Assembly: GCA_964291495.2 (NCBI GenBank) | Contig: OZ219872.1 | Span: forward strand, 544,001 to 608,000 | Source: Dehalococcoidia bacterium | Lineage (GTDB): Bacteria; Chloroflexota; Dehalococcoidia; UBA2979 | Direction of reading: 5' to 3' | Length of the DNA stretch: 64,000 bases | Shown: piece by piece, positions 1 to 64,000 of the stretch | Position numbering within the stretch: the stretch's first letter is position 1 | Layout: the number at the start of each line of letters is the position of its first letter | Notes under the pieces: generated by a model | Told to the model about the DNA's origin: nothing | Seen by the model: the letters and a program-made list of their open reading frames with translations, nothing else | Database searches by the model: none | Program-made: the position numbers and the translations under genes

Positions 1-416
1 TCGACGGGGGCATCAACTTCCTCGGCAACATGTTCAGCGCGCGCACGCCGCTGCTCTGGACCTGCTCACTGATCCACGACGCGGAGGCCCCGCCGGAGAC
101 AATCCTCGAGGCCGCCGAGGGGGTGATCGCGCCCCTGCGCGAGACGGCGATCGACGCCGAGGCGTTCGAGCTCGCCCTCGTGAAGGCGCGCTCCGGCCTC
201 TACTCCACGGTCGGCGGCGGGATGTTCCCGGCGATCGGACTCGCCGACCTGCTGGCCTCGTTCACGCTCTTCGACGACGACCCGGAGCGCGTCAACCGCC
301 TGGAGGCGGAGCTGCGCGCGCTCAGCCCGGAGTTGGTCCTCGAAACGGCGCGCGAGTACCTGCGCCCCGAGGCGCGCACCGTGATCGCCGTCGAGCCGGG
401 AGCGGGCGCGCCATGA
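1..416 (+). CDS. M16 (pitrilysin/insulinase) family peptidase, C-terminal part (5' truncated by window)
   Basis: ORF open from window edge; ends in a typical M16 C-terminus (LRALSPELVLETAREYLRPEARTV); overlaps next M16 gene (ATGA). Confidence 0.7.
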   Translation, partial: DGGINFLGNMFSARTPLLWTCSLIHDAEAPPETILEAAEGVIAPLRETAIDAEAFELALVKARSGLYSTVGGGMFPAIGLADLLASFTLFDDDPERVNRLEAELRALSPELVLETAREYLRPEARTVIAVEPGAGAP

Positions 417-1729
417 GCGCGCGACCGTCCGCGGGCGCACCGGCCGCGTTCCGCCTGCCGGAGCGCACCGAGCTGACGCTCGGCAACGGCCTGCGCGCCA
501 CCCTCGTGCAGTACGGCGCCGTGCCGAAGGCGTCCCTGCGGCTGTCCCTGCGCGCCGGCGGCCTCAACGAGCGCGAGGGCGCCTCGGGACTCGCGGTGCT
601 CGCCTCGCGCTACCTCAAGGAGGGCGCGGGCGACCTCGACGCGGGCGAGCTGGCGGCGCGCATCGCCCGCTGCGGCGGGCTGCTCGACACGCACAGCGGC
701 GACGACATCACGACACTCGACGTGCAGGTGCTGTCCGAGTCCACGCCCGAGGCGCTGCGGCTGCTCGGCGAGGTCGCCACCCGTCCGCGCCTGCCGGAGG
801 GCGAGCTGGAGCGGCTGCGCGCCGAGCTGCTCCGCGAGCTGGCCGTCGCCTCGACACAGCCCGACGTGCTCGCGCTGGAGCGCTTCCACACCGCGCTGTA
901 CGGGAACCACCCCTACGCCCGCGTGCTGCCCGCGCGGGAGGACGTGGAGGCGCTCGGCATCGAGGACGTGCGCGGCTTCGCCGGCGAGGAGTTCGGCGCG
1001 GCGCGGGCGCACGTCTACGTCGCGGGCCGCTTCGACCTCGATGCGACCGAGCAGGCGCTGCGCGAGGCCTTCGAGGGCTGGAACGCCGGACCGGAGCCGC
1101 TGATCGCGCCGCCCTCGCCGACCAGCGAGCGCGCGATCTACCTCGTGGACCGCCCCGGCGCGGAGCAGTCGACGATCCGCCTGGGGCTGCCGGCGCCCGA
1201 CCCCTCGCACGAGGACTACCTGCCGCTCACGGTGGTCGATACGCTGCTCGGCGGCGCGTTTATGTCGCGCATCACCCTGAACCTGCGAGAGGACAAGGGC
1301 TACACCTACTCGCCGCGCAGCACCATCGCCGTGCACTACCGCGACGCCTACTGGATGCACGCCTCGGACGTGACGACGGCGCACACCGGCGACTCGCTGC
1401 ACGAGATCTTCGCCGAGATCGACCGCCTGCGCGCCGAGCCGCCCTCGGCCGAGGAGCTCGAGGGCGTCCAGCGCTTCATGGCCGGCGGGATGCTGGTGCG
1501 CAACGCGACGCCCGCCGGCCTGCTCGGGCAGCTCGGCTTCCTCGACTTCCACGAGCTGGGCGCGAGCTACGCCGAGCAGTACGTCGATCGCGTCCATGCC
1601 GTCACGCCGCAGCAGGTCAGCGATCTCGCGACGGCGTACCTGCGCCCGGAGAAGATGACGATCGCGATCGGCGGGGACGCCTCGGTGATCGGCGAGCAAA
1701 TCGCCCCGTATGGTGCTATCACTACGTAG
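413..1729 (+). CDS. M16 family peptidase, non-catalytic partner subunit
   Basis: LGNGLR N-terminus and SRITLNLREDKGYTY motif; lacks HxxEH. Confidence 0.85.
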   Translation: MSARPSAGAPAAFRLPERTELTLGNGLRATLVQYGAVPKASLRLSLRAGGLNEREGASGLAVLASRYLKEGAGDLDAGELAARIARCGGLLDTHSGDDITTLDVQVLSESTPEALRLLGEVATRPRLPEGELERLRAELLRELAVASTQPDVLALERFHTALYGNHPYARVLPAREDVEALGIEDVRGFAGEEFGAARAHVYVAGRFDLDATEQALREAFEGWNAGPEPLIAPPSPTSERAIYLVDRPGAEQSTIRLGLPAPDPSHEDYLPLTVVDTLLGGAFMSRITLNLREDKGYTYSPRSTIAVHYRDAYWMHASDVTTAHTGDSLHEIFAEIDRLRAEPPSAEELEGVQRFMAGGMLVRNATPAGLLGQLGFLDFHELGASYAEQYVDRVHAVTPQQVSDLATAYLRPEKMTIAIGGDASVIGEQIAPYGAITT

Positions 1730-2481
1730 TGAGGGACCGATCCGTGTCGAACACCAACAGCCGCGCGCCGCAGATCGCCGACTTCGATCCGACGCTGCGG
1801 GTCAAGCGAAAGCCCTACCACGAGCGGCTGCAGGAGCTGCAGCTCGAGCTGCTGCACCTGCAGGTGCGGATGCGCGACGACGAGAACGCAGCGGCCGCGA
1901 TCATCTTCGAGGGCGTCGACGCGGGCGGCAAAGGCGGCACGATCGCGCGCCTCGCGGGACACCTCGATCCGCGCGGGGTGCGCGTCCACGGGATCGGCGC
2001 GCCGACATCGCTGGAGCTGCTGGGGCACTACCTGCAGCGCTTCCACGCGCGCATGCCGCGGCGCGGGCGGATCGCCGTCTTCGATCGCTCCTGGTACGGG
2101 CGCGTGCTGGTCGAGCGCGTCGAGGGCTTCACGCCGCGATCGGACTGGGAGCGCGGCTACCGCGAGATCAGCGAGTTCGAGCGCCAGTACCACGACGGCG
2201 GAACGGTCATCATCAAGTTCTGGATGCACATCTCCAGGGAGGAGCAGCTGCGCCGCTTCGAGCAGCGCGGCTCGGACCCGTTCAAGCGCTACAAGCTGAC
2301 CGCGGACGACTGGCGCAACCGCGATGCGTGGGACCTCTACATGCACGCGGCGGACGAGATGTTCGAGCGTACCCACACCGAGATCGCGCCCTGGGTGCTC
2401 GTCAGCGCCGAGCAGAAGCGCTACGCCCGCCTCGTCGTCCTCAGCACGGTGGTCGACCGGCTCCGCGAGGCGTTCGGGTAG
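1729..2481 (+). CDS. ppk2: Polyphosphate kinase 2 family protein
   Basis: EGVDAGGKGG Walker A, FDRSWYGRVLVERV, KFWMHIS motifs. Confidence 0.93.
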   Translation: MRDRSVSNTNSRAPQIADFDPTLRVKRKPYHERLQELQLELLHLQVRMRDDENAAAAIIFEGVDAGGKGGTIARLAGHLDPRGVRVHGIGAPTSLELLGHYLQRFHARMPRRGRIAVFDRSWYGRVLVERVEGFTPRSDWERGYREISEFERQYHDGGTVIIKFWMHISREEQLRRFEQRGSDPFKRYKLTADDWRNRDAWDLYMHAADEMFERTHTEIAPWVLVSAEQKRYARLVVLSTVVDRLREAFG

Positions 2482-2505
2482 CCAGCGGGACGCCCGCCAC
2501 GGCGC

Positions 2506-2871
2506 CTATTCGCGGACCAGCTCCCGGACCCCGGCCAGCGTCGCCTCGGCGCGCATCCAGCCGTCGAGCTGTCCGGCGGTCTCCTCGGACGGGTCGAGGA
2601 TGGCGCTGATACGGTTCGCGAACGGGGACCCCTCGGCGTAGATCCAGACCAGGTCCTCCTGGTATCCGGGCAGCTCCGCCGGGAAGTGCGCGAGACCCTG
2701 CCAGTGGAGCCGTCTCCCGATCCCCGCCCGGACCTGACGACCCAGCTTCTGCCTCCCGTAGGCGTTCCGCAGGTCGCGCATCGACGTCTTCCAGACACCC
2801 CCGCAGCTCTCGACGCGGCTCGCAAGCTGTTCCCAGAAGTCAACGTCCATCTCGCTCTTCCCCCGGCTCAT
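2506..2871 (-). CDS. Hypothetical protein (121 aa)
   Basis: Protein-like composition; TATGAT-like box upstream; no recognised motif. Confidence 0.65.
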   Translation of the reverse strand: MSRGKSEMDVDFWEQLASRVESCGGVWKTSMRDLRNAYGRQKLGRQVRAGIGRRLHWQGLAHFPAELPGYQEDLVWIYAEGSPFANRISAILDPSEETAGQLDGWMRAEATLAGVRELVRE

Positions 2872-2919
2872 GGCGCCTATTCACGAACATCATAGGCGCA
2901 CCTCGAGGCTGTCCATGAG

Positions 2920-3132
2920 GAGACCTTTGCGAAACTCCCACAAGCCCGATCCGCCCCCTCTCCCGGGGGAGAGGGCGGGGGTGAGGGGGAAGACTCCCGA
3001 GCGCCCCGAAACCCCCGATGGCGCAACGCAATCCTGGAGGTGGACCCTCCCTCACCCTAACCCTCTCCCCCGGGGAGAGGGGACCGGAGGGATGCGCTCA
3101 CTGCCCCGAGGAGAGGGTTACGCCAAGGTCTC
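2920..3132. mobile_element. MITE-like element with terminal inverted repeats and two inverted triplex-type motifs
   Basis: Left GAGACCTTTGCGAAAC (2920); right GTTACGCCAAGGTCTC (ends 3132); near-identical architecture at 10470-10764. Confidence 0.7.
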
Positions 3133-3172
3133 CTGCGGCGGAGGGCGTTGGCGTGGCGAGGGCAGGCGGCGC

Positions 3173-4087
3173 TCAGTCTCGCGCGGCTTCGCCTCCCGGC
3201 CGGCGGGGCGCGAGCGTCGCCGCGCCCTCGCGGGACTCGACGTACTCCCAGAGGGGCCAGGCGCCGCGCAGGCCGACGTCGTCGCCGCCGCTCGCGGGCA
3301 CCACCTGCGAGGGGTCGAGCAGCTGCGCGCTGTGCAGCTCGCCGAGCCGCTCGCGCAGCGGATCGAGCAGCAACGCGCCCGCCGAGGCGACCCCGCCGCC
3401 GATCACCACGCGCTCCGGCATGTAGGCCTCGATCGCGTTCGCGACGCCGACGGCGATCGCCGCCGCGATCTCGCGGAGCCAGCCGAGCGCTGCGGCGTCC
3501 CCCGCCTGCGCGCGTTTGGTGACCTCGGCGCCGCTCAGCCCGGAGAGCCGCTCGAGGGCGGGACCGGCCGCCAGCGATTCGAGGGTGCGCAGCTCGCGGT
3601 AGTCGATCGTCGACTGGCCGATCTCGGCCAGCGAGCGCTTGCCGTGCAGCAGTTGCCCGCCGATCACCACGCCGCCGCCGATACCGGTGCTGATCGTGAG
3701 GTAGACCATGTCGTCCGTCCCGCGGCCCGCGCCGTAGCGGTGCTCGCCGACGGCGGCGAGATCGGCGTCGTTGACGAGGACGGCGGGCAGGCCGCAGGCG
3801 TCGGCGAGGGGCTGCGCGGCGACGTGCCCCTCCCAGGCCAGCAGGTTGGGCATGCGCTCCGCGACGCCGTGTTCGTAGTCCACCACGGCCGGCACGCCGA
3901 CGACGGCGCCGCGCAGCGCCTCGCGCGCCTCGATCGCGACCTCGCGCATCAGGCGGGGCAGCGCGTCCGGATCGCCGGGCGGCGTCGGCCGCACCGAGCG
4001 GGCAACAATCCCGCCCTCGGGCGTGACGACGGCGACGCGCAGGTTCGTGCCGCCGAGATCGACGCCGAGGACCGCCTCGCGGGGCAT
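3173..4087 (-). CDS. ROK family sugar kinase (glucokinase-like)
   Basis: GVDLGGTN, VNDADLAAVGE, ISTGIGGG motifs. Confidence 0.9.
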   Translation of the reverse strand: MPREAVLGVDLGGTNLRVAVVTPEGGIVARSVRPTPPGDPDALPRLMREVAIEAREALRGAVVGVPAVVDYEHGVAERMPNLLAWEGHVAAQPLADACGLPAVLVNDADLAAVGEHRYGAGRGTDDMVYLTISTGIGGGVVIGGQLLHGKRSLAEIGQSTIDYRELRTLESLAAGPALERLSGLSGAEVTKRAQAGDAAALGWLREIAAAIAVGVANAIEAYMPERVVIGGGVASAGALLLDPLRERLGELHSAQLLDPSQVVPASGGDDVGLRGAWPLWEYVESREGAATLAPRRPGGEAARD

Positions 4088-4957
4088 CTAGGCCTCGCGC
4101 ACGGCGTGGCCGCCGAACTCGTTGCGCAGCGCGGCCAGCAGCCGCAGCGCGAAGGTGTGCTCGCCGCGCGAGGCGAAGCGCGCCCACAGCGAGCCCGCGA
4201 TCACGTCCACCGGCACGCCGCGCTCGACGCCCGCGATGACGGTCCAGCGGCCCTCGCCGGAGTCCTCGACGTAGGGCTGGATGCGGCTCAACTCGGGGTC
4301 GCCGGCCAGCGCGCGCTCGGCCAGCTCGAGCAGCCACGAGCGCACCACGGAGCCCTGCTGCCACAGCCCGGCGATCTCCGCGAGATCCAGCTCCTCGTCG
4401 TAGGCGTCGAGCAGCTCGAAGCCCTCGGCGTAGGCCTGCATCAGCCCGTACTCGATGCCGTTGTGCACCATCTTCACGTAGTGCCCCGCCCCGCTGGGGC
4501 CGAGGTGCGCGTAGCCGCCCTCGAGGGCGAGCGCCGCGAACAGCGGCTCGGCGTCCGTGAACGCGTCCGCTGCGCCGCCGACCATCAGGCAGTAGCCGTG
4601 ATCGAGGCCCCAGACGCCGCCGGAGACGCCGCAATCGAGGAAGCGCAGCCCGCGCTCGGCGGCCTGGCCGGCGCGGCGGATCGAGTCCGTGTAGCGGCTG
4701 TTGCCGCCCTCGATGATCAGGTCGCCCGCCGAGAGCAGGCCGAGCAGCTCCTGGAACGCGCTCTCCGTCGCCTCTCCCGCCGGGAGCATCAGCCAGACGG
4801 TGCGTGGCGGGTCGAGCGCGCCGACCATCGCCGCGAGCGAGTTGGCGTCCCGCAGGTCGGCGTCGAGGTCGTAGCCGACGACCTCGTGCCCGGCGCGGCG
4901 GAGGCGTTCGCGGATGCCGCCGCCCATGCGCCCGAGGCCGGCGAGGCCGATCTTCAC
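4088..4957 (-). CDS. gnd: 6-phosphogluconate dehydrogenase (decarboxylating, short type)
   Basis: GLGRMG, DCGVSGG, HYVKMVHNGIEYG, DSGEGRW, LRNEFGGH. Confidence 0.95.
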   Translation of the reverse strand: MKIGLAGLGRMGGGIRERLRRAGHEVVGYDLDADLRDANSLAAMVGALDPPRTVWLMLPAGEATESAFQELLGLLSAGDLIIEGGNSRYTDSIRRAGQAAERGLRFLDCGVSGGVWGLDHGYCLMVGGAADAFTDAEPLFAALALEGGYAHLGPSGAGHYVKMVHNGIEYGLMQAYAEGFELLDAYDEELDLAEIAGLWQQGSVVRSWLLELAERALAGDPELSRIQPYVEDSGEGRWTVIAGVERGVPVDVIAGSLWARFASRGEHTFALRLLAALRNEFGGHAVREA

Positions 4958-7596
4958 GCGCCCAGCTCCGCCAGCTCCTCGAGCGTCACGCGCGCGACGC
5001 GGCGGCCCAGCGCGAGCAGCGATTCGAGGTCGCCGAGCGCCTGCGCGCGCTGCAGCTCGCCGAAGCCGGCCGCCCGGCCGGGGATCGCGAGGTCATGGTC
5101 CTCCTCGCGCACGATCTGGATGCACACGGCGCTGTCCGGGCCGCCCTTGTGCAGCTGGCCGGTGGAGTGCAGGAAGCGCGGGCCGAAGCCGACCGTGGTG
5201 GCGACGCCGTAGCTGTCGCGGAGGCGCACACGGGCGGCCTGCAGCGCCTCGACGCTGGCCTCGCTGCGCGGCAAGAACGCCTGCAGCGCGATGTACTCGC
5301 CCGGCCGCATGCCCACCAGCAGCTCGGCGGCGCCGGGCGTCGAGGGCGCCTCGTTGCCGGTCGAGTCGCCGAGGATGCGCGCGGTCGCGTCCTTCGCCTG
5401 CTGCACGTTGGGTTCGTCGAAGGGCTGGACGTCGAGCAAGGAGCCGGCGACGGCGGTGGCGACCTCCCAGCGGTAGAACTCCGCGCCCAGACCGTTGGCG
5501 TCCGCTGTGGGCAACCGCGCGACCGGGTGGCCGGTCCGTTCGAGCGCTCCGAGGCCCTCGTGATCGCCGTACGCGACGAACAGCCGATCATCGCCGTAGA
5601 CCTCGGGCGGGCCGAGCGGCTCGCCCTCGACGGGCACGATGCCGCGGCCGTCCTTGCCGGTGGACTCCGCGACCAGCTGCTCGACCCAGGCCCCGAGGGC
5701 GGCAAGCGGCGGCGTCAGCACGAGCGTCAGCTTGTCGCGGCCGCTTGCCGCCGCCGCGCCGAGGACTGCGCCGAGCCGCACGCCGGGGTTGTCGGAGGGC
5801 GGTGCGCAGGCCCCGCAGGCGCGCTGCAGCTCCACGGCCGGCGCGAGCAGGCCGCGCAGATCGACGCCCAGCAAGGCCGCTGGCACGAGGCCGAAGTACG
5901 AGAGGGCGGAGTAGCGCCCACCGATGTCCGGCGGGTTGAGGAAGACCTGCCGGAAGCCTCGCTCCTCGGCGAGGACGGCGAGCGGCGTGCCCGGGTCCGT
6001 GATCGCGGCGAAGCGCGCGCCGTCCGGCACGCGCGACCAGAAGTAGTCGAGCTGCGAGCGCGTCTCCAGCGTCGTGCCCGACTTGCTGGCGACGACGTAC
6101 AGCGTGCGCGAGAGATCGAGGCGCGCATCGAGCGCGCGGATCTCCGCCGGGTCGGTCGTGTCGAGGACGGTCAGTGCCGGGTGGCCGGGCGCGCTGCCGT
6201 GCGTGCCGGCGATCACCTCCGCCGCGAGGCTGGAGCCGCCCATGCCGAGCAGCACGACGTCGTCGACGCCCTCGGCGACGGCCTCGCGGGCGAACGCCTC
6301 GATCTCCTCGACGCGTCCGGCGAACTCCTCCGGGGCCGTCAGCCAGCCGAGGCGGTCGGCGATGCCGGCCGGGTCGTCCGCCCAGAGCGTGTGGTCGCCC
6401 GCCTGCAGGCGGCCGGCGACGTCTTCGCGAGCGAGGCGGCCGAGCGCCTCGCTCGTGGCGTCGGTGATCGGGCCGAGGTTGCCCGCGATGCGGGCGCTGC
6501 CGGAGCGGATGGCGGTCAGCGCCTCGTCGATGCAGCGCAGCAGCGCCAGGAAGTCCGCCTCGAAGGCGTCGAGGCCGTCGACGAGCAACTGGTCCGTGAC
6601 CGCCTCGAGGTCCACGCCCGCCTCGCCGAGGGCGGCGAGCGTCGCCTCCGCCTCTGCCTCGTCCTCGCGCGTGATCGCGTGCGAGGCGTCGCCGTGGTCG
6701 GCGAAGGCGTTGAGCGTGGCCTCGGGCAGCGTGTTCACCGTGTCGGGCGCGACGAGGTTGTCGACGTAGAGCACGTCGGAGTAGGCCGCGTTCTTCGTGC
6801 CGGTCGAGGCCCAGAGCGGGCGCTGCACGCGCGCGCCCGCGGCCGCGAGGCCGTCCCACATGCCGCCCGAGAAGACCTCGGCGAAGCGCGCGTAGGCGGC
6901 GCGCGCGTTGGCGATGCCCGCCTTCCCGCGCAACGGCGAGTCGTCCGGCAGCCGCCCGTCCACCTGCGTATCGACGCGCGAGACGAAGAACGAGGCGACC
7001 GAGGCGATCGCCGAGAGGTCGCGGCCCGCCTCGAGGGCCCGCTCGAGGCCGGCGACGTAGGCGCGCGCGACCGCCTCGTAGACGGCGATGTCGAAGAGCA
7101 GGGTGATGTTGACGTTGACGCCCTCGCCGATCAGCCGCTCGACGGTCTCCGGCGCGTTCGGCGTGCCGGGCACCTTGATCATCACGTTGGGCCGGCCGAC
7201 CGCCTCTACGAGGCGGCGCGCCTCGGCGATCGAGCGCTGGGAGTCGTGCTCGACGCCCGGCGGCAGCTCGAAGGAGACGTAGCCGTCCGCGCCGCCGCCC
7301 GCCTCGTAGATCGGGCGCAGCGCGTCGGCGGCCCGGCGCAGGTCGGCGCCGGCGAGGCGCACGAAGGCGTCGTAGGGGTCGCTCACTCCGGCGTCGGCGA
7401 GGGCGCGCAGCTCGTCGTCGTAGTCCGAGGAGCCGGCGATCGCCTTGCCGAAGATGGTCGGGTTGGAGGTCAGCCCGGAGACCCACTCGTCGTCGATCAG
7501 GCGCTGCAACTCGCCGGAATCGAGGAAGCCGCGGCTGATGAAGTCGAGCCAGGTGCTCTGGCCCTGCTCGTGCAGGAGCGCAAGCGACTCGCTCAT
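4954..7596 (-). CDS. tal-pgi: Bifunctional transaldolase / glucose-6-phosphate isomerase
   Basis: GLTSNPTIF, NVMIKVP, SFFVSRVD (Tal) followed by GMGGSSL, SKSGTTLE, GGRYSALS (PGI); GGAGG RBS before ATG 7596. Confidence 0.93.
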   Translation of the reverse strand: MSESLALLHEQGQSTWLDFISRGFLDSGELQRLIDDEWVSGLTSNPTIFGKAIAGSSDYDDELRALADAGVSDPYDAFVRLAGADLRRAADALRPIYEAGGGADGYVSFELPPGVEHDSQRSIAEARRLVEAVGRPNVMIKVPGTPNAPETVERLIGEGVNVNITLLFDIAVYEAVARAYVAGLERALEAGRDLSAIASVASFFVSRVDTQVDGRLPDDSPLRGKAGIANARAAYARFAEVFSGGMWDGLAAAGARVQRPLWASTGTKNAAYSDVLYVDNLVAPDTVNTLPEATLNAFADHGDASHAITREDEAEAEATLAALGEAGVDLEAVTDQLLVDGLDAFEADFLALLRCIDEALTAIRSGSARIAGNLGPITDATSEALGRLAREDVAGRLQAGDHTLWADDPAGIADRLGWLTAPEEFAGRVEEIEAFAREAVAEGVDDVVLLGMGGSSLAAEVIAGTHGSAPGHPALTVLDTTDPAEIRALDARLDLSRTLYVVASKSGTTLETRSQLDYFWSRVPDGARFAAITDPGTPLAVLAEERGFRQVFLNPPDIGGRYSALSYFGLVPAALLGVDLRGLLAPAVELQRACGACAPPSDNPGVRLGAVLGAAAASGRDKLTLVLTPPLAALGAWVEQLVAESTGKDGRGIVPVEGEPLGPPEVYGDDRLFVAYGDHEGLGALERTGHPVARLPTADANGLGAEFYRWEVATAVAGSLLDVQPFDEPNVQQAKDATARILGDSTGNEAPSTPGAAELLVGMRPGEYIALQAFLPRSEASVEALQAARVRLRDSYGVATTVGFGPRFLHSTGQLHKGGPDSAVCIQIVREEDHDLAIPGRAAGFGELQRAQALGDLESLLALGRRVARVTLEELAELGA

Positions 7597-7743
7597 GGGT
7601 CGGACCTCCTCGGACACGGGGAGCGGGCGCACGGCCGTCGTGCGCATCGTAGTCGAGATTCGGCTGCATGGCAGCGCCTCCGCCCGCCGGGCGAAGCCTT
7701 CGATGGCGGATGAGGCCACGAGGCCGCCCGCGCGCCCTTCGTG

Positions 7744-8190
7744 GGGGGCTGCGCCCCCCACACCCCCATCCCGGACGAGCACGCGCTACGCGCGGCTCGA
7801 ACCCGCCCACCCACCCTCGGATTTCTCTTCTGTGGGGGCTTCGCCCCCACGCCCCCATAGGTCCGCCGCGCGCCACGAGCCCCGAGCGCGCACCCGATTC
7901 CCAAGGCCGGATCCGCCCCCTCTCCCTGGGGAGAGGGCGGGGGTGAGGGGGAGACTCCCGCGCACCCCCGAACCCAGCGAGGGCGCACCCAACTCCCGAC
8001 GCCGGATCCGGCCCCCTCTCCCCGGGGAGAGGGCGGGGGTGAGGGGGAGACTCCCGCGCGACCCCGAACCCAGCGAGGGCGCACCCAACTCCCGACGCCG
8101 GATCCGGCCCCCTCTCCCTGGGGAGAGGGCAGGGGTGAGGGGGAAGACTCCCGCGCGACCCCGAACCCAGCGAGGGCGCACCCAACCCCG
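7744..8190. repeat. Mosaic repeat: module B plus three tandem ~96-bp units, each with a triplex-type motif
   Basis: Units start near 7909, 8004 and 8100, each with CCCCCTCTCCC.GGGGAGAGGGC.GGGGTGAGGGG. Confidence 0.9.
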
Positions 8191-8281
8191 GAGGGCGGTC
8201 CGCCCCCGCGTCCACTCGCCGCGGGAGGGGAATCGGAAGCGTCGCTATACTCCGCAGGCGAAGACCGAGCGGAGGTGGGCG

Positions 8282-9085
8282 ATGGGCGAGTTCGTGCAGT
8301 ACGAGGTGGAGGGCCGGATTGCGACGGCGACGCTGAACCGCCCGGAGCGGCTCAACGCGATGAACACGCCGCTGATCAACGAGCTGGTCGGCTACCTCGA
8401 GCAGGCCGCGGACGACCCCGGCGTACACGTCGCCATCGTGCAGGGCGCGGGCCGCGCCTTCTCGACTGGCTACGAGATCGGCGAGCAGCGCGAGCACAAC
8501 CGCGAGTGGTCGCCCGCACTGGACCGCGATCTGATCGAGACGCGCCTGCTCACCTGGCTGCGCATCCCCGAGATCCGGCTGCCGATCATCGCCAAGGTGC
8601 ATGGCTACTGCATCGCCGGCGCCACGCAGCTCGCGAGCATCTGCGACGTGACCTTCGCCGCCGAGGACACGCGCGTCGGCAGCGGGCCGCAGCTGCCCCT
8701 CGGCGCGGGCTTCGTGACGGCCTTCTGGGCCTGGCACATCGGACCGAAGCGCGCGAAGCGCTACGCCTTCCCCTCGGGCGAGTTCATCACGGGCACCGAG
8801 GCGGCCGAGCTCGGCCTCTTCAACGAGGCCGTCCCGGCGGATCAGCTCGACGCCTACGTCCTCGACTACGCACAGCGCATCTCGCTCGTCCCGAAGGACG
8901 TGCTCGTGATCCACAAGCTGACCGCGAACCGCATCCAGGAGATCCAGGGCTTCCGCTCCTCGCTCCGCGCCGGTGCCGAACTGGACGCCATCGCCCACTT
9001 CTCCCCCGAGGTCGAGAAGCTGCGCGCCAGCGCGCGCGAGCTGGGCGTGCGCGGCGCCATCGACGCCTGGAGGGCGCAGCTCTAG
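8282..9085 (+). CDS. Enoyl-CoA hydratase/isomerase family protein
   Basis: TLNRPERLNA, GRAFSTGYEI, IAKVHGYCIAGA; GGAGG RBS. Confidence 0.9.
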   Translation: MGEFVQYEVEGRIATATLNRPERLNAMNTPLINELVGYLEQAADDPGVHVAIVQGAGRAFSTGYEIGEQREHNREWSPALDRDLIETRLLTWLRIPEIRLPIIAKVHGYCIAGATQLASICDVTFAAEDTRVGSGPQLPLGAGFVTAFWAWHIGPKRAKRYAFPSGEFITGTEAAELGLFNEAVPADQLDAYVLDYAQRISLVPKDVLVIHKLTANRIQEIQGFRSSLRAGAELDAIAHFSPEVEKLRASARELGVRGAIDAWRAQL

Positions 9086-9117
9086 GCGCGGCTCCGGCCG
9101 GCGCCGGCGGCGTTCCG

Positions 9118-10125
9118 ATGGCGCGCTCGGAGACGGTAGTCGACGCCGCCGGCGTCGCGGTGCGCCTGTCCAGCCCGGACAAGGTGATGTTCCCCGAGCG
9201 CGGCTGGACGAAGCTCGATGTCGCGCAGCACTACCTGCGCTGCGCCGAGGGCGTGCTACGCGCCATCGGCGGGCGGCCCTGTCTGCTCAAGCGCTGGCCG
9301 CAAGGCGCGGGCGGCGAGCCGTTCTACCAGAAGCGCGCTCCGAAGGCGGCGCGCGAGACCGCCTGGATCACCTTCCCCTCGGCGCGGCCCGGCCGCATGG
9401 TCGTCGCGCGTGAGCTGCAGGACGTGATCTGGATGGTCCAGCTCAACTGCCTCGACCTGCACAGCTGGCCCGTCACCACCGAGGACCTCGACCGCCCCGA
9501 CGAGCTGCGCCTCGACCTCGATCCCGCCGAGGGCGCGGACTTCGAGCTGGCTCGACCGGTCGCCGCGCTCTGCCGCGACGTGCTCGCCGAACACGGCCTG
9601 GAGGGGCGGCCGAAGACCTCGGGCTCGCGCGGCATCCACATCTACGTCCCGATCGAGCCGCGCTGGAGCTTCCACGAGGTGCGCCGCGCCTCGCTGGCCC
9701 TCGCGCGGGAGGTCGAGCGCCGCGAGCCGGGCCTCGCGACGACCGAGTGGTGGAAGGAGCGTCGCCGCGGCGTCTTCATCGACTACAACCAGAACGCGCG
9801 GGACAAGACGATCGCCAGCGCCTACAGCGTGCGCCACACCGGCCTCGTTTCCGCCCCCTTCGCCTGGGACGAGCTGGAGACGATCGACCCGCACGCGCTC
9901 GACCTCGAAGCATTCGCGGAGCGCTGGGACGCCCTCGGCGACGTCGCCGCGACGATCGAGGCGCCGCCCGGCCGCCTCGACAGCCTGCTCGCACTGGCGG
10001 ATGCGGACGACGCGCGCGGACTCGGCGACGCGCCGTGGCCCCCGCACTATCCGAAGCAGCCGGGCGAGCCGCCCCGCGTCCAGCCCTCGAAACGCGCGAC
10101 CCCGAAGGCGGACGCCACTCCGTAG
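9118..10125 (+). CDS. Stand-alone LigD polymerase-domain primase-polymerase (Prim-PolC-like)
   Basis: SSPDKVMFP, FYQKRAP, DELRLDLDP, KTSGSRGIHIY, FIDYNQNARDKTIASAYSVR. Confidence 0.92.
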   Translation: MARSETVVDAAGVAVRLSSPDKVMFPERGWTKLDVAQHYLRCAEGVLRAIGGRPCLLKRWPQGAGGEPFYQKRAPKAARETAWITFPSARPGRMVVARELQDVIWMVQLNCLDLHSWPVTTEDLDRPDELRLDLDPAEGADFELARPVAALCRDVLAEHGLEGRPKTSGSRGIHIYVPIEPRWSFHEVRRASLALAREVERREPGLATTEWWKERRRGVFIDYNQNARDKTIASAYSVRHTGLVSAPFAWDELETIDPHALDLEAFAERWDALGDVAATIEAPPGRLDSLLALADADDARGLGDAPWPPHYPKQPGEPPRVQPSKRATPKADATP

Positions 10126-10168
10126 CCCGGCCCGCCGGCGCCTCCTCTGACTTCCGTCTCTCCCGCGG

Positions 10169-10764
10169 GAGACCCTTGCGAAACTCCGACAAGCCCGATC
10201 CGGCCCCCTCCGGCCCCCTCTCCTGGGGGAGAGGGTGGGGGTGAGGGGGCTCGCCGGCGCTGCGCGCGGCTCGATGGGTTGTTGCGCCCTCGGGGTACGT
10301 GCCCGGCGGGAGTCGGAATGAGCACGCGCTACGCGCGGCTCGGGCCCACCCGCCCGCCCTCGAATTCCTTTCATGTGGGGGCTGCGCCCCCACGCCCCCG
10401 CCGGATCGGCGAACGTGGCGGGGCCTTCGCCGGCGCACCGCACTCTCGATGGCGTCCGACCCTCTCCAGGAGACCTTTGCGAGACTCCCACAGGCCCGAT
10501 CCGGCCCCCTCTCCCTGGGGAGAGGGCGGGGGTGAGGGGGAGGACTCCCGCGCCCCTTCGAAAGCACCGGCGGCGCAACGAAACTCCGGAGGGCAGATCC
10601 TCCCTCACCCTGGCCCTCTCCCTCGGGGAGAGGGGACCGGAGGGGATGCGCTCGCTGCCCCGAGGTGAGAGGGGACCGGAGGAGATGGGCGCGCTGCCCC
10701 GAGGTGAGAGGGGACCGGAGGAGATGGGCGCGCTGCCCCGAGGTGAGGGTTACGCGAAGGTCTC
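10169..10764. mobile_element. Composite MITE-like element with two left ends, one right end and an internal 39-bp x3 tandem
   Basis: GAGACCCTTGCGAAAC at 10169, GAGACCTTTGCGAGAC at 10470, GTTACGCGAAGGTCTC ending 10764; three triplex motifs; module B; 39-bp unit repeated about 10628-10745. Confidence 0.75.
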
Positions 10765-10830
10765 CGCCGGGGAAAGGGGGGAGCCCCAAAAAGACGGAGG
10801 CGACGGAGCCCCGATGGCGTAGCCGCCGAC

Positions 10831-11577
10831 TCAGCGCATCATCCGCCCACCGTTGACGTACAGCGTCTGGCCGGTGATGAAGCCCGAGCGCTCGGAGGCG
10901 AGGAAGGCGCAGGCCCAGGCGACGTCCTCGGGCGTGCCCCAGCGGCCCAGCGGGACGGCGTCCGGCCCGCTCTCCGGCGGGGGACCGCCGCGCTCGCCGC
11001 TCACGTCGATGGCGGCGGGGGCGACCGTGTTGACGGTGATGCCGTGACCCCCGAGGTCGGCCGCGAGCGCCCTCGTGAGACCGAGCAGACCGGCCTTGCC
11101 GGTCAGCGTGTGGACCCGGCCCGGTTCGACGCCGAAGCCGCCGCCGACGTGGATGATGCGGCCCCAGCCCCGCTCGATCATCGAGGGCGCGACCGCCTGC
11201 GCGAGGTGGAACGAGGCGTCGAGGTTGGTCGCGAGCGCGCGCCGCCAGTCCGCGGGGCTGACGTCGAGGACGTCCTGGTGCGGGCGGGTGGCGGCGTTGC
11301 TGACGGAGATGTCAATCGAGGAGAAGCGGCGCAGCGCCTCGCCGACCAGCGCCTGCACCGCGTCCCGGTCGCCGACGTCGCCGAGCGCCACGAGAGCGTC
11401 CGCGCCGAGCGTGCGCGCCTCCTCCGCGACCGCCTCGGCCTCGGCGCGGTTGCCGCGCGCGTTGACCACGACGTTGGCGCCGCGCGCCGCGAACTCCAGG
11501 AGGATGGCGCGGCCGAGGTTGCGGCCCGAGCCGGTGACGAGCGCGGTCTTGCCCTCGAGGTCACGGTCGGGCTGCAC
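10831..11577 (-). CDS. SDR family oxidoreductase (FabG-like)
   Basis: TGSGRNLG, VSNAA, GQTLYVNGG; GTG start after AGGAG (start uncertain). Confidence 0.85.
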   Translation of the reverse strand: MQPDRDLEGKTALVTGSGRNLGRAILLEFAARGANVVVNARGNRAEAEAVAEEARTLGADALVALGDVGDRDAVQALVGEALRRFSSIDISVSNAATRPHQDVLDVSPADWRRALATNLDASFHLAQAVAPSMIERGWGRIIHVGGGFGVEPGRVHTLTGKAGLLGLTRALAADLGGHGITVNTVAPAAIDVSGERGGPPPESGPDAVPLGRWGTPEDVAWACAFLASERSGFITGQTLYVNGGRMMR

Positions 11578-11669
11578 GCGCTCGCTCCTGTCGCTGCCGG
11601 CGCAAGCGTGCTCGCTGGCCGCCGGCGCGGAGACTAGCATCCCCGGCAGGGCAGGCGAGGAGGGCGAAC

Positions 11670-12524
11670 GTGCAGGATCTCAGCGGCCGGGTGGCGATCG
11701 TGGCGGGCGTCGGGAACCTCGGGCTCGCGCTGGCGCGGCGCCTCGCGGCAGAGCGGATGCGGGTCGTGCTGGCGGACATCGACGCCTCGGGACTGGCGAG
11801 CGCCGAAGCCGAGCTGCGGGCGGCAGGCGCAAGCTGCCTCGCGGTGCCGACGGACGTCGGGAAGCTTGCGGCGGTGCAGGCGCTCGCGGAGCGCGCCCTC
11901 GAGGAGTTCGGGGCGGTCCACGTGCTGTGCAACAACGTCGGCGTCAACCCTCGCAGCGCGACGCTGTGGGAGGCGAGCGACGCCGACTGGCGCTGGACGC
12001 TGGACGGCAATCTCTGGGGCACGGTGCACGCCGTGCGCGTCCTCGTGCCGATCATGCTGGCGCAGGGCGAGGGGCACATCGTCAACACCACGACCGTCCC
12101 GGCCTTCGGCGGGCGCCGCGGTAACAGCCCCTACGTGGTGAGCAAGGGCGCGATCGTGACGCTGACCGAGGTGCTCCACCACGAGCTCGCCGCGACCGGC
12201 TCGGAGGTGCGGGCCTCGCTCCTCATCCCCGGTCGCATCTCCGGAGGGATCGCGAGGAGCGAGCGCCCCGAGGAGTACCGCGAGCCCGGCGACGAGGAGC
12301 GGGTGGCGCTGGAGCGCGCGCGCTACGAGGCGCGCATGCGCGACCGGCAGGCGGAGCCCGAGGACGAGTACCGCACGCCGGAGCAGATCGCGGAGCTGGT
12401 CTGCGAAGCGATCCGCGAGGAGCGCTTCTACGTGCTCACGCAGGCGGAGCGGGCGATCGAGCAGATACGACGCCGCACCGAGGCGATCGCCTCGGGCGGG
12501 GATCCAGTGCTGTTCAGCGGCTGA
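11670..12524 (+). CDS. SDR family oxidoreductase
   Basis: CNNVGV, YVVSK (YxxxK), AIREERFYV C-terminus. Confidence 0.88.
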   Translation: MQDLSGRVAIVAGVGNLGLALARRLAAERMRVVLADIDASGLASAEAELRAAGASCLAVPTDVGKLAAVQALAERALEEFGAVHVLCNNVGVNPRSATLWEASDADWRWTLDGNLWGTVHAVRVLVPIMLAQGEGHIVNTTTVPAFGGRRGNSPYVVSKGAIVTLTEVLHHELAATGSEVRASLLIPGRISGGIARSERPEEYREPGDEERVALERARYEARMRDRQAEPEDEYRTPEQIAELVCEAIREERFYVLTQAERAIEQIRRRTEAIASGGDPVLFSG

Positions 12525-12573
12525 CGAGGCCTCGCGGAGGTCGCCCGGCGTCGACGCGCCCTCCGGCCCCGTT

Positions 12574-13030
12574 CCGGCCCCCTCTCCCTGGGGGAGAGGG
12601 CGGGGGTGAGGGGGAGGACTCTCGCGCTCCCCCGAAAGCCCCAATGGCGCAACGAGACTCCGGAGGGCGCCTCGGGCCACGTTGCGTCAGCGGGGCCGGC
12701 GCGCCATCGGCGCTGTCGGGAACTCGGCGGTTGGTGGGCGCGCCTGGATTCCGGCTTTCGCCGGAATGACAGGAAGGCGAGCCCTCCGGGCCCCCTCTCC
12801 CCGGGGAGAGGGCGGGGGTGAGGGGGAGGACTCTCACGCTCCCCCGAAAGCCCCGAGGGCGCACGAGACTCCAGAGGGCGCCTCCGGGGCACGTTGCGTC
12901 AGCGGGCCTGTTGCGCCATCCGCGCTGTCGAGGGCTCGGCGCTGGGTGGGCGTGCCTGGATTCCGGCTTTCGCCGGAATGACGAGAAGCGTGTGTCGGCG
13001 TGACGAGAAGGGCGTGCCGGAATGACGGGA
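12574..13030. repeat. Mosaic repeat: two ~212-bp units (triplex motif plus CTGGATTCCGGCTTTCGCCGGAATGAC palindrome)
   Basis: Palindrome at 12744-12770 and 12956-12982; triplex motifs near 12578 and 12790; lies between convergent genes. Confidence 0.88.
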
Positions 13031-13088
13031 GGGCGCGCCCTTCTTCGCCCAAACCTCTCCCTGCGGGGGGCTCCTCGAACGGCGCGAG

Positions 13089-13583
13089 CTACGAGGTGTG
13101 CTGCGCGACGATCGCTCGCGCTTCGTCGCCGACGCCCGGCAACGCCGCCCGGAACGCGTCATCGTCCAGCGAGGCCGCGACCTTCGGATAGCCCGCGCGC
13201 TCGATCATCGGTCGCAGGCGGCCGCGCTCGAAACGCTCCAACACCCAGTCGAGGGGATCGCCGGCCGCCGTCGCGTCCAGCATCAGGCGCTCGTTGCCCA
13301 GCTCCGGCCCGTAGTGGTAGTGAGGCGCCTCGCGGAAACAGTCGAAGCGCAGCAGCTCGGTGTCCTGTCCAGCGACGTCGGCATAGATCTGAATGCACAG
13401 CCCGCCGTCGCCCGGGATCTCTCCCCGGTAGCTCATCGCGACCTCGACAGCCCCGGCGGCGATAACCTTCGTTCCCTTGTCCACGCCGACCCGTCCCTCC
13501 GCCTCGACCTGAACCCCCCGCTCGGGACGCTCGATCGAGGGCAGCAGTCTACCCGACTCACGACGCCGGACAGCCGGCGGCAC
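13089..13583 (-). CDS. Conserved hypothetical protein
   Basis: ELLRFDCFREAPHYHYGP motif; last gene of the operon; start uncertain. Confidence 0.7.
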   Translation of the reverse strand: MPPAVRRRESGRLLPSIERPERGVQVEAEGRVGVDKGTKVIAAGAVEVAMSYRGEIPGDGGLCIQIYADVAGQDTELLRFDCFREAPHYHYGPELGNERLMLDATAAGDPLDWVLERFERGRLRPMIERAGYPKVAASLDDDAFRAALPGVGDEARAIVAQHTS

Positions 13584-14818
13584 TAGCCGAAGACGCCGCG
13601 CTCCGCGAGCCGCGCCCGCTCGTCGCCCTCGATGCCGAACTCGCGCAGCACCTCGTGCGTGTGCTGCCCGGCGGCCGGCGCCGGTCCGCGCGGTCCGAGC
13701 TCGGCGGAGCGGATCTGGAACGGGGTGCCGAGCGTCTGGTATGGGCCGGCTTCGGGATGCTCGACATCCCGGATCCAGCCGTACTCCCGCACCTGCGGGT
13801 CGGCGATCACCTCGGGCAGTTCCGCGGCCGGAGCCCAGATCACCCCATGCTCGTCGAGGCGACCCGACCAGTAGGCGAGGTCGTGTTCGGCGAAGGCCTC
13901 CGCGATCACCGCCGCCAGCTCGCGGCCCTCCTCGGCGAAGCGCTCGGCGGCGCTGCGCTCGTCCAGCGCCAGTCCGGGCCGGTCAATCGCGGCGCAGAAC
14001 CGGTCCCAGTAGCGGTCCGGTTGCAGCATCACCAGCACGATCCAGCGCCCGTCCTTCGTCTGGTACGAGTTCCAGATCGGGTTCGTCGGCGCCTCGCGAT
14101 CGTGCCGCGGGGCGGCCTTGCCGGACACGAGCGCTGCGGAGAAGTCCGTGCCGACAGTCCACATTCCGGAGCCGTGGAGGGTGACCTCCACGTACTGCCC
14201 CTCGCCGCTCTGGTCGCGAAGCCTGAGGGCGGCGAGCACCGCCGCGAGGAGGTTGACGCTCGTCATGTGGTCGCCCTGGCCCGGCCGGTTGAGCGGCGGG
14301 GGCGAGCCGGGAGGCTGTTGCAGCGCCGCCATCACCCCGGAGCGCGCCCAGAACGCCGAGTAGTCGAAGCCCGCGCGATCCGCGTCCGGGCCCCGCGTCC
14401 CGTAGCCGGTGAGCGAGGCGTAGATGATCGAGGGACGCGCGGCGCGCAGCGCCTCCTCGGTGAGTCCGTAGCGTTCGCGCCGGGGCTGCGTGAGGTTGGT
14501 GAGGAAGACGTCCGCACGCTCGCACAGCCGCCGCACCAGGCCGGGGCCGTCCTCCCTCGTGAGGTCGACGGTGATCGATCGCTTGCCGCGGTTGTCGAGC
14601 TCGAAGGCGTAGTTGAGCGCGAAGTCGTGGTCGTAGCCGCTCGCGCGGAGGTCGTAGGAGCGGAAGGGGTCTCCGCCCGGCGGCTCCACCTTCACGACGT
14701 CCGCGCCGAGGTCGGCCATCAGGGCGCCGGCGCTCGGCGCGGCCAGCCAGTTGGCGGCCTCGATCACGACGATGCCGCTCAGCGGTCCGGACACGGCCGA
14801 CCCTCCTCCGCTACTCAC
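13583..14818 (-). CDS. CaiB/BaiF family III CoA transferase
   Basis: ADLGADVVKVEPPGGD, DNRGKRSITVDL, GFDYSAFWARSG. Confidence 0.93.
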   Translation of the reverse strand: MSSGGGSAVSGPLSGIVVIEAANWLAAPSAGALMADLGADVVKVEPPGGDPFRSYDLRASGYDHDFALNYAFELDNRGKRSITVDLTREDGPGLVRRLCERADVFLTNLTQPRRERYGLTEEALRAARPSIIYASLTGYGTRGPDADRAGFDYSAFWARSGVMAALQQPPGSPPPLNRPGQGDHMTSVNLLAAVLAALRLRDQSGEGQYVEVTLHGSGMWTVGTDFSAALVSGKAAPRHDREAPTNPIWNSYQTKDGRWIVLVMLQPDRYWDRFCAAIDRPGLALDERSAAERFAEEGRELAAVIAEAFAEHDLAYWSGRLDEHGVIWAPAAELPEVIADPQVREYGWIRDVEHPEAGPYQTLGTPFQIRSAELGPRGPAPAAGQHTHEVLREFGIEGDERARLAERGVFG

Positions 14819-15998
14819 GGGTGCAGATGAAGCTCGCCCCCATCGCGAACGGCCCGACCTCGCAGAGCGCGACCTCGGCGCCGGCGATCTGGCGAGGACC
14901 GGCGGTGCCCATCATCTGGCGGGCGGTCTCCGCGACGTGGGCCATGCCGTGCAGGCGCCCCTCGCCGAGGTTGCCGCCGGACGTGTTGAAGGGCTGCTCC
15001 CCGTCCAGAGCGAGGCGCTCGGCGGTCGCCCAGGCGGGGGCCTCGCCCTCGCCGCAGAAGCGGAAGGTCTCCATCCGCGTCCACATCATCGGGCTGAAGC
15101 CGTCGTAGAGGTGCAGCACGTCGACGTCCTCGGGGCCCAGGCCGGCGCTGCGATAGAGGTTCTCCGCGTGGAGCCCGTCCATCTCGTAGAGGTCCTCGAG
15201 CGACTCGATGATCCCGCCCCGCTCAAGGTTGTGCGGCGTCATGGCGTACCCGGCGATGTAGCCGCCGGGGTGGGGCGTGCCGCGTGCGCGGTCCTCGGTG
15301 GTCATGATCACGGCGCCGGCGCCGTCGACGGGCATGTCGTAATCGAAGAGGCTCATCGGCCAGGAGATGATGCGGGCGTTGAGGTAGTCGTCGCGCGTGA
15401 TCTCGCGCCCGTACCAGGCGGCGTTGTCGTTGAGCTGGGCGTTCTTGTGGGCGTTGAGCACGGCGTCGGCGAGCGCCTCGCGAGGCGCGCCGTACTTCTC
15501 GAGGTAGCGCTGGAAGTGGAGCGCCTGGCGCGGCCCGCCGCCGCCGTGGCCGTAGGGGACGGTGAACTGGTTCTCGCCCCCCGCCGCCGTCGCCGGATTG
15601 TCGTGATAACGCACACCGGCCGGGTGGTGCAGTGCGCGGTAGACGAGGGCGTAGTCGCAGGCCCCGGTGGCGAGCGCGTTCGCGGCCTCGATCACGCTCG
15701 CGGCGATCATCGACCAGTTCGACTGGTTGAACCAGCGCACGTTTGGGAGGCCGAGCATCCGCATCATGTAGGTCGCGGGGATCACGTCGTGGCCGACGAT
15801 CCCGCGGTTGACCCCCAGCGGGTTCGGGTAGGCGGCGATACCGTCGATCTGCGACAGCTCGATGCCGGCGTCCGCCACCGCGTTCGTCACCGCCTCGTAC
15901 GAGATGCTGCCGAGCGAACGAGGCGCATAGCGGTGGCAGGGGCTGTAGCCGACGCCGATGAAGCACGGGCGCTTGCCGGGCGAGAAGTCGATCGCCAT
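14811..15998 (-). CDS. Thiolase-like (SCP-x/Ltp2-type) protein
   Basis: LYDGFS, NTSGGNLGEGRLHG; paired with a DUF35 gene. Confidence 0.88.
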   Translation of the reverse strand: MAIDFSPGKRPCFIGVGYSPCHRYAPRSLGSISYEAVTNAVADAGIELSQIDGIAAYPNPLGVNRGIVGHDVIPATYMMRMLGLPNVRWFNQSNWSMIAASVIEAANALATGACDYALVYRALHHPAGVRYHDNPATAAGGENQFTVPYGHGGGGPRQALHFQRYLEKYGAPREALADAVLNAHKNAQLNDNAAWYGREITRDDYLNARIISWPMSLFDYDMPVDGAGAVIMTTEDRARGTPHPGGYIAGYAMTPHNLERGGIIESLEDLYEMDGLHAENLYRSAGLGPEDVDVLHLYDGFSPMMWTRMETFRFCGEGEAPAWATAERLALDGEQPFNTSGGNLGEGRLHGMAHVAETARQMMGTAGPRQIAGAEVALCEVGPFAMGASFICTRE

Positions 15999-16002
15999 GG
16001 CG

Positions 16003-16467
16003 CTACCCCTGGCCTTCGCGCGCGGGACGGAACTGCGGGAACACGATCTCCTCGCTCGCCCGCTCGAAGACGACCTCGACGGGCATCCCGGCGGCGATCT
16101 CGGCGAAGTCGCAGTCGAGCAGGTTCGCGAGGACGAACAGGCCCGCCTGCTCCTCGAGCTCCACCATCACCACGGGGTACGGCGTCTTCTCGCCGAAGGC
16201 GCGGATGTCGGAGTCCTCGTGGATGTAGTAGCTGTAGACCGTGCCCCGTCCGCTCACGTCGGCGAACGCGAGCTCCGCATCCTCCTCGTGGCAGTTCGTG
16301 CAGAAGTAGACGGGCGGATGGTGGAAGCGCAGGCAGCCCCCGCACTGCTGGATCGCGAGCCCCTCGCGGCGGGCCGCATCCCAGTAGGGCTCGGTCAGCT
16401 CGTCGGGTGCCGGGAGCACGCCGTACGGCGCCATCGTCTCCTTCCGCCCGCTCGGCCTGCTCACCAT
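16003..16467 (-). CDS. DUF35 Zn-ribbon/OB-fold protein
   Basis: YWDAAR, CxxC...CxxC, SGRGTVYSY. Confidence 0.9.
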   Translation of the reverse strand: MVSRPSGRKETMAPYGVLPAPDELTEPYWDAARREGLAIQQCGGCLRFHHPPVYFCTNCHEEDAELAFADVSGRGTVYSYYIHEDSDIRAFGEKTPYPVVMVELEEQAGLFVLANLLDCDFAEIAAGMPVEVVFERASEEIVFPQFRPAREGQG

Positions 16468-16560
16468 CGCTGCCCTCCGTTGCCCGCGCGGCGCACGATA
16501 CCGTCACCCGGTTGATTGCGCTCGCCGGGAGGCCACATCGAGGGCCGCAGGGCCGGGAGG

Positions 16561-17598
16561 CTAGCTCGCGACGACCTCGGAGAAGCCGGGGCCCTCGTCG
16601 CGCTCGATCTGCTCGAGGGTGCAGTCGGCCGGGTCCTTGTCGGGGCGGAAGCGCTCGAAGCGGGTGGCGTGGCGGAAGCGGCCGCCGCTGATCTGGTCGT
16701 AGCTGACCTGCACGACCACCTCGGGCCGTACAGGCGTCCACGAGGTGTCACGCCCGCCGCTCCAGCGGCTCTCCGCGCCGGGGCGGCGCACCCCCTCGCC
16801 GAAGCTGTCCTCGGCGGCCAGCGCCAAAAACTGCTCCAGCAGCGCGACCCGCTGCTCGTCCGGGAAGCCCGAGGTGTGGCCGACGAAGTGCAGCGCCCCG
16901 GCCTCGTCGTAGAGCCCGAGCAGCAGCGAGCCGAGGCGGTCGCCCTGCTTGTGCAGGCGGTAGCCGCCGACCACCGCGTCGACGCTGCGGCGGCGCTTGA
17001 TCTTCAGCATCTCGCGCTTGCCCTCGACGTAGTGCCCGTCGAGGCGCTTCGCGACGATGCCGTCGCAGCCGGCCGCCTCGAACTCCTCGAACCAGCGGCG
17101 CGCCGCCTCCACGTCCTCGGTCGAGGGCGTGAGCCGCCACCGCTCGCCGAGGCCGCCGAGCAGCACGGCGAGCCGCTCCCGCCGCTCGGCGAAGGGCTGC
17201 TCCCGCAGGTCCTCGCCCTCGTGGGCGAGCAGGTCGAAGGCGACGAGGCAGGCCGGCGTCTCCGCGGAGAGCCGCTCGATCCGCGAGGCCGCGGGGTGGA
17301 TGCGCTGCTGGAGCGCATCGAAGTCGCTCGCGTCGCCGATCACGACCAGCACCTCGGCGTCGACGACAGTACCGGAGGGCAGCGCCTCGAGGGCTGGCGC
17401 AAGCTCCGGGAAGTAGCGCAGCAACGGACGGCGGTTGCGGCTGTCGAGGCGCACCTCGTGCGACGCGCCGCCGGACCAGGCGAGTGCGCGGAAGCCGTCC
17501 CACTTGGGCTCGTAGGCCCAGCCGGGCGGCTCCGGCATGCGCTCGCGGACGCGCGCCTCCATTGGGCTGAGCGGCGGTTCGAAGGGCCATCCGGGCAT
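16561..17598 (-). CDS. ligC: ATP-dependent DNA ligase, LigC type
   Basis: YEPKWDGFR, RPLLRYFPE, LQQRIHPAASR, VQVSYDQ, FRH motifs. Confidence 0.92.
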   Translation of the reverse strand: MPGWPFEPPLSPMEARVRERMPEPPGWAYEPKWDGFRALAWSGGASHEVRLDSRNRRPLLRYFPELAPALEALPSGTVVDAEVLVVIGDASDFDALQQRIHPAASRIERLSAETPACLVAFDLLAHEGEDLREQPFAERRERLAVLLGGLGERWRLTPSTEDVEAARRWFEEFEAAGCDGIVAKRLDGHYVEGKREMLKIKRRRSVDAVVGGYRLHKQGDRLGSLLLGLYDEAGALHFVGHTSGFPDEQRVALLEQFLALAAEDSFGEGVRRPGAESRWSGGRDTSWTPVRPEVVVQVSYDQISGGRFRHATRFERFRPDKDPADCTLEQIERDEGPGFSEVVAS

Positions 17599-17608
17599 GG
17601 CGGGACGG

Positions 17609-17645
17609 TAGCACGAGCGGGGGCGCTTGACGGGCGGGCGGCGGC
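17609..17645 (+). repeat. Left copy of 37-bp imperfect direct repeat flanking hicBA
   Basis: TAGCACGAgcGGGGGCGCTTGACGGGCGGGCGGCGGC; 34/37 identical to 18292-18328. Confidence 0.85.
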
Positions 17646-17761
17646 GACGTTCGGTTGTCGCGCACCCGATCGGGATGACTATGATTGATGCTGACCAGCG
17701 TAGGCGGGTTGCTGCCCGCAACCGCCTTCGTGCGCCGGTCGTAGCCTGAACGGGGATAGCG

Positions 17762-18064
17762 ATGCCTCGCGTGGTGTTCTCGCTGACCGTGGACAGTGAA
17801 GTCACGCAGGAGGGCGACGTCTACGTCTCGTACTGCCCCGCGCTGGATCTGTACAGCCAGGGGGACACGGAGGAAGAAGCGAGCACGAACCTGATTGAGG
17901 CGCTGCAACTCTTCGTCCAGTCGTGTTACGAGCGCGGCACGCTCGACGCGGTCATGAAGGAGCGCGGGTTCACCGTGGAACAGGACTCGCTCGCGACCGT
18001 TGAGGTGCGCCCTGATGGCGACTCGAGGCAATCGATCACTCTCCCCGTGGCCGTGCGCGCCTGA
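17762..18064 (+). CDS. hicB: HicB-like antitoxin (RNase H-like fold, no DNA-binding domain evident)
   Basis: YVSYCPALDLYSQGDTEEEA..NLIEALQLF motif. Confidence 0.88.
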   Translation: MPRVVFSLTVDSEVTQEGDVYVSYCPALDLYSQGDTEEEASTNLIEALQLFVQSCYERGTLDAVMKERGFTVEQDSLATVEVRPDGDSRQSITLPVAVRA

Positions 18065-18067
18065 CAC

Positions 18068-18294
18068 GTGCCCCGGATCACGCCCGTCCACTGGCGCGAC
18101 CTCGTGCGGGTCTTCGCAGCATGCGGATTCGCGGAACAGCGCACCACCGGATCGCACATCGTGATCACGCGGGAGGGCGTCGCCAGGCCCATCGTCATCC
18201 CGAAGCATCGATCGGTCGGCGTCTCGATCATCAGGAACAACATCCAACAGCGGGCTTGAGCCGTGAGCGGTACTTCGAGCTGCTCGACTCATAG
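18068..18294 (+). pseudogene. hicA: HicA mRNA interferase toxin, frameshifted near 18246
   Basis: RTTGSHIV and PIVIPKH motifs; frame stops at 18259, but the -1 frame continues TAGLSRERYFELLDS* to 18294, a typical HicA tail. Confidence 0.8.
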
Positions 18295-18328
18295 CACGAC
18301 CGCAGGCGCTTGACGGGCGGGCGGCGGC
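18292..18328 (+). repeat. Right copy of 37-bp direct repeat; contains TTGACG -35-like hexamer upstream of the riboswitch
   Basis: TAGCACGAccGCAGGCGCTTGACGGGCGGGCGGCGGC. Confidence 0.85.
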
Positions 18329-18369
18329 CCTGTTGTATTGGAGTTGCAAGGAGCCGACGGGTTCCCGCG

Positions 18370-18515
18370 ACGCAGCCGAACCTCGTTCGCGGATGGACGG
18401 GGGCGGGGGAACCACCGCAATGGGGTGAATCCGGCGGCGGCGAGGCCCGGAGCGGTCTTGGACGCCCTCGGTAGGCGACCCGAGCGCCGAACCCGTCAGC
18501 TAACCCCGCAGGCGT
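18370..18515 (+). ncRNA. c-di-AMP riboswitch (ydaO/yuaA leader)
   Basis: Ordered hallmarks GCCGAA, GGGGGAACCA, TGGGGTGAATC, TAGG, CCGAACCCGTCAGCTAACCCCGCAGGC; closing ACGC/GCGT pairing. Confidence 0.9.
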
Positions 18516-18642
18516 ACTTGGGGCGGCCTCCACCGGCCTGCCCGGCGCAATGCGCGCTGGCGGCATCTCGGTCGTTCCGGCATCGCCAGGCAGCACGCCG
18601 TGCGGCGTCCCCGCCGCACGCGGAGCGATAGAGGAGGCCGCA

Positions 18643-20079
18643 ATGGCTATCGAGTCCCCAACCCAGCTGAGCGCTGTCCTGCCGGGCAACGGCGCCGCCG
18701 AGGCTGCGGCGATCCTCGAGGAACCGTACGAGGCGATCAACATCCGCAACTTCGAGAAGGTGCCCCAGATCCAGGGCATCTCCGAGGAGCTGCGCCAGGA
18801 CATCCGCGTCGTCGCCCAGGTGCTGCCGTTCAAGTCCAACCGCTACGTGATGGACCACCTGATCGACTGGGACCGCGTGCCCGAGGATCCGATGTTCCGG
18901 CTCACCTTCCCGCAGCGCGACATGCTCGACCCGGAGCACTACGACCAGATGGCCGCGCTGCTCGCGAGCGGCGCGGACAACGCCGAGGTACGGGCGGCCG
19001 CCAACGAGATCCGGCTGACGCTGAACCCGCACCCCGCCGGCCAGATGGAGCACAACGTGCCGATGCTCAACGGGAAGCCGTTGCAGGGCATGCAGCACAA
19101 GTACCGCGAGACGGTGCTGTTCTTCCCCAGCCAGGGGCAGACCTGCCACGCCTACTGCACGTTCTGCTTCCGCTGGCCGCAGTTCGTCGGCATGGAGGGC
19201 CTCAAGTTCGCGATGCGCGAGGGCGAGCTGCTGCGCGACTACGTCGAGGAGCATCCCGAGATCAGCGACATCCTCTTCACCGGCGGCGACCCGCTGATCA
19301 TGAAAACGCGCATCCTGCGTGGCTACATCGAGCCGCTGCTCGAGCCCGGCCGCGCCCCGAACATCTCAACAATTCGGATCGGCTCGAAGGCGCTCGCCTA
19401 CTGGCCGCACCGCCTGATCTCCGACGACGACGCCGAGGAGTTGCTGGAGCTGTTCCGCAAGGTGGTCGACTCCGGCCGCCAGCTGGCGATGATGTCGCAC
19501 TTCAACCACCCGGTGGAGGTCGAGGCGCCGCCCGCCCTCGAGGCGATCCGCGTGCTGCGCGAGACTGGCGCGCAGATCCGCACGCAGACGCCGCTGCTGC
19601 GGCACATCAACGACGACGCGGACGCGCTCGCCCGAATGTGGCGGCTGCAGGCGCAGACCGGCTGCATCCCCTACTACCTGTTCGTCGCGCGCGACACCGG
19701 GGCGAAGCGCTACTTCGAGCTGCCGCTCTGGCGCTGCTGGGAGATCTTCCGCGAGGCCTACTCGAAGGTCAGCGGCGTCGCCCGCACCGTGCGCGGGCCG
19801 AGCATGTCGGCCACGCCCGGCAAGGTGCAGGTGCTCGGCGTCACCGAGGCGGCGGGCGAGCGGGTGATGGTGCTGCGCATGCTGCAGGGCCGCAACCCGG
19901 ACTGGGTGGGCCGCCCCTTCTTCGCCAAGTACAGCGAGACCGCGAGCTGGCTCGACGAGCTCGAGCCGGCCTTCGGCGAGAGCGAGTTCTTCTACGACCG
20001 CGAGCTGAACGAGCTGCTCGTCGGCGGCGGCAGCCCGTGGTCCAAGGACGAGCTCGCGCTGCCCCTCGTCGGCGGCTAG
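18643..20079 (+). CDS. KamA-family radical SAM aminomutase (lysine 2,3-aminomutase-like)
   Basis: HKYRETVL, CHAYCTFC (CxxxCxxC), FTGGDP, HFNHP, IPYY, SATPGK. Confidence 0.9.
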   Translation: MAIESPTQLSAVLPGNGAAEAAAILEEPYEAINIRNFEKVPQIQGISEELRQDIRVVAQVLPFKSNRYVMDHLIDWDRVPEDPMFRLTFPQRDMLDPEHYDQMAALLASGADNAEVRAAANEIRLTLNPHPAGQMEHNVPMLNGKPLQGMQHKYRETVLFFPSQGQTCHAYCTFCFRWPQFVGMEGLKFAMREGELLRDYVEEHPEISDILFTGGDPLIMKTRILRGYIEPLLEPGRAPNISTIRIGSKALAYWPHRLISDDDAEELLELFRKVVDSGRQLAMMSHFNHPVEVEAPPALEAIRVLRETGAQIRTQTPLLRHINDDADALARMWRLQAQTGCIPYYLFVARDTGAKRYFELPLWRCWEIFREAYSKVSGVARTVRGPSMSATPGKVQVLGVTEAAGERVMVLRMLQGRNPDWVGRPFFAKYSETASWLDELEPAFGESEFFYDRELNELLVGGGSPWSKDELALPLVGG

Positions 20080-20140
20080 CGGCGAGGCCGGCGCCCGCGC
20101 AGGGCGAGGCCCGCTCGCTGTCAAGCAGGGGTAGTGCAAC

Positions 20141-20542
20141 GTGAGCCGGCGGCCGCCGCTGTTTCCGCCGCTGGCCCCACGGCGCGTGTTGCTCCGCTGG
20201 GTGGCCTTAGGAGTCGTGTCCCTCGGAGGCACGTTCGCGATCCTCGTCGCCACGTTGAAGACATGGCCCTGGTTCGTGGTGCTGGCTGCTGCCCTGGCCT
20301 ACCAGTCGGCGGTCGTGCGGCTCTACAAGTGGAAGTGGGACGATTGGCCGGAGCGGACCCGGGGTGAGTTGTTCCGCAACGGCGCGCTCCTGGCCCTGGT
20401 CGTCGCCGCCGGCGCCGTGGTGTTCTGGTTCACGCCGGGCGGGTTCGCGGCGAAGATCGCGGCCTACGGCGTCTACGCCGCGGTGCTCCTCGCCCTGATG
20501 CTCATTGCTCGACGGGTCACCGATTGGAAATGGCTCGACTAG
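20141..20542 (+). CDS. Hypothetical membrane protein (about 4 TM)
   Basis: Four hydrophobic stretches; fills the gap. Confidence 0.65.
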   Translation: MSRRPPLFPPLAPRRVLLRWVALGVVSLGGTFAILVATLKTWPWFVVLAAALAYQSAVVRLYKWKWDDWPERTRGELFRNGALLALVVAAGAVVFWFTPGGFAAKIAAYGVYAAVLLALMLIARRVTDWKWLD

Positions 20543-20593
20543 CGGCGCGAGGATGACGAGTCATGGTCTCTCGTCAACGAATGTAGACAGGCC

Positions 20594-20977
20594 CTAGACG
20601 CGAGCGGCCCCTCCGGGGCCGCTGCCCTCGCCGAACTGCGTGACTGCCTCGGGCAGTTCAAGCTCGATTCCGGTTGAGCCCGAACCCGGACCCCGCGGCT
20701 CGTGCCGCTCGAAGCGGCCGATCGGGATTGCCGGCATCGTCGTGATGTGCGCGCCGGCGCGCACGCCCAGCTCCAGCGAGAAGTTCGCAATCGCCTCGTT
20801 GTCCGTGGCCTCGACGACGCTCACGAAGTCGTACTCGCCGAGCACGCCGTAGAGGCCCAGCGTCGCGACGCCCTCCGCCTGGATCTCGCCCTCGATACGC
20901 AGCAGGCGCTCGGGATCCTCCAGCGAGGCCGCTCGGCCCTCGGGCGTCATCGTCAGCAGCAGGAAGTACGTCGCCAT
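20594..20977 (-). CDS. GYD domain protein
   Basis: MATYFLLLTMTPEG, LGEYDFV motif. Confidence 0.85.
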   Translation of the reverse strand: MATYFLLLTMTPEGRAASLEDPERLLRIEGEIQAEGVATLGLYGVLGEYDFVSVVEATDNEAIANFSLELGVRAGAHITTMPAIPIGRFERHEPRGPGSGSTGIELELPEAVTQFGEGSGPGGAARV

Positions 20978-21099
20978 CGCCGTCTCCTCTTCGCCGGGCG
21001 CATTCTGACAGGTCGCGCGCCGCGCCGCGCGATGCCACCCCGCCCGGACCGAGGGCTCGGAGTATCATCGCGGCGGCGAGACACGGCGGGGAGGCGCGG

Positions 21100-22218
21100 A
21101 TGCGGTTCGGCGGCTTCAGCTTCGGCTCCTGGCACGAGAGCGAGAGCCACGGTGAGGTGCTCGCGCAGTTGGTCGAGCTCGCCGTGCAGTCCGACCGCCT
21201 CGGCCTCGACAGCTTCTGGCTCGGCGAGCACCACTTCTCGCGCCACGGCATCCTCGCCGACACGATGGTGATGGCCGCCCACATCGCCGCGCGGACGGAG
21301 CGCATCCGCATCGGCACGGCGGTGATCGTGCTGCCGCTGCACAACCCCGTACGCGTCGCCGAGCAGGTCGCGATCGTCGACCACCTCAGCGGCGGGCGCC
21401 TCGATGTCGGCGTGGGCATCGGCTACCAGCAGCGCGAGTTCGCCGGCCTCGGCGTCGAGATCGACGAGGCGCGCGCCCGCTTCGTCGAGAGCCTCGACGT
21501 GATGGTGCGCGCCTGGACCGAGGAGCCGCTGGTCTACGAGGGCGAACACGTTCATATCGCCGCCGAGGACGCGATCACGGTCTACCCGAAGCCGCTGCAG
21601 CAGCCACACCCGCCGATCTACCAGGCCGTCAGCACCACCCCGGCGAGCATCGACCTCGCGGCGAGCCGCGGGCTGCCCGTGATCGTCGGCGGCCCGACAG
21701 ACGTGCTCGGACGCGCGCCCGAGGTGATCGCGCACTGGCGCGAGCGGATGCGCGCGCACGGCCGCGACCCCGAGGGCCACGACCTGCCCTGCCTGCAGAA
21801 CGTCTTCGTCGCCGAGAGCGACGAGGCCGCCCACGCCGAGCTCGAGCGCGTCGACGCCTCGTGGAGCCTGCGCGTGCTGCGCGAGGTCGGATCGCCGATC
21901 GGGCGTGATGGCAAGGTGCCGGAGGGCTACGAGCACTGGGTGCGGCGCTGGCAGCAGAGTCAGCTCGCCAGCGGCGAGGCCGCGCGCACCGACGTCCCGC
22001 AGCTCTTCGGCTCGCCGGACACGGTCGCGAGCCAGGTCCAGGCGCTGCGCGATCAGGGCGTCGAGCACATCTTCGGGCGCTTCACGATTCCCGGCGTGCC
22101 CTTCGAGCGCGTCCAGCGCTCGCTCGAGCTGTTCGCAACGGAGGTCGCGCCGCGCTTCCGCGAGGGCCGGCCGGCGCCGCGGCCCGCCGCCGTCGAGGCC
22201 GCGGCGGCGCCCGGCTAG
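21100..22218 (+). CDS. LLM class flavin/F420-dependent oxidoreductase
   Basis: WLGEHHFS, RIRIGTAVIVLPLHNPVRVAEQ, PKPLQQPHPP. Confidence 0.93.
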   Translation: MRFGGFSFGSWHESESHGEVLAQLVELAVQSDRLGLDSFWLGEHHFSRHGILADTMVMAAHIAARTERIRIGTAVIVLPLHNPVRVAEQVAIVDHLSGGRLDVGVGIGYQQREFAGLGVEIDEARARFVESLDVMVRAWTEEPLVYEGEHVHIAAEDAITVYPKPLQQPHPPIYQAVSTTPASIDLAASRGLPVIVGGPTDVLGRAPEVIAHWRERMRAHGRDPEGHDLPCLQNVFVAESDEAAHAELERVDASWSLRVLREVGSPIGRDGKVPEGYEHWVRRWQQSQLASGEAARTDVPQLFGSPDTVASQVQALRDQGVEHIFGRFTIPGVPFERVQRSLELFATEVAPRFREGRPAPRPAAVEAAAAPG

Positions 22219-22246
22219 CAACATCCGGCCGGAGAGGGAGGCCCCG

Positions 22247-23212
22247 ATGCGTTACGTGGTCACGGGAGGCACGGGCTTCGTCGGCGCGTACGTCGTGCGC
22301 GACCTGCTGAAGGCGGGGCACGACGTCACCGTCTACGACCTCCAGCCCAACCTCGAGTTCCTCGAGGACGTGCTCGGCGAGCCGCCGCACGACGTGCGGG
22401 TCGTCTCCGGTGACGTGCGCGACCTGCCGCTGCTGCTGCGCACCTTCCGCGAGGCTCAGCCGGAGCGTGTCGTACACCTCGCCTCGACGCTCGGCGCGGG
22501 CAGCGAGTTCAACCCGCTGCGCACGGTACAGGTCAACATCGAGGGCACGATCCACGCCTTCGAGGCCGCGCTCGAGGTGGGCGCGGAGAAGGTGGTGTGG
22601 GCGAGCTCGATCGCCGTCTTCGGACCGACCAGCCTGCGCTCCGGGGAGGGCATCGCGAACGACGACTACCACGCCCCGGTGCGCCTCTACGGGGCCTGCA
22701 AGACCTTCCTCGAACAGCTCACCCTCAACTACAGGCGCGAGCGGCAGCTCGACGCGATCGGCCTGCGCTTCGCGGTCGTCTATGGCTACGGCAAGGCGCT
22801 GACCGTCGAGCGCGGCAGCCGCGCCGTGCACCTCACGGAGCTGATCGAGAAGCCCGCACTCGACGAGCCCGCCGTCGTCCCGTACGGCGACGACGTGCAG
22901 AACCTCGTCTACGTCGAGGATGTCGCGCGCGCGGTGGTGCTGGCGAGCCAGACGCTCGGCACGGAGCCGGCCGGGCTCACCGTCGGCGGCGAGGACGTGC
23001 TACTCCGCGACGCGGCGGCGATCGTGCAGGAGCTGCTGCCGGGCGCGGAGATCCAGGTGCAGCCCGGCATTCGCGACGGCTCGGCCGGCTACGACCTCTC
23101 GACGACAAGGGAGCAGATCGGATACGAGCCGGCGTTCTCGCTGCGCGAGGGCCTGCGCCGCACGATCAACGCGATGCGCCTCAAGGCCGGCCTCCCGCAG
23201 ATCGAGGGGTAG
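22247..23212 (+). CDS. NAD-dependent epimerase/dehydratase
   Basis: VTGGTGFVG, WASS, YGACK. Confidence 0.92.
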   Translation: MRYVVTGGTGFVGAYVVRDLLKAGHDVTVYDLQPNLEFLEDVLGEPPHDVRVVSGDVRDLPLLLRTFREAQPERVVHLASTLGAGSEFNPLRTVQVNIEGTIHAFEAALEVGAEKVVWASSIAVFGPTSLRSGEGIANDDYHAPVRLYGACKTFLEQLTLNYRRERQLDAIGLRFAVVYGYGKALTVERGSRAVHLTELIEKPALDEPAVVPYGDDVQNLVYVEDVARAVVLASQTLGTEPAGLTVGGEDVLLRDAAAIVQELLPGAEIQVQPGIRDGSAGYDLSTTREQIGYEPAFSLREGLRRTINAMRLKAGLPQIEG

Positions 23213-23222
23213 ACACTTCCCA

Positions 23223-24044
23223 ATGGACAGGCGGACCCTGCTTCGAAGAGGCTTGCTCGGCGGCGCGGCACTGGCGTCCGCGGCGCTGATCGGCTGCGAC
23301 GAGGACGACGACCGAACAGCCGGGGGGACGGCTGCGGGATCGGAGACGGGCGAGATGTCACCTGACCTGGCTGAGTGGGGATACGAAGGGCCGATCGGAC
23401 CGGAGCGCTGGGCGTCATTGTCCGAGGCCTACGCGGACTGCGGCGGCGAGCAGCAGTCGCCGGTGGACATCACGGGCTACGAGGCGGGCGACCTCGGTCC
23501 GCTCTTGTTCTCGTACGACGGTGAGGCGGTTGCGGTGCGCAACGACGGCAAGGCCGTGCACGTCGACTACGCGCCGGGCAACACGCTGACCTCGGGCGGC
23601 CGGACCTTCGGGCTGGCCTCGCTGCACATGCACGCGCCCTCGGAGCACCGTGTCGAGGGCGCGGAGTTCGCGGCCGAGTTGCATCTCGTGCATGCCGACG
23701 CTGCCGGGGACTTCGCGGTGGTGGGGCTGCTCTTCGGGCCGGGCGCGGCCAGCCCGATCGTGCAGGCGATCCTCGATGCCGCCCCGGCGGCGGGCGAGGA
23801 GGTTAGCGCGGGCATTGCCCTCAACGCGAGCGCCTGTGTACCGGACGGCGCCGCCTACTACGCCTACGACGGATCGAAGACGACGCCCCCGTGCGACGAG
23901 GGCGTCGCCTGGCACGTCATGCGCGACCCGCTGACGATCTCGGAGGAGCAGGTCGAGGCGCTGCTGGCGCTCGGCGGCGGCCCCACGAACCGCCCCGTTC
24001 AGCCGCTCGGCAGCCGCCGGATCGTGCTCGACGGCCTCTCCTAG
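23223..24044 (+). CDS. Alpha-class carbonic anhydrase with Tat/lipoprotein signal
   Basis: MDRRTLL...LIGC; WGYEG, QSPVDI, HMHAPSEH, ELHLVH, TTPPC, NRPVQP. Confidence 0.92.
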   Translation: MDRRTLLRRGLLGGAALASAALIGCDEDDDRTAGGTAAGSETGEMSPDLAEWGYEGPIGPERWASLSEAYADCGGEQQSPVDITGYEAGDLGPLLFSYDGEAVAVRNDGKAVHVDYAPGNTLTSGGRTFGLASLHMHAPSEHRVEGAEFAAELHLVHADAAGDFAVVGLLFGPGAASPIVQAILDAAPAAGEEVSAGIALNASACVPDGAAYYAYDGSKTTPPCDEGVAWHVMRDPLTISEEQVEALLALGGGPTNRPVQPLGSRRIVLDGLS

Positions 24045-24054
24045 CCACGCTGTC

Positions 24055-25050
24055 CTAGCTCGCGGCCGCCTTCTCCTCTTCGACCATGCGCTCGAGGTCC
24101 TCGAGGGTGAGCGCGCCGGGCTGCCTGTGCTCGCGCGCCATCCACGCCGAGGCGCGTTGGATCACGCGGTTGTAGGGCGTCGGCACGCCGGCCTGGATGC
24201 CGATCATCACGATCTCGCCGTTGAGGTAGTCCGTCTCGATCGTGCCGGTGGCGCGGATCAGGCTCTGCCAGCTCGAGTTGCCGAGGCGCGGGCTGTCGCC
24301 GATCGCCTCGGTGACGTAGCCGTCCACCTCGCGGTGCTCGGCCTCCTCCGCAGTGCTGGCGTAGTCGAGGCCTGCCGCGTCGTAGGCCGTGAGCGCCTCC
24401 TTCACCAGCGCTCGCCGGAAGTCGTCCACGTCCGCGTCGAGGCCGACGCAGCCGACGAGGCCGTTCGCGAGGTTGCGGATCAGCTTCGCGTACTTCCAGC
24501 GCGTGATCCGCGTCTCCACACGCGAGGCGAAGTTGCAGGAGCGCAGGTCCGCGGAGACCTGCTCGATCAGCTCGTCGCTGCCCTCCGGGTAGCGCCCGAC
24601 GTCGAGCAGCCCGCCGACCGGCCGCGCATGGTTCTCGATCACGCCCGCTTCGAGGTAGGTGCCCGGCAGGCGGGCGACCATGCCGTAGACGCGCGGGAAG
24701 CGGCGCAGCGCGCGCCGCTCGTTCTCGACGCCGTTCTGCGCGCAGATGATCGGCGGCTCGATCCCGCCCGTCGACGCCTCGAGGTCGAGCAGGGCGCCCT
24801 CGGTGTCCTGCGTCTTCATGCCGAGAATCACGACGTCGTCCTCGGTCCACTCGATCTCGTTCGGGTGGCCGACGGCGGGGACGGGCAGGTTGATCGTCCC
24901 GAGGTCGTGGGTGACGAACTCCAGGCCGCGCTCCTGGATGGCCGTCAGGTGGTCGCCGCGGCAGATCAGCACGGTGTCATGCCCGCCGTGGAAGAGCCGG
25001 GCGCCAATGGTGGCGCCGACGCCGCCGGCGCCGTAGATGATGTAGCGCAT
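24055..25050 (-). CDS. Ketopantoate reductase family protein
   Basis: YGAGGVG, CAQNGV, WKYAKL, ETDYLNGEI. Confidence 0.9.
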   Translation of the reverse strand: MRYIIYGAGGVGATIGARLFHGGHDTVLICRGDHLTAIQERGLEFVTHDLGTINLPVPAVGHPNEIEWTEDDVVILGMKTQDTEGALLDLEASTGGIEPPIICAQNGVENERRALRRFPRVYGMVARLPGTYLEAGVIENHARPVGGLLDVGRYPEGSDELIEQVSADLRSCNFASRVETRITRWKYAKLIRNLANGLVGCVGLDADVDDFRRALVKEALTAYDAAGLDYASTAEEAEHREVDGYVTEAIGDSPRLGNSSWQSLIRATGTIETDYLNGEIVMIGIQAGVPTPYNRVIQRASAWMAREHRQPGALTLEDLERMVEEEKAAAS

Positions 25051-25073
25051 GCTTCCGCTCCCTTCCGTCGCCG

Positions 25074-27356
25074 CTAGCTGGCGACGACGCCGTCGATGGC
25101 AATGACGCCCCCGGCCAGCAGGCGCTCGTAGTCCTCGCCGAGGCCGCGCGCCTCAAGCACATCGCGCGCGTCGGAGCCCGGCTTGGAGGCCGGGTCGCCG
25201 GGCTCCGGAGGCGTGCGCGAGAGCCGCGGCGAGGGGCCGTTGGTGGTGACGAGACCGATCTCGGCGTGCTCGCGCGTGAGGCTCAGCCCGTGGTCCTGCA
25301 CCCACTCGTCGGTCATCAGCTCGCGCACGGTGCGCGTCGGCGCCACGCCGGCGCCGACCGCCGTCAGCCGCTCCGTCCACTCCGCAGCCGTCGCCTGCGC
25401 GATGCGCTCGGCGAGGAACTCGCGAAGCGCGTCACCCTCGAGGTCCGCGGCGCCCTCGAGGCCCTCGACCATGCCGATGGCGGGTAGTTGGTCGGCCGTG
25501 GCGCCGAGGAAGAGCCAGCCGTCGCTGGCGCGGTAGAGGTGCTGGAGCGGGTTCCAGCCGAGCGCGTCCTGGCCGCGCAGCTCGTCCCAGACCTTGCCGT
25601 CGTAGTCCTGGAAGAACGGCGACTGCAGCGTGCAGGCGGTGTAGGCGAGGGCGGCCTTGACGTGCTGGCCCTCACCCGTCCGCTGGCGGTGAAACAGCGC
25701 CAGCGCGACGCCGTAGGCCCCCATCAGCCCCGTGCCGTAGTCGTTGATCGGGAAGGCCTGGCGGTAGGGGCGGTCGCCGGCGAAGCGCGCCTGCATCCCC
25801 GCCGCCGCCTGCGCGAGCTGCTCCCAGCCGGGACGCTCCTCCCACGGCCCCTCATGCCCGTAGGCGTTGATCGAGGCGTAGACGACACTCGGGTTGCGGC
25901 TGCGCAGTTCCTCGTAGTCCAGGCCGAGCACCTCGATGCGGCCGCCGCGCAGGTTCTGGACGACCACGTCGGCTTCCTCGGCGAGCTTCCAGAACAGCTC
26001 GCGGCCCTCCTCGGTCTTGAGGTCGAGCAGCATGCTCTGCTTGCCGCGGTTGACGTCGTTGTGCATGCGCACGCCGCCGGCGCGGTTCGGGTCGTCGATC
26101 TTCACGACCTCGGCCCCGAACTCGGCGAGCGTCCGCCCGCAAGTGGGTCCGGCGAGGATGATGCAGAGGTCGAGCACCTTGAGGCCCTTGAGCGCCTTGC
26201 GCAGCAGCCGCGTCTGCGGCGGCGACGCCGGCTCCGGCGCGCCCTCGAGCCACGGGCCGAGCACCTCGTCGCGGTCCGCGCCCGGGGCCGGGGCGGCGCT
26301 CCGGACCGCGCCGGGGGTTCCGTAGAGGCGCGGGTTCACCCCGGGCTGCAGCATCGTGCCGTACCCGGGGTCGTCGACCTCGATAACCTGCTTCGAGGTG
26401 CGGGCGTGCTCCTCGCGCATCCACTCGCTGGACTCGTAGATCACCGAGCAGCAGACGAGGGCGTCGTTGACGAACTGCTCCCACTCCTTCGCCGTGCGCG
26501 TCTTCATGAGCGCCGTCATGCGCCTCAGCAGCTCCTCGCTCTTCTCCGGATCCTTCGCGACCTCCTCGCTGAGGTGCAGGCCTTCCTCGCGCCAGGCGCC
26601 GAGGCCGGCCTTGTCGATGAAGCGGTCGATGAAGCGCTGGTTGGCGGCGTGGAACTGGACCCAGCGGCCGTCGCTGCACTCGTACTGGCGCACCCAGCCG
26701 GCGGACCGCTCGGGCGAGCGCTTCGCGGGGTCGTGCACGCGCAGGCCGGCCGATCCGATCGCGGCGAAGGTGGCGTCGAAGAGCGGCGCCTCGATGCGCT
26801 GCCCGGCCCCATCGCGCTCGCGGGCGTTGAGCGCCATCGCGATTGAGACCACGCCGAGGAAGGCGCCGTACGAGGACGAGATCGGCACCGCCGTGACTAC
26901 GGGGTTGTCGGCGCGTGCGAGGCCGTCGCCGGCGTTGGTGTAGCTGGCGGTCGCGGCGCCGAGCACGCCCTCCCAGGCCGCCATGCCGGCGCGCGGGTCG
27001 TCGGCGGCGAAGCCGGGGATCGAGCAGTAGATCAGCCGCGGGTTGGCCTCGATCATCGCGTCCGCGCCGAGGCCGAGGCGCTCCATCACGCCGGGCCGGA
27101 AGTTCTCGATCAGCACGTCCGCGCCGGCGACGAGGCGGCGCGCCGTCTCGAGGTCCTCGGAGCTCTTGAGGTCGAGCGTGATGCTGCGCTTGGCGCGGTT
27201 CCAGGTGGCGTTGGCCGGGGTGTCCCAGCGCGGGCCGCCGGGCGGGTCGATCTTGACCACGTCGGCGCCCTGGTCGGCGAGCAGCATGCCCGCGAGCGGC
27301 CCCGCGATGTAGTGCCCGAAGTCCACGACGCGAATGCCGTCCAGTGCCCCTGCCAT
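25074..27356 (-). CDS. Two-domain CaiB/BaiF CoA transferase
   Basis: Two CoA-transferase III repeats (AGPLAGMLLADQGA; AGPTCGRTLAEFGA). Confidence 0.92.
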   Translation of the reverse strand: MAGALDGIRVVDFGHYIAGPLAGMLLADQGADVVKIDPPGGPRWDTPANATWNRAKRSITLDLKSSEDLETARRLVAGADVLIENFRPGVMERLGLGADAMIEANPRLIYCSIPGFAADDPRAGMAAWEGVLGAATASYTNAGDGLARADNPVVTAVPISSSYGAFLGVVSIAMALNARERDGAGQRIEAPLFDATFAAIGSAGLRVHDPAKRSPERSAGWVRQYECSDGRWVQFHAANQRFIDRFIDKAGLGAWREEGLHLSEEVAKDPEKSEELLRRMTALMKTRTAKEWEQFVNDALVCCSVIYESSEWMREEHARTSKQVIEVDDPGYGTMLQPGVNPRLYGTPGAVRSAAPAPGADRDEVLGPWLEGAPEPASPPQTRLLRKALKGLKVLDLCIILAGPTCGRTLAEFGAEVVKIDDPNRAGGVRMHNDVNRGKQSMLLDLKTEEGRELFWKLAEEADVVVQNLRGGRIEVLGLDYEELRSRNPSVVYASINAYGHEGPWEERPGWEQLAQAAAGMQARFAGDRPYRQAFPINDYGTGLMGAYGVALALFHRQRTGEGQHVKAALAYTACTLQSPFFQDYDGKVWDELRGQDALGWNPLQHLYRASDGWLFLGATADQLPAIGMVEGLEGAADLEGDALREFLAERIAQATAAEWTERLTAVGAGVAPTRTVRELMTDEWVQDHGLSLTREHAEIGLVTTNGPSPRLSRTPPEPGDPASKPGSDARDVLEARGLGEDYERLLAGGVIAIDGVVAS

Positions 27357-27462
27357 GGTGCTCTCCTCCCGCCGGCGTCGGCCCGCCATGCCTCGCCCGC
27401 GCACTATAGCCCCCCTCGACAGGCACTCAGCGCGAGGGCGCGCGAGGTGGCTCAGCGAGGCG

Positions 27463-28509
27463 TCAGCGTGGCTCCTGCGCGTGGACCCAGGGCAGCACAT
27501 CGGCCGCGAACAGCTCGAGGGCGGCGAGGCCGTCTTCGAGGGACATGCCCTCCGGGCGGATGCCCAGCGTCCAGCCGGTGAACGGGATCGGGCCGGACAG
27601 CGCTGCGACGTCCGCCTGCATCGCCTCGATCCACATCGCGGGCGTGCCGATCAGCTCGCCCTCGGTGGCGAACGAGGCGCCCGAGTCCGCCGCCACTTGC
27701 GTGACCTCGCGAGGGTACTCGTCGCGTCCGGCGAACTCGCCGGCGGCCATGTACTCGGTGCGGCCCTCGATGAACGGCGCGCCGATGCGGACCGCCTCGG
27801 CGGCATCCGCCGCGATGTAGCCGTTGCGCACGATCGTGAAGTCGAGCGTCGCGGGGTCCACGCCCTGCTCCGCGGCGAGCGCACAGTAGTCGGCGTAGAC
27901 GCCGCGCCCGATCGCTTCGCGGTGCAGCGTGTTCACGCCGAGGCCGAAGCGCACCGCGCGCGCCAGCGCGGGGCGGCTGCGCGCGGTGACGTAGACCTTC
28001 GGGTGCGGCTGCTGGATCGGCGGCGGCAGCAGGTCGACGCCGCTCGCGCTGTGGTAGCGGCCCGCGTGGCTGAAACCGCGCTCGCGCAGCGCGCCGAGCA
28101 GGATCGTCAGCGCCTCGTCCGTGCGGTCGCCGCGCTCGCGGCGCGGCACGCCGAACGCCTCGAAGTCGCCCTCGCGGTAGCCGACGCCGATGCCGAGCAT
28201 CGCCCGCCCGTTCGAGAGCAGATCGAGGACGGCGAGCTGCTCGGCGACGTGCACGGGGTGGTAGAGCGGGAGGAGCAGCGGCTGCGTGGCGAGGCGGATC
28301 CGCTCGGTCTCGCGCGCGAGCGCGGTCAGGGTGAGGAAGGGAGTCGGGTTGTAGCCGATCGCGACCGAGTGGTGCTCCGGCACGACGATGAAGTCGTAGC
28401 CGAGCCGGTCGGCGGCGCGGGCGTACTCGATCCACTCCTCGTAGACCTCGGCCCAGCTCTGCGAGGCGTCCGGGGCGCGCTTGAACTTGACGCCGATGCC
28501 GATCTCCAT
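27463..28509 (-). CDS. LLM class oxidoreductase
   Basis: VPEHHS, LPLYHPVHVAEQ, PPPIQQPHP. Confidence 0.9.
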   Translation of the reverse strand: MEIGIGVKFKRAPDASQSWAEVYEEWIEYARAADRLGYDFIVVPEHHSVAIGYNPTPFLTLTALARETERIRLATQPLLLPLYHPVHVAEQLAVLDLLSNGRAMLGIGVGYREGDFEAFGVPRRERGDRTDEALTILLGALRERGFSHAGRYHSASGVDLLPPPIQQPHPKVYVTARSRPALARAVRFGLGVNTLHREAIGRGVYADYCALAAEQGVDPATLDFTIVRNGYIAADAAEAVRIGAPFIEGRTEYMAAGEFAGRDEYPREVTQVAADSGASFATEGELIGTPAMWIEAMQADVAALSGPIPFTGWTLGIRPEGMSLEDGLAALELFAADVLPWVHAQEPR

Positions 28510-28529
28510 GCGCCGCCCCTCCCCTGCCG

Positions 28530-30167
28530 CTACGTCGTCTCTATCGGGCGCGTCACGGCGCGGCTGAGGCCCCAGGGCGGCGCGATCATGAACTGCGCGC
28601 CGATGCCGCCCGCGACGACGAGGTGGAACTCCTCGGGCGTGCGCGCCACCGGCACGCGGTCGGTGTGCTCGAACCAGCCGGGCGAGGACAGCGTGTAGCG
28701 CTTCTCCGGCAGCTCGGAGCGGTCGACGCGGGCGTGCTCGAAGAGAAACTGGCGCACGTCGTCCTTCGTCCAGCCCTCGTCGGCGAGGTTGGCCGCGTCC
28801 ACCGGGTTCATGATCACCAGGTGGTCGCCGGGGTAGCGGAAGGTGTTGGTGCCGAGTGTCGCGGCGACCGAGGCCGTCGCCGTCAGCATCTGCTCCGGCT
28901 CCGTGCCGATCATGCTCAGCACGTTGTGCGGCGGCTCGCACTTGAGCACCGTGACCGTGCTTGTCGAGGCGTCCGCGTGCTCCTCGTGCAGTGGCTGCCA
29001 GGGGTGACCCTCGAGGCGCTCGGCGAAGCAGTACGAGTACTGCGCGGCCGAGGCGTGCGTCGCGAGGCTGGAGCGGCCGGGGATCGAGCGCGCGACGTTG
29101 ATCAGCGTCAGGTTGACCGCCCGCCCGATCGTCGCGTTCGCACGGAAGCCCGGCCCGAGGCAACCCTGCCCCGAGGCGATGCCCAGCTCCTCGGCGATCG
29201 GGCCGCTGACGACGATCGCGACGCCGCCGGGATGGGTGGTGATCGCGGTGTGGAAGAAGCGGTACTCCGGCGCGGCCATCGCCCGCACCGCCGCCAGCAC
29301 CACGGGGAAGTACGCCGGGCGGCACCCGGCGAGCACCGCGTTGATCGCGAGGTTGCGCACCGTGATCGACGACCCGCTGGGCATCGGCGGTCCGATCAGC
29401 ACCTCCTCGGGCGGCAGCGGCGAGGCGGCGAGCATCGCCTCGACGCGCTCCCCGGTGGGCGCGACGACGGGGAAGCCGTCGCCGAGCTGGAGCGGCTCCA
29501 GGCGCTCATAGAGCGCGGCGCTTGCGTCGGCGTCATCGACCTCGATCTCCGTCAGCCCGGCGGCCGGATCGCCGACGGCCGGGTTGTCCGCCGCCGCCGC
29601 GGCGAGGCGCTCGGGTGGCATCGTCAGCGCCGCGACCACCGCCGCCGCGCGCTCGGCACGCGAGGCCGCGACGGCCTTGTCGTCCATGCCGCGCAGCCAC
29701 GGCGCCTCGATGACCGGCAGCCCGGGCACGTCGTGCGCGGCCATCGTCGCGGCGAGCGGGCCGCCCAGCCCGGTGGCGAGCAGCACGCAGGGCAGCCCCT
29801 CGCGCTCGAGGGAGAGCGAGAGCACGGTCGAGGAGGCCGTCACCCCGGCATGGCAGATCGCGATCACCAGCCCGCTGTAGCCGCCCGCGAGGATCTCCGC
29901 CCGCAGGCCGGCGAGCTCGTCCTCCTGGAACTGGATCAGATCCTCGTCACGGCGATCGATCGTCAGGTCCGCGACGGCTTCGTGAAGATCCTCGGCGAGC
30001 CAGTCGACCAGCGGTCCATAGCGCGGCAGCGAGGGCTGCACCTGGCCGTTGTCGATCAGCAGCAGCCGCGCGCCCTCGAGCGAGGCGGGCCGCGCTGCGG
30101 GCAACGCGTGCTCGCGCGACGGCGCGCCGGTGGGCGCGGGCAGCACGATGCGGCTCGATTCGCTCAC
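28530..30167 (-). CDS. Fusion of UGSC-like N-terminal domain and conserved uncharacterised domain (GDGFPVVAPT..RVEAML)
   Basis: N-terminal RPASLEG..LIDNG..LEREGLP; C-terminal LAINAVLAGC, GPGFRANATIGRA; GTG start after GAGGGAG. Confidence 0.7.
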   Translation of the reverse strand: MSESSRIVLPAPTGAPSREHALPAARPASLEGARLLLIDNGQVQPSLPRYGPLVDWLAEDLHEAVADLTIDRRDEDLIQFQEDELAGLRAEILAGGYSGLVIAICHAGVTASSTVLSLSLEREGLPCVLLATGLGGPLAATMAAHDVPGLPVIEAPWLRGMDDKAVAASRAERAAAVVAALTMPPERLAAAAADNPAVGDPAAGLTEIEVDDADASAALYERLEPLQLGDGFPVVAPTGERVEAMLAASPLPPEEVLIGPPMPSGSSITVRNLAINAVLAGCRPAYFPVVLAAVRAMAAPEYRFFHTAITTHPGGVAIVVSGPIAEELGIASGQGCLGPGFRANATIGRAVNLTLINVARSIPGRSSLATHASAAQYSYCFAERLEGHPWQPLHEEHADASTSTVTVLKCEPPHNVLSMIGTEPEQMLTATASVAATLGTNTFRYPGDHLVIMNPVDAANLADEGWTKDDVRQFLFEHARVDRSELPEKRYTLSSPGWFEHTDRVPVARTPEEFHLVVAGGIGAQFMIAPPWGLSRAVTRPIETT

Positions 30168-30328
30168 GGCTGCTCCCTCGCCATCCGGCGTTCGTCGCCC
30201 GCGAGGATAGCGCCTCGCGCCGCGCCGGGCGCGGACTCTCGCGCCGCGTTGACGGCGCGGCGGCGCGGGCCGTAGCGTGCTGGCGCCGCACACACAGTGC
30301 ACCAGGAGTGCGCCGCGAGGAGGTTGCG

Positions 30329-31258
30329 ATGTCGCCTGTGCATGCGCCAGCGGTGCTGCTGGACGGGCTGCTCTTCCCCGAGGGCCCGCGCTGGCACGAC
30401 GGCCGGCTCTGGTTCTCCGAGATGCACCAGCACCGCGTGATGACCGTCACCCCCGAGGGCGAACCGGACGTCGTCGCCGAGTGCTTCTTCCGCCCCTCCG
30501 GCCTCGGCTTCCTCGACGACGGCAGCGCGATCGTCGTCAACATGACCGACAGGCGCGTGATGCGCATCGCGGACGGCGCGCTCAGCGTGTACGCCGACCT
30601 CGCCGGGCTCATCTCCGAGAACCCCAACGACATGGTCGTCGACGCCTCGGGACGGGCTTACGTGAGCAGCCTCGGGCGGCGCGGCCCGCCGGACACGCCG
30701 AGGCCGGACCACCTCCGGCCCTTCGCCCCGCACATCGTGGCCTACTTCCAGGAGGCGGGCGTGGCGAACACGCCGGAGACGTCCGAGATCATCCGGGTCG
30801 ACCCGGACGGCTCGGCACACCTCGCGGCGGACGGGGTGATGTCGCCGAACGGGATGGTGATCACTCCCGACGGCGGCACGCTGATCTTCGCCGAGACCTA
30901 CGCCAACCGGCTCTCCGCCTTCGACATCGACGCCGACGGCGGGCTGCACAACAAGCGCGTCTGGGCCGAGGTCGGCAGCGCGATGCCGGACGGCATCTGC
31001 CTCGACGCCGAGATCGCGGTCTGGGTCGCCTCGCCATACACGAACGAGTTCGTGCGCGTCCGCGAGGGCGGCGAGATCGCCGACCGCATCCCGCTGCAGG
31101 AGGGCAAGCTCGGCGTTGCCTGCATGCTCGGCGGCGAGGACCGGCAAACGCTTTTCCTGCTCACCTCGATCCGCCCGACGCGCAAGATCGTCCCGGGCCG
31201 CACGCGCGGCTTCATCGAGACGGTGCGCGTCGACGTGCCGGGCGCGGGCCGGCCATAG
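30329..31258 (+). CDS. SMP-30/gluconolactonase family protein
   Basis: FPEGPRWHDG, PNDMVVD, PNGM, PDGICLD. Confidence 0.93.
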   Translation: MSPVHAPAVLLDGLLFPEGPRWHDGRLWFSEMHQHRVMTVTPEGEPDVVAECFFRPSGLGFLDDGSAIVVNMTDRRVMRIADGALSVYADLAGLISENPNDMVVDASGRAYVSSLGRRGPPDTPRPDHLRPFAPHIVAYFQEAGVANTPETSEIIRVDPDGSAHLAADGVMSPNGMVITPDGGTLIFAETYANRLSAFDIDADGGLHNKRVWAEVGSAMPDGICLDAEIAVWVASPYTNEFVRVREGGEIADRIPLQEGKLGVACMLGGEDRQTLFLLTSIRPTRKIVPGRTRGFIETVRVDVPGAGRP

Positions 31259-31266
31259 GCGCCGGC

Positions 31267-31704
31267 GTGGCGGGCAATCCGGACATCGAGCCGCGGCTGC
31301 TCGAGCTGATCGGCAAGGTCCCCTTCTGGGAGACGATCGGCATCCAGCTCGACGATGCCGAGGTCGGCCGCGTGCGGCTGCGCCTCGCGATGCGCGAGGA
31401 CCTGCGCACCTTCGGCGAGCGGCGCGTGCTGCACGGCGGGGCGATCGCGACGCTGATCGACTCCGCCGCCGCCTCGGCGACCCGCACCCTGCGAGGGGAG
31501 GACGAGCCGCCCTGGCGCGGCCTCGCGACCACGGACATGCACGTCAGCTACCTCGCCGCGGTCACCGGCGGCGAGGTCACGTCCGAGGCGCGCGTGCTGC
31601 GGGCCGGACGGTCCGTCGCCTTCCTCGATGTCGAGGTGCGCAACGAGGACGGCGATCTCGTCGCCCGGGGGTCGGCCACGATGCAGATCCGCCGGGCGGA
31701 CTGA
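31267..31704 (+). CDS. PaaI family thioesterase
   Basis: VLHGGAIATLIDSA hot-dog motif. Confidence 0.9.
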   Translation: MAGNPDIEPRLLELIGKVPFWETIGIQLDDAEVGRVRLRLAMREDLRTFGERRVLHGGAIATLIDSAAASATRTLRGEDEPPWRGLATTDMHVSYLAAVTGGEVTSEARVLRAGRSVAFLDVEVRNEDGDLVARGSATMQIRRAD

Positions 31705-31727
31705 GCAGGCCGAGGAAGGACACGCGC

Positions 31728-33026
31728 ATGGCCGAGCAACGACCGGGCTCGATGGAGATGATCGCGACGACCGCCCACCCTGGGCCCGCAGTCCAGATCA
31801 CGCCGTTCATCTACATGTCGGCCGGCACCAGCAACAGCTACTACGTCACCACCGAGGACGGCGACGTGCTGATCAACGCCGGGATGGACTTCGAGGCTCC
31901 CGTGCACCATCGCAAGTTCGCGGAGGTCAGCGATGGGCCGCTGCGCTACATCGTGCTCACGCAGGGGCACGTCGACCACGTCGGCGGGGTGCCCGAGTAC
32001 CGGCGCGAAGGCGTGCAGGTGGTCGCGCACCGCAACCTGCGGCGCTGCCAGGAGGACGACCGCCGCATCCCCGGCTACCGCCACTGGCGCAACAAGGTCT
32101 TCTTCGGCCGCGGCGTGCGCGTGACCGCCCCCGAGCCGGTCGTCCCGGACATCGCCTTCGACCAGCGCTACGACTTCGAGTTGGGCGGGCTGCGCTTCGA
32201 GCTGCATCACGCGCCGGGCGGCGAGACCATCGACAGCGCCTGCGTACACCTGCCCGATCACGACATCCTGTTCAGCGGCAACATCCTCGGCCCGCTCTTT
32301 CCCACCCTCCCGAACCTCTACACGATCCGCGGCGACAAGTACCGCTTCGCCGACGCCTACATCGAGACGGTCGAGCTGCTGCGCGACCTGCAGCCCGAGC
32401 TGCTCATCACCGGCCACTTCGACCCGATCAGCGGCCGCGAGCACATCGCGCGCGAGCTGACGCGGCTGCGCGACGCCGTCGCCTACGTACTCGAGGAGAC
32501 GCTGAAGGGGATGAATGCGGGCAAGAACCCCTACGAGTTGATGCGCGAGATCCGGCTGCCCGAGGGCCTCGAGGTCGACGAGCGTTACGGGAAGGTCGCC
32601 TGGGACGTGCGCGGGATCTTCGAGTCCTACGGCGGCTGGTTCCACTTCGACTCGACCACGGAGCTGCTGGCGGACGCACCCTCCTCGATTAACGCCGAGG
32701 TCGCCGCGCTCGCCGGCGTCGCCGCTCTCGCGCGGCGCGCGCGGGAGCTGCTGGACGGCGGCGAGGCGGGCCACGCGATCCGCCTGGCGGAGATGGCGCT
32801 GGCGGGAGACTCGCGCCATCGGGACGCCCTCGAGGTCTACCGCGACGCCCACCAGGTGCTGCTCGAAAGCGCTGGCGCGAACATGTGGGACCTGCGCTGG
32901 CTGCGTCGACAGGTGCGCGGCGCCGATCGCCTGCTCGCCGCCGAGCCGGACTCCGAGGACTGGGCGCGCACCGAGGGCGAGCCGCGCATCGCCCGCTGGA
33001 TGATGGACCCACCCGAGGCGCCCTGA
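31728..33026 (+). CDS. Alkyl-sulfatase-like MBL-fold hydrolase
   Basis: TQGHVDH, PGGET, PNLYTIRG, YGGWF. Confidence 0.88.
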   Translation: MAEQRPGSMEMIATTAHPGPAVQITPFIYMSAGTSNSYYVTTEDGDVLINAGMDFEAPVHHRKFAEVSDGPLRYIVLTQGHVDHVGGVPEYRREGVQVVAHRNLRRCQEDDRRIPGYRHWRNKVFFGRGVRVTAPEPVVPDIAFDQRYDFELGGLRFELHHAPGGETIDSACVHLPDHDILFSGNILGPLFPTLPNLYTIRGDKYRFADAYIETVELLRDLQPELLITGHFDPISGREHIARELTRLRDAVAYVLEETLKGMNAGKNPYELMREIRLPEGLEVDERYGKVAWDVRGIFESYGGWFHFDSTTELLADAPSSINAEVAALAGVAALARRARELLDGGEAGHAIRLAEMALAGDSRHRDALEVYRDAHQVLLESAGANMWDLRWLRRQVRGADRLLAAEPDSEDWARTEGEPRIARWMMDPPEAP

Positions 33027-33047
33027 CTCCGTTCCCTTCCGGTCCTG

Positions 33048-33790
33048 TGGGAGGCTGCGCCCCCCACACCCCCATCCCGGACGAGCACGCTGCGCGGCTC
33101 GGGCCCACCCACCCGCCCTCGGATTTCTTTCCTGTGGGGGCTGCGCCCCCGCACCCCCCGGGGCCCCGAGGTCGCACCCGCCTCCCGAGGGCGGTCCGGT
33201 CCCCTCTCCCCGAGGGAGAGGGCGGAGGGTGAGGGAGGCACCCGCCTCCGGCCCCCTCTCCCCTCGCGGGAGAGGGCGGGGGTGAGGGGGCGCCGCGCGT
33301 CAGCGCGGCCAGCGGGCGCATGGGGGTTGCGAGGGCGCGGCGACAGCCTCGAGGGCGCGCGCTCCGGCTACGCCGGAGTCCCCCTCACCCGCGGGGGTGT
33401 GGGGGGAATCCCCCCACAGAGCACTGGCTCTCCCGCCGGGGGGAGAGGGGATCGGAGGGAGCACCCTCCGAGAGTTCCGAAGGCATTCCGGTCCCCTCTC
33501 CCCGAGGGAGAGGGCGGAGGGTGAGGGAGGCGCCCGCCTCCGGCCCCCTCTCCCCTCGCGGGAGAGGGCGGGGGTGAGGGGGCGCCGCGCGACGGCGCGG
33601 CCGGCGGGCGCACGGAGGTCGCGAGGGCGCGGCGACAGCCTCGAGGGCGCGCGCTCCGGCTATGCCGGAGTCCCCCTCACCCTAACCCTCTCCCGCCGGG
33701 GGAGTGGGGAGCGGAGGGAGCGCCCTCCGAAAGTCCCGGAGGGTGGTCCGGTCCCCTCTCCCCGCGGGAGAGGGCGGAGGGTGAGGGAGA
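33048..33790. repeat. Mosaic repeat: module B plus ~292-bp tandem units with multiple triplex motifs
   Basis: Units start near 33196, 33488 and 33748 (partial); lies between convergent genes. Confidence 0.9.
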
Positions 33791-33824
33791 CTCCGGCGAG
33801 CGGGCTGCGGTGAGGACCGCAGCG

Positions 33825-34925
33825 CTACGCGGGGCCGAGTTGCATTGCCTCGATGGCGTCGTAGGCTTCCTCGATCAGGTCGAGGATGACCTGGCGGACG
33901 GGCTTGATCTCGCGGATGAAGCCGACGCCCTGGCCGGCGGCGACGCCCTGCCAGTCGCGCAGCTCGTGCTCGTCGATCGCCTGGCGCAGCTTGTTGTTGA
34001 GCAGGCCCTGCAGCGGCATCGGCAGGTGCTGCGGCGCGTCCGCCGACTCCCACGACTCGACGTAGCGGTTGCGCACGCCTCGAGAGCGCTTGCCGTCGCC
34101 GGCCGTCGAGACCCAGGCGTCCTGCGCCTTCGCGTCGAGCAGCTTCTGCTTCGCCCACATCTCCGTCGCCGACTCGTGCGTCGCCTGCCACATCGTGCCC
34201 GTCCAGACGCCGACGGCCCCGAGGGTGAGCGCGGCCACGATGTGGCGGCCGGTGGTGACGCCGCCCGCGGCGAGGATCGGCGTGTCGAACTCGCGCGCCA
34301 GCTCGACGACCTCGGGCACGATCGAGAAGGTGCCGATGCGCCCGGTGTGACCGGCCGAGTCCTGGCCCTGCGCGATCAGCAGATCGAGCCCGGCCTCCAG
34401 CTCGCGCCGGGCCTGGCGGGCGAGGCCGATCAGGCCCCAGACCTTCACACCGGCGTCGTGCATCTCGTCGAGGATGAAGGCGGGGCTTCCGAGGCCGGAG
34501 GCGAAGATCGGGATCCGCTCCTCCATCATGATCTCGAGCTTGGTGCGCGTGTCGCGCAGGCCGCGCAGGCGCACGTCCTCGGGGGGCGGACCCTTCGGGT
34601 CCGGGATGTCGTTGTCGCGCATCAGCTGCTCGACCCAGTCGCGGTGGCCCTGCGGGATCTGGGCCTCCAGCTCCTCCTGGTTGCCGCGCACGTAGGACGA
34701 GGGAATCGTGATGTCGACGCCGTAGGGGCGGTCGCCGACGCGCTCCTTGATCCATTTGATGTCGGCCCGCATCTCCTCGATCGTGTGCGTGCTGGCGCCA
34801 AGGACGCCGATGCCGCCGGCGTTGGAGGCGGCGGCGGTCACGTCGCGCGTGTGCGCGAAGGCGACGATCGGGTATTCGGCGCCGTACTCCTCGCAGAGCC
34901 GGGTGTGCAGTGGGTCGCCGGTCAT
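33825..34925 (-). CDS. Nitronate monooxygenase family flavoprotein
   Basis: SNAGGIGVLG, IAQGQDSAGHTG, LAAGG, GVWTGT. Confidence 0.9.
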   Translation of the reverse strand: MTGDPLHTRLCEEYGAEYPIVAFAHTRDVTAAASNAGGIGVLGASTHTIEEMRADIKWIKERVGDRPYGVDITIPSSYVRGNQEELEAQIPQGHRDWVEQLMRDNDIPDPKGPPPEDVRLRGLRDTRTKLEIMMEERIPIFASGLGSPAFILDEMHDAGVKVWGLIGLARQARRELEAGLDLLIAQGQDSAGHTGRIGTFSIVPEVVELAREFDTPILAAGGVTTGRHIVAALTLGAVGVWTGTMWQATHESATEMWAKQKLLDAKAQDAWVSTAGDGKRSRGVRNRYVESWESADAPQHLPMPLQGLLNNKLRQAIDEHELRDWQGVAAGQGVGFIREIKPVRQVILDLIEEAYDAIEAMQLGPA

Positions 34926-34946
34926 CGCGGTGGTCCTTTCGGTTAG

Positions 34947-34983
34947 GCCCTCACCCTCACCCTCTCCCGCGCAGGGAGAGGGG
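34947..34983. repeat. Single triplex-type motif (reverse orientation)
   Basis: CCCTCACCCTCACCCTCTCCCGCGCAGGGAGAGGGG. Confidence 0.8.
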
Positions 34984-34995
34984 ACAGTCACGCCG

Positions 34996-36660
34996 CTAGC
35001 GCGGGGCGAGCCAGCGGAACTCCTGAGGCTTGCGCTTCGCCTGCGGGTCGATCGGGACGTGGATCAGCGAGGGGCCGTCGAGCGTCAGCGCCTCCTGCAG
35101 CGCCGCCTCGATTTGCTCCGGCGTCTCGCAGTGGTAGCCCACGCCGCCGAGGCCTTCCATCACCTTGTCGTAGCGCGTGCCGGGGTTGAGGCCGCCGGGC
35201 GGCAGGTTCTCGCGCTCGAAGTGCTCGAGCGGCGTGCCGCCGATGCCGTTGTTGTTGACCACCACCCAGGTGATCGGCAGCCCGTGGCGCACCGCGACCT
35301 CGCACTCCATGCCGGCGAAGCCGAACGCCGAGTCGCCCTGCACGCAGATCACGCGCTGGTCCGGGTGCTCCACCTGCGCGGCGACCGCGAAGCCGTGACC
35401 GAGGCCCATCGAGCCGAAGCTGCCCGCGTCGAGCCGCTGGCGCGCCGCGAAGTTGTCGAGCAGCGTACGCCCGATCGCCATCGTGCCCTCGCCCTCGGTC
35501 ACGTAGACCGCGTCGCGCGGGGCGAGCCGGCGGACGATGTCGAGCGTGGTGTAGTAGCCGAACGGCTCGCCGTCGCGACCCGCGCCGATCATGCCCTCGA
35601 CCATCTCCTGGTTCTTGCGCGCCTCGGCGCGCACGGTCTGCAGCCACTCCGAGTCCTGCGGGAACTGCCACGGCTCCTCGTCGAGGGCGTCGAGCAGCTG
35701 GCCCAGCGTCACCTTCGCGTCGCCGACAAGGCCGACCTCGGTCGGCACGTTGACGCCGATCTCCTCGGGGTTGGAGTCGAGCTGGACGACGCGCACATCG
35801 TCGCGCCAGCGCGGCGGCTGGCCGAAGTGCAGCATCCAGTTGAGGCGTGCGGCCCCGAGGAAGACGAGGTCCGTGTTCTTGAGCACGAAGCTGCGCGCCG
35901 CCGCGATCGACTGCGGGTGGTCGTCGGGCAGGATCCCGCGCGCCATCGGCATCGCGAGGTAGGGGATGCCTGTCTGCTCGACGAAGCGGCGCATCTCCGC
36001 CTCGGCGCGGCCGAAGGAGATGCCCTTGCCGATCACGATCAGCGGCTGCTCGGCGGTCTTGAGGGCAGCGAGGGCGTCGGTGACGGCGGAGTCGTCGGCG
36101 CGCAGGCGCGGCGGGTCGGGCACGCGCGGGGCCCACTCGACGTCGTCCTCGTCGACCTCGTCGAAGATGATGTTGCCGGGCAGGTCGAGGTAGCTGGGGC
36201 CGGGCGTGCCGTTGATCGCCTTGCGCACGGCCTCGGCGACGTAGAGGGGGAGGCGCTCGGTGCTCTCGGCGCGGCGCGCGTACTTGGCGTAGGGGGCCAT
36301 CGCGGCGACCTGCTCGGCCTCCTGGAAGTCGCCCATGTCGGCGCGGGTCGCGTCGGAGGCGCCGCCGAGCATGAGCAGCGGCCAGCGGTTGGACCAGGCG
36401 TTGGCGAAGGCGCCGACGGCGTTGAGCGCGCCCGGTCCGGAGACGACGAGGCTGACGCCGATGCGGCCGTTGAGGTAGCCGGTGGCCTGTCCGGCGTAGG
36501 TGGCGGGCATCTCGTGGCGCATGCCGTAGTAGCGGATGCCCTCGCGCTGGGCGGCGGCGGCGATGCCGCTGACGGGGATGCCGACCACGCCGTAGATGGT
36601 CTCGACGCCCTGCGTCTTGAGTGCGCGCGCGATGATGGTCTCGCCGTTGATCTTCGCCAT
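34996..36660 (-). CDS. TPP-dependent 2-hydroxyacyl-CoA lyase / oxalyl-CoA decarboxylase family
   Basis: YGVVGIPV, MRHE, DFQE, RLDAGSFGSMG, GDSAFGF..NNNG. Confidence 0.9.
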   Translation of the reverse strand: MAKINGETIIARALKTQGVETIYGVVGIPVSGIAAAAQREGIRYYGMRHEMPATYAGQATGYLNGRIGVSLVVSGPGALNAVGAFANAWSNRWPLLMLGGASDATRADMGDFQEAEQVAAMAPYAKYARRAESTERLPLYVAEAVRKAINGTPGPSYLDLPGNIIFDEVDEDDVEWAPRVPDPPRLRADDSAVTDALAALKTAEQPLIVIGKGISFGRAEAEMRRFVEQTGIPYLAMPMARGILPDDHPQSIAAARSFVLKNTDLVFLGAARLNWMLHFGQPPRWRDDVRVVQLDSNPEEIGVNVPTEVGLVGDAKVTLGQLLDALDEEPWQFPQDSEWLQTVRAEARKNQEMVEGMIGAGRDGEPFGYYTTLDIVRRLAPRDAVYVTEGEGTMAIGRTLLDNFAARQRLDAGSFGSMGLGHGFAVAAQVEHPDQRVICVQGDSAFGFAGMECEVAVRHGLPITWVVVNNNGIGGTPLEHFERENLPPGGLNPGTRYDKVMEGLGGVGYHCETPEQIEAALQEALTLDGPSLIHVPIDPQAKRKPQEFRWLAPR

Positions 36661-36804
36661 CGGACCCCGCCTTCCGTGCGGCTGTGACGTGTGCGTGCGC
36701 GATGGTACGTGATCGCACCGTTGACCGCGCAGCCGGGTGCGTGCGCATCGCGAATCTCGGCACTCGGCGCTACCGCAAGTGCTCTCTGCTGCGCTATAGT
36801 GCTT

Positions 36805-36820
36805 CTGCGAAGATTCGCAG
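36805..36820 (+). promoter_or_regulatory. Candidate operator palindrome between -10 box and RBS of the Fur-family gene
   Basis: CTGCGAA-GA-TTCGCAG just after TATAGT (36795-36800). Confidence 0.5.
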
Positions 36821-36829
36821 GAGGCAACC

Positions 36830-37270
36830 GTGAGCTGCGAGCCCGAGATCGCACAGGCCGTACGGGATCGAGGCCGCAGGCTGACCATCCAGCGCGCCAA
36901 GATCCTCAGCGCGCTGCGCCACGCCAGCGACCACCAGAGCGCCGAGCAGATCCTCGAGCGCGTCCGCGACAACGACCCCCACGCCGACATCTCGCTCTCC
37001 ACCGTCTACCGCACCCTCGAAACTTCGACCGACCTGCACCTCACCTCGGAGCTGCGCGGCGCCTCCGGCATCTCCGTCTTCGAGTGGAACGACCCGGACA
37101 CGACGCACCACCACCTGGAGTGCCGCGACTGCGGCACGACCGAGGAGGTCGACCTCTCCTCGCTGCAGCTGGCGGAGGCGGAGATCCGCGAGCGTAGCGG
37201 CTTCCAGGCCGACATCCGTCACCTGGCGATTCCCGGTCTCTGCGTGGACTGCGGCCCGGCCGGCGGATAG
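36830..37270 (+). CDS. Fur family metalloregulator (Nur/Zur-like)
   Basis: RLTIQRAKIL, STVYRTL, HHHLECRDCG, GLCVDC. Confidence 0.93.
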   Translation: MSCEPEIAQAVRDRGRRLTIQRAKILSALRHASDHQSAEQILERVRDNDPHADISLSTVYRTLETSTDLHLTSELRGASGISVFEWNDPDTTHHHLECRDCGTTEEVDLSSLQLAEAEIRERSGFQADIRHLAIPGLCVDCGPAGG

Positions 37271-37285
37271 GCGAAGGAGCGAACG

Positions 37286-37984
37286 ATGGCAGCAACCGAC
37301 GCAACAGCCACCCTCGCGAGCTCGGTCGAGCCCGCCCTGCACATCCCCGACGGCTTCGTCAGCGCGCCCGTCGCCGCCGCCGGCTGGATCGCCGCCGCCG
37401 GCCTGATCGCCTTCGCCGCGCGCCGCGCGGAGCGCGACCTCGATGAGCGCGCGATCCCGCTGATGGGCGTCGCCGCCGCCTTCATCTTCGCCGCGCAGAT
37501 GGTCAACTTCCCCGTCGCGGGCGGCACGTCGGGACACCTGCTCGGGGGCGCGCTCGCGGCGATCCTGCTCGGGCCGTGGGCTGCGATCATCGTGATGACC
37601 GCCGTGGTCGCGCTGCAGGCGCTGCTCTTCCAGGACGGCGGACTCGCCGCCCTCGGCGTGAACACGCTCAACATGGGCGTGATCACCGTGCTCCTCACCT
37701 GGGCCGTCTACCGAGGGCTCGAGCCGCTCTCGCGCCTGCACCCGGTCGTGCCCGCCGTCGCCGCCTTCGCCGCAGCCTGGCTCTCCGTCGAGGCCGCGGC
37801 CGTCGCGACGGCGTTCCAGCTCGCTCTTTCCGGGACGTCGGCGCTCGCCGTCGCGCTGCCCGCGATGGTCGGCGTGCACGCGCTGATCGGCATCGGCGAG
37901 GGCCTGATCACCCTCGGCGCGCTCGCCCTGGTGCGCGCCGCGAGGCCGGACCTGCTTTCCCGGCCGGCGCGGGCGGGAGCGTAA
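37286..37984 (+). CDS. cbiM: ECF Co/Ni transporter S component CbiM/NikM
   Basis: HIPDGF, GTSGHLLGG, LFQDGG. Confidence 0.92.
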   Translation: MAATDATATLASSVEPALHIPDGFVSAPVAAAGWIAAAGLIAFAARRAERDLDERAIPLMGVAAAFIFAAQMVNFPVAGGTSGHLLGGALAAILLGPWAAIIVMTAVVALQALLFQDGGLAALGVNTLNMGVITVLLTWAVYRGLEPLSRLHPVVPAVAAFAAAWLSVEAAAVATAFQLALSGTSALAVALPAMVGVHALIGIGEGLITLGALALVRAARPDLLSRPARAGA

Positions 37985-37986
37985 CG

Positions 37987-38319
37987 ATGGGCCGCCGCAA
38001 CCTCACGCTGCTGGCGGGCGGGATCGCCGTCGCGCTGCTCGTCGTCTTCGCCCTCGCGCCCAACGCCTCGGCCCAGCCGGACGGCCTCGAGCGCGTCGCC
38101 GAGGACGAGGGCTTCGCCGACCGGGCGCAGGACGCGCCGCTCTCGCTGCTGCCGGACTACACGATTCCCGGCGTCGAGGACGAGGCGGTCTCGACGATCC
38201 TCGCGGGGGTGATCGGGGTGGCCGTGGTCGCCGCGATCGCGCTGCTCGCCGGCTGGGCCCTGCGCGCGCGTTCGTCCCGCCGAGAGGCACGCGACGCGGC
38301 CTCGATCGGGCCGCCCTAG
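37987..38319 (+). CDS. PDGLE domain protein (NikN-like)
   Basis: ASAQPDGLERVA, LLPDY. Confidence 0.9.
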   Translation: MGRRNLTLLAGGIAVALLVVFALAPNASAQPDGLERVAEDEGFADRAQDAPLSLLPDYTIPGVEDEAVSTILAGVIGVAVVAAIALLAGWALRARSSRREARDAASIGPP

Positions 38320-38344
38320 CCCGCCGGGGCGCGGATCCGCCAAC

Positions 38345-39133
38345 GTGGCCCTCCCCCAGTTGATCGAGCGCTACGAGGCGCGCGATAGCGCGATCCACCG
38401 CTGCGACGCGCGCCTCAAGCTGCTCGCGGCGCTCGCCTGCATCTTCGCTGTCACGCTGACCCGAGAGGGCGACGCGCTCGCCCTCGCGCTGCTCGCGCTG
38501 CCGACCGTGGCGATCGTCGCCGCGGCGAAGCTGCCGCCCCTGCTGGTGCTGCGGCGCTCGCTGATCGCCGCGCCGTTCCTGCTCGTCGCCGTGCCGCTGC
38601 TCTTCACCCGCGCCGGCGAGACGATCGCGACGCTGCCGCTACTCGGCTGGTCGATCAGCGACGAGGGCGCCGTCGCGGTGCTCACGATCCTCGCGAAGTC
38701 CTGGTTATCCGTGGTGGTCGCCGTCGTACTGACGGCGACCACGCAGCAACCCGACCTGCTGCGCGCGCTCCGCGCGCTGCGCGTCCCGAGGCTGCTCGTC
38801 GCGACCGTCGAGTTCGCCTACCGCTACCTCTTCGTCGTCGCCGCCGAGGCTGCGCGGATGCTGCAGGCGCGGGCGAGCCGCAGCAGCGCCCTCGAAGGCC
38901 GGCGCGCGGGCGGAAGCCTGCGCTGGAGGGCGCGCGTCGCCGGGCACCTCGTGGGGACGCTGTTCGTGCGCTCGCTGGAGCGCAGCGAGCGCGTGCATGC
39001 GGCGATGCGCGCGCGCGGCTACGACGGCGAGCCGCGCTACCTCGCCGCGCCGCCGCTGCACTTCGCCGGGGTCGCCGTAGCCGCGGCGCTCGCGCTCTAC
39101 GGCTACGCCGTGCAGGTGGCGGTGCGGCTATGA
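38345..39133 (+). CDS. cbiQ: ECF T component CbiQ
   Basis: HRCDARLK, YRYLFV, ERSERVHAAMRARG. Confidence 0.92.
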   Translation: MALPQLIERYEARDSAIHRCDARLKLLAALACIFAVTLTREGDALALALLALPTVAIVAAAKLPPLLVLRRSLIAAPFLLVAVPLLFTRAGETIATLPLLGWSISDEGAVAVLTILAKSWLSVVVAVVLTATTQQPDLLRALRALRVPRLLVATVEFAYRYLFVVAAEAARMLQARASRSSALEGRRAGGSLRWRARVAGHLVGTLFVRSLERSERVHAAMRARGYDGEPRYLAAPPLHFAGVAVAAALALYGYAVQVAVRL

Positions 39134-39867
39134 CGCCCGCAGCGCCGGACCTCGCGCTGCGCGACGTGTCCTACGCCTACCCCGACGGCACGCCCGGCCT
39201 CGACGGGATCGACCTCGAGATCGCAGCCGGCGAGCGGGTGGCGCTGCTCGGGCCGAACGGCGCGGGCAAGTCGACGCTGCTGCTGCAGCTCAACGGGCTG
39301 CTGCGCGGCGAGGGTGTGATCGAGGTACGCGGGCGGCGGCTCGAGGACTCGAGCCTCGCGGCGATCCGCGCGGAGGTCGGGCTGCTCTTCTCCAACCCGG
39401 ACGACCAGCTCTTCTCGCCGACCGTGCTCGACGACGTCGCCTACGGACCGCTGCACCAGGGGCTGGTCGAGAACGAGGTGCTGCGGCGGGCGCGGACCGC
39501 GCTCGCCGAGGTGGGGATGAGCGGCTACGAGTCGCGCACCCCGCACCGCCTCAGCCTCGGCGAGCAGAAGCGCGTCGCGATCGCCTCGGTGCTCTCGATG
39601 CGGCCCTCGATCCTCGCGCTGGACGAGCCGGCGATCGCGCTCGCCCCCGCCGCCCGCGAGGAGCTGATCGAGCTGCTGCGCGGCCTGCCGCAGACGCAAC
39701 TGATCGCGACGCACGACCTTGGCCTCGCGCGTGAGCTGGCGACGCGCGCCGTCGTGCTCGACGCCGGGCGCATCGTTGCCGATGGCCCGGCGGCCGCGAT
39801 TCTCGGCGACGCGCCGCTGCTGCGCGCGCACGGCCTGGCGACGGACGGCGTGCCCTCGGAGGCGTGA
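39130..39867 (+). CDS. cbiO: ECF ATPase CbiO
   Basis: GPNGAGKST, NPDDQLF, LSLGEQKR, LDEP. Confidence 0.93.
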   Translation: MTPAAPDLALRDVSYAYPDGTPGLDGIDLEIAAGERVALLGPNGAGKSTLLLQLNGLLRGEGVIEVRGRRLEDSSLAAIRAEVGLLFSNPDDQLFSPTVLDDVAYGPLHQGLVENEVLRRARTALAEVGMSGYESRTPHRLSLGEQKRVAIASVLSMRPSILALDEPAIALAPAAREELIELLRGLPQTQLIATHDLGLARELATRAVVLDAGRIVADGPAAAILGDAPLLRAHGLATDGVPSEA

Positions 39868-39877
39868 CGGGCGGCGC

Positions 39878-40123
39878 TCAGGCGCTCGCGCCGTCCGAGC
39901 GGTTACGGCTGCCGAAGTAGAAGCCGGTCACTGTCCCCGCCTCGAGCGCGAGCGCGCCGAGCAGCCCGATCGCCGCCTCGATGCGCCCGATCTGCAGCAG
40001 CCAGGCGGCCGCCGCCGCGTGTGTCGCCGCGAACGAGCCGACGATCCCCATCGCCAGGTAGGCGCGCACGCTGCCTGCCGGCTTCCCCAGCGGCGCCCGC
40101 TCGCCCAGGTCCATCACCGCCAT
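39878..40123 (-). CDS. Small 2-TM hypothetical protein
   Basis: PLGKPAGSVRAYLA..., GFYFGSR C-terminus. Confidence 0.6.
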   Translation of the reverse strand: MAVMDLGERAPLGKPAGSVRAYLAMGIVGSFAATHAAAAAWLLQIGRIEAAIGLLGALALEAGTVTGFYFGSRNRSDGASA

Positions 40124-40268
40124 CGCGCACCGTCCCTTCACGCCTCGCCACTTGCGAGGGGCGCACAGCGTGGCGGGACGCCGTCGCGCCTCCAACGCCC
40201 GGATGGCGCTCGGCGGGTGGCGAGGTGGCGAGTGGACAGGCCGCCGCGGCGGCGGGTTCAATGCGATC

Positions 40269-40343
40269 GGGCCCGTAGCTCAGCGGTAGAGCAGTGGACT
40301 TTTAATCCATCGGTCGGAGGTTCGATCCCTCCCGGGCCTACCA
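40269..40343 (+). tRNA. tRNA-Lys (UUU)
   Basis: GGGCCCG acceptor stem, TAGCTCAG D arm, GTGGA-CTTTTAA-TCCAT anticodon arm, GGTTCGATCC T arm, encoded CCA. Confidence 0.96.
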
Positions 40344-40383
40344 AACCGTGCACCACACTGGGAACCGGGTCGGGCAGGCTGCG

Positions 40384-41661
40384 ATGAGCGACCTTCCCAG
40401 AGAGACGCGAACGTTCCGCGGCATCCCGCTCCCGGTGATCGCGGTGGGGCTCGCCGTCGGGGCAACCCTGCTCGGCGATTCGATGCTCTATGCCGTGATG
40501 CCCTCGCGGCCCGAGGCCTGGGCGCTCTCCGTACCAGCGGTCGGCATCCTGCTCTCCGTCAACCGGCTGGTGCGGCTCGTCACCAACTCGGTGGCGGCCT
40601 GGATCATCGAGCGGTTCGGCCAGCGTGTCCCGTTCGTCGCGGCGTTGCTGCTCGCCGTGGCGGTCACGCTCTGCTACGGCTGGGCCACGGCGTTTCTCGT
40701 GCTCCTGGTGGCGAGGATGGGCTGGGGACTGTGCTGGTCGACCCTGCGCCTCGGCGCCTTCTGGACCGTTCTCTCGGAGGCGAGCGACGCCAACCGCGGG
40801 CTGCTGTTGGGTTCCTACCAGGCAATCGTTCGCATGGGATCGGTGGCCGGCGCCCTAGTCGGCGCGGCCCTCACCGACACCTTTGGACACCGGCCGACCC
40901 TGACGCTGTTCGCCGCAGTGATGGCGGCTACGGCGGCCATCTGGGTGCTCTCCAACCGTCGCCGGGCGACGGGCGGGGAGGCGCCGAGGCCGCGCGCCGG
41001 CGGCGGTGACCTGCGCGCCGTGCTCGGGGACCGGCGCCTGCTCGTCACGGGCGGCGGAATCCTGATCACCGGGCTCGTCTTTTCCGGACTCATCACGGCC
41101 TCGCTCGGCTTCTACCTGAGCGCGCACTTCGGCCAGCAGATCGCGATCCTCGGCATTGCGCTCGGCGTGACGAGCGCCACCGGCATCATGCTCGGGGTCC
41201 AGTGGAGCCTGGGCCTGCCACTGGCGCCCGTGCTGGGCCACCTCTCCGACCGCTTCGGGCGCATCCCGCTGATCAGCGGCGGCTTCGCCGTGGGCGCCGC
41301 GGGGTTGCTCGCCCTCGCCGTCACGCAGTCGATCTGGCTGATGCTGCCCGCTGTACTCGCGGCCTTCGTCGGCTCGACGGCCCTCACGGTGACGCTCACC
41401 GCGACGGCCGGGGACCTCGCCCCGCCGGAGCGGCGCAGCGCGGTCGTCAGCAGCTACGCCACCTTCGCCGACCTGGGCAGCGCGCTCGGCCCGCTGATCG
41501 GGCTCTCATTCGCCAGCCTCGCCACGCTGCGCGGACTCTACGGCGCGGCGGCGCTGCTGCTGCTTGTTGCGGCGCTGGTCTTCCGGGCGGCGTTTCGCGG
41601 CGGGCGACCGCGAGAGACGGTCGCCGAAGCGGGCGACGCGCGCTCGCTACGCCGCGGCTGA
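40384..41661 (+). CDS. MFS transporter
   Basis: About 12 TM; LLGDSMLY, GHLSDRFGR. Confidence 0.92.
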   Translation: MSDLPRETRTFRGIPLPVIAVGLAVGATLLGDSMLYAVMPSRPEAWALSVPAVGILLSVNRLVRLVTNSVAAWIIERFGQRVPFVAALLLAVAVTLCYGWATAFLVLLVARMGWGLCWSTLRLGAFWTVLSEASDANRGLLLGSYQAIVRMGSVAGALVGAALTDTFGHRPTLTLFAAVMAATAAIWVLSNRRRATGGEAPRPRAGGGDLRAVLGDRRLLVTGGGILITGLVFSGLITASLGFYLSAHFGQQIAILGIALGVTSATGIMLGVQWSLGLPLAPVLGHLSDRFGRIPLISGGFAVGAAGLLALAVTQSIWLMLPAVLAAFVGSTALTVTLTATAGDLAPPERRSAVVSSYATFADLGSALGPLIGLSFASLATLRGLYGAAALLLLVAALVFRAAFRGGRPRETVAEAGDARSLRRG

Positions 41662-42510
41662 CCCGCCCGGGGACCAGCCGTAGATGCGCTCGAGGCTGCC
41701 GCCCATCAGCGCCGCGCGCTCGCTGTCGGAGAGCTGGTCGGTGACGCGGAACGCCTCGACGCCCTGCTCGTAGGTGAGCAGGTTGACGGCCCGCGTCCAG
41801 TCGGTGCCCCACAGGCAGCGATCGAACCCGAACGCCTCGAAGACCCGGCTCAGCGGTTGCCAGATGTCGGGGTACGGGAACGGCTCGTGCGCCAGCGTGC
41901 AGGCGCCGGAGACCTTGATCGCGACGTGGTCGAACTCGGCCAGCGTCAGCACCTCATCGAGCTCGGCCCACGGCTCGTCGGGGGGCGGCGGCTCGTGCGG
42001 CTGCGTCAGGCCGAGGTGATCGATGATCAGCTGCGTGTTCGGGTGCCGCCGCGCGATTTCGCGGAAGAGCGGCACCTTGCTGGTGCAGAGCACGTTGACG
42101 GGAATGCCCGCCGCCGCGCCTGCCTCCATCACCGCATCGAGGCCGGGATGGTCGCCCTCGATCTCCACGTACCTGAGCACGATCCGCGCGCCGACCACGC
42201 CGGGGTTGGCGGCCCACTCCTCGACCTCCGCCCCGACCGTCTCCGAGAGGGGGTCGAAGGGCCTGATCAGCCCAAACCGGTCGGGATACTTGGCCCCCAT
42301 CGCCAGCGCGTAGCTCCCGTCGTAGCCGTAGATGCGATAGGGCGAGATCAGCAGGGCGCCGTCGACGCCCACCTCGTCCATCGCCTCGACCATCTGCTCA
42401 CCGGTGACCTCCGGGGGCCCCGTCAGCTCGCCTACCCAGGGGTTCTCGGGAGTGTTTGCCTCGTAGGCATGCACCTGGCAGTCGATGATCGGCGTGCTGT
42501 TGTTCGGCAT
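41647..42510 (-). CDS. Amidohydrolase 2 family protein
   Basis: IDCQVH, IIDHLG, WGTDWT. Confidence 0.9.
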   Translation of the reverse strand: MPNNSTPIIDCQVHAYEANTPENPWVGELTGPPEVTGEQMVEAMDEVGVDGALLISPYRIYGYDGSYALAMGAKYPDRFGLIRPFDPLSETVGAEVEEWAANPGVVGARIVLRYVEIEGDHPGLDAVMEAGAAAGIPVNVLCTSKVPLFREIARRHPNTQLIIDHLGLTQPHEPPPPDEPWAELDEVLTLAEFDHVAIKVSGACTLAHEPFPYPDIWQPLSRVFEAFGFDRCLWGTDWTRAVNLLTYEQGVEAFRVTDQLSDSERAALMGGSLERIYGWSPGGSAAA

Positions 42511-42627
42511 GGTCGGTCCGCCTCACTCCCCCTGGCTGCGTCTCGCGGCCCTACGGTACCGCGCGGAGGATGCCGCGTGCACGGGCGCACCGCCGCAGGC
42601 GCTACAGTGGCGGCCGGGAGGTGCGGC

Positions 42628-43443
42628 ATGGCGTTTCAGATGGACCCGGAGCAACTTGGACTCGTCGACGAGGTGGCGCTCGTCACCGGAGGCGCGCGCG
42701 GCATCGGCAAGGGCTGCGCGCTCCAGCTCGCCCGCGCCGGCTGCCACATCGCCATCGCCGACCTCGACGACGAGACCGCCAGCGCGACCGCGAAGGAGAT
42801 CGAGGCGCTCGGCCGCCAGGCCGAGGTCGTCGTCGCCAACGTGCGCGAGGAGGATCAGGTCAACGCAATGGTCGAGGAGGTCGTCTCACGCCTCGGCGGG
42901 CTCGACGTGGCCGTCAACAACGTCGGCAACCCGACGGGGATGCGGCCGTTCCTCGACTACTCGACCGAGCTGTGGCACGACATCGTCGACCAGAACCTGA
43001 CGAGCTCCTACCTCTGCTCCCAGGCCGAGGCGCGGAGCATGGTTGAGCGCGGGATCGCAGGACGGATCGTGACGATCGCCTCCTCGAGCGGCATCGTCGG
43101 CGCGCCGAACATCGTCGCCTACGGTGCGGCGAAGGCGGGCGTGATCCACATGACCAAGACGCTCGCGATGGAACTCGCGCCGCACGGCATCCGCGTCAAC
43201 TGCATCGTGCCCGGCACGCACCTGACCGAGAAGGCGGCGGCCAACACCGACCCGGCGACGGTCGCGTTCCGCGAGGCGGCCGCGAAGGCCCCGCCGCTCG
43301 CCCGCCTCGGCGACCCGCTGGAGACGGGCGGCCTCGCGGTCTTCTTCGCCTCGCGGCTCTCCGCCTACGTGACCGGGCACAGCCTGCTCTCCGACGGCGG
43401 CGTCACGCACACCACGGCGCGCCCGGCGGTGCCGCCGCGGTAG
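42628..43443 (+). CDS. SDR family oxidoreductase
   Basis: TGGARGIG, NNVG, YGAAK. Confidence 0.92.
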   Translation: MAFQMDPEQLGLVDEVALVTGGARGIGKGCALQLARAGCHIAIADLDDETASATAKEIEALGRQAEVVVANVREEDQVNAMVEEVVSRLGGLDVAVNNVGNPTGMRPFLDYSTELWHDIVDQNLTSSYLCSQAEARSMVERGIAGRIVTIASSSGIVGAPNIVAYGAAKAGVIHMTKTLAMELAPHGIRVNCIVPGTHLTEKAAANTDPATVAFREAAAKAPPLARLGDPLETGGLAVFFASRLSAYVTGHSLLSDGGVTHTTARPAVPPR

Positions 43444-43487
43444 CTCGCGGCGCTCCGGACGGGCAGCGAGGAGGAGAGGAGCGCGAA

Positions 43488-44396
43488 ATGGCCGAGCTTG
43501 ACGGGCGCGTCGCCCTGATCACGGGAGCGAGCCGGGGGATCGGGCAGGCGATCGCGGTGCGCATGGCCGCCGAGGGCGCGCGCGTCGCCCTGATCGGCCG
43601 CGACGAGGCGACGCGGCGCACGGACCTCTCCGGGACACTCGAGGAGGGCCTCGCGCTCATCGACGAGATCGGCGGCGAGGCAATCGCCGTGCGCGCCGAC
43701 ATCGCCGACACGGAGGCGGACAAGAGCGCGGTCGTCGAGGAGGTCGTGGCGGCCTTCGGGCGCTCGCCGGACATCCTCGTGCACAGCGCCGCCGCGCCGC
43801 GCGAGTTCCGAATGGACTGGCACATCCCGTTCGCCGAGACGGAGGCCGAGTGGTTCGTGCGCGGCGTGCTGGTCAACGTCTGGGGCGGCTGGGATCTGGC
43901 GAAGGCCGTCATCCCCGGGATGCGCGAGCGCGGCGAGGGCTGGATCCTCTTCGTCTCCTCGCAGCAGGCGGCGCCGCGCCCGAGCCCGGTGGGCGGCGGC
44001 CCGGCCAGCCCGATGGGCGGCTCCTGCATCTACGGCGGCACGAAGGCGTTCATCGACCGCGTGTGCAGCGGCGCGGCGATGGAGCTCTACGTGGACGGCA
44101 TCGCCGTCAACAGCCTCGCGCCGACCGGCGCGATCGCGACGCCGCTCTCGATCTCGGTCGGCGTGCCGCCGGAGGGCACGGAGCCGATGGAGACCTTCGT
44201 CGAGGCCTCGTTGGCGCTCTGCACGGGCGACCCGGCGGTGCTGACGAGCCGCATCGTGAACACCCTCCCGCTACTGCACGAGCTGCAGCGGCCGGTGCGC
44301 ATGGTCGACGGCTCAGCGCTGTTCGAGGGCTGGCAGCCGGACCATGACGACGAGCGCCGCTTCCACCGCAACTACCTCGCGGCGACGGGCCACTGA
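43488..44396 (+). CDS. SDR family oxidoreductase
   Basis: TGASRGIG, YGGTK. Confidence 0.9.
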   Translation: MAELDGRVALITGASRGIGQAIAVRMAAEGARVALIGRDEATRRTDLSGTLEEGLALIDEIGGEAIAVRADIADTEADKSAVVEEVVAAFGRSPDILVHSAAAPREFRMDWHIPFAETEAEWFVRGVLVNVWGGWDLAKAVIPGMRERGEGWILFVSSQQAAPRPSPVGGGPASPMGGSCIYGGTKAFIDRVCSGAAMELYVDGIAVNSLAPTGAIATPLSISVGVPPEGTEPMETFVEASLALCTGDPAVLTSRIVNTLPLLHELQRPVRMVDGSALFEGWQPDHDDERRFHRNYLAATGH

Positions 44397-44409
44397 CGCG
44401 CGAGCGGTC

Positions 44410-45747
44410 CTAGTCGGGGTTGGCGCCCCAGACGATCCAGTCGGAGTGGTAGAGCGGCAGCGGGCCGCCTGAGACTCCGATCTCGGCGGGAATCCTGATC
44501 TGCCGGTCGCCGGCCCGCCCCTGGATCTGCTGGATCGAGTCCGTGTGCATCCAGAAGCGGGTGCGCCCGCTGCCGACGTTGCCGCCGCTCGGCGAAACCG
44601 GGTGGGGGCCCTCGATGCTGATGTCCTCCTGGAAGAGGTCGAGGCCCTCGCCCTCTTTCACGCCGGCGAAGCCGAGGCCCTCCATGTGAAAGACGTGGAA
44701 GAGGCTGAACCCGTCGTACATGTTCTCGAAGCTCAGGTCGCTCGCATGGATCCCGGCGCCCTCGAGGAGCTTGCGCCCGGTGCTCGCGCAGGACCGCTGT
44801 GCCTCCTCGAGGGTCTGGTTCAGCCCGCGCTGGATCGTGCGGTCGGCGGCGTGGTTGAGGATGTAGGCAGGCTTCTGCTTCATGTCCCTCGCACGCTCGG
44901 CCGTGGTCAGCAGGTAGGCCGCCGCCGTGTGGATCGGGATGTCGTTGTCGAAGAGGTTGGCCGGCTTGGCGATCCAGCGCGATTCGAGGTAGTCCTCCTC
45001 GGTGAGCTCCTCGGGGCGGTGCTGGTACCAGTAGCCCTCGGGGAACATCAGGCCGTTGCGCCTCGAGTTGACCATGAAGGGCGTCATCATCTCCTTGGTC
45101 TTGCCGTACTTCCACAGGTAGCGCTGGAACTGCTGGGCCGTGCCCCAGGAGTTCGCCGAACCGTAAGGGTTGGACCACTTCGGGTTGCCGGAGATCGTCT
45201 CCTCGGCGTTTGCGCCGCCGTGGCTGTAGCGGCCCTCGAGGTTGTGCCAGGCCTTGAGCACCAGGCAGTTGCTGGTCATCCCGTCGCCGACGGCCTGCGC
45301 GGCGATCGCGATCGCGTTGGACATGCAGTCCATCCCCGCCATGACGAACTTGACGTTCGTCAGCTCCGGCAGGTTCTTGAGCAGCCACGTGTCGGTGAGC
45401 TTGGCGATGCCGTCGAGGGGATCGTCGGTGGTCTGGTAGGCGTTGACGATGTCCATCGGGATCGGCCGGTCGTCCGGCCAGTGCGCGCCGGTCGTGGTCG
45501 TCGGCAGGAAGACGAGACCGTCGATCTCCTCCGGCGGCACGCCGGCGTCATCGATCGCCTTGCGCAGCGCTTGCAGCGCCCAGGCGCCAATCGTGTTCTC
45601 GGCGGTGCCGTCCCAACGGCGGGCCGTCGGCGAGTGGCCGATGCCGACCGCCGCGACCTTGCCCTTGTGCTCCCAGACTCCCAGTCCTTCCTGGCTGCGG
45701 AAGATCGATTCGGGCGCGGTGCTACCGAGACGGTTGGGCGTGGGCAT
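44410..45747 (-). CDS. Thiolase-like (SCP-x/Ltp2-type) protein
   Basis: MYDGFS, PSGGNVGSGR; paired with a DUF35 gene. Confidence 0.85.
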   Translation of the reverse strand: MPTPNRLGSTAPESIFRSQEGLGVWEHKGKVAAVGIGHSPTARRWDGTAENTIGAWALQALRKAIDDAGVPPEEIDGLVFLPTTTTGAHWPDDRPIPMDIVNAYQTTDDPLDGIAKLTDTWLLKNLPELTNVKFVMAGMDCMSNAIAIAAQAVGDGMTSNCLVLKAWHNLEGRYSHGGANAEETISGNPKWSNPYGSANSWGTAQQFQRYLWKYGKTKEMMTPFMVNSRRNGLMFPEGYWYQHRPEELTEEDYLESRWIAKPANLFDNDIPIHTAAAYLLTTAERARDMKQKPAYILNHAADRTIQRGLNQTLEEAQRSCASTGRKLLEGAGIHASDLSFENMYDGFSLFHVFHMEGLGFAGVKEGEGLDLFQEDISIEGPHPVSPSGGNVGSGRTRFWMHTDSIQQIQGRAGDRQIRIPAEIGVSGGPLPLYHSDWIVWGANPD

Positions 45748-45791
45748 CAGCTATTCCTTTCGGCCTGCGTCGCGTCGTGTCGGGGAGGCTG

Positions 45792-46205
45792 TTACTCGAC
45801 CATCTGCCACTCGGGGATCTTCTGGCCGGTGGCCTGCGTCTCCTCGAAGATCACCGTAACGGCGGCCCCGATCTGGACCTCGTCGAGCGGGATGCCGGGG
45901 AGGTTGGACACCAGCGTGATCTCGGGATCTTCCTCCAGTTCGATCACGGCGAGGTTGAACGGCTGGTCCGGGATGCGCAGCGCAACGGTGTTGTCGTAGA
46001 CCACGCCGTAGCTGTGGATCCGGCCGCGGCCGCTCATCTCGCGCCACTCGAGGTCGTCGGCGGAGCCGCAGCCGAAGCACTCCGGCTCCGGGGGATGCTG
46101 CAGCCGGTCGCAGGATGTGCAGTTCTGGATGACGAGCCGCCCCTCGTTGCAGGCGTCCCAGAAGGGCTGGTCGAGTTCGTCCGGTACGGGAGATTGTTTC
46201 GGCAT
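45792..46205 (-). CDS. DUF35 Zn-ribbon/OB-fold protein
   Basis: FWDACNEG, CxxC..CxxC, SGRGRIHSY. Confidence 0.9.
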   Translation of the reverse strand: MPKQSPVPDELDQPFWDACNEGRLVIQNCTSCDRLQHPPEPECFGCGSADDLEWREMSGRGRIHSYGVVYDNTVALRIPDQPFNLAVIELEEDPEITLVSNLPGIPLDEVQIGAAVTVIFEETQATGQKIPEWQMVE

Positions 46206-46347
46206 CCTCGCTCCTCGCGTTGTCGCGGAGCCGGCCGACCGGCCTCGCAGCGGGCCGAATGTTAGCAGCGATCACGCGTCGCGGCTCGCCACGGACGCGC
46301 CTGCGCAAGGGACGGCCCCCGGCAGCGGGCGAGCCACCGCGCCCTCT

Positions 46348-46381
46348 AATGTTGCGTTAGTCACCTGACTATGCCAACATT
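46348..46381. promoter_or_regulatory. 34-bp AT-rich palindrome, candidate operator of the sulfur cluster
   Basis: AATGTTGcgtTAGTCA-CC-TGACTAtgcCAACATT (13/16 arm match), ending 6 bp before the ATG. Confidence 0.65.
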
Positions 46382-46387
46382 TTTGCC

Positions 46388-47626
46388 ATGACCGCTCTCC
46401 CCGCCACCGTGCGCACGCTCGATCGCTCGACGGCTGGAGGGCTGCTCGCCCTCGTCGGCCTCGCGATCGTGTACCTGATCGCGCTGCAGACGGACGCGGC
46501 CTGGCCGGTGTTCTGGATCTCCGGCGTCGCCTTCGGCGCGATCTGCCAGCGCAGCCGCTTCTGCTTCGTCGCCGGCTTCCGCGACCTCTTCCTGATGCGC
46601 CAGGGCCGGATGCTGCGAGGCATCATCGCCGGCCTCGCCGTCGCCACCGCCGGCTTTGCGATGATCATGGCCACCGTCGTCCCCAACCCCGGCTCGGGCG
46701 TGCTGCCTTCCGACGCGCACATCCTGCCGCTCGGCATCGCGACGGTCCTCGGCGGGCTGCTCTTCGGCTTCGGCATGGTGCTCTCCGGCGGCTGCGTCAG
46801 CGGCTCGCTCTACCGCATGGGCGAGGGCTACATCGGCTCCTGGATCGCGATCGGTGGCGTGCTGCTGGGGCTCTACGCGATGGCTCGCACCTGGAACTGG
46901 TGGTGGGACAACCAGATCAGCAGCGACCGCATCTCCTGGCTGCCGACCGACCTCAGCTACACCGGCGCGATCGTGATCACGTTCCTGCTGCTCGGCGCAG
47001 CATTCGTTGCCGTCTCCTGGTGGGAGCGGCGAGCGCTGCGCGGCCTCCCCACGTTCACGATCCCCATCTCGAGCGCTGCGCCGGAAGCCACCGAGGACGA
47101 GAACACCCTCGGTTCACTCGCGCGGAAGGTCTTCCGCACCGAGTGGACGCCGCTGATCGGCGGGATCGCGCTGGCGGCGGTCAACATCCTGATCTTCATC
47201 CGTTACCGCCCGCTCGGCGTCGTCGGCGAGCTGTCACGCTGGTCCACGGACTTCGCGGCCAACATCGGCGCCGGGGTCGGCGAGCTGCAGGGCATCAGCG
47301 ACATTCCCGGCTGCGTCCCGCGCTTCGTCGAGGGCACGTGGTTCAGCGACGCCTTCATGCTGAACGCCGGGATCATCGCCGGGGCGTTCACGGCGGCGCT
47401 GCTGGCGAGGGAGTTCCGGCTGCGCGTGCCGCGCGGCCCGCGCCGCTACGTGCAGTCGCTCGCCGGCGGCGTGGTGATGGGCTACGGCGCGGGCCTGGGG
47501 CTCGGCTGCACGCTCGGCGCCTTCTTTTCCGCAATCCCGTCGCTCGCACTCAACGGCTGGGTCTACGCCATCGCGCTCGTCGTCGGCGCCTACGCGGGCA
47601 CCGCGTTCATCCGGAGGTTCCCGTGA
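46388..47626 (+). CDS. YeeE/YedE (TsuA-like) sulfur-compound transporter
   Basis: QRSRFCF, FGFGMVLSGGCVSG, GCTLGAFFS. Confidence 0.93.
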   Translation: MTALPATVRTLDRSTAGGLLALVGLAIVYLIALQTDAAWPVFWISGVAFGAICQRSRFCFVAGFRDLFLMRQGRMLRGIIAGLAVATAGFAMIMATVVPNPGSGVLPSDAHILPLGIATVLGGLLFGFGMVLSGGCVSGSLYRMGEGYIGSWIAIGGVLLGLYAMARTWNWWWDNQISSDRISWLPTDLSYTGAIVITFLLLGAAFVAVSWWERRALRGLPTFTIPISSAAPEATEDENTLGSLARKVFRTEWTPLIGGIALAAVNILIFIRYRPLGVVGELSRWSTDFAANIGAGVGELQGISDIPGCVPRFVEGTWFSDAFMLNAGIIAGAFTAALLAREFRLRVPRGPRRYVQSLAGGVVMGYGAGLGLGCTLGAFFSAIPSLALNGWVYAIALVVGAYAGTAFIRRFP

Positions 47627-47904
47627 GCGGCGCGGCTTCCGAGGTGCTGGACCTACGGGGCCGCCCGCCGGCCGAGCAGATGCAGAGCGCGCACGACGCC
47701 GTCGAGCGCGCCGCCGAGGGCGCGGCGCTGCGCATCGTCACCGACCTCGATGTGGTCGCCACCTACGTGCTGCCGGCGGCGGCCGAGCGCGGCGTGCGCT
47801 GCCGCGTCGAGCCGCCCTCGGACGGCGTACGCAAGATGAGCCTCTCGCCGGGCGAGCGCCCGGCTGCGGCAACCGAATCAGGGAACAGCTCCACCAGGGA
47901 GTAA
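47623..47904 (+). CDS. Degenerate TusA-like protein lacking the CPxP cysteine
   Basis: GTGA overlap with yeeE; EVLDLRGRPP..EGAALRIVTD pattern matches the TusA fold. Confidence 0.6.
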   Translation: MSGAASEVLDLRGRPPAEQMQSAHDAVERAAEGAALRIVTDLDVVATYVLPAAAERGVRCRVEPPSDGVRKMSLSPGERPAAATESGNSSTRE

Positions 47905-47916
47905 GGGGGTGACTCC

Positions 47917-48174
47917 ATGAGCGATGAGAACGACGCGCCGGTGCTGGACGTGCGCGGCGAGATCTGTCCGTACCCCATGCTGCGCACGAACCGGGAGCTC
48001 GACGACGTGCGTCCCGGGGTTCCGGAGCTGCGGGTCTGGACGGACCACCCGCCCGCGCTCTCGACGATCCCGCCCGAGGCGATGAAGCGCGGCTACGGGT
48101 GCGAGATCAGCGAACGGCGCCCCGGCGAGTGGGAGATCCACATCTTCAACGCCGAGGCGGCGGCAGCGGGCTAG
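47917..48174 (+). CDS. TusA/YeeD family sulfur carrier
   Basis: LDVRGEICPYP, WTDHPPA. Confidence 0.92.
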   Translation: MSDENDAPVLDVRGEICPYPMLRTNRELDDVRPGVPELRVWTDHPPALSTIPPEAMKRGYGCEISERRPGEWEIHIFNAEAAAAG

Positions 48175-48242
48175 CCATGCACGAATCCAACCGACCGGGC
48201 GGCGCTAGCCGCCCCGATGACCAACAGAAAGCGAGCGACACG

Positions 48243-49211
48243 ATGAGACGACAGACTGGAACGAGACGAGGAACGGGGCTGTTTCGCCGTACCACCGGCC
48301 TGCTGGCGCTGGTCGCGCTGGCGGGGGCCGCCCTTATCGCCGCCTGCGGCGGTGACGACGAGGTGGAGCAGGTGACAGGCCTCGATGATCGGGGCTACGC
48401 CGATACCTCACGGCTGGTCACCACCGAGTGGATCGAGGCCAACCTCGACAACGACTCAGTGCTGCTGATCGACCTGCGCGGCGCGGACGACTACGCCGCC
48501 GGGCACATCCCCGGCGCGGTGCAGATCCCGCGCATCGCGTTCCAGATCGAGATCGACGGCGTACCGGGTCTGATCCCGCCCGCCGCGAATGTGGCCGCCG
48601 AGCTGGGCAAGATCGGCGCGACGGCGGACACGACGATCGTCTTCTACGACGCGCGCGGCTCGATCTGGGGTTCGCGCGGCCTCTGGGTGCTCGCCGTCTA
48701 CGGCCACGAGGACGTCCGGCTCCTCGACGGCGACTTCCCGCTCTGGGAGTCCGAGGGCCGCGAGGTCAGCACCGCGACGCCGGCGATCACGGCCGCCGAC
48801 TACGAGTTCAGCTCCTCGCCGAACAACGACATCATCGTCGGCTGGGACGACATCATCGATTCGATCGAGGACCCGAGCGTCCTCGTCTGCGACGCGCGCT
48901 CGCCCGAGGAGTACTCCGGGCGCGACGTGCGCGCCGACCGCGGCGGCCACATCCCGGAGTCGGTCAACGTCGAGTGGAGTCGCGCGCTCGACGAGAACGG
49001 CCGCTTCAAGCCGGCCGCCGAGCTGCGCGCACTCTACGAGGGCGAGGGCGTCGAGGCAGGCGGGACGATCTACACGCTCTGCCAGACCGCCGTGCGCGCC
49101 ACGCACACCTGGTTCGTCCTGAGCGACCTGCTCGGCTACGACGACGTGCGTGTCTACGACGGCTCGTGGATCGAGTACGGCAACCGCGAGGACTCGCCGA
49201 TCGACTCCTAG
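48243..49211 (+). CDS. Tandem-domain rhodanese sulfurtransferase, predicted lipoprotein
   Basis: Lipobox LIAAC; GHIPGA, DARSPEEY, active site CQTAVRA, YDGSWIEY. Confidence 0.92.
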   Translation: MRRQTGTRRGTGLFRRTTGLLALVALAGAALIAACGGDDEVEQVTGLDDRGYADTSRLVTTEWIEANLDNDSVLLIDLRGADDYAAGHIPGAVQIPRIAFQIEIDGVPGLIPPAANVAAELGKIGATADTTIVFYDARGSIWGSRGLWVLAVYGHEDVRLLDGDFPLWESEGREVSTATPAITAADYEFSSSPNNDIIVGWDDIIDSIEDPSVLVCDARSPEEYSGRDVRADRGGHIPESVNVEWSRALDENGRFKPAAELRALYEGEGVEAGGTIYTLCQTAVRATHTWFVLSDLLGYDDVRVYDGSWIEYGNREDSPIDS

Positions 49212-49350
49212 CGAGTCGGGCAGCGGCGGCAGCGCCGCTCCGGATGACCAACTCCCGAGGCGCCGCGGGTTCCGCGGCGCCTCGGTCTGTGTGCGCCGGC
49301 GCCCGCCAACTTGCTACCCTCGCGTTCGGAGACCTCGGAGGAGGTGCGCG

Positions 49351-50652
49351 ATGACCTCGACGACGCAGCACGGCACGATCACCGAAGCGGGGCTGGCGGC
49401 GATGCGCAGCCGCATCGGCATCCCCAGCGAGACGCGACGCTACGGGGCGACGCGCGGGCTGTTCACGCTGATCAACCAGGACTCGGCGCACATCTACGCC
49501 GTCGGCAGCGGCGACGCCAACCCGCTCTACACGGACGCCGCCTACGCGCGCGCCTCGCACTGGGGCTCCGTCGTCGCGCCGCCGACGATCCTCTTCAACG
49601 CCGGCATCGTCGAGGGCCGCCCGATCACGGCGCGTGAGCGCGAGGAGGGCCGCGGCGGCGGCCTGCCCGGCGTCCACGGCATGTTCTCCGGCGCCGACTG
49701 GGAGTGGTACCAGCCGCTGCGCGAGGGTGACGAGATCTTCCGTGTCAGCTACCTCTCCGACGCGCAGGAGAAGTCCGGCGTCTTCGCCGGCCGCCAGGTG
49801 CTCTCCCTCACCGAGAGCCTCTTCCGCAACCAGCGCGGCGAGGTGCTGGCCAAGGAGGTCGAGTGGTCGATGCGCACCGAGCGCGACGGCGCGCGCGAGC
49901 GCCAGAAGTACGACTGGGAGCAGCACGAGTACACCGATGAGGATCTCGCGCGCATCGACGAGGCGTACGCGAACGAGCGCCCGCGCGGCGCGGAGCCGCG
50001 CTACTGGGAGGATGTGCAGGTCGGCGACGCCCTCGACGGCATCGTGCGCGGGCCCTACCGCGCGACGGACGCGGTCGCCTGGGACATCGGCTGGGGCGGG
50101 GTGTTCGCGCGCAGCGGGAAGGTGGACTACGACTACCGCCAGCGGCACCCGCGCGCCTACTCGAAGAACCGCTACGGCATCCCGGACATCCCGGAGCGCG
50201 TGCACTGGGAGAGCGAGTTCGCACGCGAGGTGGGCGTGCCGGGGCTCTACGACTACGGCCCTCAGCGCATCGCCTGGGCGAGCACGCTGGTCACCAACTG
50301 GATGGGCGACTCCGGCTTCCTCAAGCGGCTCTGGGTGCAGGTCCGCCGCTTCAACGTCGAGGCCGACGTGCAGTGGTACCGCGGCGAGGTGATCGCGAAG
50401 CAGATCGAGGACGGCGAGGCGCAGGTGATCTGCGACGTCTGGGCGGAGAACCAGCGCGGCGAGGTCACGGCGCCCGGCCAGGCGATCGTGCTGCTGCCCT
50501 CACGCGAGCACGGCGAGGTGCGCATCCCCGCACGCGGCCAGCCCGGCTACCCAAGCTGGGACGCGGAGACGAAGGTCACGCCGGTGGGCCAGGGCCCGCT
50601 CCCCCACCCCTCGACCACGCACGGCTTCCTGCTGCCCGGCGTGCAGCGCTAG
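49351..50652 (+). CDS. Tandem MaoC/hot-dog dehydratase-domain protein
   Basis: GDANPLY, GLPGVHGMFSG, RYWEDVQVGD, YDYGPQR. Confidence 0.88.
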   Translation: MTSTTQHGTITEAGLAAMRSRIGIPSETRRYGATRGLFTLINQDSAHIYAVGSGDANPLYTDAAYARASHWGSVVAPPTILFNAGIVEGRPITAREREEGRGGGLPGVHGMFSGADWEWYQPLREGDEIFRVSYLSDAQEKSGVFAGRQVLSLTESLFRNQRGEVLAKEVEWSMRTERDGARERQKYDWEQHEYTDEDLARIDEAYANERPRGAEPRYWEDVQVGDALDGIVRGPYRATDAVAWDIGWGGVFARSGKVDYDYRQRHPRAYSKNRYGIPDIPERVHWESEFAREVGVPGLYDYGPQRIAWASTLVTNWMGDSGFLKRLWVQVRRFNVEADVQWYRGEVIAKQIEDGEAQVICDVWAENQRGEVTAPGQAIVLLPSREHGEVRIPARGQPGYPSWDAETKVTPVGQGPLPHPSTTHGFLLPGVQR

Positions 50653-50699
50653 CGCGGCGGACGAGCGCGCGCACGGGTTCGCTTTGATGCGGGGATACC

Positions 50700-50858
50700 C
50701 CGCAGGGCGGCTCGGCCCACCGACCCGCCCTCGGAGTTTTCTTGGGTGGGGCTTCGCCCCCACGCCCCCTCGGTCCGTCGCCTGCGGCGCACCTTCGAGG
50801 GCGCACCCGAGTGCCGAGGCCGGATCCGGTCCCCGAGGGAGAGGGCGAGGGTCAGGGA
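50700..50858. repeat. Degenerate mosaic repeat (module B plus partial triplex motif)
   Basis: GCGGCTCGGCCCACC...GGGGCTTCGCCCCCACGCCCCC; lies between convergent genes. Confidence 0.75.
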
Positions 50859-50898
50859 GCCGCGCGCAGCGCGCGCCCGTCCGGCGCCCGCCTGACGC

Positions 50899-52092
50899 TC
50901 AGACTCCCGCGCCCACGGCCTCCGTGCGACCGGCGAAGGCGGGCATCACGTCCTCGGCGAAGCGCTGGTATTGCTCGATGATCTCGTCCGCCGTCACGCC
51001 CGAGGGGTGACCGAGCGTGATGCTCTCGAGGCCGGGCACCTCCTCCTCGAGGGCGTGCAGGCGTTCGATGATCTGCTCGGCCGTGCCGCAGAGCACGCTG
51101 CCGTTGGCGACCGAGTCCTCCAGCCGCGGCAGCGTCGTGTCGGCGAGCGCCGTGTCCGTGGACTTGAGGTTCTCGATCTGTTCGTCGCTGAGCGATCGCA
51201 ACAGGCGCAGCGGACCGAACATCTTGATGTTCTCCTGGAAGTAGGGCGTCAGCCTGCGGATCGCCTCCTCCTGTGTGTCCGCGATGTAGAAGTGGAAGCC
51301 GACGCTGAGGTCCTCGCCCAGCTCGGTCTCGCGGCCGGCCCGGGCATGGGCGGCCTGCCAGGCCTCGACGACGGGGAGCATGATGCCGCTCGCCGCGACG
51401 CCGCCGCCGGTCATGCCCTTCAGCCCGTGCTTGACCATGAAGTCCAGGCCACGCTCCGTCGCCCCCTGGATCGGCTGCCAGCACTCGACCGGGTGCGTTG
51501 GCCGCGGGACCAGCGAGAGCTCCTCGAGCGGGTCGCCGCGGTAGTCGACGGGCGGGCTCGGCGGCAGGTCGTAGTACTTGCCGTGGTGCGAGAAGCGGTC
51601 CTCGTTCAGCGCCTTGAGGACGATCTCGACCTGCTCCTCGAACAGGTCGCGGTTGGCTTCCTGGTCGAGCAGTGGCGAGCCGAAGGTCTCGACCTCGCGC
51701 GTGTGGTAGCCGCGCCCGACGCCCATGATCACGCGCCCGCCGGTGAGGATGTCGGCGACGGCGAAGTCCTCGGCGAGCCGCAGCGGGTGCCACATCGGGG
51801 TGATGTTGAAGCCACAGCCGAGCTTGACGTTCTCGGTGACGTGGGCGAGGTGGACGTAGAGCATCAGCAGGTTCGGCAGGCACTCGTAGCCCTCGGGCTG
51901 GAAGTGGTGCTCGGCCGTCCAGAACGAGTAGTAGCCGAGGCCGTCAACGGCCTTCGCGACCTGCTCGGCCTTGTCGTGCGCGCCGGCCAGCACCTCGTTC
52001 GGGTAGTGGCGCTGCATGACCGGCGTGCCGCCGTAGCCGATGTCCTTGAGGTCCACGTGGCCGGTGTAGAGCGTCTCGAACCGCTTGAGCAT
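50899..52092 (-). CDS. LLM class oxidoreductase
   Basis: WTAEHHFQPEGYE, WHPLRLAED, GVGRGYH. Confidence 0.93.
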   Translation of the reverse strand: MLKRFETLYTGHVDLKDIGYGGTPVMQRHYPNEVLAGAHDKAEQVAKAVDGLGYYSFWTAEHHFQPEGYECLPNLLMLYVHLAHVTENVKLGCGFNITPMWHPLRLAEDFAVADILTGGRVIMGVGRGYHTREVETFGSPLLDQEANRDLFEEQVEIVLKALNEDRFSHHGKYYDLPPSPPVDYRGDPLEELSLVPRPTHPVECWQPIQGATERGLDFMVKHGLKGMTGGGVAASGIMLPVVEAWQAAHARAGRETELGEDLSVGFHFYIADTQEEAIRRLTPYFQENIKMFGPLRLLRSLSDEQIENLKSTDTALADTTLPRLEDSVANGSVLCGTAEQIIERLHALEEEVPGLESITLGHPSGVTADEIIEQYQRFAEDVMPAFAGRTEAVGAGV

Positions 52093-52203
52093 GCCTGCCT
52101 CCGTTTCGCCGTCGCGGGGGAGTGTAACCGAGGGCGCCGTTAGGGCGACCGGCGGGAGCCCTCGACTGCGGGGGCTGCGCCCTCCGGGGCCCGTCTCCCC
52201 GCA

Positions 52204-52428
52204 GAGACCGTTGTGAGACTCCCACAGGCCCGATCCGGCGCCCTCTCCCTGGGGAGAGGGCGGGGGTGAGGGGAAGACTCCGGCGCCCTCCGAGAGCCCC
52301 GATGGCGCAACGCGATTCCGGAGGGCGGAACTCCCTCACCCTAACCCTCTCCCTCGGCGAGAGGGGACCGGAAGGGAGGCGCACCCCCGCCGCTGCCCCG
52401 GCTGGATTCCGGCTTTCGCCGGAATGAC
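52204..52428. repeat. Mosaic repeat with left TIR-like end, two inverted triplex motifs and module C palindrome
   Basis: GAGACCGTTGTGAGACTCCCACAGGCCCGATCC at 52204; CTGGATTCCGGCTTTCGCCGGAATGAC at 52402-52428. Confidence 0.85.
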
Positions 52429-52435
52429 GGGAAGG

Positions 52436-53221
52436 CTAGCGGCCCTTGAAGACGGGCTTGCGCTTCTCCGCGAACGCAGCCGCCGCCTCGGTCGTGTCGT
52501 CGAGGGTGAACAGCGACTGCTGCGCCTGCGGGTAGTCGATCGTGATCTGGTAGGCGGTCGGGCGGGGGCGCGCCATCATCAGCTGGCGCTTCGTCACCTG
52601 CACGTGCACCGGCGGCAGCGCGGCCAGCTCGTGCGCGATGCTCAGCGCCGTCGGCATCACCTCGCCCGCGGGCACGACGTGGTTCGCGAGGCCCACCTCG
52701 TAGGCGCGCTGCGCGGAGAAGCGGTGGCCGCGCAGCATCATCTCGCAGCCCGGCAGCCACGACAGCCCGTTCATCAGCGGCACCAGCGCCGACCCCAGCA
52801 CGCCTGTCGGCACGGACGAGAAGGCGATCGTGGCGTCGTCGGCGAGGACGGAGATGTCCGAGCCGCAGACCATGTAGAGGCCAGCGCCCCAGGCGCCGCC
52901 CTGGACGGCGGCGATGATCGGCTTGTCCGTGTCCGGCACCAGCTGGAAGCCGAGGATCTTCGCCCGCGAGTCGGCCAGCCGGTTGCCGCGGATGCCGTGC
53001 TCGGCCTGCTCCTTGATGTCGCGGCCCGCGCTGAAGACCCGGCCCTCGCCGGTGAGGACGATCGCGCGCACCTGCTCGTCGGCCAGCGCCTCCATCCAGG
53101 CGCCGCCGAGCTCGTCGCCCAGCACCTGGCCGAAGGCGTTGAGCCGCTCCGGCCGGTTCATCGTGATGACCGCAACGTGGCCGTCGACCTCGTAGCGGAC
53201 GTACTGCGCCTCGTAGGTCAT
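52436..53221 (-). CDS. Enoyl-CoA hydratase/isomerase
   Basis: MNRPERLNA, FSAGRD, AFAEKRKPVFKGR. Confidence 0.92.
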   Translation of the reverse strand: MTYEAQYVRYEVDGHVAVITMNRPERLNAFGQVLGDELGGAWMEALADEQVRAIVLTGEGRVFSAGRDIKEQAEHGIRGNRLADSRAKILGFQLVPDTDKPIIAAVQGGAWGAGLYMVCGSDISVLADDATIAFSSVPTGVLGSALVPLMNGLSWLPGCEMMLRGHRFSAQRAYEVGLANHVVPAGEVMPTALSIAHELAALPPVHVQVTKRQLMMARPRPTAYQITIDYPQAQQSLFTLDDTTEAAAAFAEKRKPVFKGR

Positions 53222-53223
53222 CG

Positions 53224-54054
53224 TTATCGCCCCCTGAACATCGGCGGACGCCGCTCGCGCCGCGCCGCCCGTGCTTCCTCTGCGTCCTCGGAGTTGCCCG
53301 TGATGGCGGAGGCGTTGGCCGAGAGCTGCAGCGTGGTGTCGAAGCTGCTGTCGAGGCCGGCGCGCATCACGCGCTTGCCTACCCACTGCACCAGCGGCGG
53401 GCTGGCGATGATCTTCCTGCAGACCTCCAGCGTGGTCTCGCGCAGATCCTCGAGCGGCACGTAGTGGTTGAGCAGCCCCAGGCGGTAGGCGTCCTCGCCG
53501 ACCAGGAAGCCGCCCGTGTAGAGCAGCTCGAGGGCGTTGCCGAGGCCGATCATGCGCGGCAGGAAGTACATCCCGCCGTTGTGGATGAGCTGGCCGACGT
53601 TCTGGTAGGTGAAGAAGCGCGTCTCCGGGCAGCCGATGCGGATGTCGCAGTGCAGCGCAATATCGAGGCCCGCGCCGACCGCCACGCCGTTGACCATCGC
53701 GATCGTCGGCTTGCGGGTCGAGGAGATCTTGCGGAACAGCGGCGTGAAGATCTCGCTGAAGAACTGGCGGCTGCCGTCCGGGCCGCCGGGACGCTCCTCG
53801 TCGGGGTGGTCGCGCCCGCCGCGCTGGTCCGCGCCCGAGCAGAACCCGCGCCCCTCGCCGGTGATCACGATCACGCGGATCTCAGGGTCCGCGTCGGCGG
53901 CGTCGAGGTACTCGCCCAGCTTGTTGAGCGTTGAGTCGGGGCGGATGTAGCCGTGGAGGGCGTTCAACACCTCGGGGCGGTTGAACGTGATCCAGAGGAC
54001 GCCGTCCTCCGGCTCGTAGCGCAGGTGGTCGACGATCGCGGGTCCGTTACTCAC
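53224..54054 (-). CDS. Enoyl-CoA hydratase/isomerase
   Basis: FNRPEVLNA, FCSGAD, VNGVAVGAG. Confidence 0.92.
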   Translation of the reverse strand: MSNGPAIVDHLRYEPEDGVLWITFNRPEVLNALHGYIRPDSTLNKLGEYLDAADADPEIRVIVITGEGRGFCSGADQRGGRDHPDEERPGGPDGSRQFFSEIFTPLFRKISSTRKPTIAMVNGVAVGAGLDIALHCDIRIGCPETRFFTYQNVGQLIHNGGMYFLPRMIGLGNALELLYTGGFLVGEDAYRLGLLNHYVPLEDLRETTLEVCRKIIASPPLVQWVGKRVMRAGLDSSFDTTLQLSANASAITGNSEDAEEARAARRERRPPMFRGR

Positions 54055-54088
54055 GTGCTGCTCCCTCGATGCTTCGAGCCGCCGCGCG

Positions 54089-55315
54089 CTAGCCGCGAGG
54101 CAGGCCGAGGCCGCGCGTGGCGATGATGTTGCGCTGGATCTCGCTGCTGCCGCCGGCGATCGTGCGCGAGACGTGCCGGACGTACTCCTTGGCCGGCTCC
54201 CCCTCCAGCGGCGCGTGGCCGCTGCCGTCCCCGCCCCAGAGCTGTCCGTACAGACCCAGCGCCTTCGCCGTCGTGCGCGACGTGCGCTGGATCGTCTCGA
54301 ACACGCTCATCTGCAACATCGAGGCCTCGTAGTTGGGCACCAGGCCCGCGCCCTGCATCGAGACGACCCGAAACGCGAGGTTGAAGACCACCTCCACCTC
54401 GATCGCCCGGTCGGCGATCTCGTGCCGGATCGTCGCCGACTCGGACGCACGCGACTTGGCCGCGCCCTCGGCCGAGCCGATGAATGCGACGAGGCGCTCG
54501 ATCGAGCGCTGCGCGTCCACGGTCTGGCGAATGCGCGAGCGCTCGAAGTCGAGCAGCGTCACGCTCACGTACCAGCCGCGATTCTCCTCGCCGACGAGGT
54601 TGCCGGCGGGGACGCTCACGTTGTCGAAGAAGACCTCGTTGAAGCCATGCTCGCCGGCCATGTTGATCAGCGGGCGGATCGAGATCCCCGGCGACGACAT
54701 GTCCACCAGCAGGAAGGAGATGCCGCGGTGCTTCGCGGCGTCCGGGTCGGTGCGCACGAGCAGCGCGATGTGGTCCGCGGCGTGCGCGCGCGAGGTCCAG
54801 ATCTTCTGCCCGTTGACCGTGTACTCGTCGCCGTCGCGGACCGCCCTCGTCTGCAGCGAGGCGAGGTCCGAGCCCGCGCCGGGCTCGGAGAAGCCCTGGC
54901 ACCAGGCGCGCTCGCCGGACAGCGTCTTCGAGATATGCTCGGCCTTCAGCTCCTCCGTGCCGTGGATGATGATCGCCGGACCGATCTGCGAGATGCCCTG
55001 CCCGCCCACCTGCGGCGCCTCGGCCTTCGCCAGCTCGTGGTTGAGGATGAACTGCTCGACCGAGGTCATCCCGCCACCGCCGTACTCGACGGGCCAGGCG
55101 GGGGCGATCCAGCCGCGATCGGCGAGCGCGCGCGCCCAGCTCCAGGCGGCGTCGCGGACCACCGGATCCTCGGAGATGCGGTCGATCTGCCACTCCTCGC
55201 CGGAGCCGCCGGGGCCGCCTCGGATCTTGCGGTAGTGCTCCGGCAGCGACGTCTCGACGAGTTCGCTCACGGCGGCGCGGAACGCGGCCTGCTCCGGCGT
55301 ATCAGCCCACTCCAC
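54089..55315 (-). CDS. Acyl-CoA dehydrogenase
   Basis: WCQGFSEPGAGSDLA, NGQKIWTS, TIAGGSSEIQRNII. Confidence 0.95.
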   Translation of the reverse strand: MEWADTPEQAAFRAAVSELVETSLPEHYRKIRGGPGGSGEEWQIDRISEDPVVRDAAWSWARALADRGWIAPAWPVEYGGGGMTSVEQFILNHELAKAEAPQVGGQGISQIGPAIIIHGTEELKAEHISKTLSGERAWCQGFSEPGAGSDLASLQTRAVRDGDEYTVNGQKIWTSRAHAADHIALLVRTDPDAAKHRGISFLLVDMSSPGISIRPLINMAGEHGFNEVFFDNVSVPAGNLVGEENRGWYVSVTLLDFERSRIRQTVDAQRSIERLVAFIGSAEGAAKSRASESATIRHEIADRAIEVEVVFNLAFRVVSMQGAGLVPNYEASMLQMSVFETIQRTSRTTAKALGLYGQLWGGDGSGHAPLEGEPAKEYVRHVSRTIAGGSSEIQRNIIATRGLGLPRG

Positions 55316-55387
55316 GCGCCGCTCCTCTGCGTGCCCCGAGGGCAGGTGCGCCCGCGGCCCGCGCGATGATACCGCGCGCCGCCCGGC

Positions 55388-56071
55388 TCAGGCCTCCTCG
55401 GGCGGGTAGAACGTCTCCAGCTCCTGCACCGTGATCATCGCGCCGCGCGACTTGTCGATGATCTTCTCGCCGCTGGCGACCAGCGCCTCGTAGCCGGGCG
55501 CCGTGGTGCGGTTGTTGCACGCCTCCAGGCTCTCCCACCAGACCTCGCCGGCGTAGTCCGGGAGGAAGCCCTCGATCCGGGAGGAGCGCACGCGGTTCGT
55601 GCGGAACTTGAGGATGCCGCCCAGCTCCAGCGCGTGCGCGGCGTGCTCCTCGCGCCAGTAGCGCTCGAACTCCTCGGCGCTCACGTCCGGGCGGCGGTGC
55701 AGGAAGGCGAAGCTGCGCACGGTGGTCGGCGGCTCCGGGGCGCCCTCCGGCAGGAACTCGTCGAGCCGCTCGAGGACGATGCCGGTGTTGCGGGGCTGGT
55801 CGATGATGTTGTGGCCGCTCTCCAGCGCGCGCTGGCCCTCGGGGATGCGGAAGCCGATCTCGGCGTCCTCGGGCGTGCGCCACCACAGCTCGCCCATCGC
55901 GTCCGGCTGCAGGCCCTCCACGGTCGACTCGAGCACGAGGTTGGTCCCGAAGCGGTAGACGGAGGGCACCTTCACCACGAAGCCGGAGTGCGTCTCCAGC
56001 CAGTAGCGCTGGAACTCCTCGGGGCTCACGTCCGGGCGGCGGTGCAGGATCGCCAGGTTGCGCACGTTCAC
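55388..56071 (-). CDS. Tandem EthD-domain protein
   Basis: Two HRRPDVS.EEF.RYW...H repeats; E.WW motif. Confidence 0.88.
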   Translation of the reverse strand: MNVRNLAILHRRPDVSPEEFQRYWLETHSGFVVKVPSVYRFGTNLVLESTVEGLQPDAMGELWWRTPEDAEIGFRIPEGQRALESGHNIIDQPRNTGIVLERLDEFLPEGAPEPPTTVRSFAFLHRRPDVSAEEFERYWREEHAAHALELGGILKFRTNRVRSSRIEGFLPDYAGEVWWESLEACNNRTTAPGYEALVASGEKIIDKSRGAMITVQELETFYPPEEA

Positions 56072-56226
56072 GATTCGTCTCTCCCATCGCCCGCCGGGCG
56101 TGGCCGGGCAGCGCACCGAACAGTACGCGGATCGTGGCGATTTCGCCCACCAGGCGCGCGCATTATGTCCGCCGGTGCTACGGTGGATCTGGGGAAGCAT
56201 CAGGCGTCAGGAGAGAGGCGTAAGCC

Positions 56227-57309
56227 ATGAACGAACCGACCCTGTTGTCGCCGGATCGAGCCCGATCGCTGCGGCAGTTGCTCCTCGTCCTCGCAATCCT
56301 CGCGGGCCTCGCGGCGAGCGTGATCGTACTCGCCTCACAACCCGTCACGGACTTCCTGCGCGAGGGCCCGGCGCGCCTGCTTCCCTTCGAGGGCGGCGCG
56401 GCGCGAGCCGTGCTCGGCATCGGCGCGGCGCTCGCCACGATTGTCGCCGGAGCGGCGCTCTGGCGAGGCGTCTCGATCGCCTCGGTCGTCGTCGCGGTCA
56501 TCGCCGTCGGCGTCGGATTCCTGCTGATTCACGTCCTGCTGACGCCCGCGATCGGGCTGTTCACGCTCAGCGTCCTCGCCTTCGTCGGAGGGCGCACGCC
56601 GCGGCTGCTGCTCGTCGAGGCCGGCCCGCGCCGCTACCCGCTGCGCTGGGCCGCCGGCGGCGTCGTCGTCGCCGCCGCGCTGGTGGTCGGTGGCGTGGTG
56701 AGCTACTGGCTCGCCTCGCCGCTCTGGGACGAGGGCACGATGCTCGACGAGGGTCTGGGCTTCGAGGTCGCAGGCATGCCCACCGCGAGCCCCACGGCCG
56801 CCGCAGGAGGCGCCGCCGCCACGGAGACGGGGACCGCCACCGAGGCGCCCACCGAAACGGCATCCCCGACAACCACCGAGGCCGCTGCATCGCCTACCGC
56901 AGCGAGCGGTACGGAGACGCCCACCGCGACCGCCGCGGCAGAGACGCCGACGGCAACCGCTGCGCCCTCGGGCCAGGGCTCGCTGATCTCGATGGGCGAG
57001 CTGATGGGCGCCGACATGTTCCACACGGGGAGCGGCCAGGTGCTACTGGTACGCGCGCCGGACGGCTCGGTGATCCTCCGCTTCCAGGACTACGCCGTGC
57101 GCAACGGGCCCGACCTGTTCATCTACCTCACGCCCGACCCCAACGGCGACGTGGGCGTGGATGGCGCGATCGAGCTGAGCGAGATCCGGGCCACCCGCGG
57201 CAATGTGAACTACGAGGTGCCCGACGATGTCGACCCCTCGACGTTCCGTGCCGCCGTGATCTGGTGCAAGGCGTTCGCCGTGCTCTTCGCGCACGCGGAG
57301 CTCGAGTAG
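56227..57309 (+). CDS. Membrane protein with Thr/Ala/Pro linker and C-terminal DM13 domain
   Basis: NGPDLFIYL, RGNVNY, AVIWCKAF. Confidence 0.88.
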   Translation: MNEPTLLSPDRARSLRQLLLVLAILAGLAASVIVLASQPVTDFLREGPARLLPFEGGAARAVLGIGAALATIVAGAALWRGVSIASVVVAVIAVGVGFLLIHVLLTPAIGLFTLSVLAFVGGRTPRLLLVEAGPRRYPLRWAAGGVVVAAALVVGGVVSYWLASPLWDEGTMLDEGLGFEVAGMPTASPTAAAGGAAATETGTATEAPTETASPTTTEAAASPTAASGTETPTATAAAETPTATAAPSGQGSLISMGELMGADMFHTGSGQVLLVRAPDGSVILRFQDYAVRNGPDLFIYLTPDPNGDVGVDGAIELSEIRATRGNVNYEVPDDVDPSTFRAAVIWCKAFAVLFAHAELE

Positions 57310-57324
57310 CCCCTCCAGTCTCCT

Positions 57325-57627
57325 CTCCCTGAGGGCGCACCCTCCGGCCCCCTCCCCCCTGGCGGGGGAGGGCGGGGGGTGAGGGGGAAGAGCCACGGAT
57401 GGCACCCAACCCCCGAGGGTGCAACAACCCATAGAGGTGGTGAATCCCGCCGGCGCGCCTGGACTCCGCGTTCGCCGGAATGACGAGAGGGTGCGCGGCA
57501 GGTACCGGGGGCGCAACAACCCATCGAGCCGGGAGCACTGCCGGCGAGCCCCCTCACCCCCGCCCTCTCCCCCAGGAGAGGGAGCCGGAGGGAGCCGGAG
57601 CGCCCCGGCGAAGCTGCCAGGGGTCTC
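57325..57627. repeat. Mosaic repeat with two triplex motifs, a module C variant and a degenerate right TIR
   Basis: Motifs near 57347 and 57550; CGCCGGAATGAC; ends GGGGTCTC; shares CAACAACCCATCGAGCC with the reverse complement of 10268-10284. Confidence 0.8.
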
Positions 57628-57646
57628 CTGCGGAAAGAGCGGGGCC

Positions 57647-58423
57647 TCAGGAGATGCCCCCGCCGCCGTCGATCGAGAGCGTGTGGCCTGTGATGTGGTT
57701 CGCGAGGTCCGAGGCGAGGAAGACGGCGCCCGCACCGAACTCCTCGGGCGGGGCGAGCCGCTTCAGCAACCCGTAGTCCGACACGCGCTCGCTCTCGCGG
57801 TCCGGGTCCATGTTCTTCGTCCGGCCCGCGCTGTCGACGCCGCCGGGGGCGATCGCGTTGACGCGGATGCCGTAAGGCGCCCACTCCGCCGCCAGCTCCC
57901 GCGTCAGCCCGAGGATGCCCGCCTTCGCGGCCGTGTAGGCGGCGATGCCGATGCCGGTCGACTTGAAGGCAGCGTTCGACGAGGTGTTGACGACGCTGCC
58001 GCCGTGGCCCTCCTCGATCATCGCGAGTGCGGCCGCCTGGCTGCCGATGAAGGCCGCCTTGAGGTTCATGCGCAGGATCGCGTCGAAGCCGTTCTCGGAG
58101 ATGTCGAGGGCGGGGAGCTGGAAGTTGCCTCCCGCGTTGTTGAACATCGCGTCGATGCGGCCGAAGCGCTCGCGCGCGCCGGCGACCAGCGCGCGGATCG
58201 AGTCCGGCTGGCGCACGTCGGTGTGGATGAAGTGCGCCTGCCCGCCGGCCTCGATGATCTCGGCGGCGGTACGCGCCCCGGTCTCCTCGTTGATCTCGCC
58301 GATCACGACGCTCGCGCCGGCGTCGCCCGCGCCGATGGCGATCGCGCGGCCGATGCCCTCGCCCGCGCCGGTCACGACCGCGACGCGGCCGTCCATGCGG
58401 ATGCCGTCCATCAGGTAGCCCAT
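57647..58423 (-). CDS. SDR family oxidoreductase
   Basis: TGAGEGIG, NNAGG, YTAAK. Confidence 0.92.
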   Translation of the reverse strand: MGYLMDGIRMDGRVAVVTGAGEGIGRAIAIGAGDAGASVVIGEINEETGARTAAEIIEAGGQAHFIHTDVRQPDSIRALVAGARERFGRIDAMFNNAGGNFQLPALDISENGFDAILRMNLKAAFIGSQAAALAMIEEGHGGSVVNTSSNAAFKSTGIGIAAYTAAKAGILGLTRELAAEWAPYGIRVNAIAPGGVDSAGRTKNMDPDRESERVSDYGLLKRLAPPEEFGAGAVFLASDLANHITGHTLSIDGGGGIS

Positions 58424-58504
58424 GCTTCGCCCCTCTCGCAGCGCACGCCACGATAGCGCGCCGCGGCACACGGCTATACTGCCGCTCGCGGCTCGGAGGT
58501 GGCG

Positions 58505-59257
58505 ATGACTACCCGGTTCGAGGGCAAGGTGGCGCTGGTCACCGGAGGCGGCTCCGGCATTGCGCAGGCCGTCTGCCTGCGTTTCGCAGCCGACGGCGCG
58601 AGCGTCGCCGTCGCCGACATCGACGCGGACGCCGCGCGCGCGAGCGTCGCGACGATCGAGGAGCAGGGCGGCGTCGCGACCGCCATCGAGGGCGACGTGA
58701 CCGTCGCCGCCGACGCGGAGCGGATCGTCGCCGAGACCGTCGCGGCCTTCGGACGGCTCGACATCCTCGCCAACGTGGTCGGCGGCAGCCTGCCGCAGTT
58801 CAGCGTCGTCGACCTGCCCGAGGAGGAGTGGCGCGACCTGCTGGAGATGAACCTCACGAGCGTCTTCTTGATGTCGAAGCACGCAATCCCGCACATCGCC
58901 GAGGCGGGGGGCGGGGCAATCGTCAACGTCTCGTCCGGCTCGGGCGTTTCCGGCCAGCCGCTCAACCCCGGCTACGTCGCCGCCAAGGGCGGCGTGATCG
59001 CGCTCACCAAGGGCATGGCGCTGGACCACGCCGCGCAGAACATCCGCGTGAACTGCGTCGCGCCGGGACCGGTGCTGACGCCGCTGATGCGCCGCAACCG
59101 CACGCCCGAGGAGATCGAGGGCTTCGGGCGGCTCAACCCTCTCGGCCGGGTGGGTCTGCCCGAGGAACTGGCGGATGCCATCACCTATCTCGCATCCGAT
59201 CAGGCCTCGTTCATCACGGGGCAGACCGTCAACGTCGACGGCGGCGTGAACCGCTGA
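58505..59257 (+). CDS. SDR family oxidoreductase
   Basis: TGGGSGI, YVAAK, GQTVNVDGG. Confidence 0.92.
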   Translation: MTTRFEGKVALVTGGGSGIAQAVCLRFAADGASVAVADIDADAARASVATIEEQGGVATAIEGDVTVAADAERIVAETVAAFGRLDILANVVGGSLPQFSVVDLPEEEWRDLLEMNLTSVFLMSKHAIPHIAEAGGGAIVNVSSGSGVSGQPLNPGYVAAKGGVIALTKGMALDHAAQNIRVNCVAPGPVLTPLMRRNRTPEEIEGFGRLNPLGRVGLPEELADAITYLASDQASFITGQTVNVDGGVNR

Positions 59258-59276
59258 GCGGAGGAACCCAAGAGCG

Positions 59277-59864
59277 ATGACGAGCGAGACCGACATCCTC
59301 CGCGACGACGTGATCCGCATGGTCGAACGCGAGCCCGCCAGCCTCGAGGAGCGGGTCGCGCGCCTGGAGGCGAAGGAGGCGATCCACGACCTGATGATGC
59401 GCTACGGCCACTTCTCCGACGCTCGCGACACGGAGGGCGTGCTCGCGCTCTACACCGACGACGTGGAGCGCGTGCTCACGGGCACCCTCGACGAGCGCGT
59501 GCACGGCAAGGACACGCTGCGCGAGCTGTACCGCAACCCCGTGCTGCCGACGCGGGACGGGAAGTCCCTCGGCGAGGCCTCGCGCTACCGGCGCGGGCGC
59601 CGGACGACGGTGCGGCACATGTTCGCCGCGCCGCTGGTCCGCCTCTCCGACGACGGCAACGAAGGCTGGCTGACCTCGTACTTCACGCTCGTGCGCAGCG
59701 TCGCGAGCGCCGAGGGCTTCGAGCGCCACGTCCACGAGGGCACATACACCTTTACGTTCGTGCGCCTCGAGGAGGGCTGGCGAATCAGCAAGATGGTCGT
59801 CGATACCGAGATTGGGCACGACCGCGGCTACAACCCCGCGGCGACAAAGGAGGCGAGCGCGTGA
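59277..59864 (+). CDS. SnoaL/NTF2-like protein
   Basis: LEAKEAIHDLMMRYG..D, GWRI motif. Confidence 0.85.
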   Translation: MTSETDILRDDVIRMVEREPASLEERVARLEAKEAIHDLMMRYGHFSDARDTEGVLALYTDDVERVLTGTLDERVHGKDTLRELYRNPVLPTRDGKSLGEASRYRRGRRTTVRHMFAAPLVRLSDDGNEGWLTSYFTLVRSVASAEGFERHVHEGTYTFTFVRLEEGWRISKMVVDTEIGHDRGYNPAATKEASA

Positions 59865-60979
59865 TGGCAGAGATCCCGACCACCTGCAAGGCAGCCGCGA
59901 TGGTCGGCGCGGGCAAGCCGATGGAGCTGATCGACGTGCGCGTGCCCCAGGAGCTGGAGCCCGGCGGCATCCTCGTCAAGATGTCGATGGCCTCGATCTG
60001 CGCGACCGACGTGCATGCCTGGGAGGGCTCGTCGTCGTTCGCCGAGGACGAGTTCCCGAGCATCCTCGGCCACGAGATGACCGGGCGCATCGCGCGCAGC
60101 GAGGGCCGCACCCACGACTCGATCGGCACGCCGCTGCGCGAGGGCGACCGCATCGTCTGGACGCACGGCTTCTGCGGGAGCTGCCTCAACTGCATCGTGG
60201 AGCACGAGCGCACGCTCTGCCTCAACCGCCGCCGCTGGCACGGCTCGACCGAGGAGTTCCCCTACCTCACCGGCGGCTTCGCCGAGTACGGCTACGTCTT
60301 CCCCACCTCCGGGTGCGTGCGCGTGCCGGACGACGTGCCGGACGAGGTCGCCGCCGCGGTCTCCTGCGCGCTGCGCACGGTGATCCACGGCCTCGACCGC
60401 GTCGGCGAGCTCGACGACCGCCATCGGGTCGTGATCCAGGGTTCGGGCCCGCTCGGCCTGTTCACCCTCGCGCGCGTCGTCACGGGCGGACCGCCCGACC
60501 CGATCGTGATCGGCGGGCCGACGCGCCGCCTCGAGCTCGCGCGCAAGTGGGGCGCGGGGCACACACTCGACATCGACGAGGTTCCCGACCCCGCCGAGCG
60601 CCACGCGCAGGTGATGGAGTGGACGGATGGCCTCGGCGCAGACGTGGTGATCGAGGTCTCCGGTGCGAAGAGCGCCTTCCCCGAGGGCTTCGCGATGCTG
60701 CGGCGCGGCGGGCGCTACCTGGTGATCGGCCAGCTGCACGGCGAGACGTTCCCGTTCGCGCCCTCGGACATCGTGCGCAAGCACGCGCGGATCATCGGGA
60801 CGTCCTCGGCGGCGGTGCAGCACTACCACCGCGCGCTGGAGTTCGTGCGTCGCCACCGCGACCGCTTCGACTGGATGGAGATGATCTCCAACCACTACCC
60901 GCTCGAGCGCATCAACGAGGCGATGGTCGGGATGCAGCGCTGGGAGGAGATCAAGCCCGCGATCACCTTCCCGGACTAG
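59861..60979 (+). CDS. Zn-dependent alcohol dehydrogenase
   Basis: ICATDVH, GHE, CGSCLNC..C, GSGPLG. Confidence 0.93.
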   Translation: MMAEIPTTCKAAAMVGAGKPMELIDVRVPQELEPGGILVKMSMASICATDVHAWEGSSSFAEDEFPSILGHEMTGRIARSEGRTHDSIGTPLREGDRIVWTHGFCGSCLNCIVEHERTLCLNRRRWHGSTEEFPYLTGGFAEYGYVFPTSGCVRVPDDVPDEVAAAVSCALRTVIHGLDRVGELDDRHRVVIQGSGPLGLFTLARVVTGGPPDPIVIGGPTRRLELARKWGAGHTLDIDEVPDPAERHAQVMEWTDGLGADVVIEVSGAKSAFPEGFAMLRRGGRYLVIGQLHGETFPFAPSDIVRKHARIIGTSSAAVQHYHRALEFVRRHRDRFDWMEMISNHYPLERINEAMVGMQRWEEIKPAITFPD

Positions 60980-60985
60980 GGGCTG

Positions 60986-61459
60986 CTACTCCTGCGACAG
61001 TCTTCGCCCGCCGAGGCCGATCGTCGCCAGACCGAGCGCCAGCCCGACCGGCGCGATCGCCAGCGCGGCGGGCACCGGCGCATGGCCGGCCGAGCCGGTC
61101 ACGACGTCGGCCATGCTCACGCCGGCCGGCTCCTTCGGCCCGTGGCTGTGGGAGTGTCCATCCTCGGCAGGTTCCGTAGCGAGATTCGCGTCGATGTGCT
61201 GCCAGACCCCGAGGGCCGCGCTGACGATGGCCAGGATGGCCACCGCGCGCGCCAGCCGGATCGTCGCCGCCGTCCGGCGAACGACGAGGGCCAGCGTGGC
61301 CACGCTGATGATGCCCAGCGTGATCCACGGCGCCAGCTGCCAGGCGCTGAGCCAGTGCCGTTCGTAGGCGAGCGCGAGGGCGCTGCCGGCCACGCCCAGC
61401 ACGACCAGCAGGAGCAGTCCCGCCCGCAGCCCTCCCGCTGCGCCATCACCTCTCAGCAT
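60986..61459 (-). CDS. Hypothetical membrane protein with His-rich loop
   Basis: Hydrophobic helices, GHSHSH; start uncertain (61459 or 61501). Confidence 0.6.
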   Translation of the reverse strand: MLRGDGAAGGLRAGLLLLVVLGVAGSALALAYERHWLSAWQLAPWITLGIISVATLALVVRRTAATIRLARAVAILAIVSAALGVWQHIDANLATEPAEDGHSHSHGPKEPAGVSMADVVTGSAGHAPVPAALAIAPVGLALGLATIGLGGRRLSQE

Positions 61460-61671
61460 GTCGGTCACGGTCGTTGCAGCACCTTCGTCGTAGCGACCCA
61501 CCGTGCAGGCGTCTCGAAGTCGGCGAGGTCGTCTGGAGACGCTGTATCACTTATCGAGTTCACGAGTCAAACCGCAGGGGCCGGTGGAAGGCCGCGGCCC
61601 ACGCCGACAGCCGTCGGCGGTCGGTCCGCCACCGCGTCCGTGAGTCCCTCGGAGGCAGGTTCGCCGACCCG

Positions 61672-61842
61672 GCGGCCTCTCCCCGAGGGAGAGCGTGGGG
61701 GAGCGCGCTACGGTTCGGCCGGAGTCCCCCTCACCCCCGCCTTCCCCCGCCAGGGGGGAGGGAGCCGGATCGCCCCTCGAGGGGCCTTTGCGCCGATCCG
61801 GTCCCCTCTCCCCCGGCGGGAGAGGGTTAGGGTGAGGGGGAC
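61672..61842. repeat. Mosaic repeat with inverted pair of triplex motifs
   Basis: CCCCCTCACCCCCGCCTTCCCCC..GGGGGAGGG and CCCCTCTCCC..GGGAGAGGGTTAGGGTGAGGGGG. Confidence 0.8.
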
Positions 61843-61959
61843 GGCGCGCTGCGCCGCTCTGGCGGCCACCAGGGCGCGGCCCGCGACCAGCGCGGGCAGG
61901 TGGTATAAACCATCGTGGCGCGCGGGGCGCGCGCCCGCCGAAAGGGGATCCCACCAGCA

Positions 61960-63258
61960 ATGACGACCACCGAGGAACGGCAGTTCCCCAAGATCACCGA
62001 CGAGGGCCTGGCGGGGCTGCGTGCACGGCGGGGCATCCCCGCGATGCGCGGCGACCGCCAGAAGTACACACAGATCAACGCCGACGCCGTGCGCGGCTTC
62101 TCGCTCGGCGCGGGCGACACGAACCCCCTCTACACGAACGAGGACTACGCCCGGAACTCGAGCTGGGGCACGATCGTCGCGCCGCCATGCATCCTCCTCG
62201 GGACGGGCATCCAGGAGGGCCGCGATCTGACCGCCGCCGAGCGCGAGTCCGGCCGCGGCGGCGGCCTGCCCGGCGTCCACGGCATGTACTCCGGCCACGA
62301 CTGGGAGTGGTACCAGCCGATGGTCGAGGGCGACCGCATCTACCGCGTGCAGTACGAGGCCGGCTTCTCCCTCAAGCAGGGCCAGTTCGCCGGCCGCCAG
62401 GTCCTCCAGCACATGGAGACCCTCTACCGCAACCAGAACCACGAGGTGGTCTGCAAGGCCGTGCACTGGCGCTTCCGCACCGAGCGCAACACCGCGGCAC
62501 GGCGCAAGAGCGTCTTCCGCGAGCCGACCGTCTGGTCCGACGAGGAGCTCGCCCGCATCGACGAGGCCTACGCGAACGAGATCCCGCGCGGCGCCGAGCC
62601 GCGCTACTGGGAGGACGTGAACGTCGGCGACGAGATGGGCGAGATGGTGCGCGGGCCCTTCCGCATCACGGACGCCGTCTCCTGGGAGACCGGCGCGGGC
62701 GGCCCCTACGCGCGCACCGGCCGCTCCGACTACGAGTTCCGCCAGCGCCACTTCGGCGCCTACGCCCGCGACAAGCAGCGCGTCTGGGACATCGTCGAGC
62801 GCGTGCACTGGGAGGACGACTTCGCGCGCGAGGTCGGCGTCCCCGCGGCCTACGACTACGGCGCGCAGCGCATCGCCTGGAGCGCCAGCTTCATGACCAA
62901 CTGGATGGGCGACGACGCCTGGTTGAAGCGCCTCTGGGTCCAGATCCGCAGGTTCGGCATCATCGGCGACCTCCAGACCTACCAGGGACGCGTCATCGAC
63001 AAGCGCGTCGAGGACGGCGAGTACCAGGTCGTCTGCGACTTCTGGGCGACGAACCAGCTCGGCGAGACCACCGCGCCCGGGCAGGCGATCGTCGTACTGC
63101 CCTCGCGCGAGGGCGGGATGCCGAAGCTGCCGGCGAGCGGTCAGCCGGCGTACCCGACGTGGGGCCCGGAGACCGTGCTCGAGCCGCTCGGCCTGCCCCC
63201 GGTGGAGCCCGGCCCGCAGGCGCACGACTACAAGCACGTCGGCGTCCCGGACCAGTAG
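61960..63258 (+). CDS. Tandem MaoC/hot-dog dehydratase-domain protein (paralog of 49351-50652)
   Basis: Shared blocks GGGLPGVHGM, ARIDEAYANE.PRGAEPRYWEDV, YDYG.QRIAW. Confidence 0.88.
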   Translation: MTTTEERQFPKITDEGLAGLRARRGIPAMRGDRQKYTQINADAVRGFSLGAGDTNPLYTNEDYARNSSWGTIVAPPCILLGTGIQEGRDLTAAERESGRGGGLPGVHGMYSGHDWEWYQPMVEGDRIYRVQYEAGFSLKQGQFAGRQVLQHMETLYRNQNHEVVCKAVHWRFRTERNTAARRKSVFREPTVWSDEELARIDEAYANEIPRGAEPRYWEDVNVGDEMGEMVRGPFRITDAVSWETGAGGPYARTGRSDYEFRQRHFGAYARDKQRVWDIVERVHWEDDFAREVGVPAAYDYGAQRIAWSASFMTNWMGDDAWLKRLWVQIRRFGIIGDLQTYQGRVIDKRVEDGEYQVVCDFWATNQLGETTAPGQAIVVLPSREGGMPKLPASGQPAYPTWGPETVLEPLGLPPVEPGPQAHDYKHVGVPDQ

Positions 63259-63271
63259 CCGGAGGCGGCCG

Positions 63272-64000
63272 GTGACCGAGGCGCAGGCGGCGCTGGAGCC
63301 GACGTTCGCGGGACCGCTCTCGCACCTGCGCATCCTCGAGATCGCGGAGCAGGTGCCGGGCCCCTTCGCCGGACGCCTGCTGCACGACCTCGGCGCGGCG
63401 GTCACGAAGGTCGAACGCCCCGGCAGCGGCGACTCCTCGAGGCAGATCGGCCCCTTCCGGGACGACGAGCCGGACCCCGAGGCGAGTGGGCTCTTCAGCT
63501 ACTTCAACCGCGGCAAGCGCTCGGTCACGATCGACTGGACGCAGCCGGACGGCCGTGAACTGCTGGGCCGCCTGCTCGAGGAGAGCGATGTCCTGATCGT
63601 CGACGAGCGGTTCGGTGCGAGCCACGACGAGCTGCTCGCGCTCTGCGAGGAGCACGCCGGCGGCGAGCGCGCCCTCAGCGTGGTCTCGATCACGCCGTTC
63701 GGCCTCACCGGGCCGCGCGCGCACTGGCGCGGCAGTCCGGCGACGATCAGCGCCTACGGAGGACTCACGCTCTACTTCGGCGAGGAGGACCGCGCGCCGA
63801 TCCCGCCACCGCAGGACCTCGCGCTGACGCAGGGCGGCCTCGCGGTCGCGATCGCGACGCTGCTGACCGTGCTCGGGCGAGACGGACAGCCGGGCCGCGG
63901 CCAGGTGGCGGACATCTCGATCGCGGACGTGCTCTCCTCGGTGCACACGGGGCTGGCGGCGACGCACTGGGTGTTCGACAGCCGGCAGTTCCAGCGCCAC
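63272..64000 (+). CDS. CaiB/BaiF CoA transferase (3' truncated by window)
   Basis: GPLSHLRILE, GPFAGRLLHDLGAAVTKVERP, YFNRGKRSVTIDW. Confidence 0.88.
   Translation, partial: MTEAQAALEPTFAGPLSHLRILEIAEQVPGPFAGRLLHDLGAAVTKVERPGSGDSSRQIGPFRDDEPDPEASGLFSYFNRGKRSVTIDWTQPDGRELLGRLLEESDVLIVDERFGASHDELLALCEEHAGGERALSVVSITPFGLTGPRAHWRGSPATISAYGGLTLYFGEEDRAPIPPPQDLALTQGGLAVAIATLLTVLGRDGQPGRGQVADISIADVLSSVHTGLAATHWVFDSRQFQRH

Follow-up and report, generated by a model that had tools for sequence, protein, structure and literature searches.

What does a c-di-AMP riboswitch control when the one gene behind it encodes a relative of lysine 2,3-aminomutase (LAM), and what would that enzyme make? The locus lies in a 64,000-nt stretch of a Dehalococcoidia genome (hereafter the window, to which all coordinates refer), and a preliminary description made from its letters had proposed a stand-alone, one-gene, second-messenger-controlled route to a beta-amino-acid osmolyte of unknown substrate. 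The same description had proposed an Infernal search with the Rfam ydaO-yuaA model, a phylogeny against KamA, EpmB and AblA, a survey of riboswitch co-occurrence across homologues and a search for a diadenylate cyclase, the results of which are given below.

The riboswitch and its gene

Covariance-model searching bore out the ydaO-type motif set described upstream of the gene. Specifically, cmscan against Rfam placed a c-di-AMP riboswitch aptamer (RF00379, ydaO/yuaA type) at 18374..18522 on the + strand with 61.9 bits (E 6.2e-12), above the gathering score of 38 bits, and a whole-genome RF00379 search returned this site again at 61.9 bits. The alignment spans model positions 11-127 of 134, leaving positions 1-10 and 128-134 unaligned, and the variable stem carries a single 31-nt insertion relative to the model. 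The aptamer cores GGGGGAACCA, GGGGUGAAUCC and CCGAACCCGUCAGCUAACC were all aligned with high posterior probability. The host genome also holds one gene with a DAC (diadenylate cyclase) domain (PF02457, 139.7 bits). Judged from its sequence, the RF00379 element is a genuine c-di-AMP riboswitch, for which ligand binding is predicted.

Aptamer and gene share a strand; the aptamer precedes ATG 18643 by ~120 nt and is followed by a leader (18523..18642, +) in which a Shine-Dalgarno sequence, GAGGAGG, can be read at 18631..18637 (+), with the ATG six bases past it. We place the probable start codon at ATG 18643, and not at ATG 18550 of the longer open reading frame, because relatives keep the Shine-Dalgarno sequence and the start at this position and the leader upstream has 1-2-nt indels. 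Close relatives show conservation of the leader, with AGGAGG invariant in 13/13 of the aligned sequences.

No intrinsic terminator was found in the window leader, and the sole terminator-like site within 18000-20700 is at 20404. An 8-bp GC hairpin at ~18600-18619 (+) was considered as a terminator and rejected, as it has no U-tract and its fold (z -0.6) was no better than those of shuffles. Visual inspection and the MFE fold both pair GCGGCCUCC, just 3' of the aptamer, with the Shine-Dalgarno region GGAGGCCGC. Sequestration of the ribosome-binding site by this pairing was also rejected: in RNAduplex, 47/500 shuffles were as good for the window and 48-289/500 for 12 relatives, and the pairing is mismatched in most relatives in the aligned leaders. 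No covariation was detected across the 13 leaders, which are too similar to one another for this purpose (double changes in 3/81 predicted pairs). Contigs from one sponge metatranscriptome library match 18604-18898 and parts of the coding sequence exactly. This indicates possible expression, which DNA carry-over could also explain. The contigs from RNA runs do not cover the aptamer, and contig cover is uninformative on absence, transcript start or attenuation.

The gene itself (18643..20079, +; P0001) encodes 478 aa and ends at 20079, as the preliminary description had stated; translation, profiles, fold and clade together suggest a radical-SAM/PLP 2,3-aminomutase of an IdnL4-type clade and a probable glutamate 2,3-aminomutase. 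Upstream it is flanked by genes of a HicB/HicA-like pair and, on the opposite strand, by a DNA ligase gene; downstream come a 133-aa open reading frame (20141-20542) and then an opposite-strand GYD-domain gene, and the neighbours also include luciferase-like genes. The 133-aa frame was considered as an operon partner and set aside, having no Pfam match and no tblastn match in 80 loci. The gene is thus stand-alone and monocistronic here, and neither a PKS gene nor an adjacent PLP enzyme was found among the neighbours. Lysine-fermentation genes had been described as absent from the window, and this holds for the 16 open reading frames between 10.8 and 30.3 kb that our Pfam scan covered. The absence of epmA and of a beta-lysine acetyltransferase extends to the whole genome (93.7% complete, which bounds these negatives): no AblB exceeded its cut-off (best TIGR03827 match 19 bits vs 205.1), nor did any EpmA (best 253.9 vs 286.9 bits, a 493-aa frame taken as LysRS), and no second KamA-type gene was found.

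Enzyme family and active-site residues

The description of the gene as radical SAM/PLP aminomutase-like was confirmed by motifs and fold. The protein matched the LAM structure 2A5H from C. subterminale with an E of 2.9e-20 in phmmer and 2.9e-37 with a family profile. Its AlphaFold model (pLDDT 89.7) retrieved 2A5H as the best Foldseek match (E 1.6e-18, TM 0.68 on target), the next fold following at E 2.4e-5. The radical-SAM [4Fe-4S] motif CHAYCTFC (C168-x3-C172-x2-C175; codons 19144..19167, +) aligns with the 2A5H cluster motif, and its cysteines occur in at least 35/37 family rows. Arg177 (codon 19171-19173, +; conserved in 33/37 rows) aligns with LAM Arg134. The motif SMSATPGK, from Ser387 to Lys394 (codons 19801..19824, +), was aligned with canonical members by MAFFT; it places Lys394 (K in 36/37 rows) at LAM Lys337 and Ser387 (V in 21/37, S in 11/37) at LAM Asp330. 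Arg350, in the motif RDTG (codon 19690..19692, +), stands at the position of LAM Asp293; near the PYY motif, phmmer, hmmsearch and MAFFT all gave a gap-free alignment. Arginine occupies this position in 21/37 rows of alignment A1, including all core-clade rows, and canonical KamA/AblA-type rows of the same alignment have Asp/Asp in 10/10 cases.

In LAM, we take Asp293 and Asp330 to be the aspartates that hold the side-chain (epsilon) amine of lysine, Arg134 to bind the alpha-carboxylate, Lys337 to bind PLP and Cys268 to be a zinc ligand. The roles of the first four residues, and the residue pair of Eam considered below, are reportedly due to work by Lepore in 2005 and by Ruzicka and Frey in 2007. 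Because Asp293 and Asp330 are represented here by Arg350 and Ser387, the alignment speaks for an acidic substrate rather than lysine. The core-clade signatures are near-identical from archaea to the window and were retained in all 12 class-sampled homologues. Specificity probably varies within the wider family, since a deeper subclade lacks Arg350. Overall, the window enzyme has the fold, the CxxxCxxC motif, the alpha-carboxylate arginine and the PLP lysine in common with LAM (KamA/AblA) but differs from it in sequence (~21% identity), in both side-chain aspartates, in aligning Asp325 with Cys268, in being ~40 aa longer at the N-terminus and in having no AblB partner.

None of the family models claimed the protein. 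It scored 131 bits against a cut-off of 199.2 for TIGR00238 (KamA family), 100.9 against 525.4 for TIGR03820 (lysine 2,3-aminomutase), 95 against 369.3 for TIGR03821 (EpmB) and 79.9 against 650 for TIGR04368 (clostridial Eam). The same division was seen with TIGR00238 in 21 other genomes, where family members scored 103-155 bits vs 207-366 bits for canonical paralogues. In the tree, canonical EpmB, KamA and AblA (13 rows) were separated from the family and its sister clade (35 rows) with SH-aLRT 100, and true EpmB rows formed a clade of their own (SH-aLRT 100). One locus (L127) was left out of the second tree owing to a wrong open reading frame, which had given a branch of 4.4 in the first. 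The window enzyme therefore groups with neither EpmB nor catabolic or osmolyte KamA/AblA, so that the outcome which the preliminary description had set as refuting its reading did not arise, and it belongs to a separate deep clade of the KamA superfamily.

Clostridial Eam resembles it in the proposed reaction and in having a basic residue for Asp293 and a small polar one for Asp330; presumably these are Lys/Asn where our family has Arg/Ser(Val). No genuine Eam could be added to the tree, as 0/121 genomes had a match above the TIGR04368 cut-off, and 'near-Eam' matches were rejected as Eam, as they keep Asp/Asp and are lysine-type. The replacement of Asp293 looks independent of that in Eam, because the best matches to the Eam model cluster with canonical KamA in the tree. 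The methanogen glutamate 2,3-aminomutase (MmarC7_1783) has the proposed reaction and osmolyte role in common with our enzyme; it reportedly carries an N-terminal extension of ~160 aa, described by Tunckanat and colleagues in 2022, and such an extension is absent from the window enzyme. The KamA-type gene of M. jannaschii passes the TIGR00238 cut-off (E<=1e-50), and the P0001 family does not. This model score, an indirect comparison, points to the methanogen enzyme being a different lineage. A 608-aa protein (P0246) that was considered as a link to the methanogen enzyme heads the bacterial sister clade instead.

The name of the clade comes from its context in Streptomyces. The window enzyme and an enzyme encoded on a plasmid of Streptomyces sp. 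NBC_00334 (52% identity) form a common clade (SH-aLRT 97) with the common signatures CHAYC.[FY]CFR, RDTG and R..RGP.MS..PGK. The Streptomyces gene has on one side a gene for a hydrolase of the proline-iminopeptidase family and on the other a gene for a PLP enzyme with an aminotransferase fold, which an AMP-binding enzyme gene follows, and type I PKS genes flank the whole. It occupies the IdnL4 position of a macrolactam starter-unit cassette; our link to IdnL4 runs through this context-defined homologue. IdnL4, from the incednine macrolactam cluster, is described as a putative glutamate 2,3-aminomutase that is genetically required for conversion of L-Glu to beta-Glu (PMC11284099). Unlike it, the window gene lies outside any PKS cluster, has no adjacent IdnL3-type PLP enzyme (beta-glutamate decarboxylase) and is riboswitch-controlled, in apparent primary stress metabolism. 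The route to a beta-amino acid suggested in the preliminary description is supported, and its substrate can be sharpened to probably glutamate, given Arg350, Ser/Val387 and the IdnL4 position.

Homologues, riboswitch linkage and gene neighbourhoods

Of 80 reference loci, 12 are from Dehalococcoidia, and in all of these (one, L016, at 68% protein identity) the aptamer precedes the homologue by ~90-155 nt; in the other 68 loci no riboswitch was linked to the gene. The same aptamer could be aligned in 12 relatives' leaders. Sampling the class evenly yielded the gene in 12/150 other genomes. Three of these 12 loci had an upstream riboswitch (L131, 73%; L139, 63%; and L141, 59% identity), and no riboswitch was found within 1.5 kb in the remaining 9. 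Riboswitch-linked homologues span 59-98% protein identity, and we conclude that the linkage is conserved and not due to chance. The L139 leader reads, in order, a sigma70-like promoter (11/12 matches), the aptamer, a hairpin with U-tract (-21.8 kcal/mol, z -3.8), a Shine-Dalgarno sequence and ATG; downstream of this gene lies a class-III aminotransferase gene with its own c-di-AMP riboswitch. A deltaproteobacterial case with two RF00379 matches (L044) was discarded, as cmscan of the locus gave none and the matches lie on other contigs.

Gene neighbourhoods were also informative, with counts that are lower bounds owing to greedy picking of the longest open reading frame (the query gene itself was missed in 5/80 loci). 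An MscS gene adjoins the homologue in 10/80 loci (7/9 from ammonia-oxidising archaea, AOA, and 3 from Bacteroidota), a Na+/H+ exchanger gene occurs in 8/80, and the Bacteroidota relatives have the gene beside both. In 7/9 AOA loci a glutamine synthetase gene follows immediately downstream, a second copy in 3/3 genomes examined, so that the gene has the MscS channel gene on one side and an additional glutamine synthetase gene on the other. In 3/3 AOA genomes the family member was also the only KamA-type gene. Among the identified metabolites of Nitrosopumilus maritimus, beta-glutamate is the most abundant, at ~730 mM, as given in PMC8269262. No gene assignment for beta-glutamate in AOA was found in the literature searched, and the P0001 family is the best candidate for it.

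The osmotic role put forward in the preliminary description gains backing, as a putative role, from the MscS, Na+/H+ exchanger and second glutamine synthetase neighbours and from the riboswitch across divergent homologues. It does not follow from family membership, because the family also occurs in PKS clusters, in a CoA-ester/Glu-dehydrogenase cluster (Amycolatopsis), fused to a Lys/Orn N-monooxygenase-type domain (P0126) and in organisms from non-saline settings (Nitrosotalea, groundwater Ignavibacteria); the window has no informative neighbour. A PLP enzyme at the IdnL3 position is paired with the gene in 11/80 loci, and also in Streptomyces and Amycolatopsis. These aminotransferase-fold enzymes are 32-50% identical to one another, and where they are paired, beta-glutamate may be an intermediate rather than the end product.

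Proposed function and alternatives

A published parallel is the tandem Na+/c-di-AMP riboswitch that controls ablA in Dehalobacter sp. CF, as described in White et al. 2022 (PMC9337991), whose account also associates Na+ riboswitches with eam. Our locus has in common with the ablA switch the aptamer class, its place in the 5' leader, with aptamer and gene on one strand, and a radical-SAM 2,3-aminomutase tied to beta-amino-acid osmolytes, and the orthologous leader of L139 repeats the layout of aptamer followed by terminator. It differs in having one aptamer, with none for Na+, in an enzyme from another deep clade (neither AblA nor Eam), in its high-GC Dehalococcoidia host and in a window leader with no recognisable terminator. 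Riboswitch control of ablA being already published, what is new here is another enzyme clade under a c-di-AMP aptamer.

Our preferred reading, which we hold with slightly better than even confidence, is that of a c-di-AMP riboswitch transcript with one gene, for an enzyme predicted to turn glutamate into beta-glutamate, repressed by c-di-AMP and with an osmolyte as its output. On the transcript, the single gene would lie behind a 5' leader that carries the riboswitch. The enzyme would most likely convert L-glutamate to beta-glutamate in a PLP- and radical-SAM-dependent reaction, with Arg177 holding the alpha-carboxylate, as Arg134 would in LAM, and Arg350, in the place of Asp293, binding the gamma-carboxylate. 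High c-di-AMP would report sufficient potassium and turgor, and the bound aptamer would shut the gene off; upon osmotic upshift c-di-AMP would fall and the gene would be expressed. Beta-glutamate would then accumulate as a non-metabolised anionic compatible solute and as a counter-ion for K+. For the window, this OFF logic is extrapolated from characterised c-di-AMP riboswitches and from the terminator-bearing leader of L139, and substrate, product and osmolyte role are what we infer.

It is possible, if unlikely, that the final product is not beta-glutamate, the enzyme being a 2,3-aminomutase for another acidic or neutral substrate or beta-glutamate being an intermediate on the way to 3-aminobutyrate, beta-glutamine or a CoA-ester. 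The substrate call draws on two residue positions and context, and Arg350 is missing from the deeper subclade. Further, the IdnL3-position partners, the second glutamine synthetase after the AOA gene and the aminotransferase after the L139 gene would all be in line with such an outcome. Against this, no such partner adjoins the window gene, aspartate would be no meaningful substrate, as its product would again be aspartate, and the core-clade signatures hardly change between archaea and the window. N. maritimus, moreover, accumulates beta-glutamate itself (PMC8269262).

Clearly less probable is a real riboswitch with a non-osmotic role, such as in nitrogen or carbon metabolism or in supplying a building block for the cell envelope or a secondary metabolite. 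The recurrence of MscS, Na+/H+ exchanger and glutamine synthetase neighbours in two phyla speaks against it, as do the records of close relatives and the matching RNA libraries, which are labelled sponge-associated or marine, and the published riboswitch-controlled aminomutases, which are osmolyte genes in the account of PMC9337991. The same source has c-di-AMP riboswitches also controlling cell-wall remodelling genes, which would suit a non-osmotic role, as would the PKS and CoA-ester contexts, the non-saline hosts and the window's want of an osmotic neighbour. The conventional assignment fares worst of all.

A lysine 2,3-aminomutase whose beta-lysine serves for an osmolyte, in the modification of EF-P or in fermentation of lysine would fit the database name of the relatives ('lysine 2,3-aminomutase'), the LAM-type fold and cofactor motifs and the published control of ablA, but is very improbable with both presumed lysine-binding aspartates replaced (canonical rows retain them), the TIGR03820 and EpmB scores far below their cut-offs, a clade set apart at SH-aLRT 100 and a genome with neither AblB nor EpmA over cut-off.

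Returning to the beta-glutamate reading, we tentatively extend it to the clade as a whole, at a confidence just short of even. The clade would be a third, independently evolved glutamate 2,3-aminomutase lineage, with Arg for Asp293, and a primary-metabolism source of beta-glutamate in AOA (~0.7 M), sponge-associated Dehalococcoidia, Ignavibacteria, Bacteroidota and others. In Dehalococcoidia, c-di-AMP would gate its synthesis, one messenger balancing K+ uptake against the organic counter-ion. The window contributes independent regulatory evidence, in that the same family is tied to an osmotic second messenger in another phylum. If this is true, a gene can be assigned to a widespread pathway for a major organic solute of the sea, and the c-di-AMP riboswitch regulon, besides the transport of solutes and K+, takes in the production of an anionic solute by a new lineage of enzymes. 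One RNA and one gene offer a compact test system. Thousands of database entries named 'lysine 2,3-aminomutase' would, if the assignment is right, also be misnamed: all 8000 of the 8000 scored candidates matched.

A riboswitch and a single downstream gene

A ydaO-type riboswitch had been proposed in the preliminary description, and Rfam identified a c-di-AMP riboswitch aptamer (RF00379) at 18374–18522 (+) in the window, with 61.9 bits vs. a gathering score of 38 (E 6.2e-12). Model positions 11–127 of 134 were aligned, with every conserved core at high posterior probability and a single 31-nt insertion in a variable stem. The sole further Rfam match within the window was a tRNA (40269–40340). 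Downstream on the same strand lies the radical SAM/PLP aminomutase-like gene that had also been described (18643–20079, +), which encodes P0001, a protein of 478 residues, and whose end at 20079 agrees with the preliminary description. We placed its start at ATG 18643, with GAGGAGG six bases before it; the Shine-Dalgarno (SD) sequence and ATG/GTG are kept exactly there in relatives, with 1–2-nt indels in the sequence upstream. The G+C content around the locus is 69–72%. No terminator-like site was found in the window leader, and an anti-SD pairing in this leader, attractive as it appeared, was no better than shuffles. In one sponge metatranscriptome library, exact-match contigs covered 18604–18898 and parts of the coding sequence, which is compatible with expression in situ or with DNA carry-over.

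The genes flanking the aminomutase gene are unrelated to it, and AblB, EpmA, or a second KamA-type gene were sought in the window's genome (3.08 Mb, 93.7% complete) and none was found. The unit therefore consists of one RNA and one gene, in line with the stand-alone arrangement first described, and the lack of epmA and a beta-lysine acetyltransferase gene noted for the window extends to the genome as assembled. This genome carries two RF00379 matches and, as regards the suggested search for a diadenylate cyclase, one gene with such a domain.

Directly 5' of the riboswitch (17762–18259, +) are a HicB/antitoxin-like ORF (PHD_like, 25.1 bits, a weak match below cut-off) and a HicA toxin-family ORF (38.2 bits). 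Elsewhere in the window, family III CoA-transferases, a thiolase-like gene, and a ChsH2-type OB-fold/zinc-ribbon gene (13583–16467 and 25074–27500, both on the minus strand), along with short-chain dehydrogenase genes at 10.8–12.5 kb, together resemble a degradation set of the lipid or steroid side-chain type, unconnected with the riboswitch-aminomutase unit.

A clade outside the curated aminomutase families

P0001 belongs to the KamA superfamily but lies outside every curated family. Its one Pfam match, to Radical_SAM, fell below threshold (21.6 vs. 29.5 bits), and the nearest NCBIfam models were those of the KamA family, with no curated cut-off reached: 131 bits for TIGR00238 (cut-off 199.2), 102.8 for arginine 2,3-aminomutase (600), 100.9 for AblA (525.4), 95 for EpmB (369.3), and 79.9 for clostridial glutamate 2,3-aminomutase (650). 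The sole related solved structure was lysine 2,3-aminomutase (LAM; 2A5H), matched by P0001 with phmmer (E 2.9e-20) and by a 37-sequence family profile (E 2.9e-37). A confident AlphaFold model built from the family alignment (mean pLDDT 89.7, pTM 0.88) retrieved 2A5H first in Foldseek (E 1.6e-18, TM-score 0.68 on the target), followed by NifB (2.4e-5). The cluster motif C168-x3-C172-x2-C175 is kept throughout the family, while R177 (aligned with LAM Arg134) and K394 (aligned with Lys337, the PLP lysine of LAM) are kept in 33/37 and 36/37 rows, respectively. From these motifs and the fold, we therefore assign P0001 as a PLP/radical-SAM aminomutase-type enzyme.

In 21 other genomes with a family member, members scored 103–155 bits against TIGR00238 vs. 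207–366 bits for canonical paralogues in the same genomes. The AblA, Eam, Arg, and EpmB models cross-reacted at 200–550 bits among canonical sequences and reached 47–130 bits with the P0001 family and a sister clade of bacterial proteins (520–610 aa). A maximum-likelihood tree (48 rows, LG+G4, SH-aLRT) separated 13 canonical rows (three true EpmB, one true AblA, and nine other KamA-type) from 35 rows of the P0001 family and sister clade, with support of 100 on both sides; the suggested phylogenetic check thus gave no grouping with EpmB or with KamA/AblA. A first tree, with support of 93/94, included a wrongly picked ORF (from locus L127) that was left out of the 48-row tree. Several sister-clade proteins (P0246, P0231, P0288, P0297, and P0381, from Balneolaceae, Cyclonatronaceae, Bacteroidales, Geopsychrobacter, and others) have a ~100-aa N-terminal extension.

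The P0001 family is very large and conserved. At least 8000 matches were obtained in a 90%-clustered database (8000/8000 scored candidates), the best 120 at 62–91% identity, and HMMER against 1.84 billion representatives yielded 3848 proteins at E<=0.001 and 340 at E<=1e-30. GTDB species representatives contained 173 stretches with a relative gene; the best 80 of these came from Dehalococcoidia, Ignavibacteria, Bacteroidota, ammonia-oxidising Thaumarchaeota, Campylobacterota, Mycoavidus, Pseudomonas, Persephonella, and others. In the control genome of Bacteroides thetaiotaomicron, a TIGR00238 signal was present at E<=1e-5, below the cut-off, and absent at E<=1e-50, and we therefore attribute it to a divergent, non-canonical KamA-type gene, for which this cultivable gut bacterium might offer an experimental model.

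Specificity positions and IdnL4-type cassettes

In LAM, Asp293 and Asp330 reportedly hold the epsilon-ammonium of lysine, according to the structure paper. Three independent alignments, ungapped around the PYY motif, placed Arg350 of P0001 (motif RDTG) at the Asp293 position and Ser387, seven residues N-terminal of the PLP lysine, at the Asp330 position. In the same alignment, KamA/AblA-type rows had Asp/Asp in 10/10 cases; the top Eam-model hits are among these rows and so are of the lysine type. Arginine at the Asp293 position is common to the core family, its archaeal members, and the sister clade, and CHAYCTFCFR, RDTG, and RTVRGPSMS..PGK were kept in 12/12 homologues sampled from Dehalococcoidia. 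Five rows of a deeper subclade are without this arginine; specificity is therefore not uniform across the wider family. The exchange of a lysine-binding aspartate for a basic residue speaks against lysine and favours a substrate whose side chain bears a carboxylate. The 2007 work of Ruzicka and Frey is reported to describe an analogous replacement in clostridial Eam, with Lys/Asn where P0001 has Arg350/Ser387.

Searching annotated plasmids with tblastn identified actinomycete homologues of P0001 at 45–53% identity. The gene order in Streptomyces sp. NBC_00334 (type I PKS, proline-iminopeptidase-family hydrolase, aminomutase, PLP aminotransferase-fold enzyme, AMP-binding enzyme, PKS) is the layout of macrolactam beta-amino-acid starter cassettes. 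PMC11284099 describes the incednine cluster, in which conversion of L-glutamate to beta-glutamate genetically requires the putative glutamate 2,3-aminomutase IdnL4 (no activity of which has been observed in vitro) and beta-glutamate is decarboxylated by IdnL3. The Streptomyces enzyme has RDTG, as does a homologue from Amycolatopsis, whose gene neighbours encode a Glu-dehydrogenase-like protein, a PLP enzyme, and CoA-ester enzymes. These two enzymes, P0001, and the archaeal enzymes formed one clade (support 97). Taken together with Arg350/Ser387, this IdnL4-type clade suggests that P0001 is a probable glutamate 2,3-aminomutase, which supports and sharpens the riboswitch-controlled route to a beta-amino-acid osmolyte proposed earlier for an unspecified substrate. 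In the tree, the row nearest the Amycolatopsis enzyme was P0126, an 882-aa metagenomic protein in which a Lys/Orn N-monooxygenase-type flavoprotein domain (PF13434, 336 bits) is fused to a family member with RDTG.

The accompanying PLP enzymes of Streptomyces and Amycolatopsis share 50% identity. The actinomycete enzyme also matched (32% identity, E 4e-62) a class I/II aminotransferase-fold PLP enzyme encoded 3' of the aminomutase in 11 of the best 80 of 173 loci, from Ignavibacteria, one Caldilineales genome, and one Chitinophagaceae genome. Genes for this accompanying PLP enzyme lie at L021 3918–5228, L142 10356–11633, and L143 10256–11491. As it occupies the position of IdnL3, the beta-glutamate decarboxylase, the organisms that carry it may make 3-aminobutyrate.

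Riboswitch linkage, gene neighbourhoods, and proposed control

Co-occurrence of riboswitch and homologue, which had been suggested as a check, was confirmed in part: the link is recurrent over 59–98% identity but not universal. Among the genomes behind the best 80 of 173 loci, an aptamer lay ~90–155 nt upstream of the homologue in 12, all Dehalococcoidia and including L016 (68% protein identity), and these aptamers were visible in aligned leaders. No RF00379 match was found in 67 of the 80, and genome G031 had matches elsewhere but none in the homologue locus. When 150 other Dehalococcoidia genomes were sampled evenly, the gene was present in 12, with the riboswitch upstream in three (L131, 73% identity; L139, 63%; L141, 59%). 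In L141 (729–2829), aptamer and homologue are separated by an ORF of 127 aa that has no Pfam family.

The mechanism shows most clearly in L139, where a sigma70-like promoter (TTGCCA-17-TATAAT, 1040–1068, 11/12 matches) precedes the aptamer (1074–1216, 99.2 bits) and a hairpin running into UCUUUUUCU (1227–1257, −21.8 kcal/mol, z −3.8, 1/200 shuffles as good), with the SD and then the ATG (~1312) 3' of the hairpin. This locus (1040–4280) has a second c-di-AMP riboswitch (67.1 bits, with its own terminator-like site) 3' of the aminomutase, before a class-III aminotransferase. A gene with a GAF domain is located upstream.

ORFs neighbouring the gene in the best 80 of 173 loci were grouped into clusters, whose representatives we scanned with Pfam. 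In nine loci of ammonia-oxidising archaea (AOA), an MscS-type channel gene adjoined the homologue in seven and a glutamine synthetase (GS) gene was directly downstream in seven, the loci beyond those seven being interrupted by contig ends. MscS also adjoined the homologue in three Bacteroidota loci, and Na+/H+ exchanger and DUF389 genes occurred in 8/80 and 18/80 loci, respectively. In 3/3 AOA genomes checked, the homologue was the sole KamA-type gene and the downstream GS was one of two. PMC8269262 gives ~730 mM beta-glutamate in Nitrosopumilus maritimus, and PMC1224877 describes a Methanohalophilus glutamine synthetase that turns beta-glutamate into beta-glutamine. The riboswitch link in Dehalococcoidia lends independent support to assigning the same family as the AOA beta-glutamate source.

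With regard to control, the OFF logic of c-di-AMP riboswitches was reportedly described by Nelson in 2013. According to PMC9337991, these riboswitches control osmotic and cell-wall genes, ligand binding turns the gene off in characterised cases, Dehalobacter ablA is under a tandem Na+/c-di-AMP riboswitch, and eam is associated with Na+ riboswitches. The window's aminomutase gene would, by analogy, be repressed at high c-di-AMP, and an osmotic upshift would lower c-di-AMP, allowing expression and the formation of beta-glutamate from glutamate by a single enzyme. Already known are the riboswitch class itself, the regulation of aminomutases for beta-amino-acid osmolytes by riboswitches (ablA, and eam in the case of Na+), and the genetic evidence for IdnL4. 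Relative to the literature that our searches found, c-di-AMP control of an Arg-bearing clade of the IdnL4 type, in Dehalococcoidia and in a setting of primary metabolism, appears new. A methanogen glutamate 2,3-aminomutase was reportedly described by Tunckanat in 2022; the M. jannaschii KamA-type gene passes the TIGR00238 cut-off whereas the P0001 family does not, and this score suggests that the methanogen enzyme is of a different lineage.

The second riboswitch of the window's genome (G000:C6:701230–701381; L001 1501–1652; 73.1 bits) lies ~93 kb past the window's end and precedes a zinc-ribbon ORF of 70–82 aa (CPRC...CIAC) that matches no Pfam family above its cut-off, an unusual target for a c-di-AMP riboswitch. 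A second RF00379 hit (68–76 bits) was present in 10/12 related genomes, and the genome of L016 had one of 93 bits.
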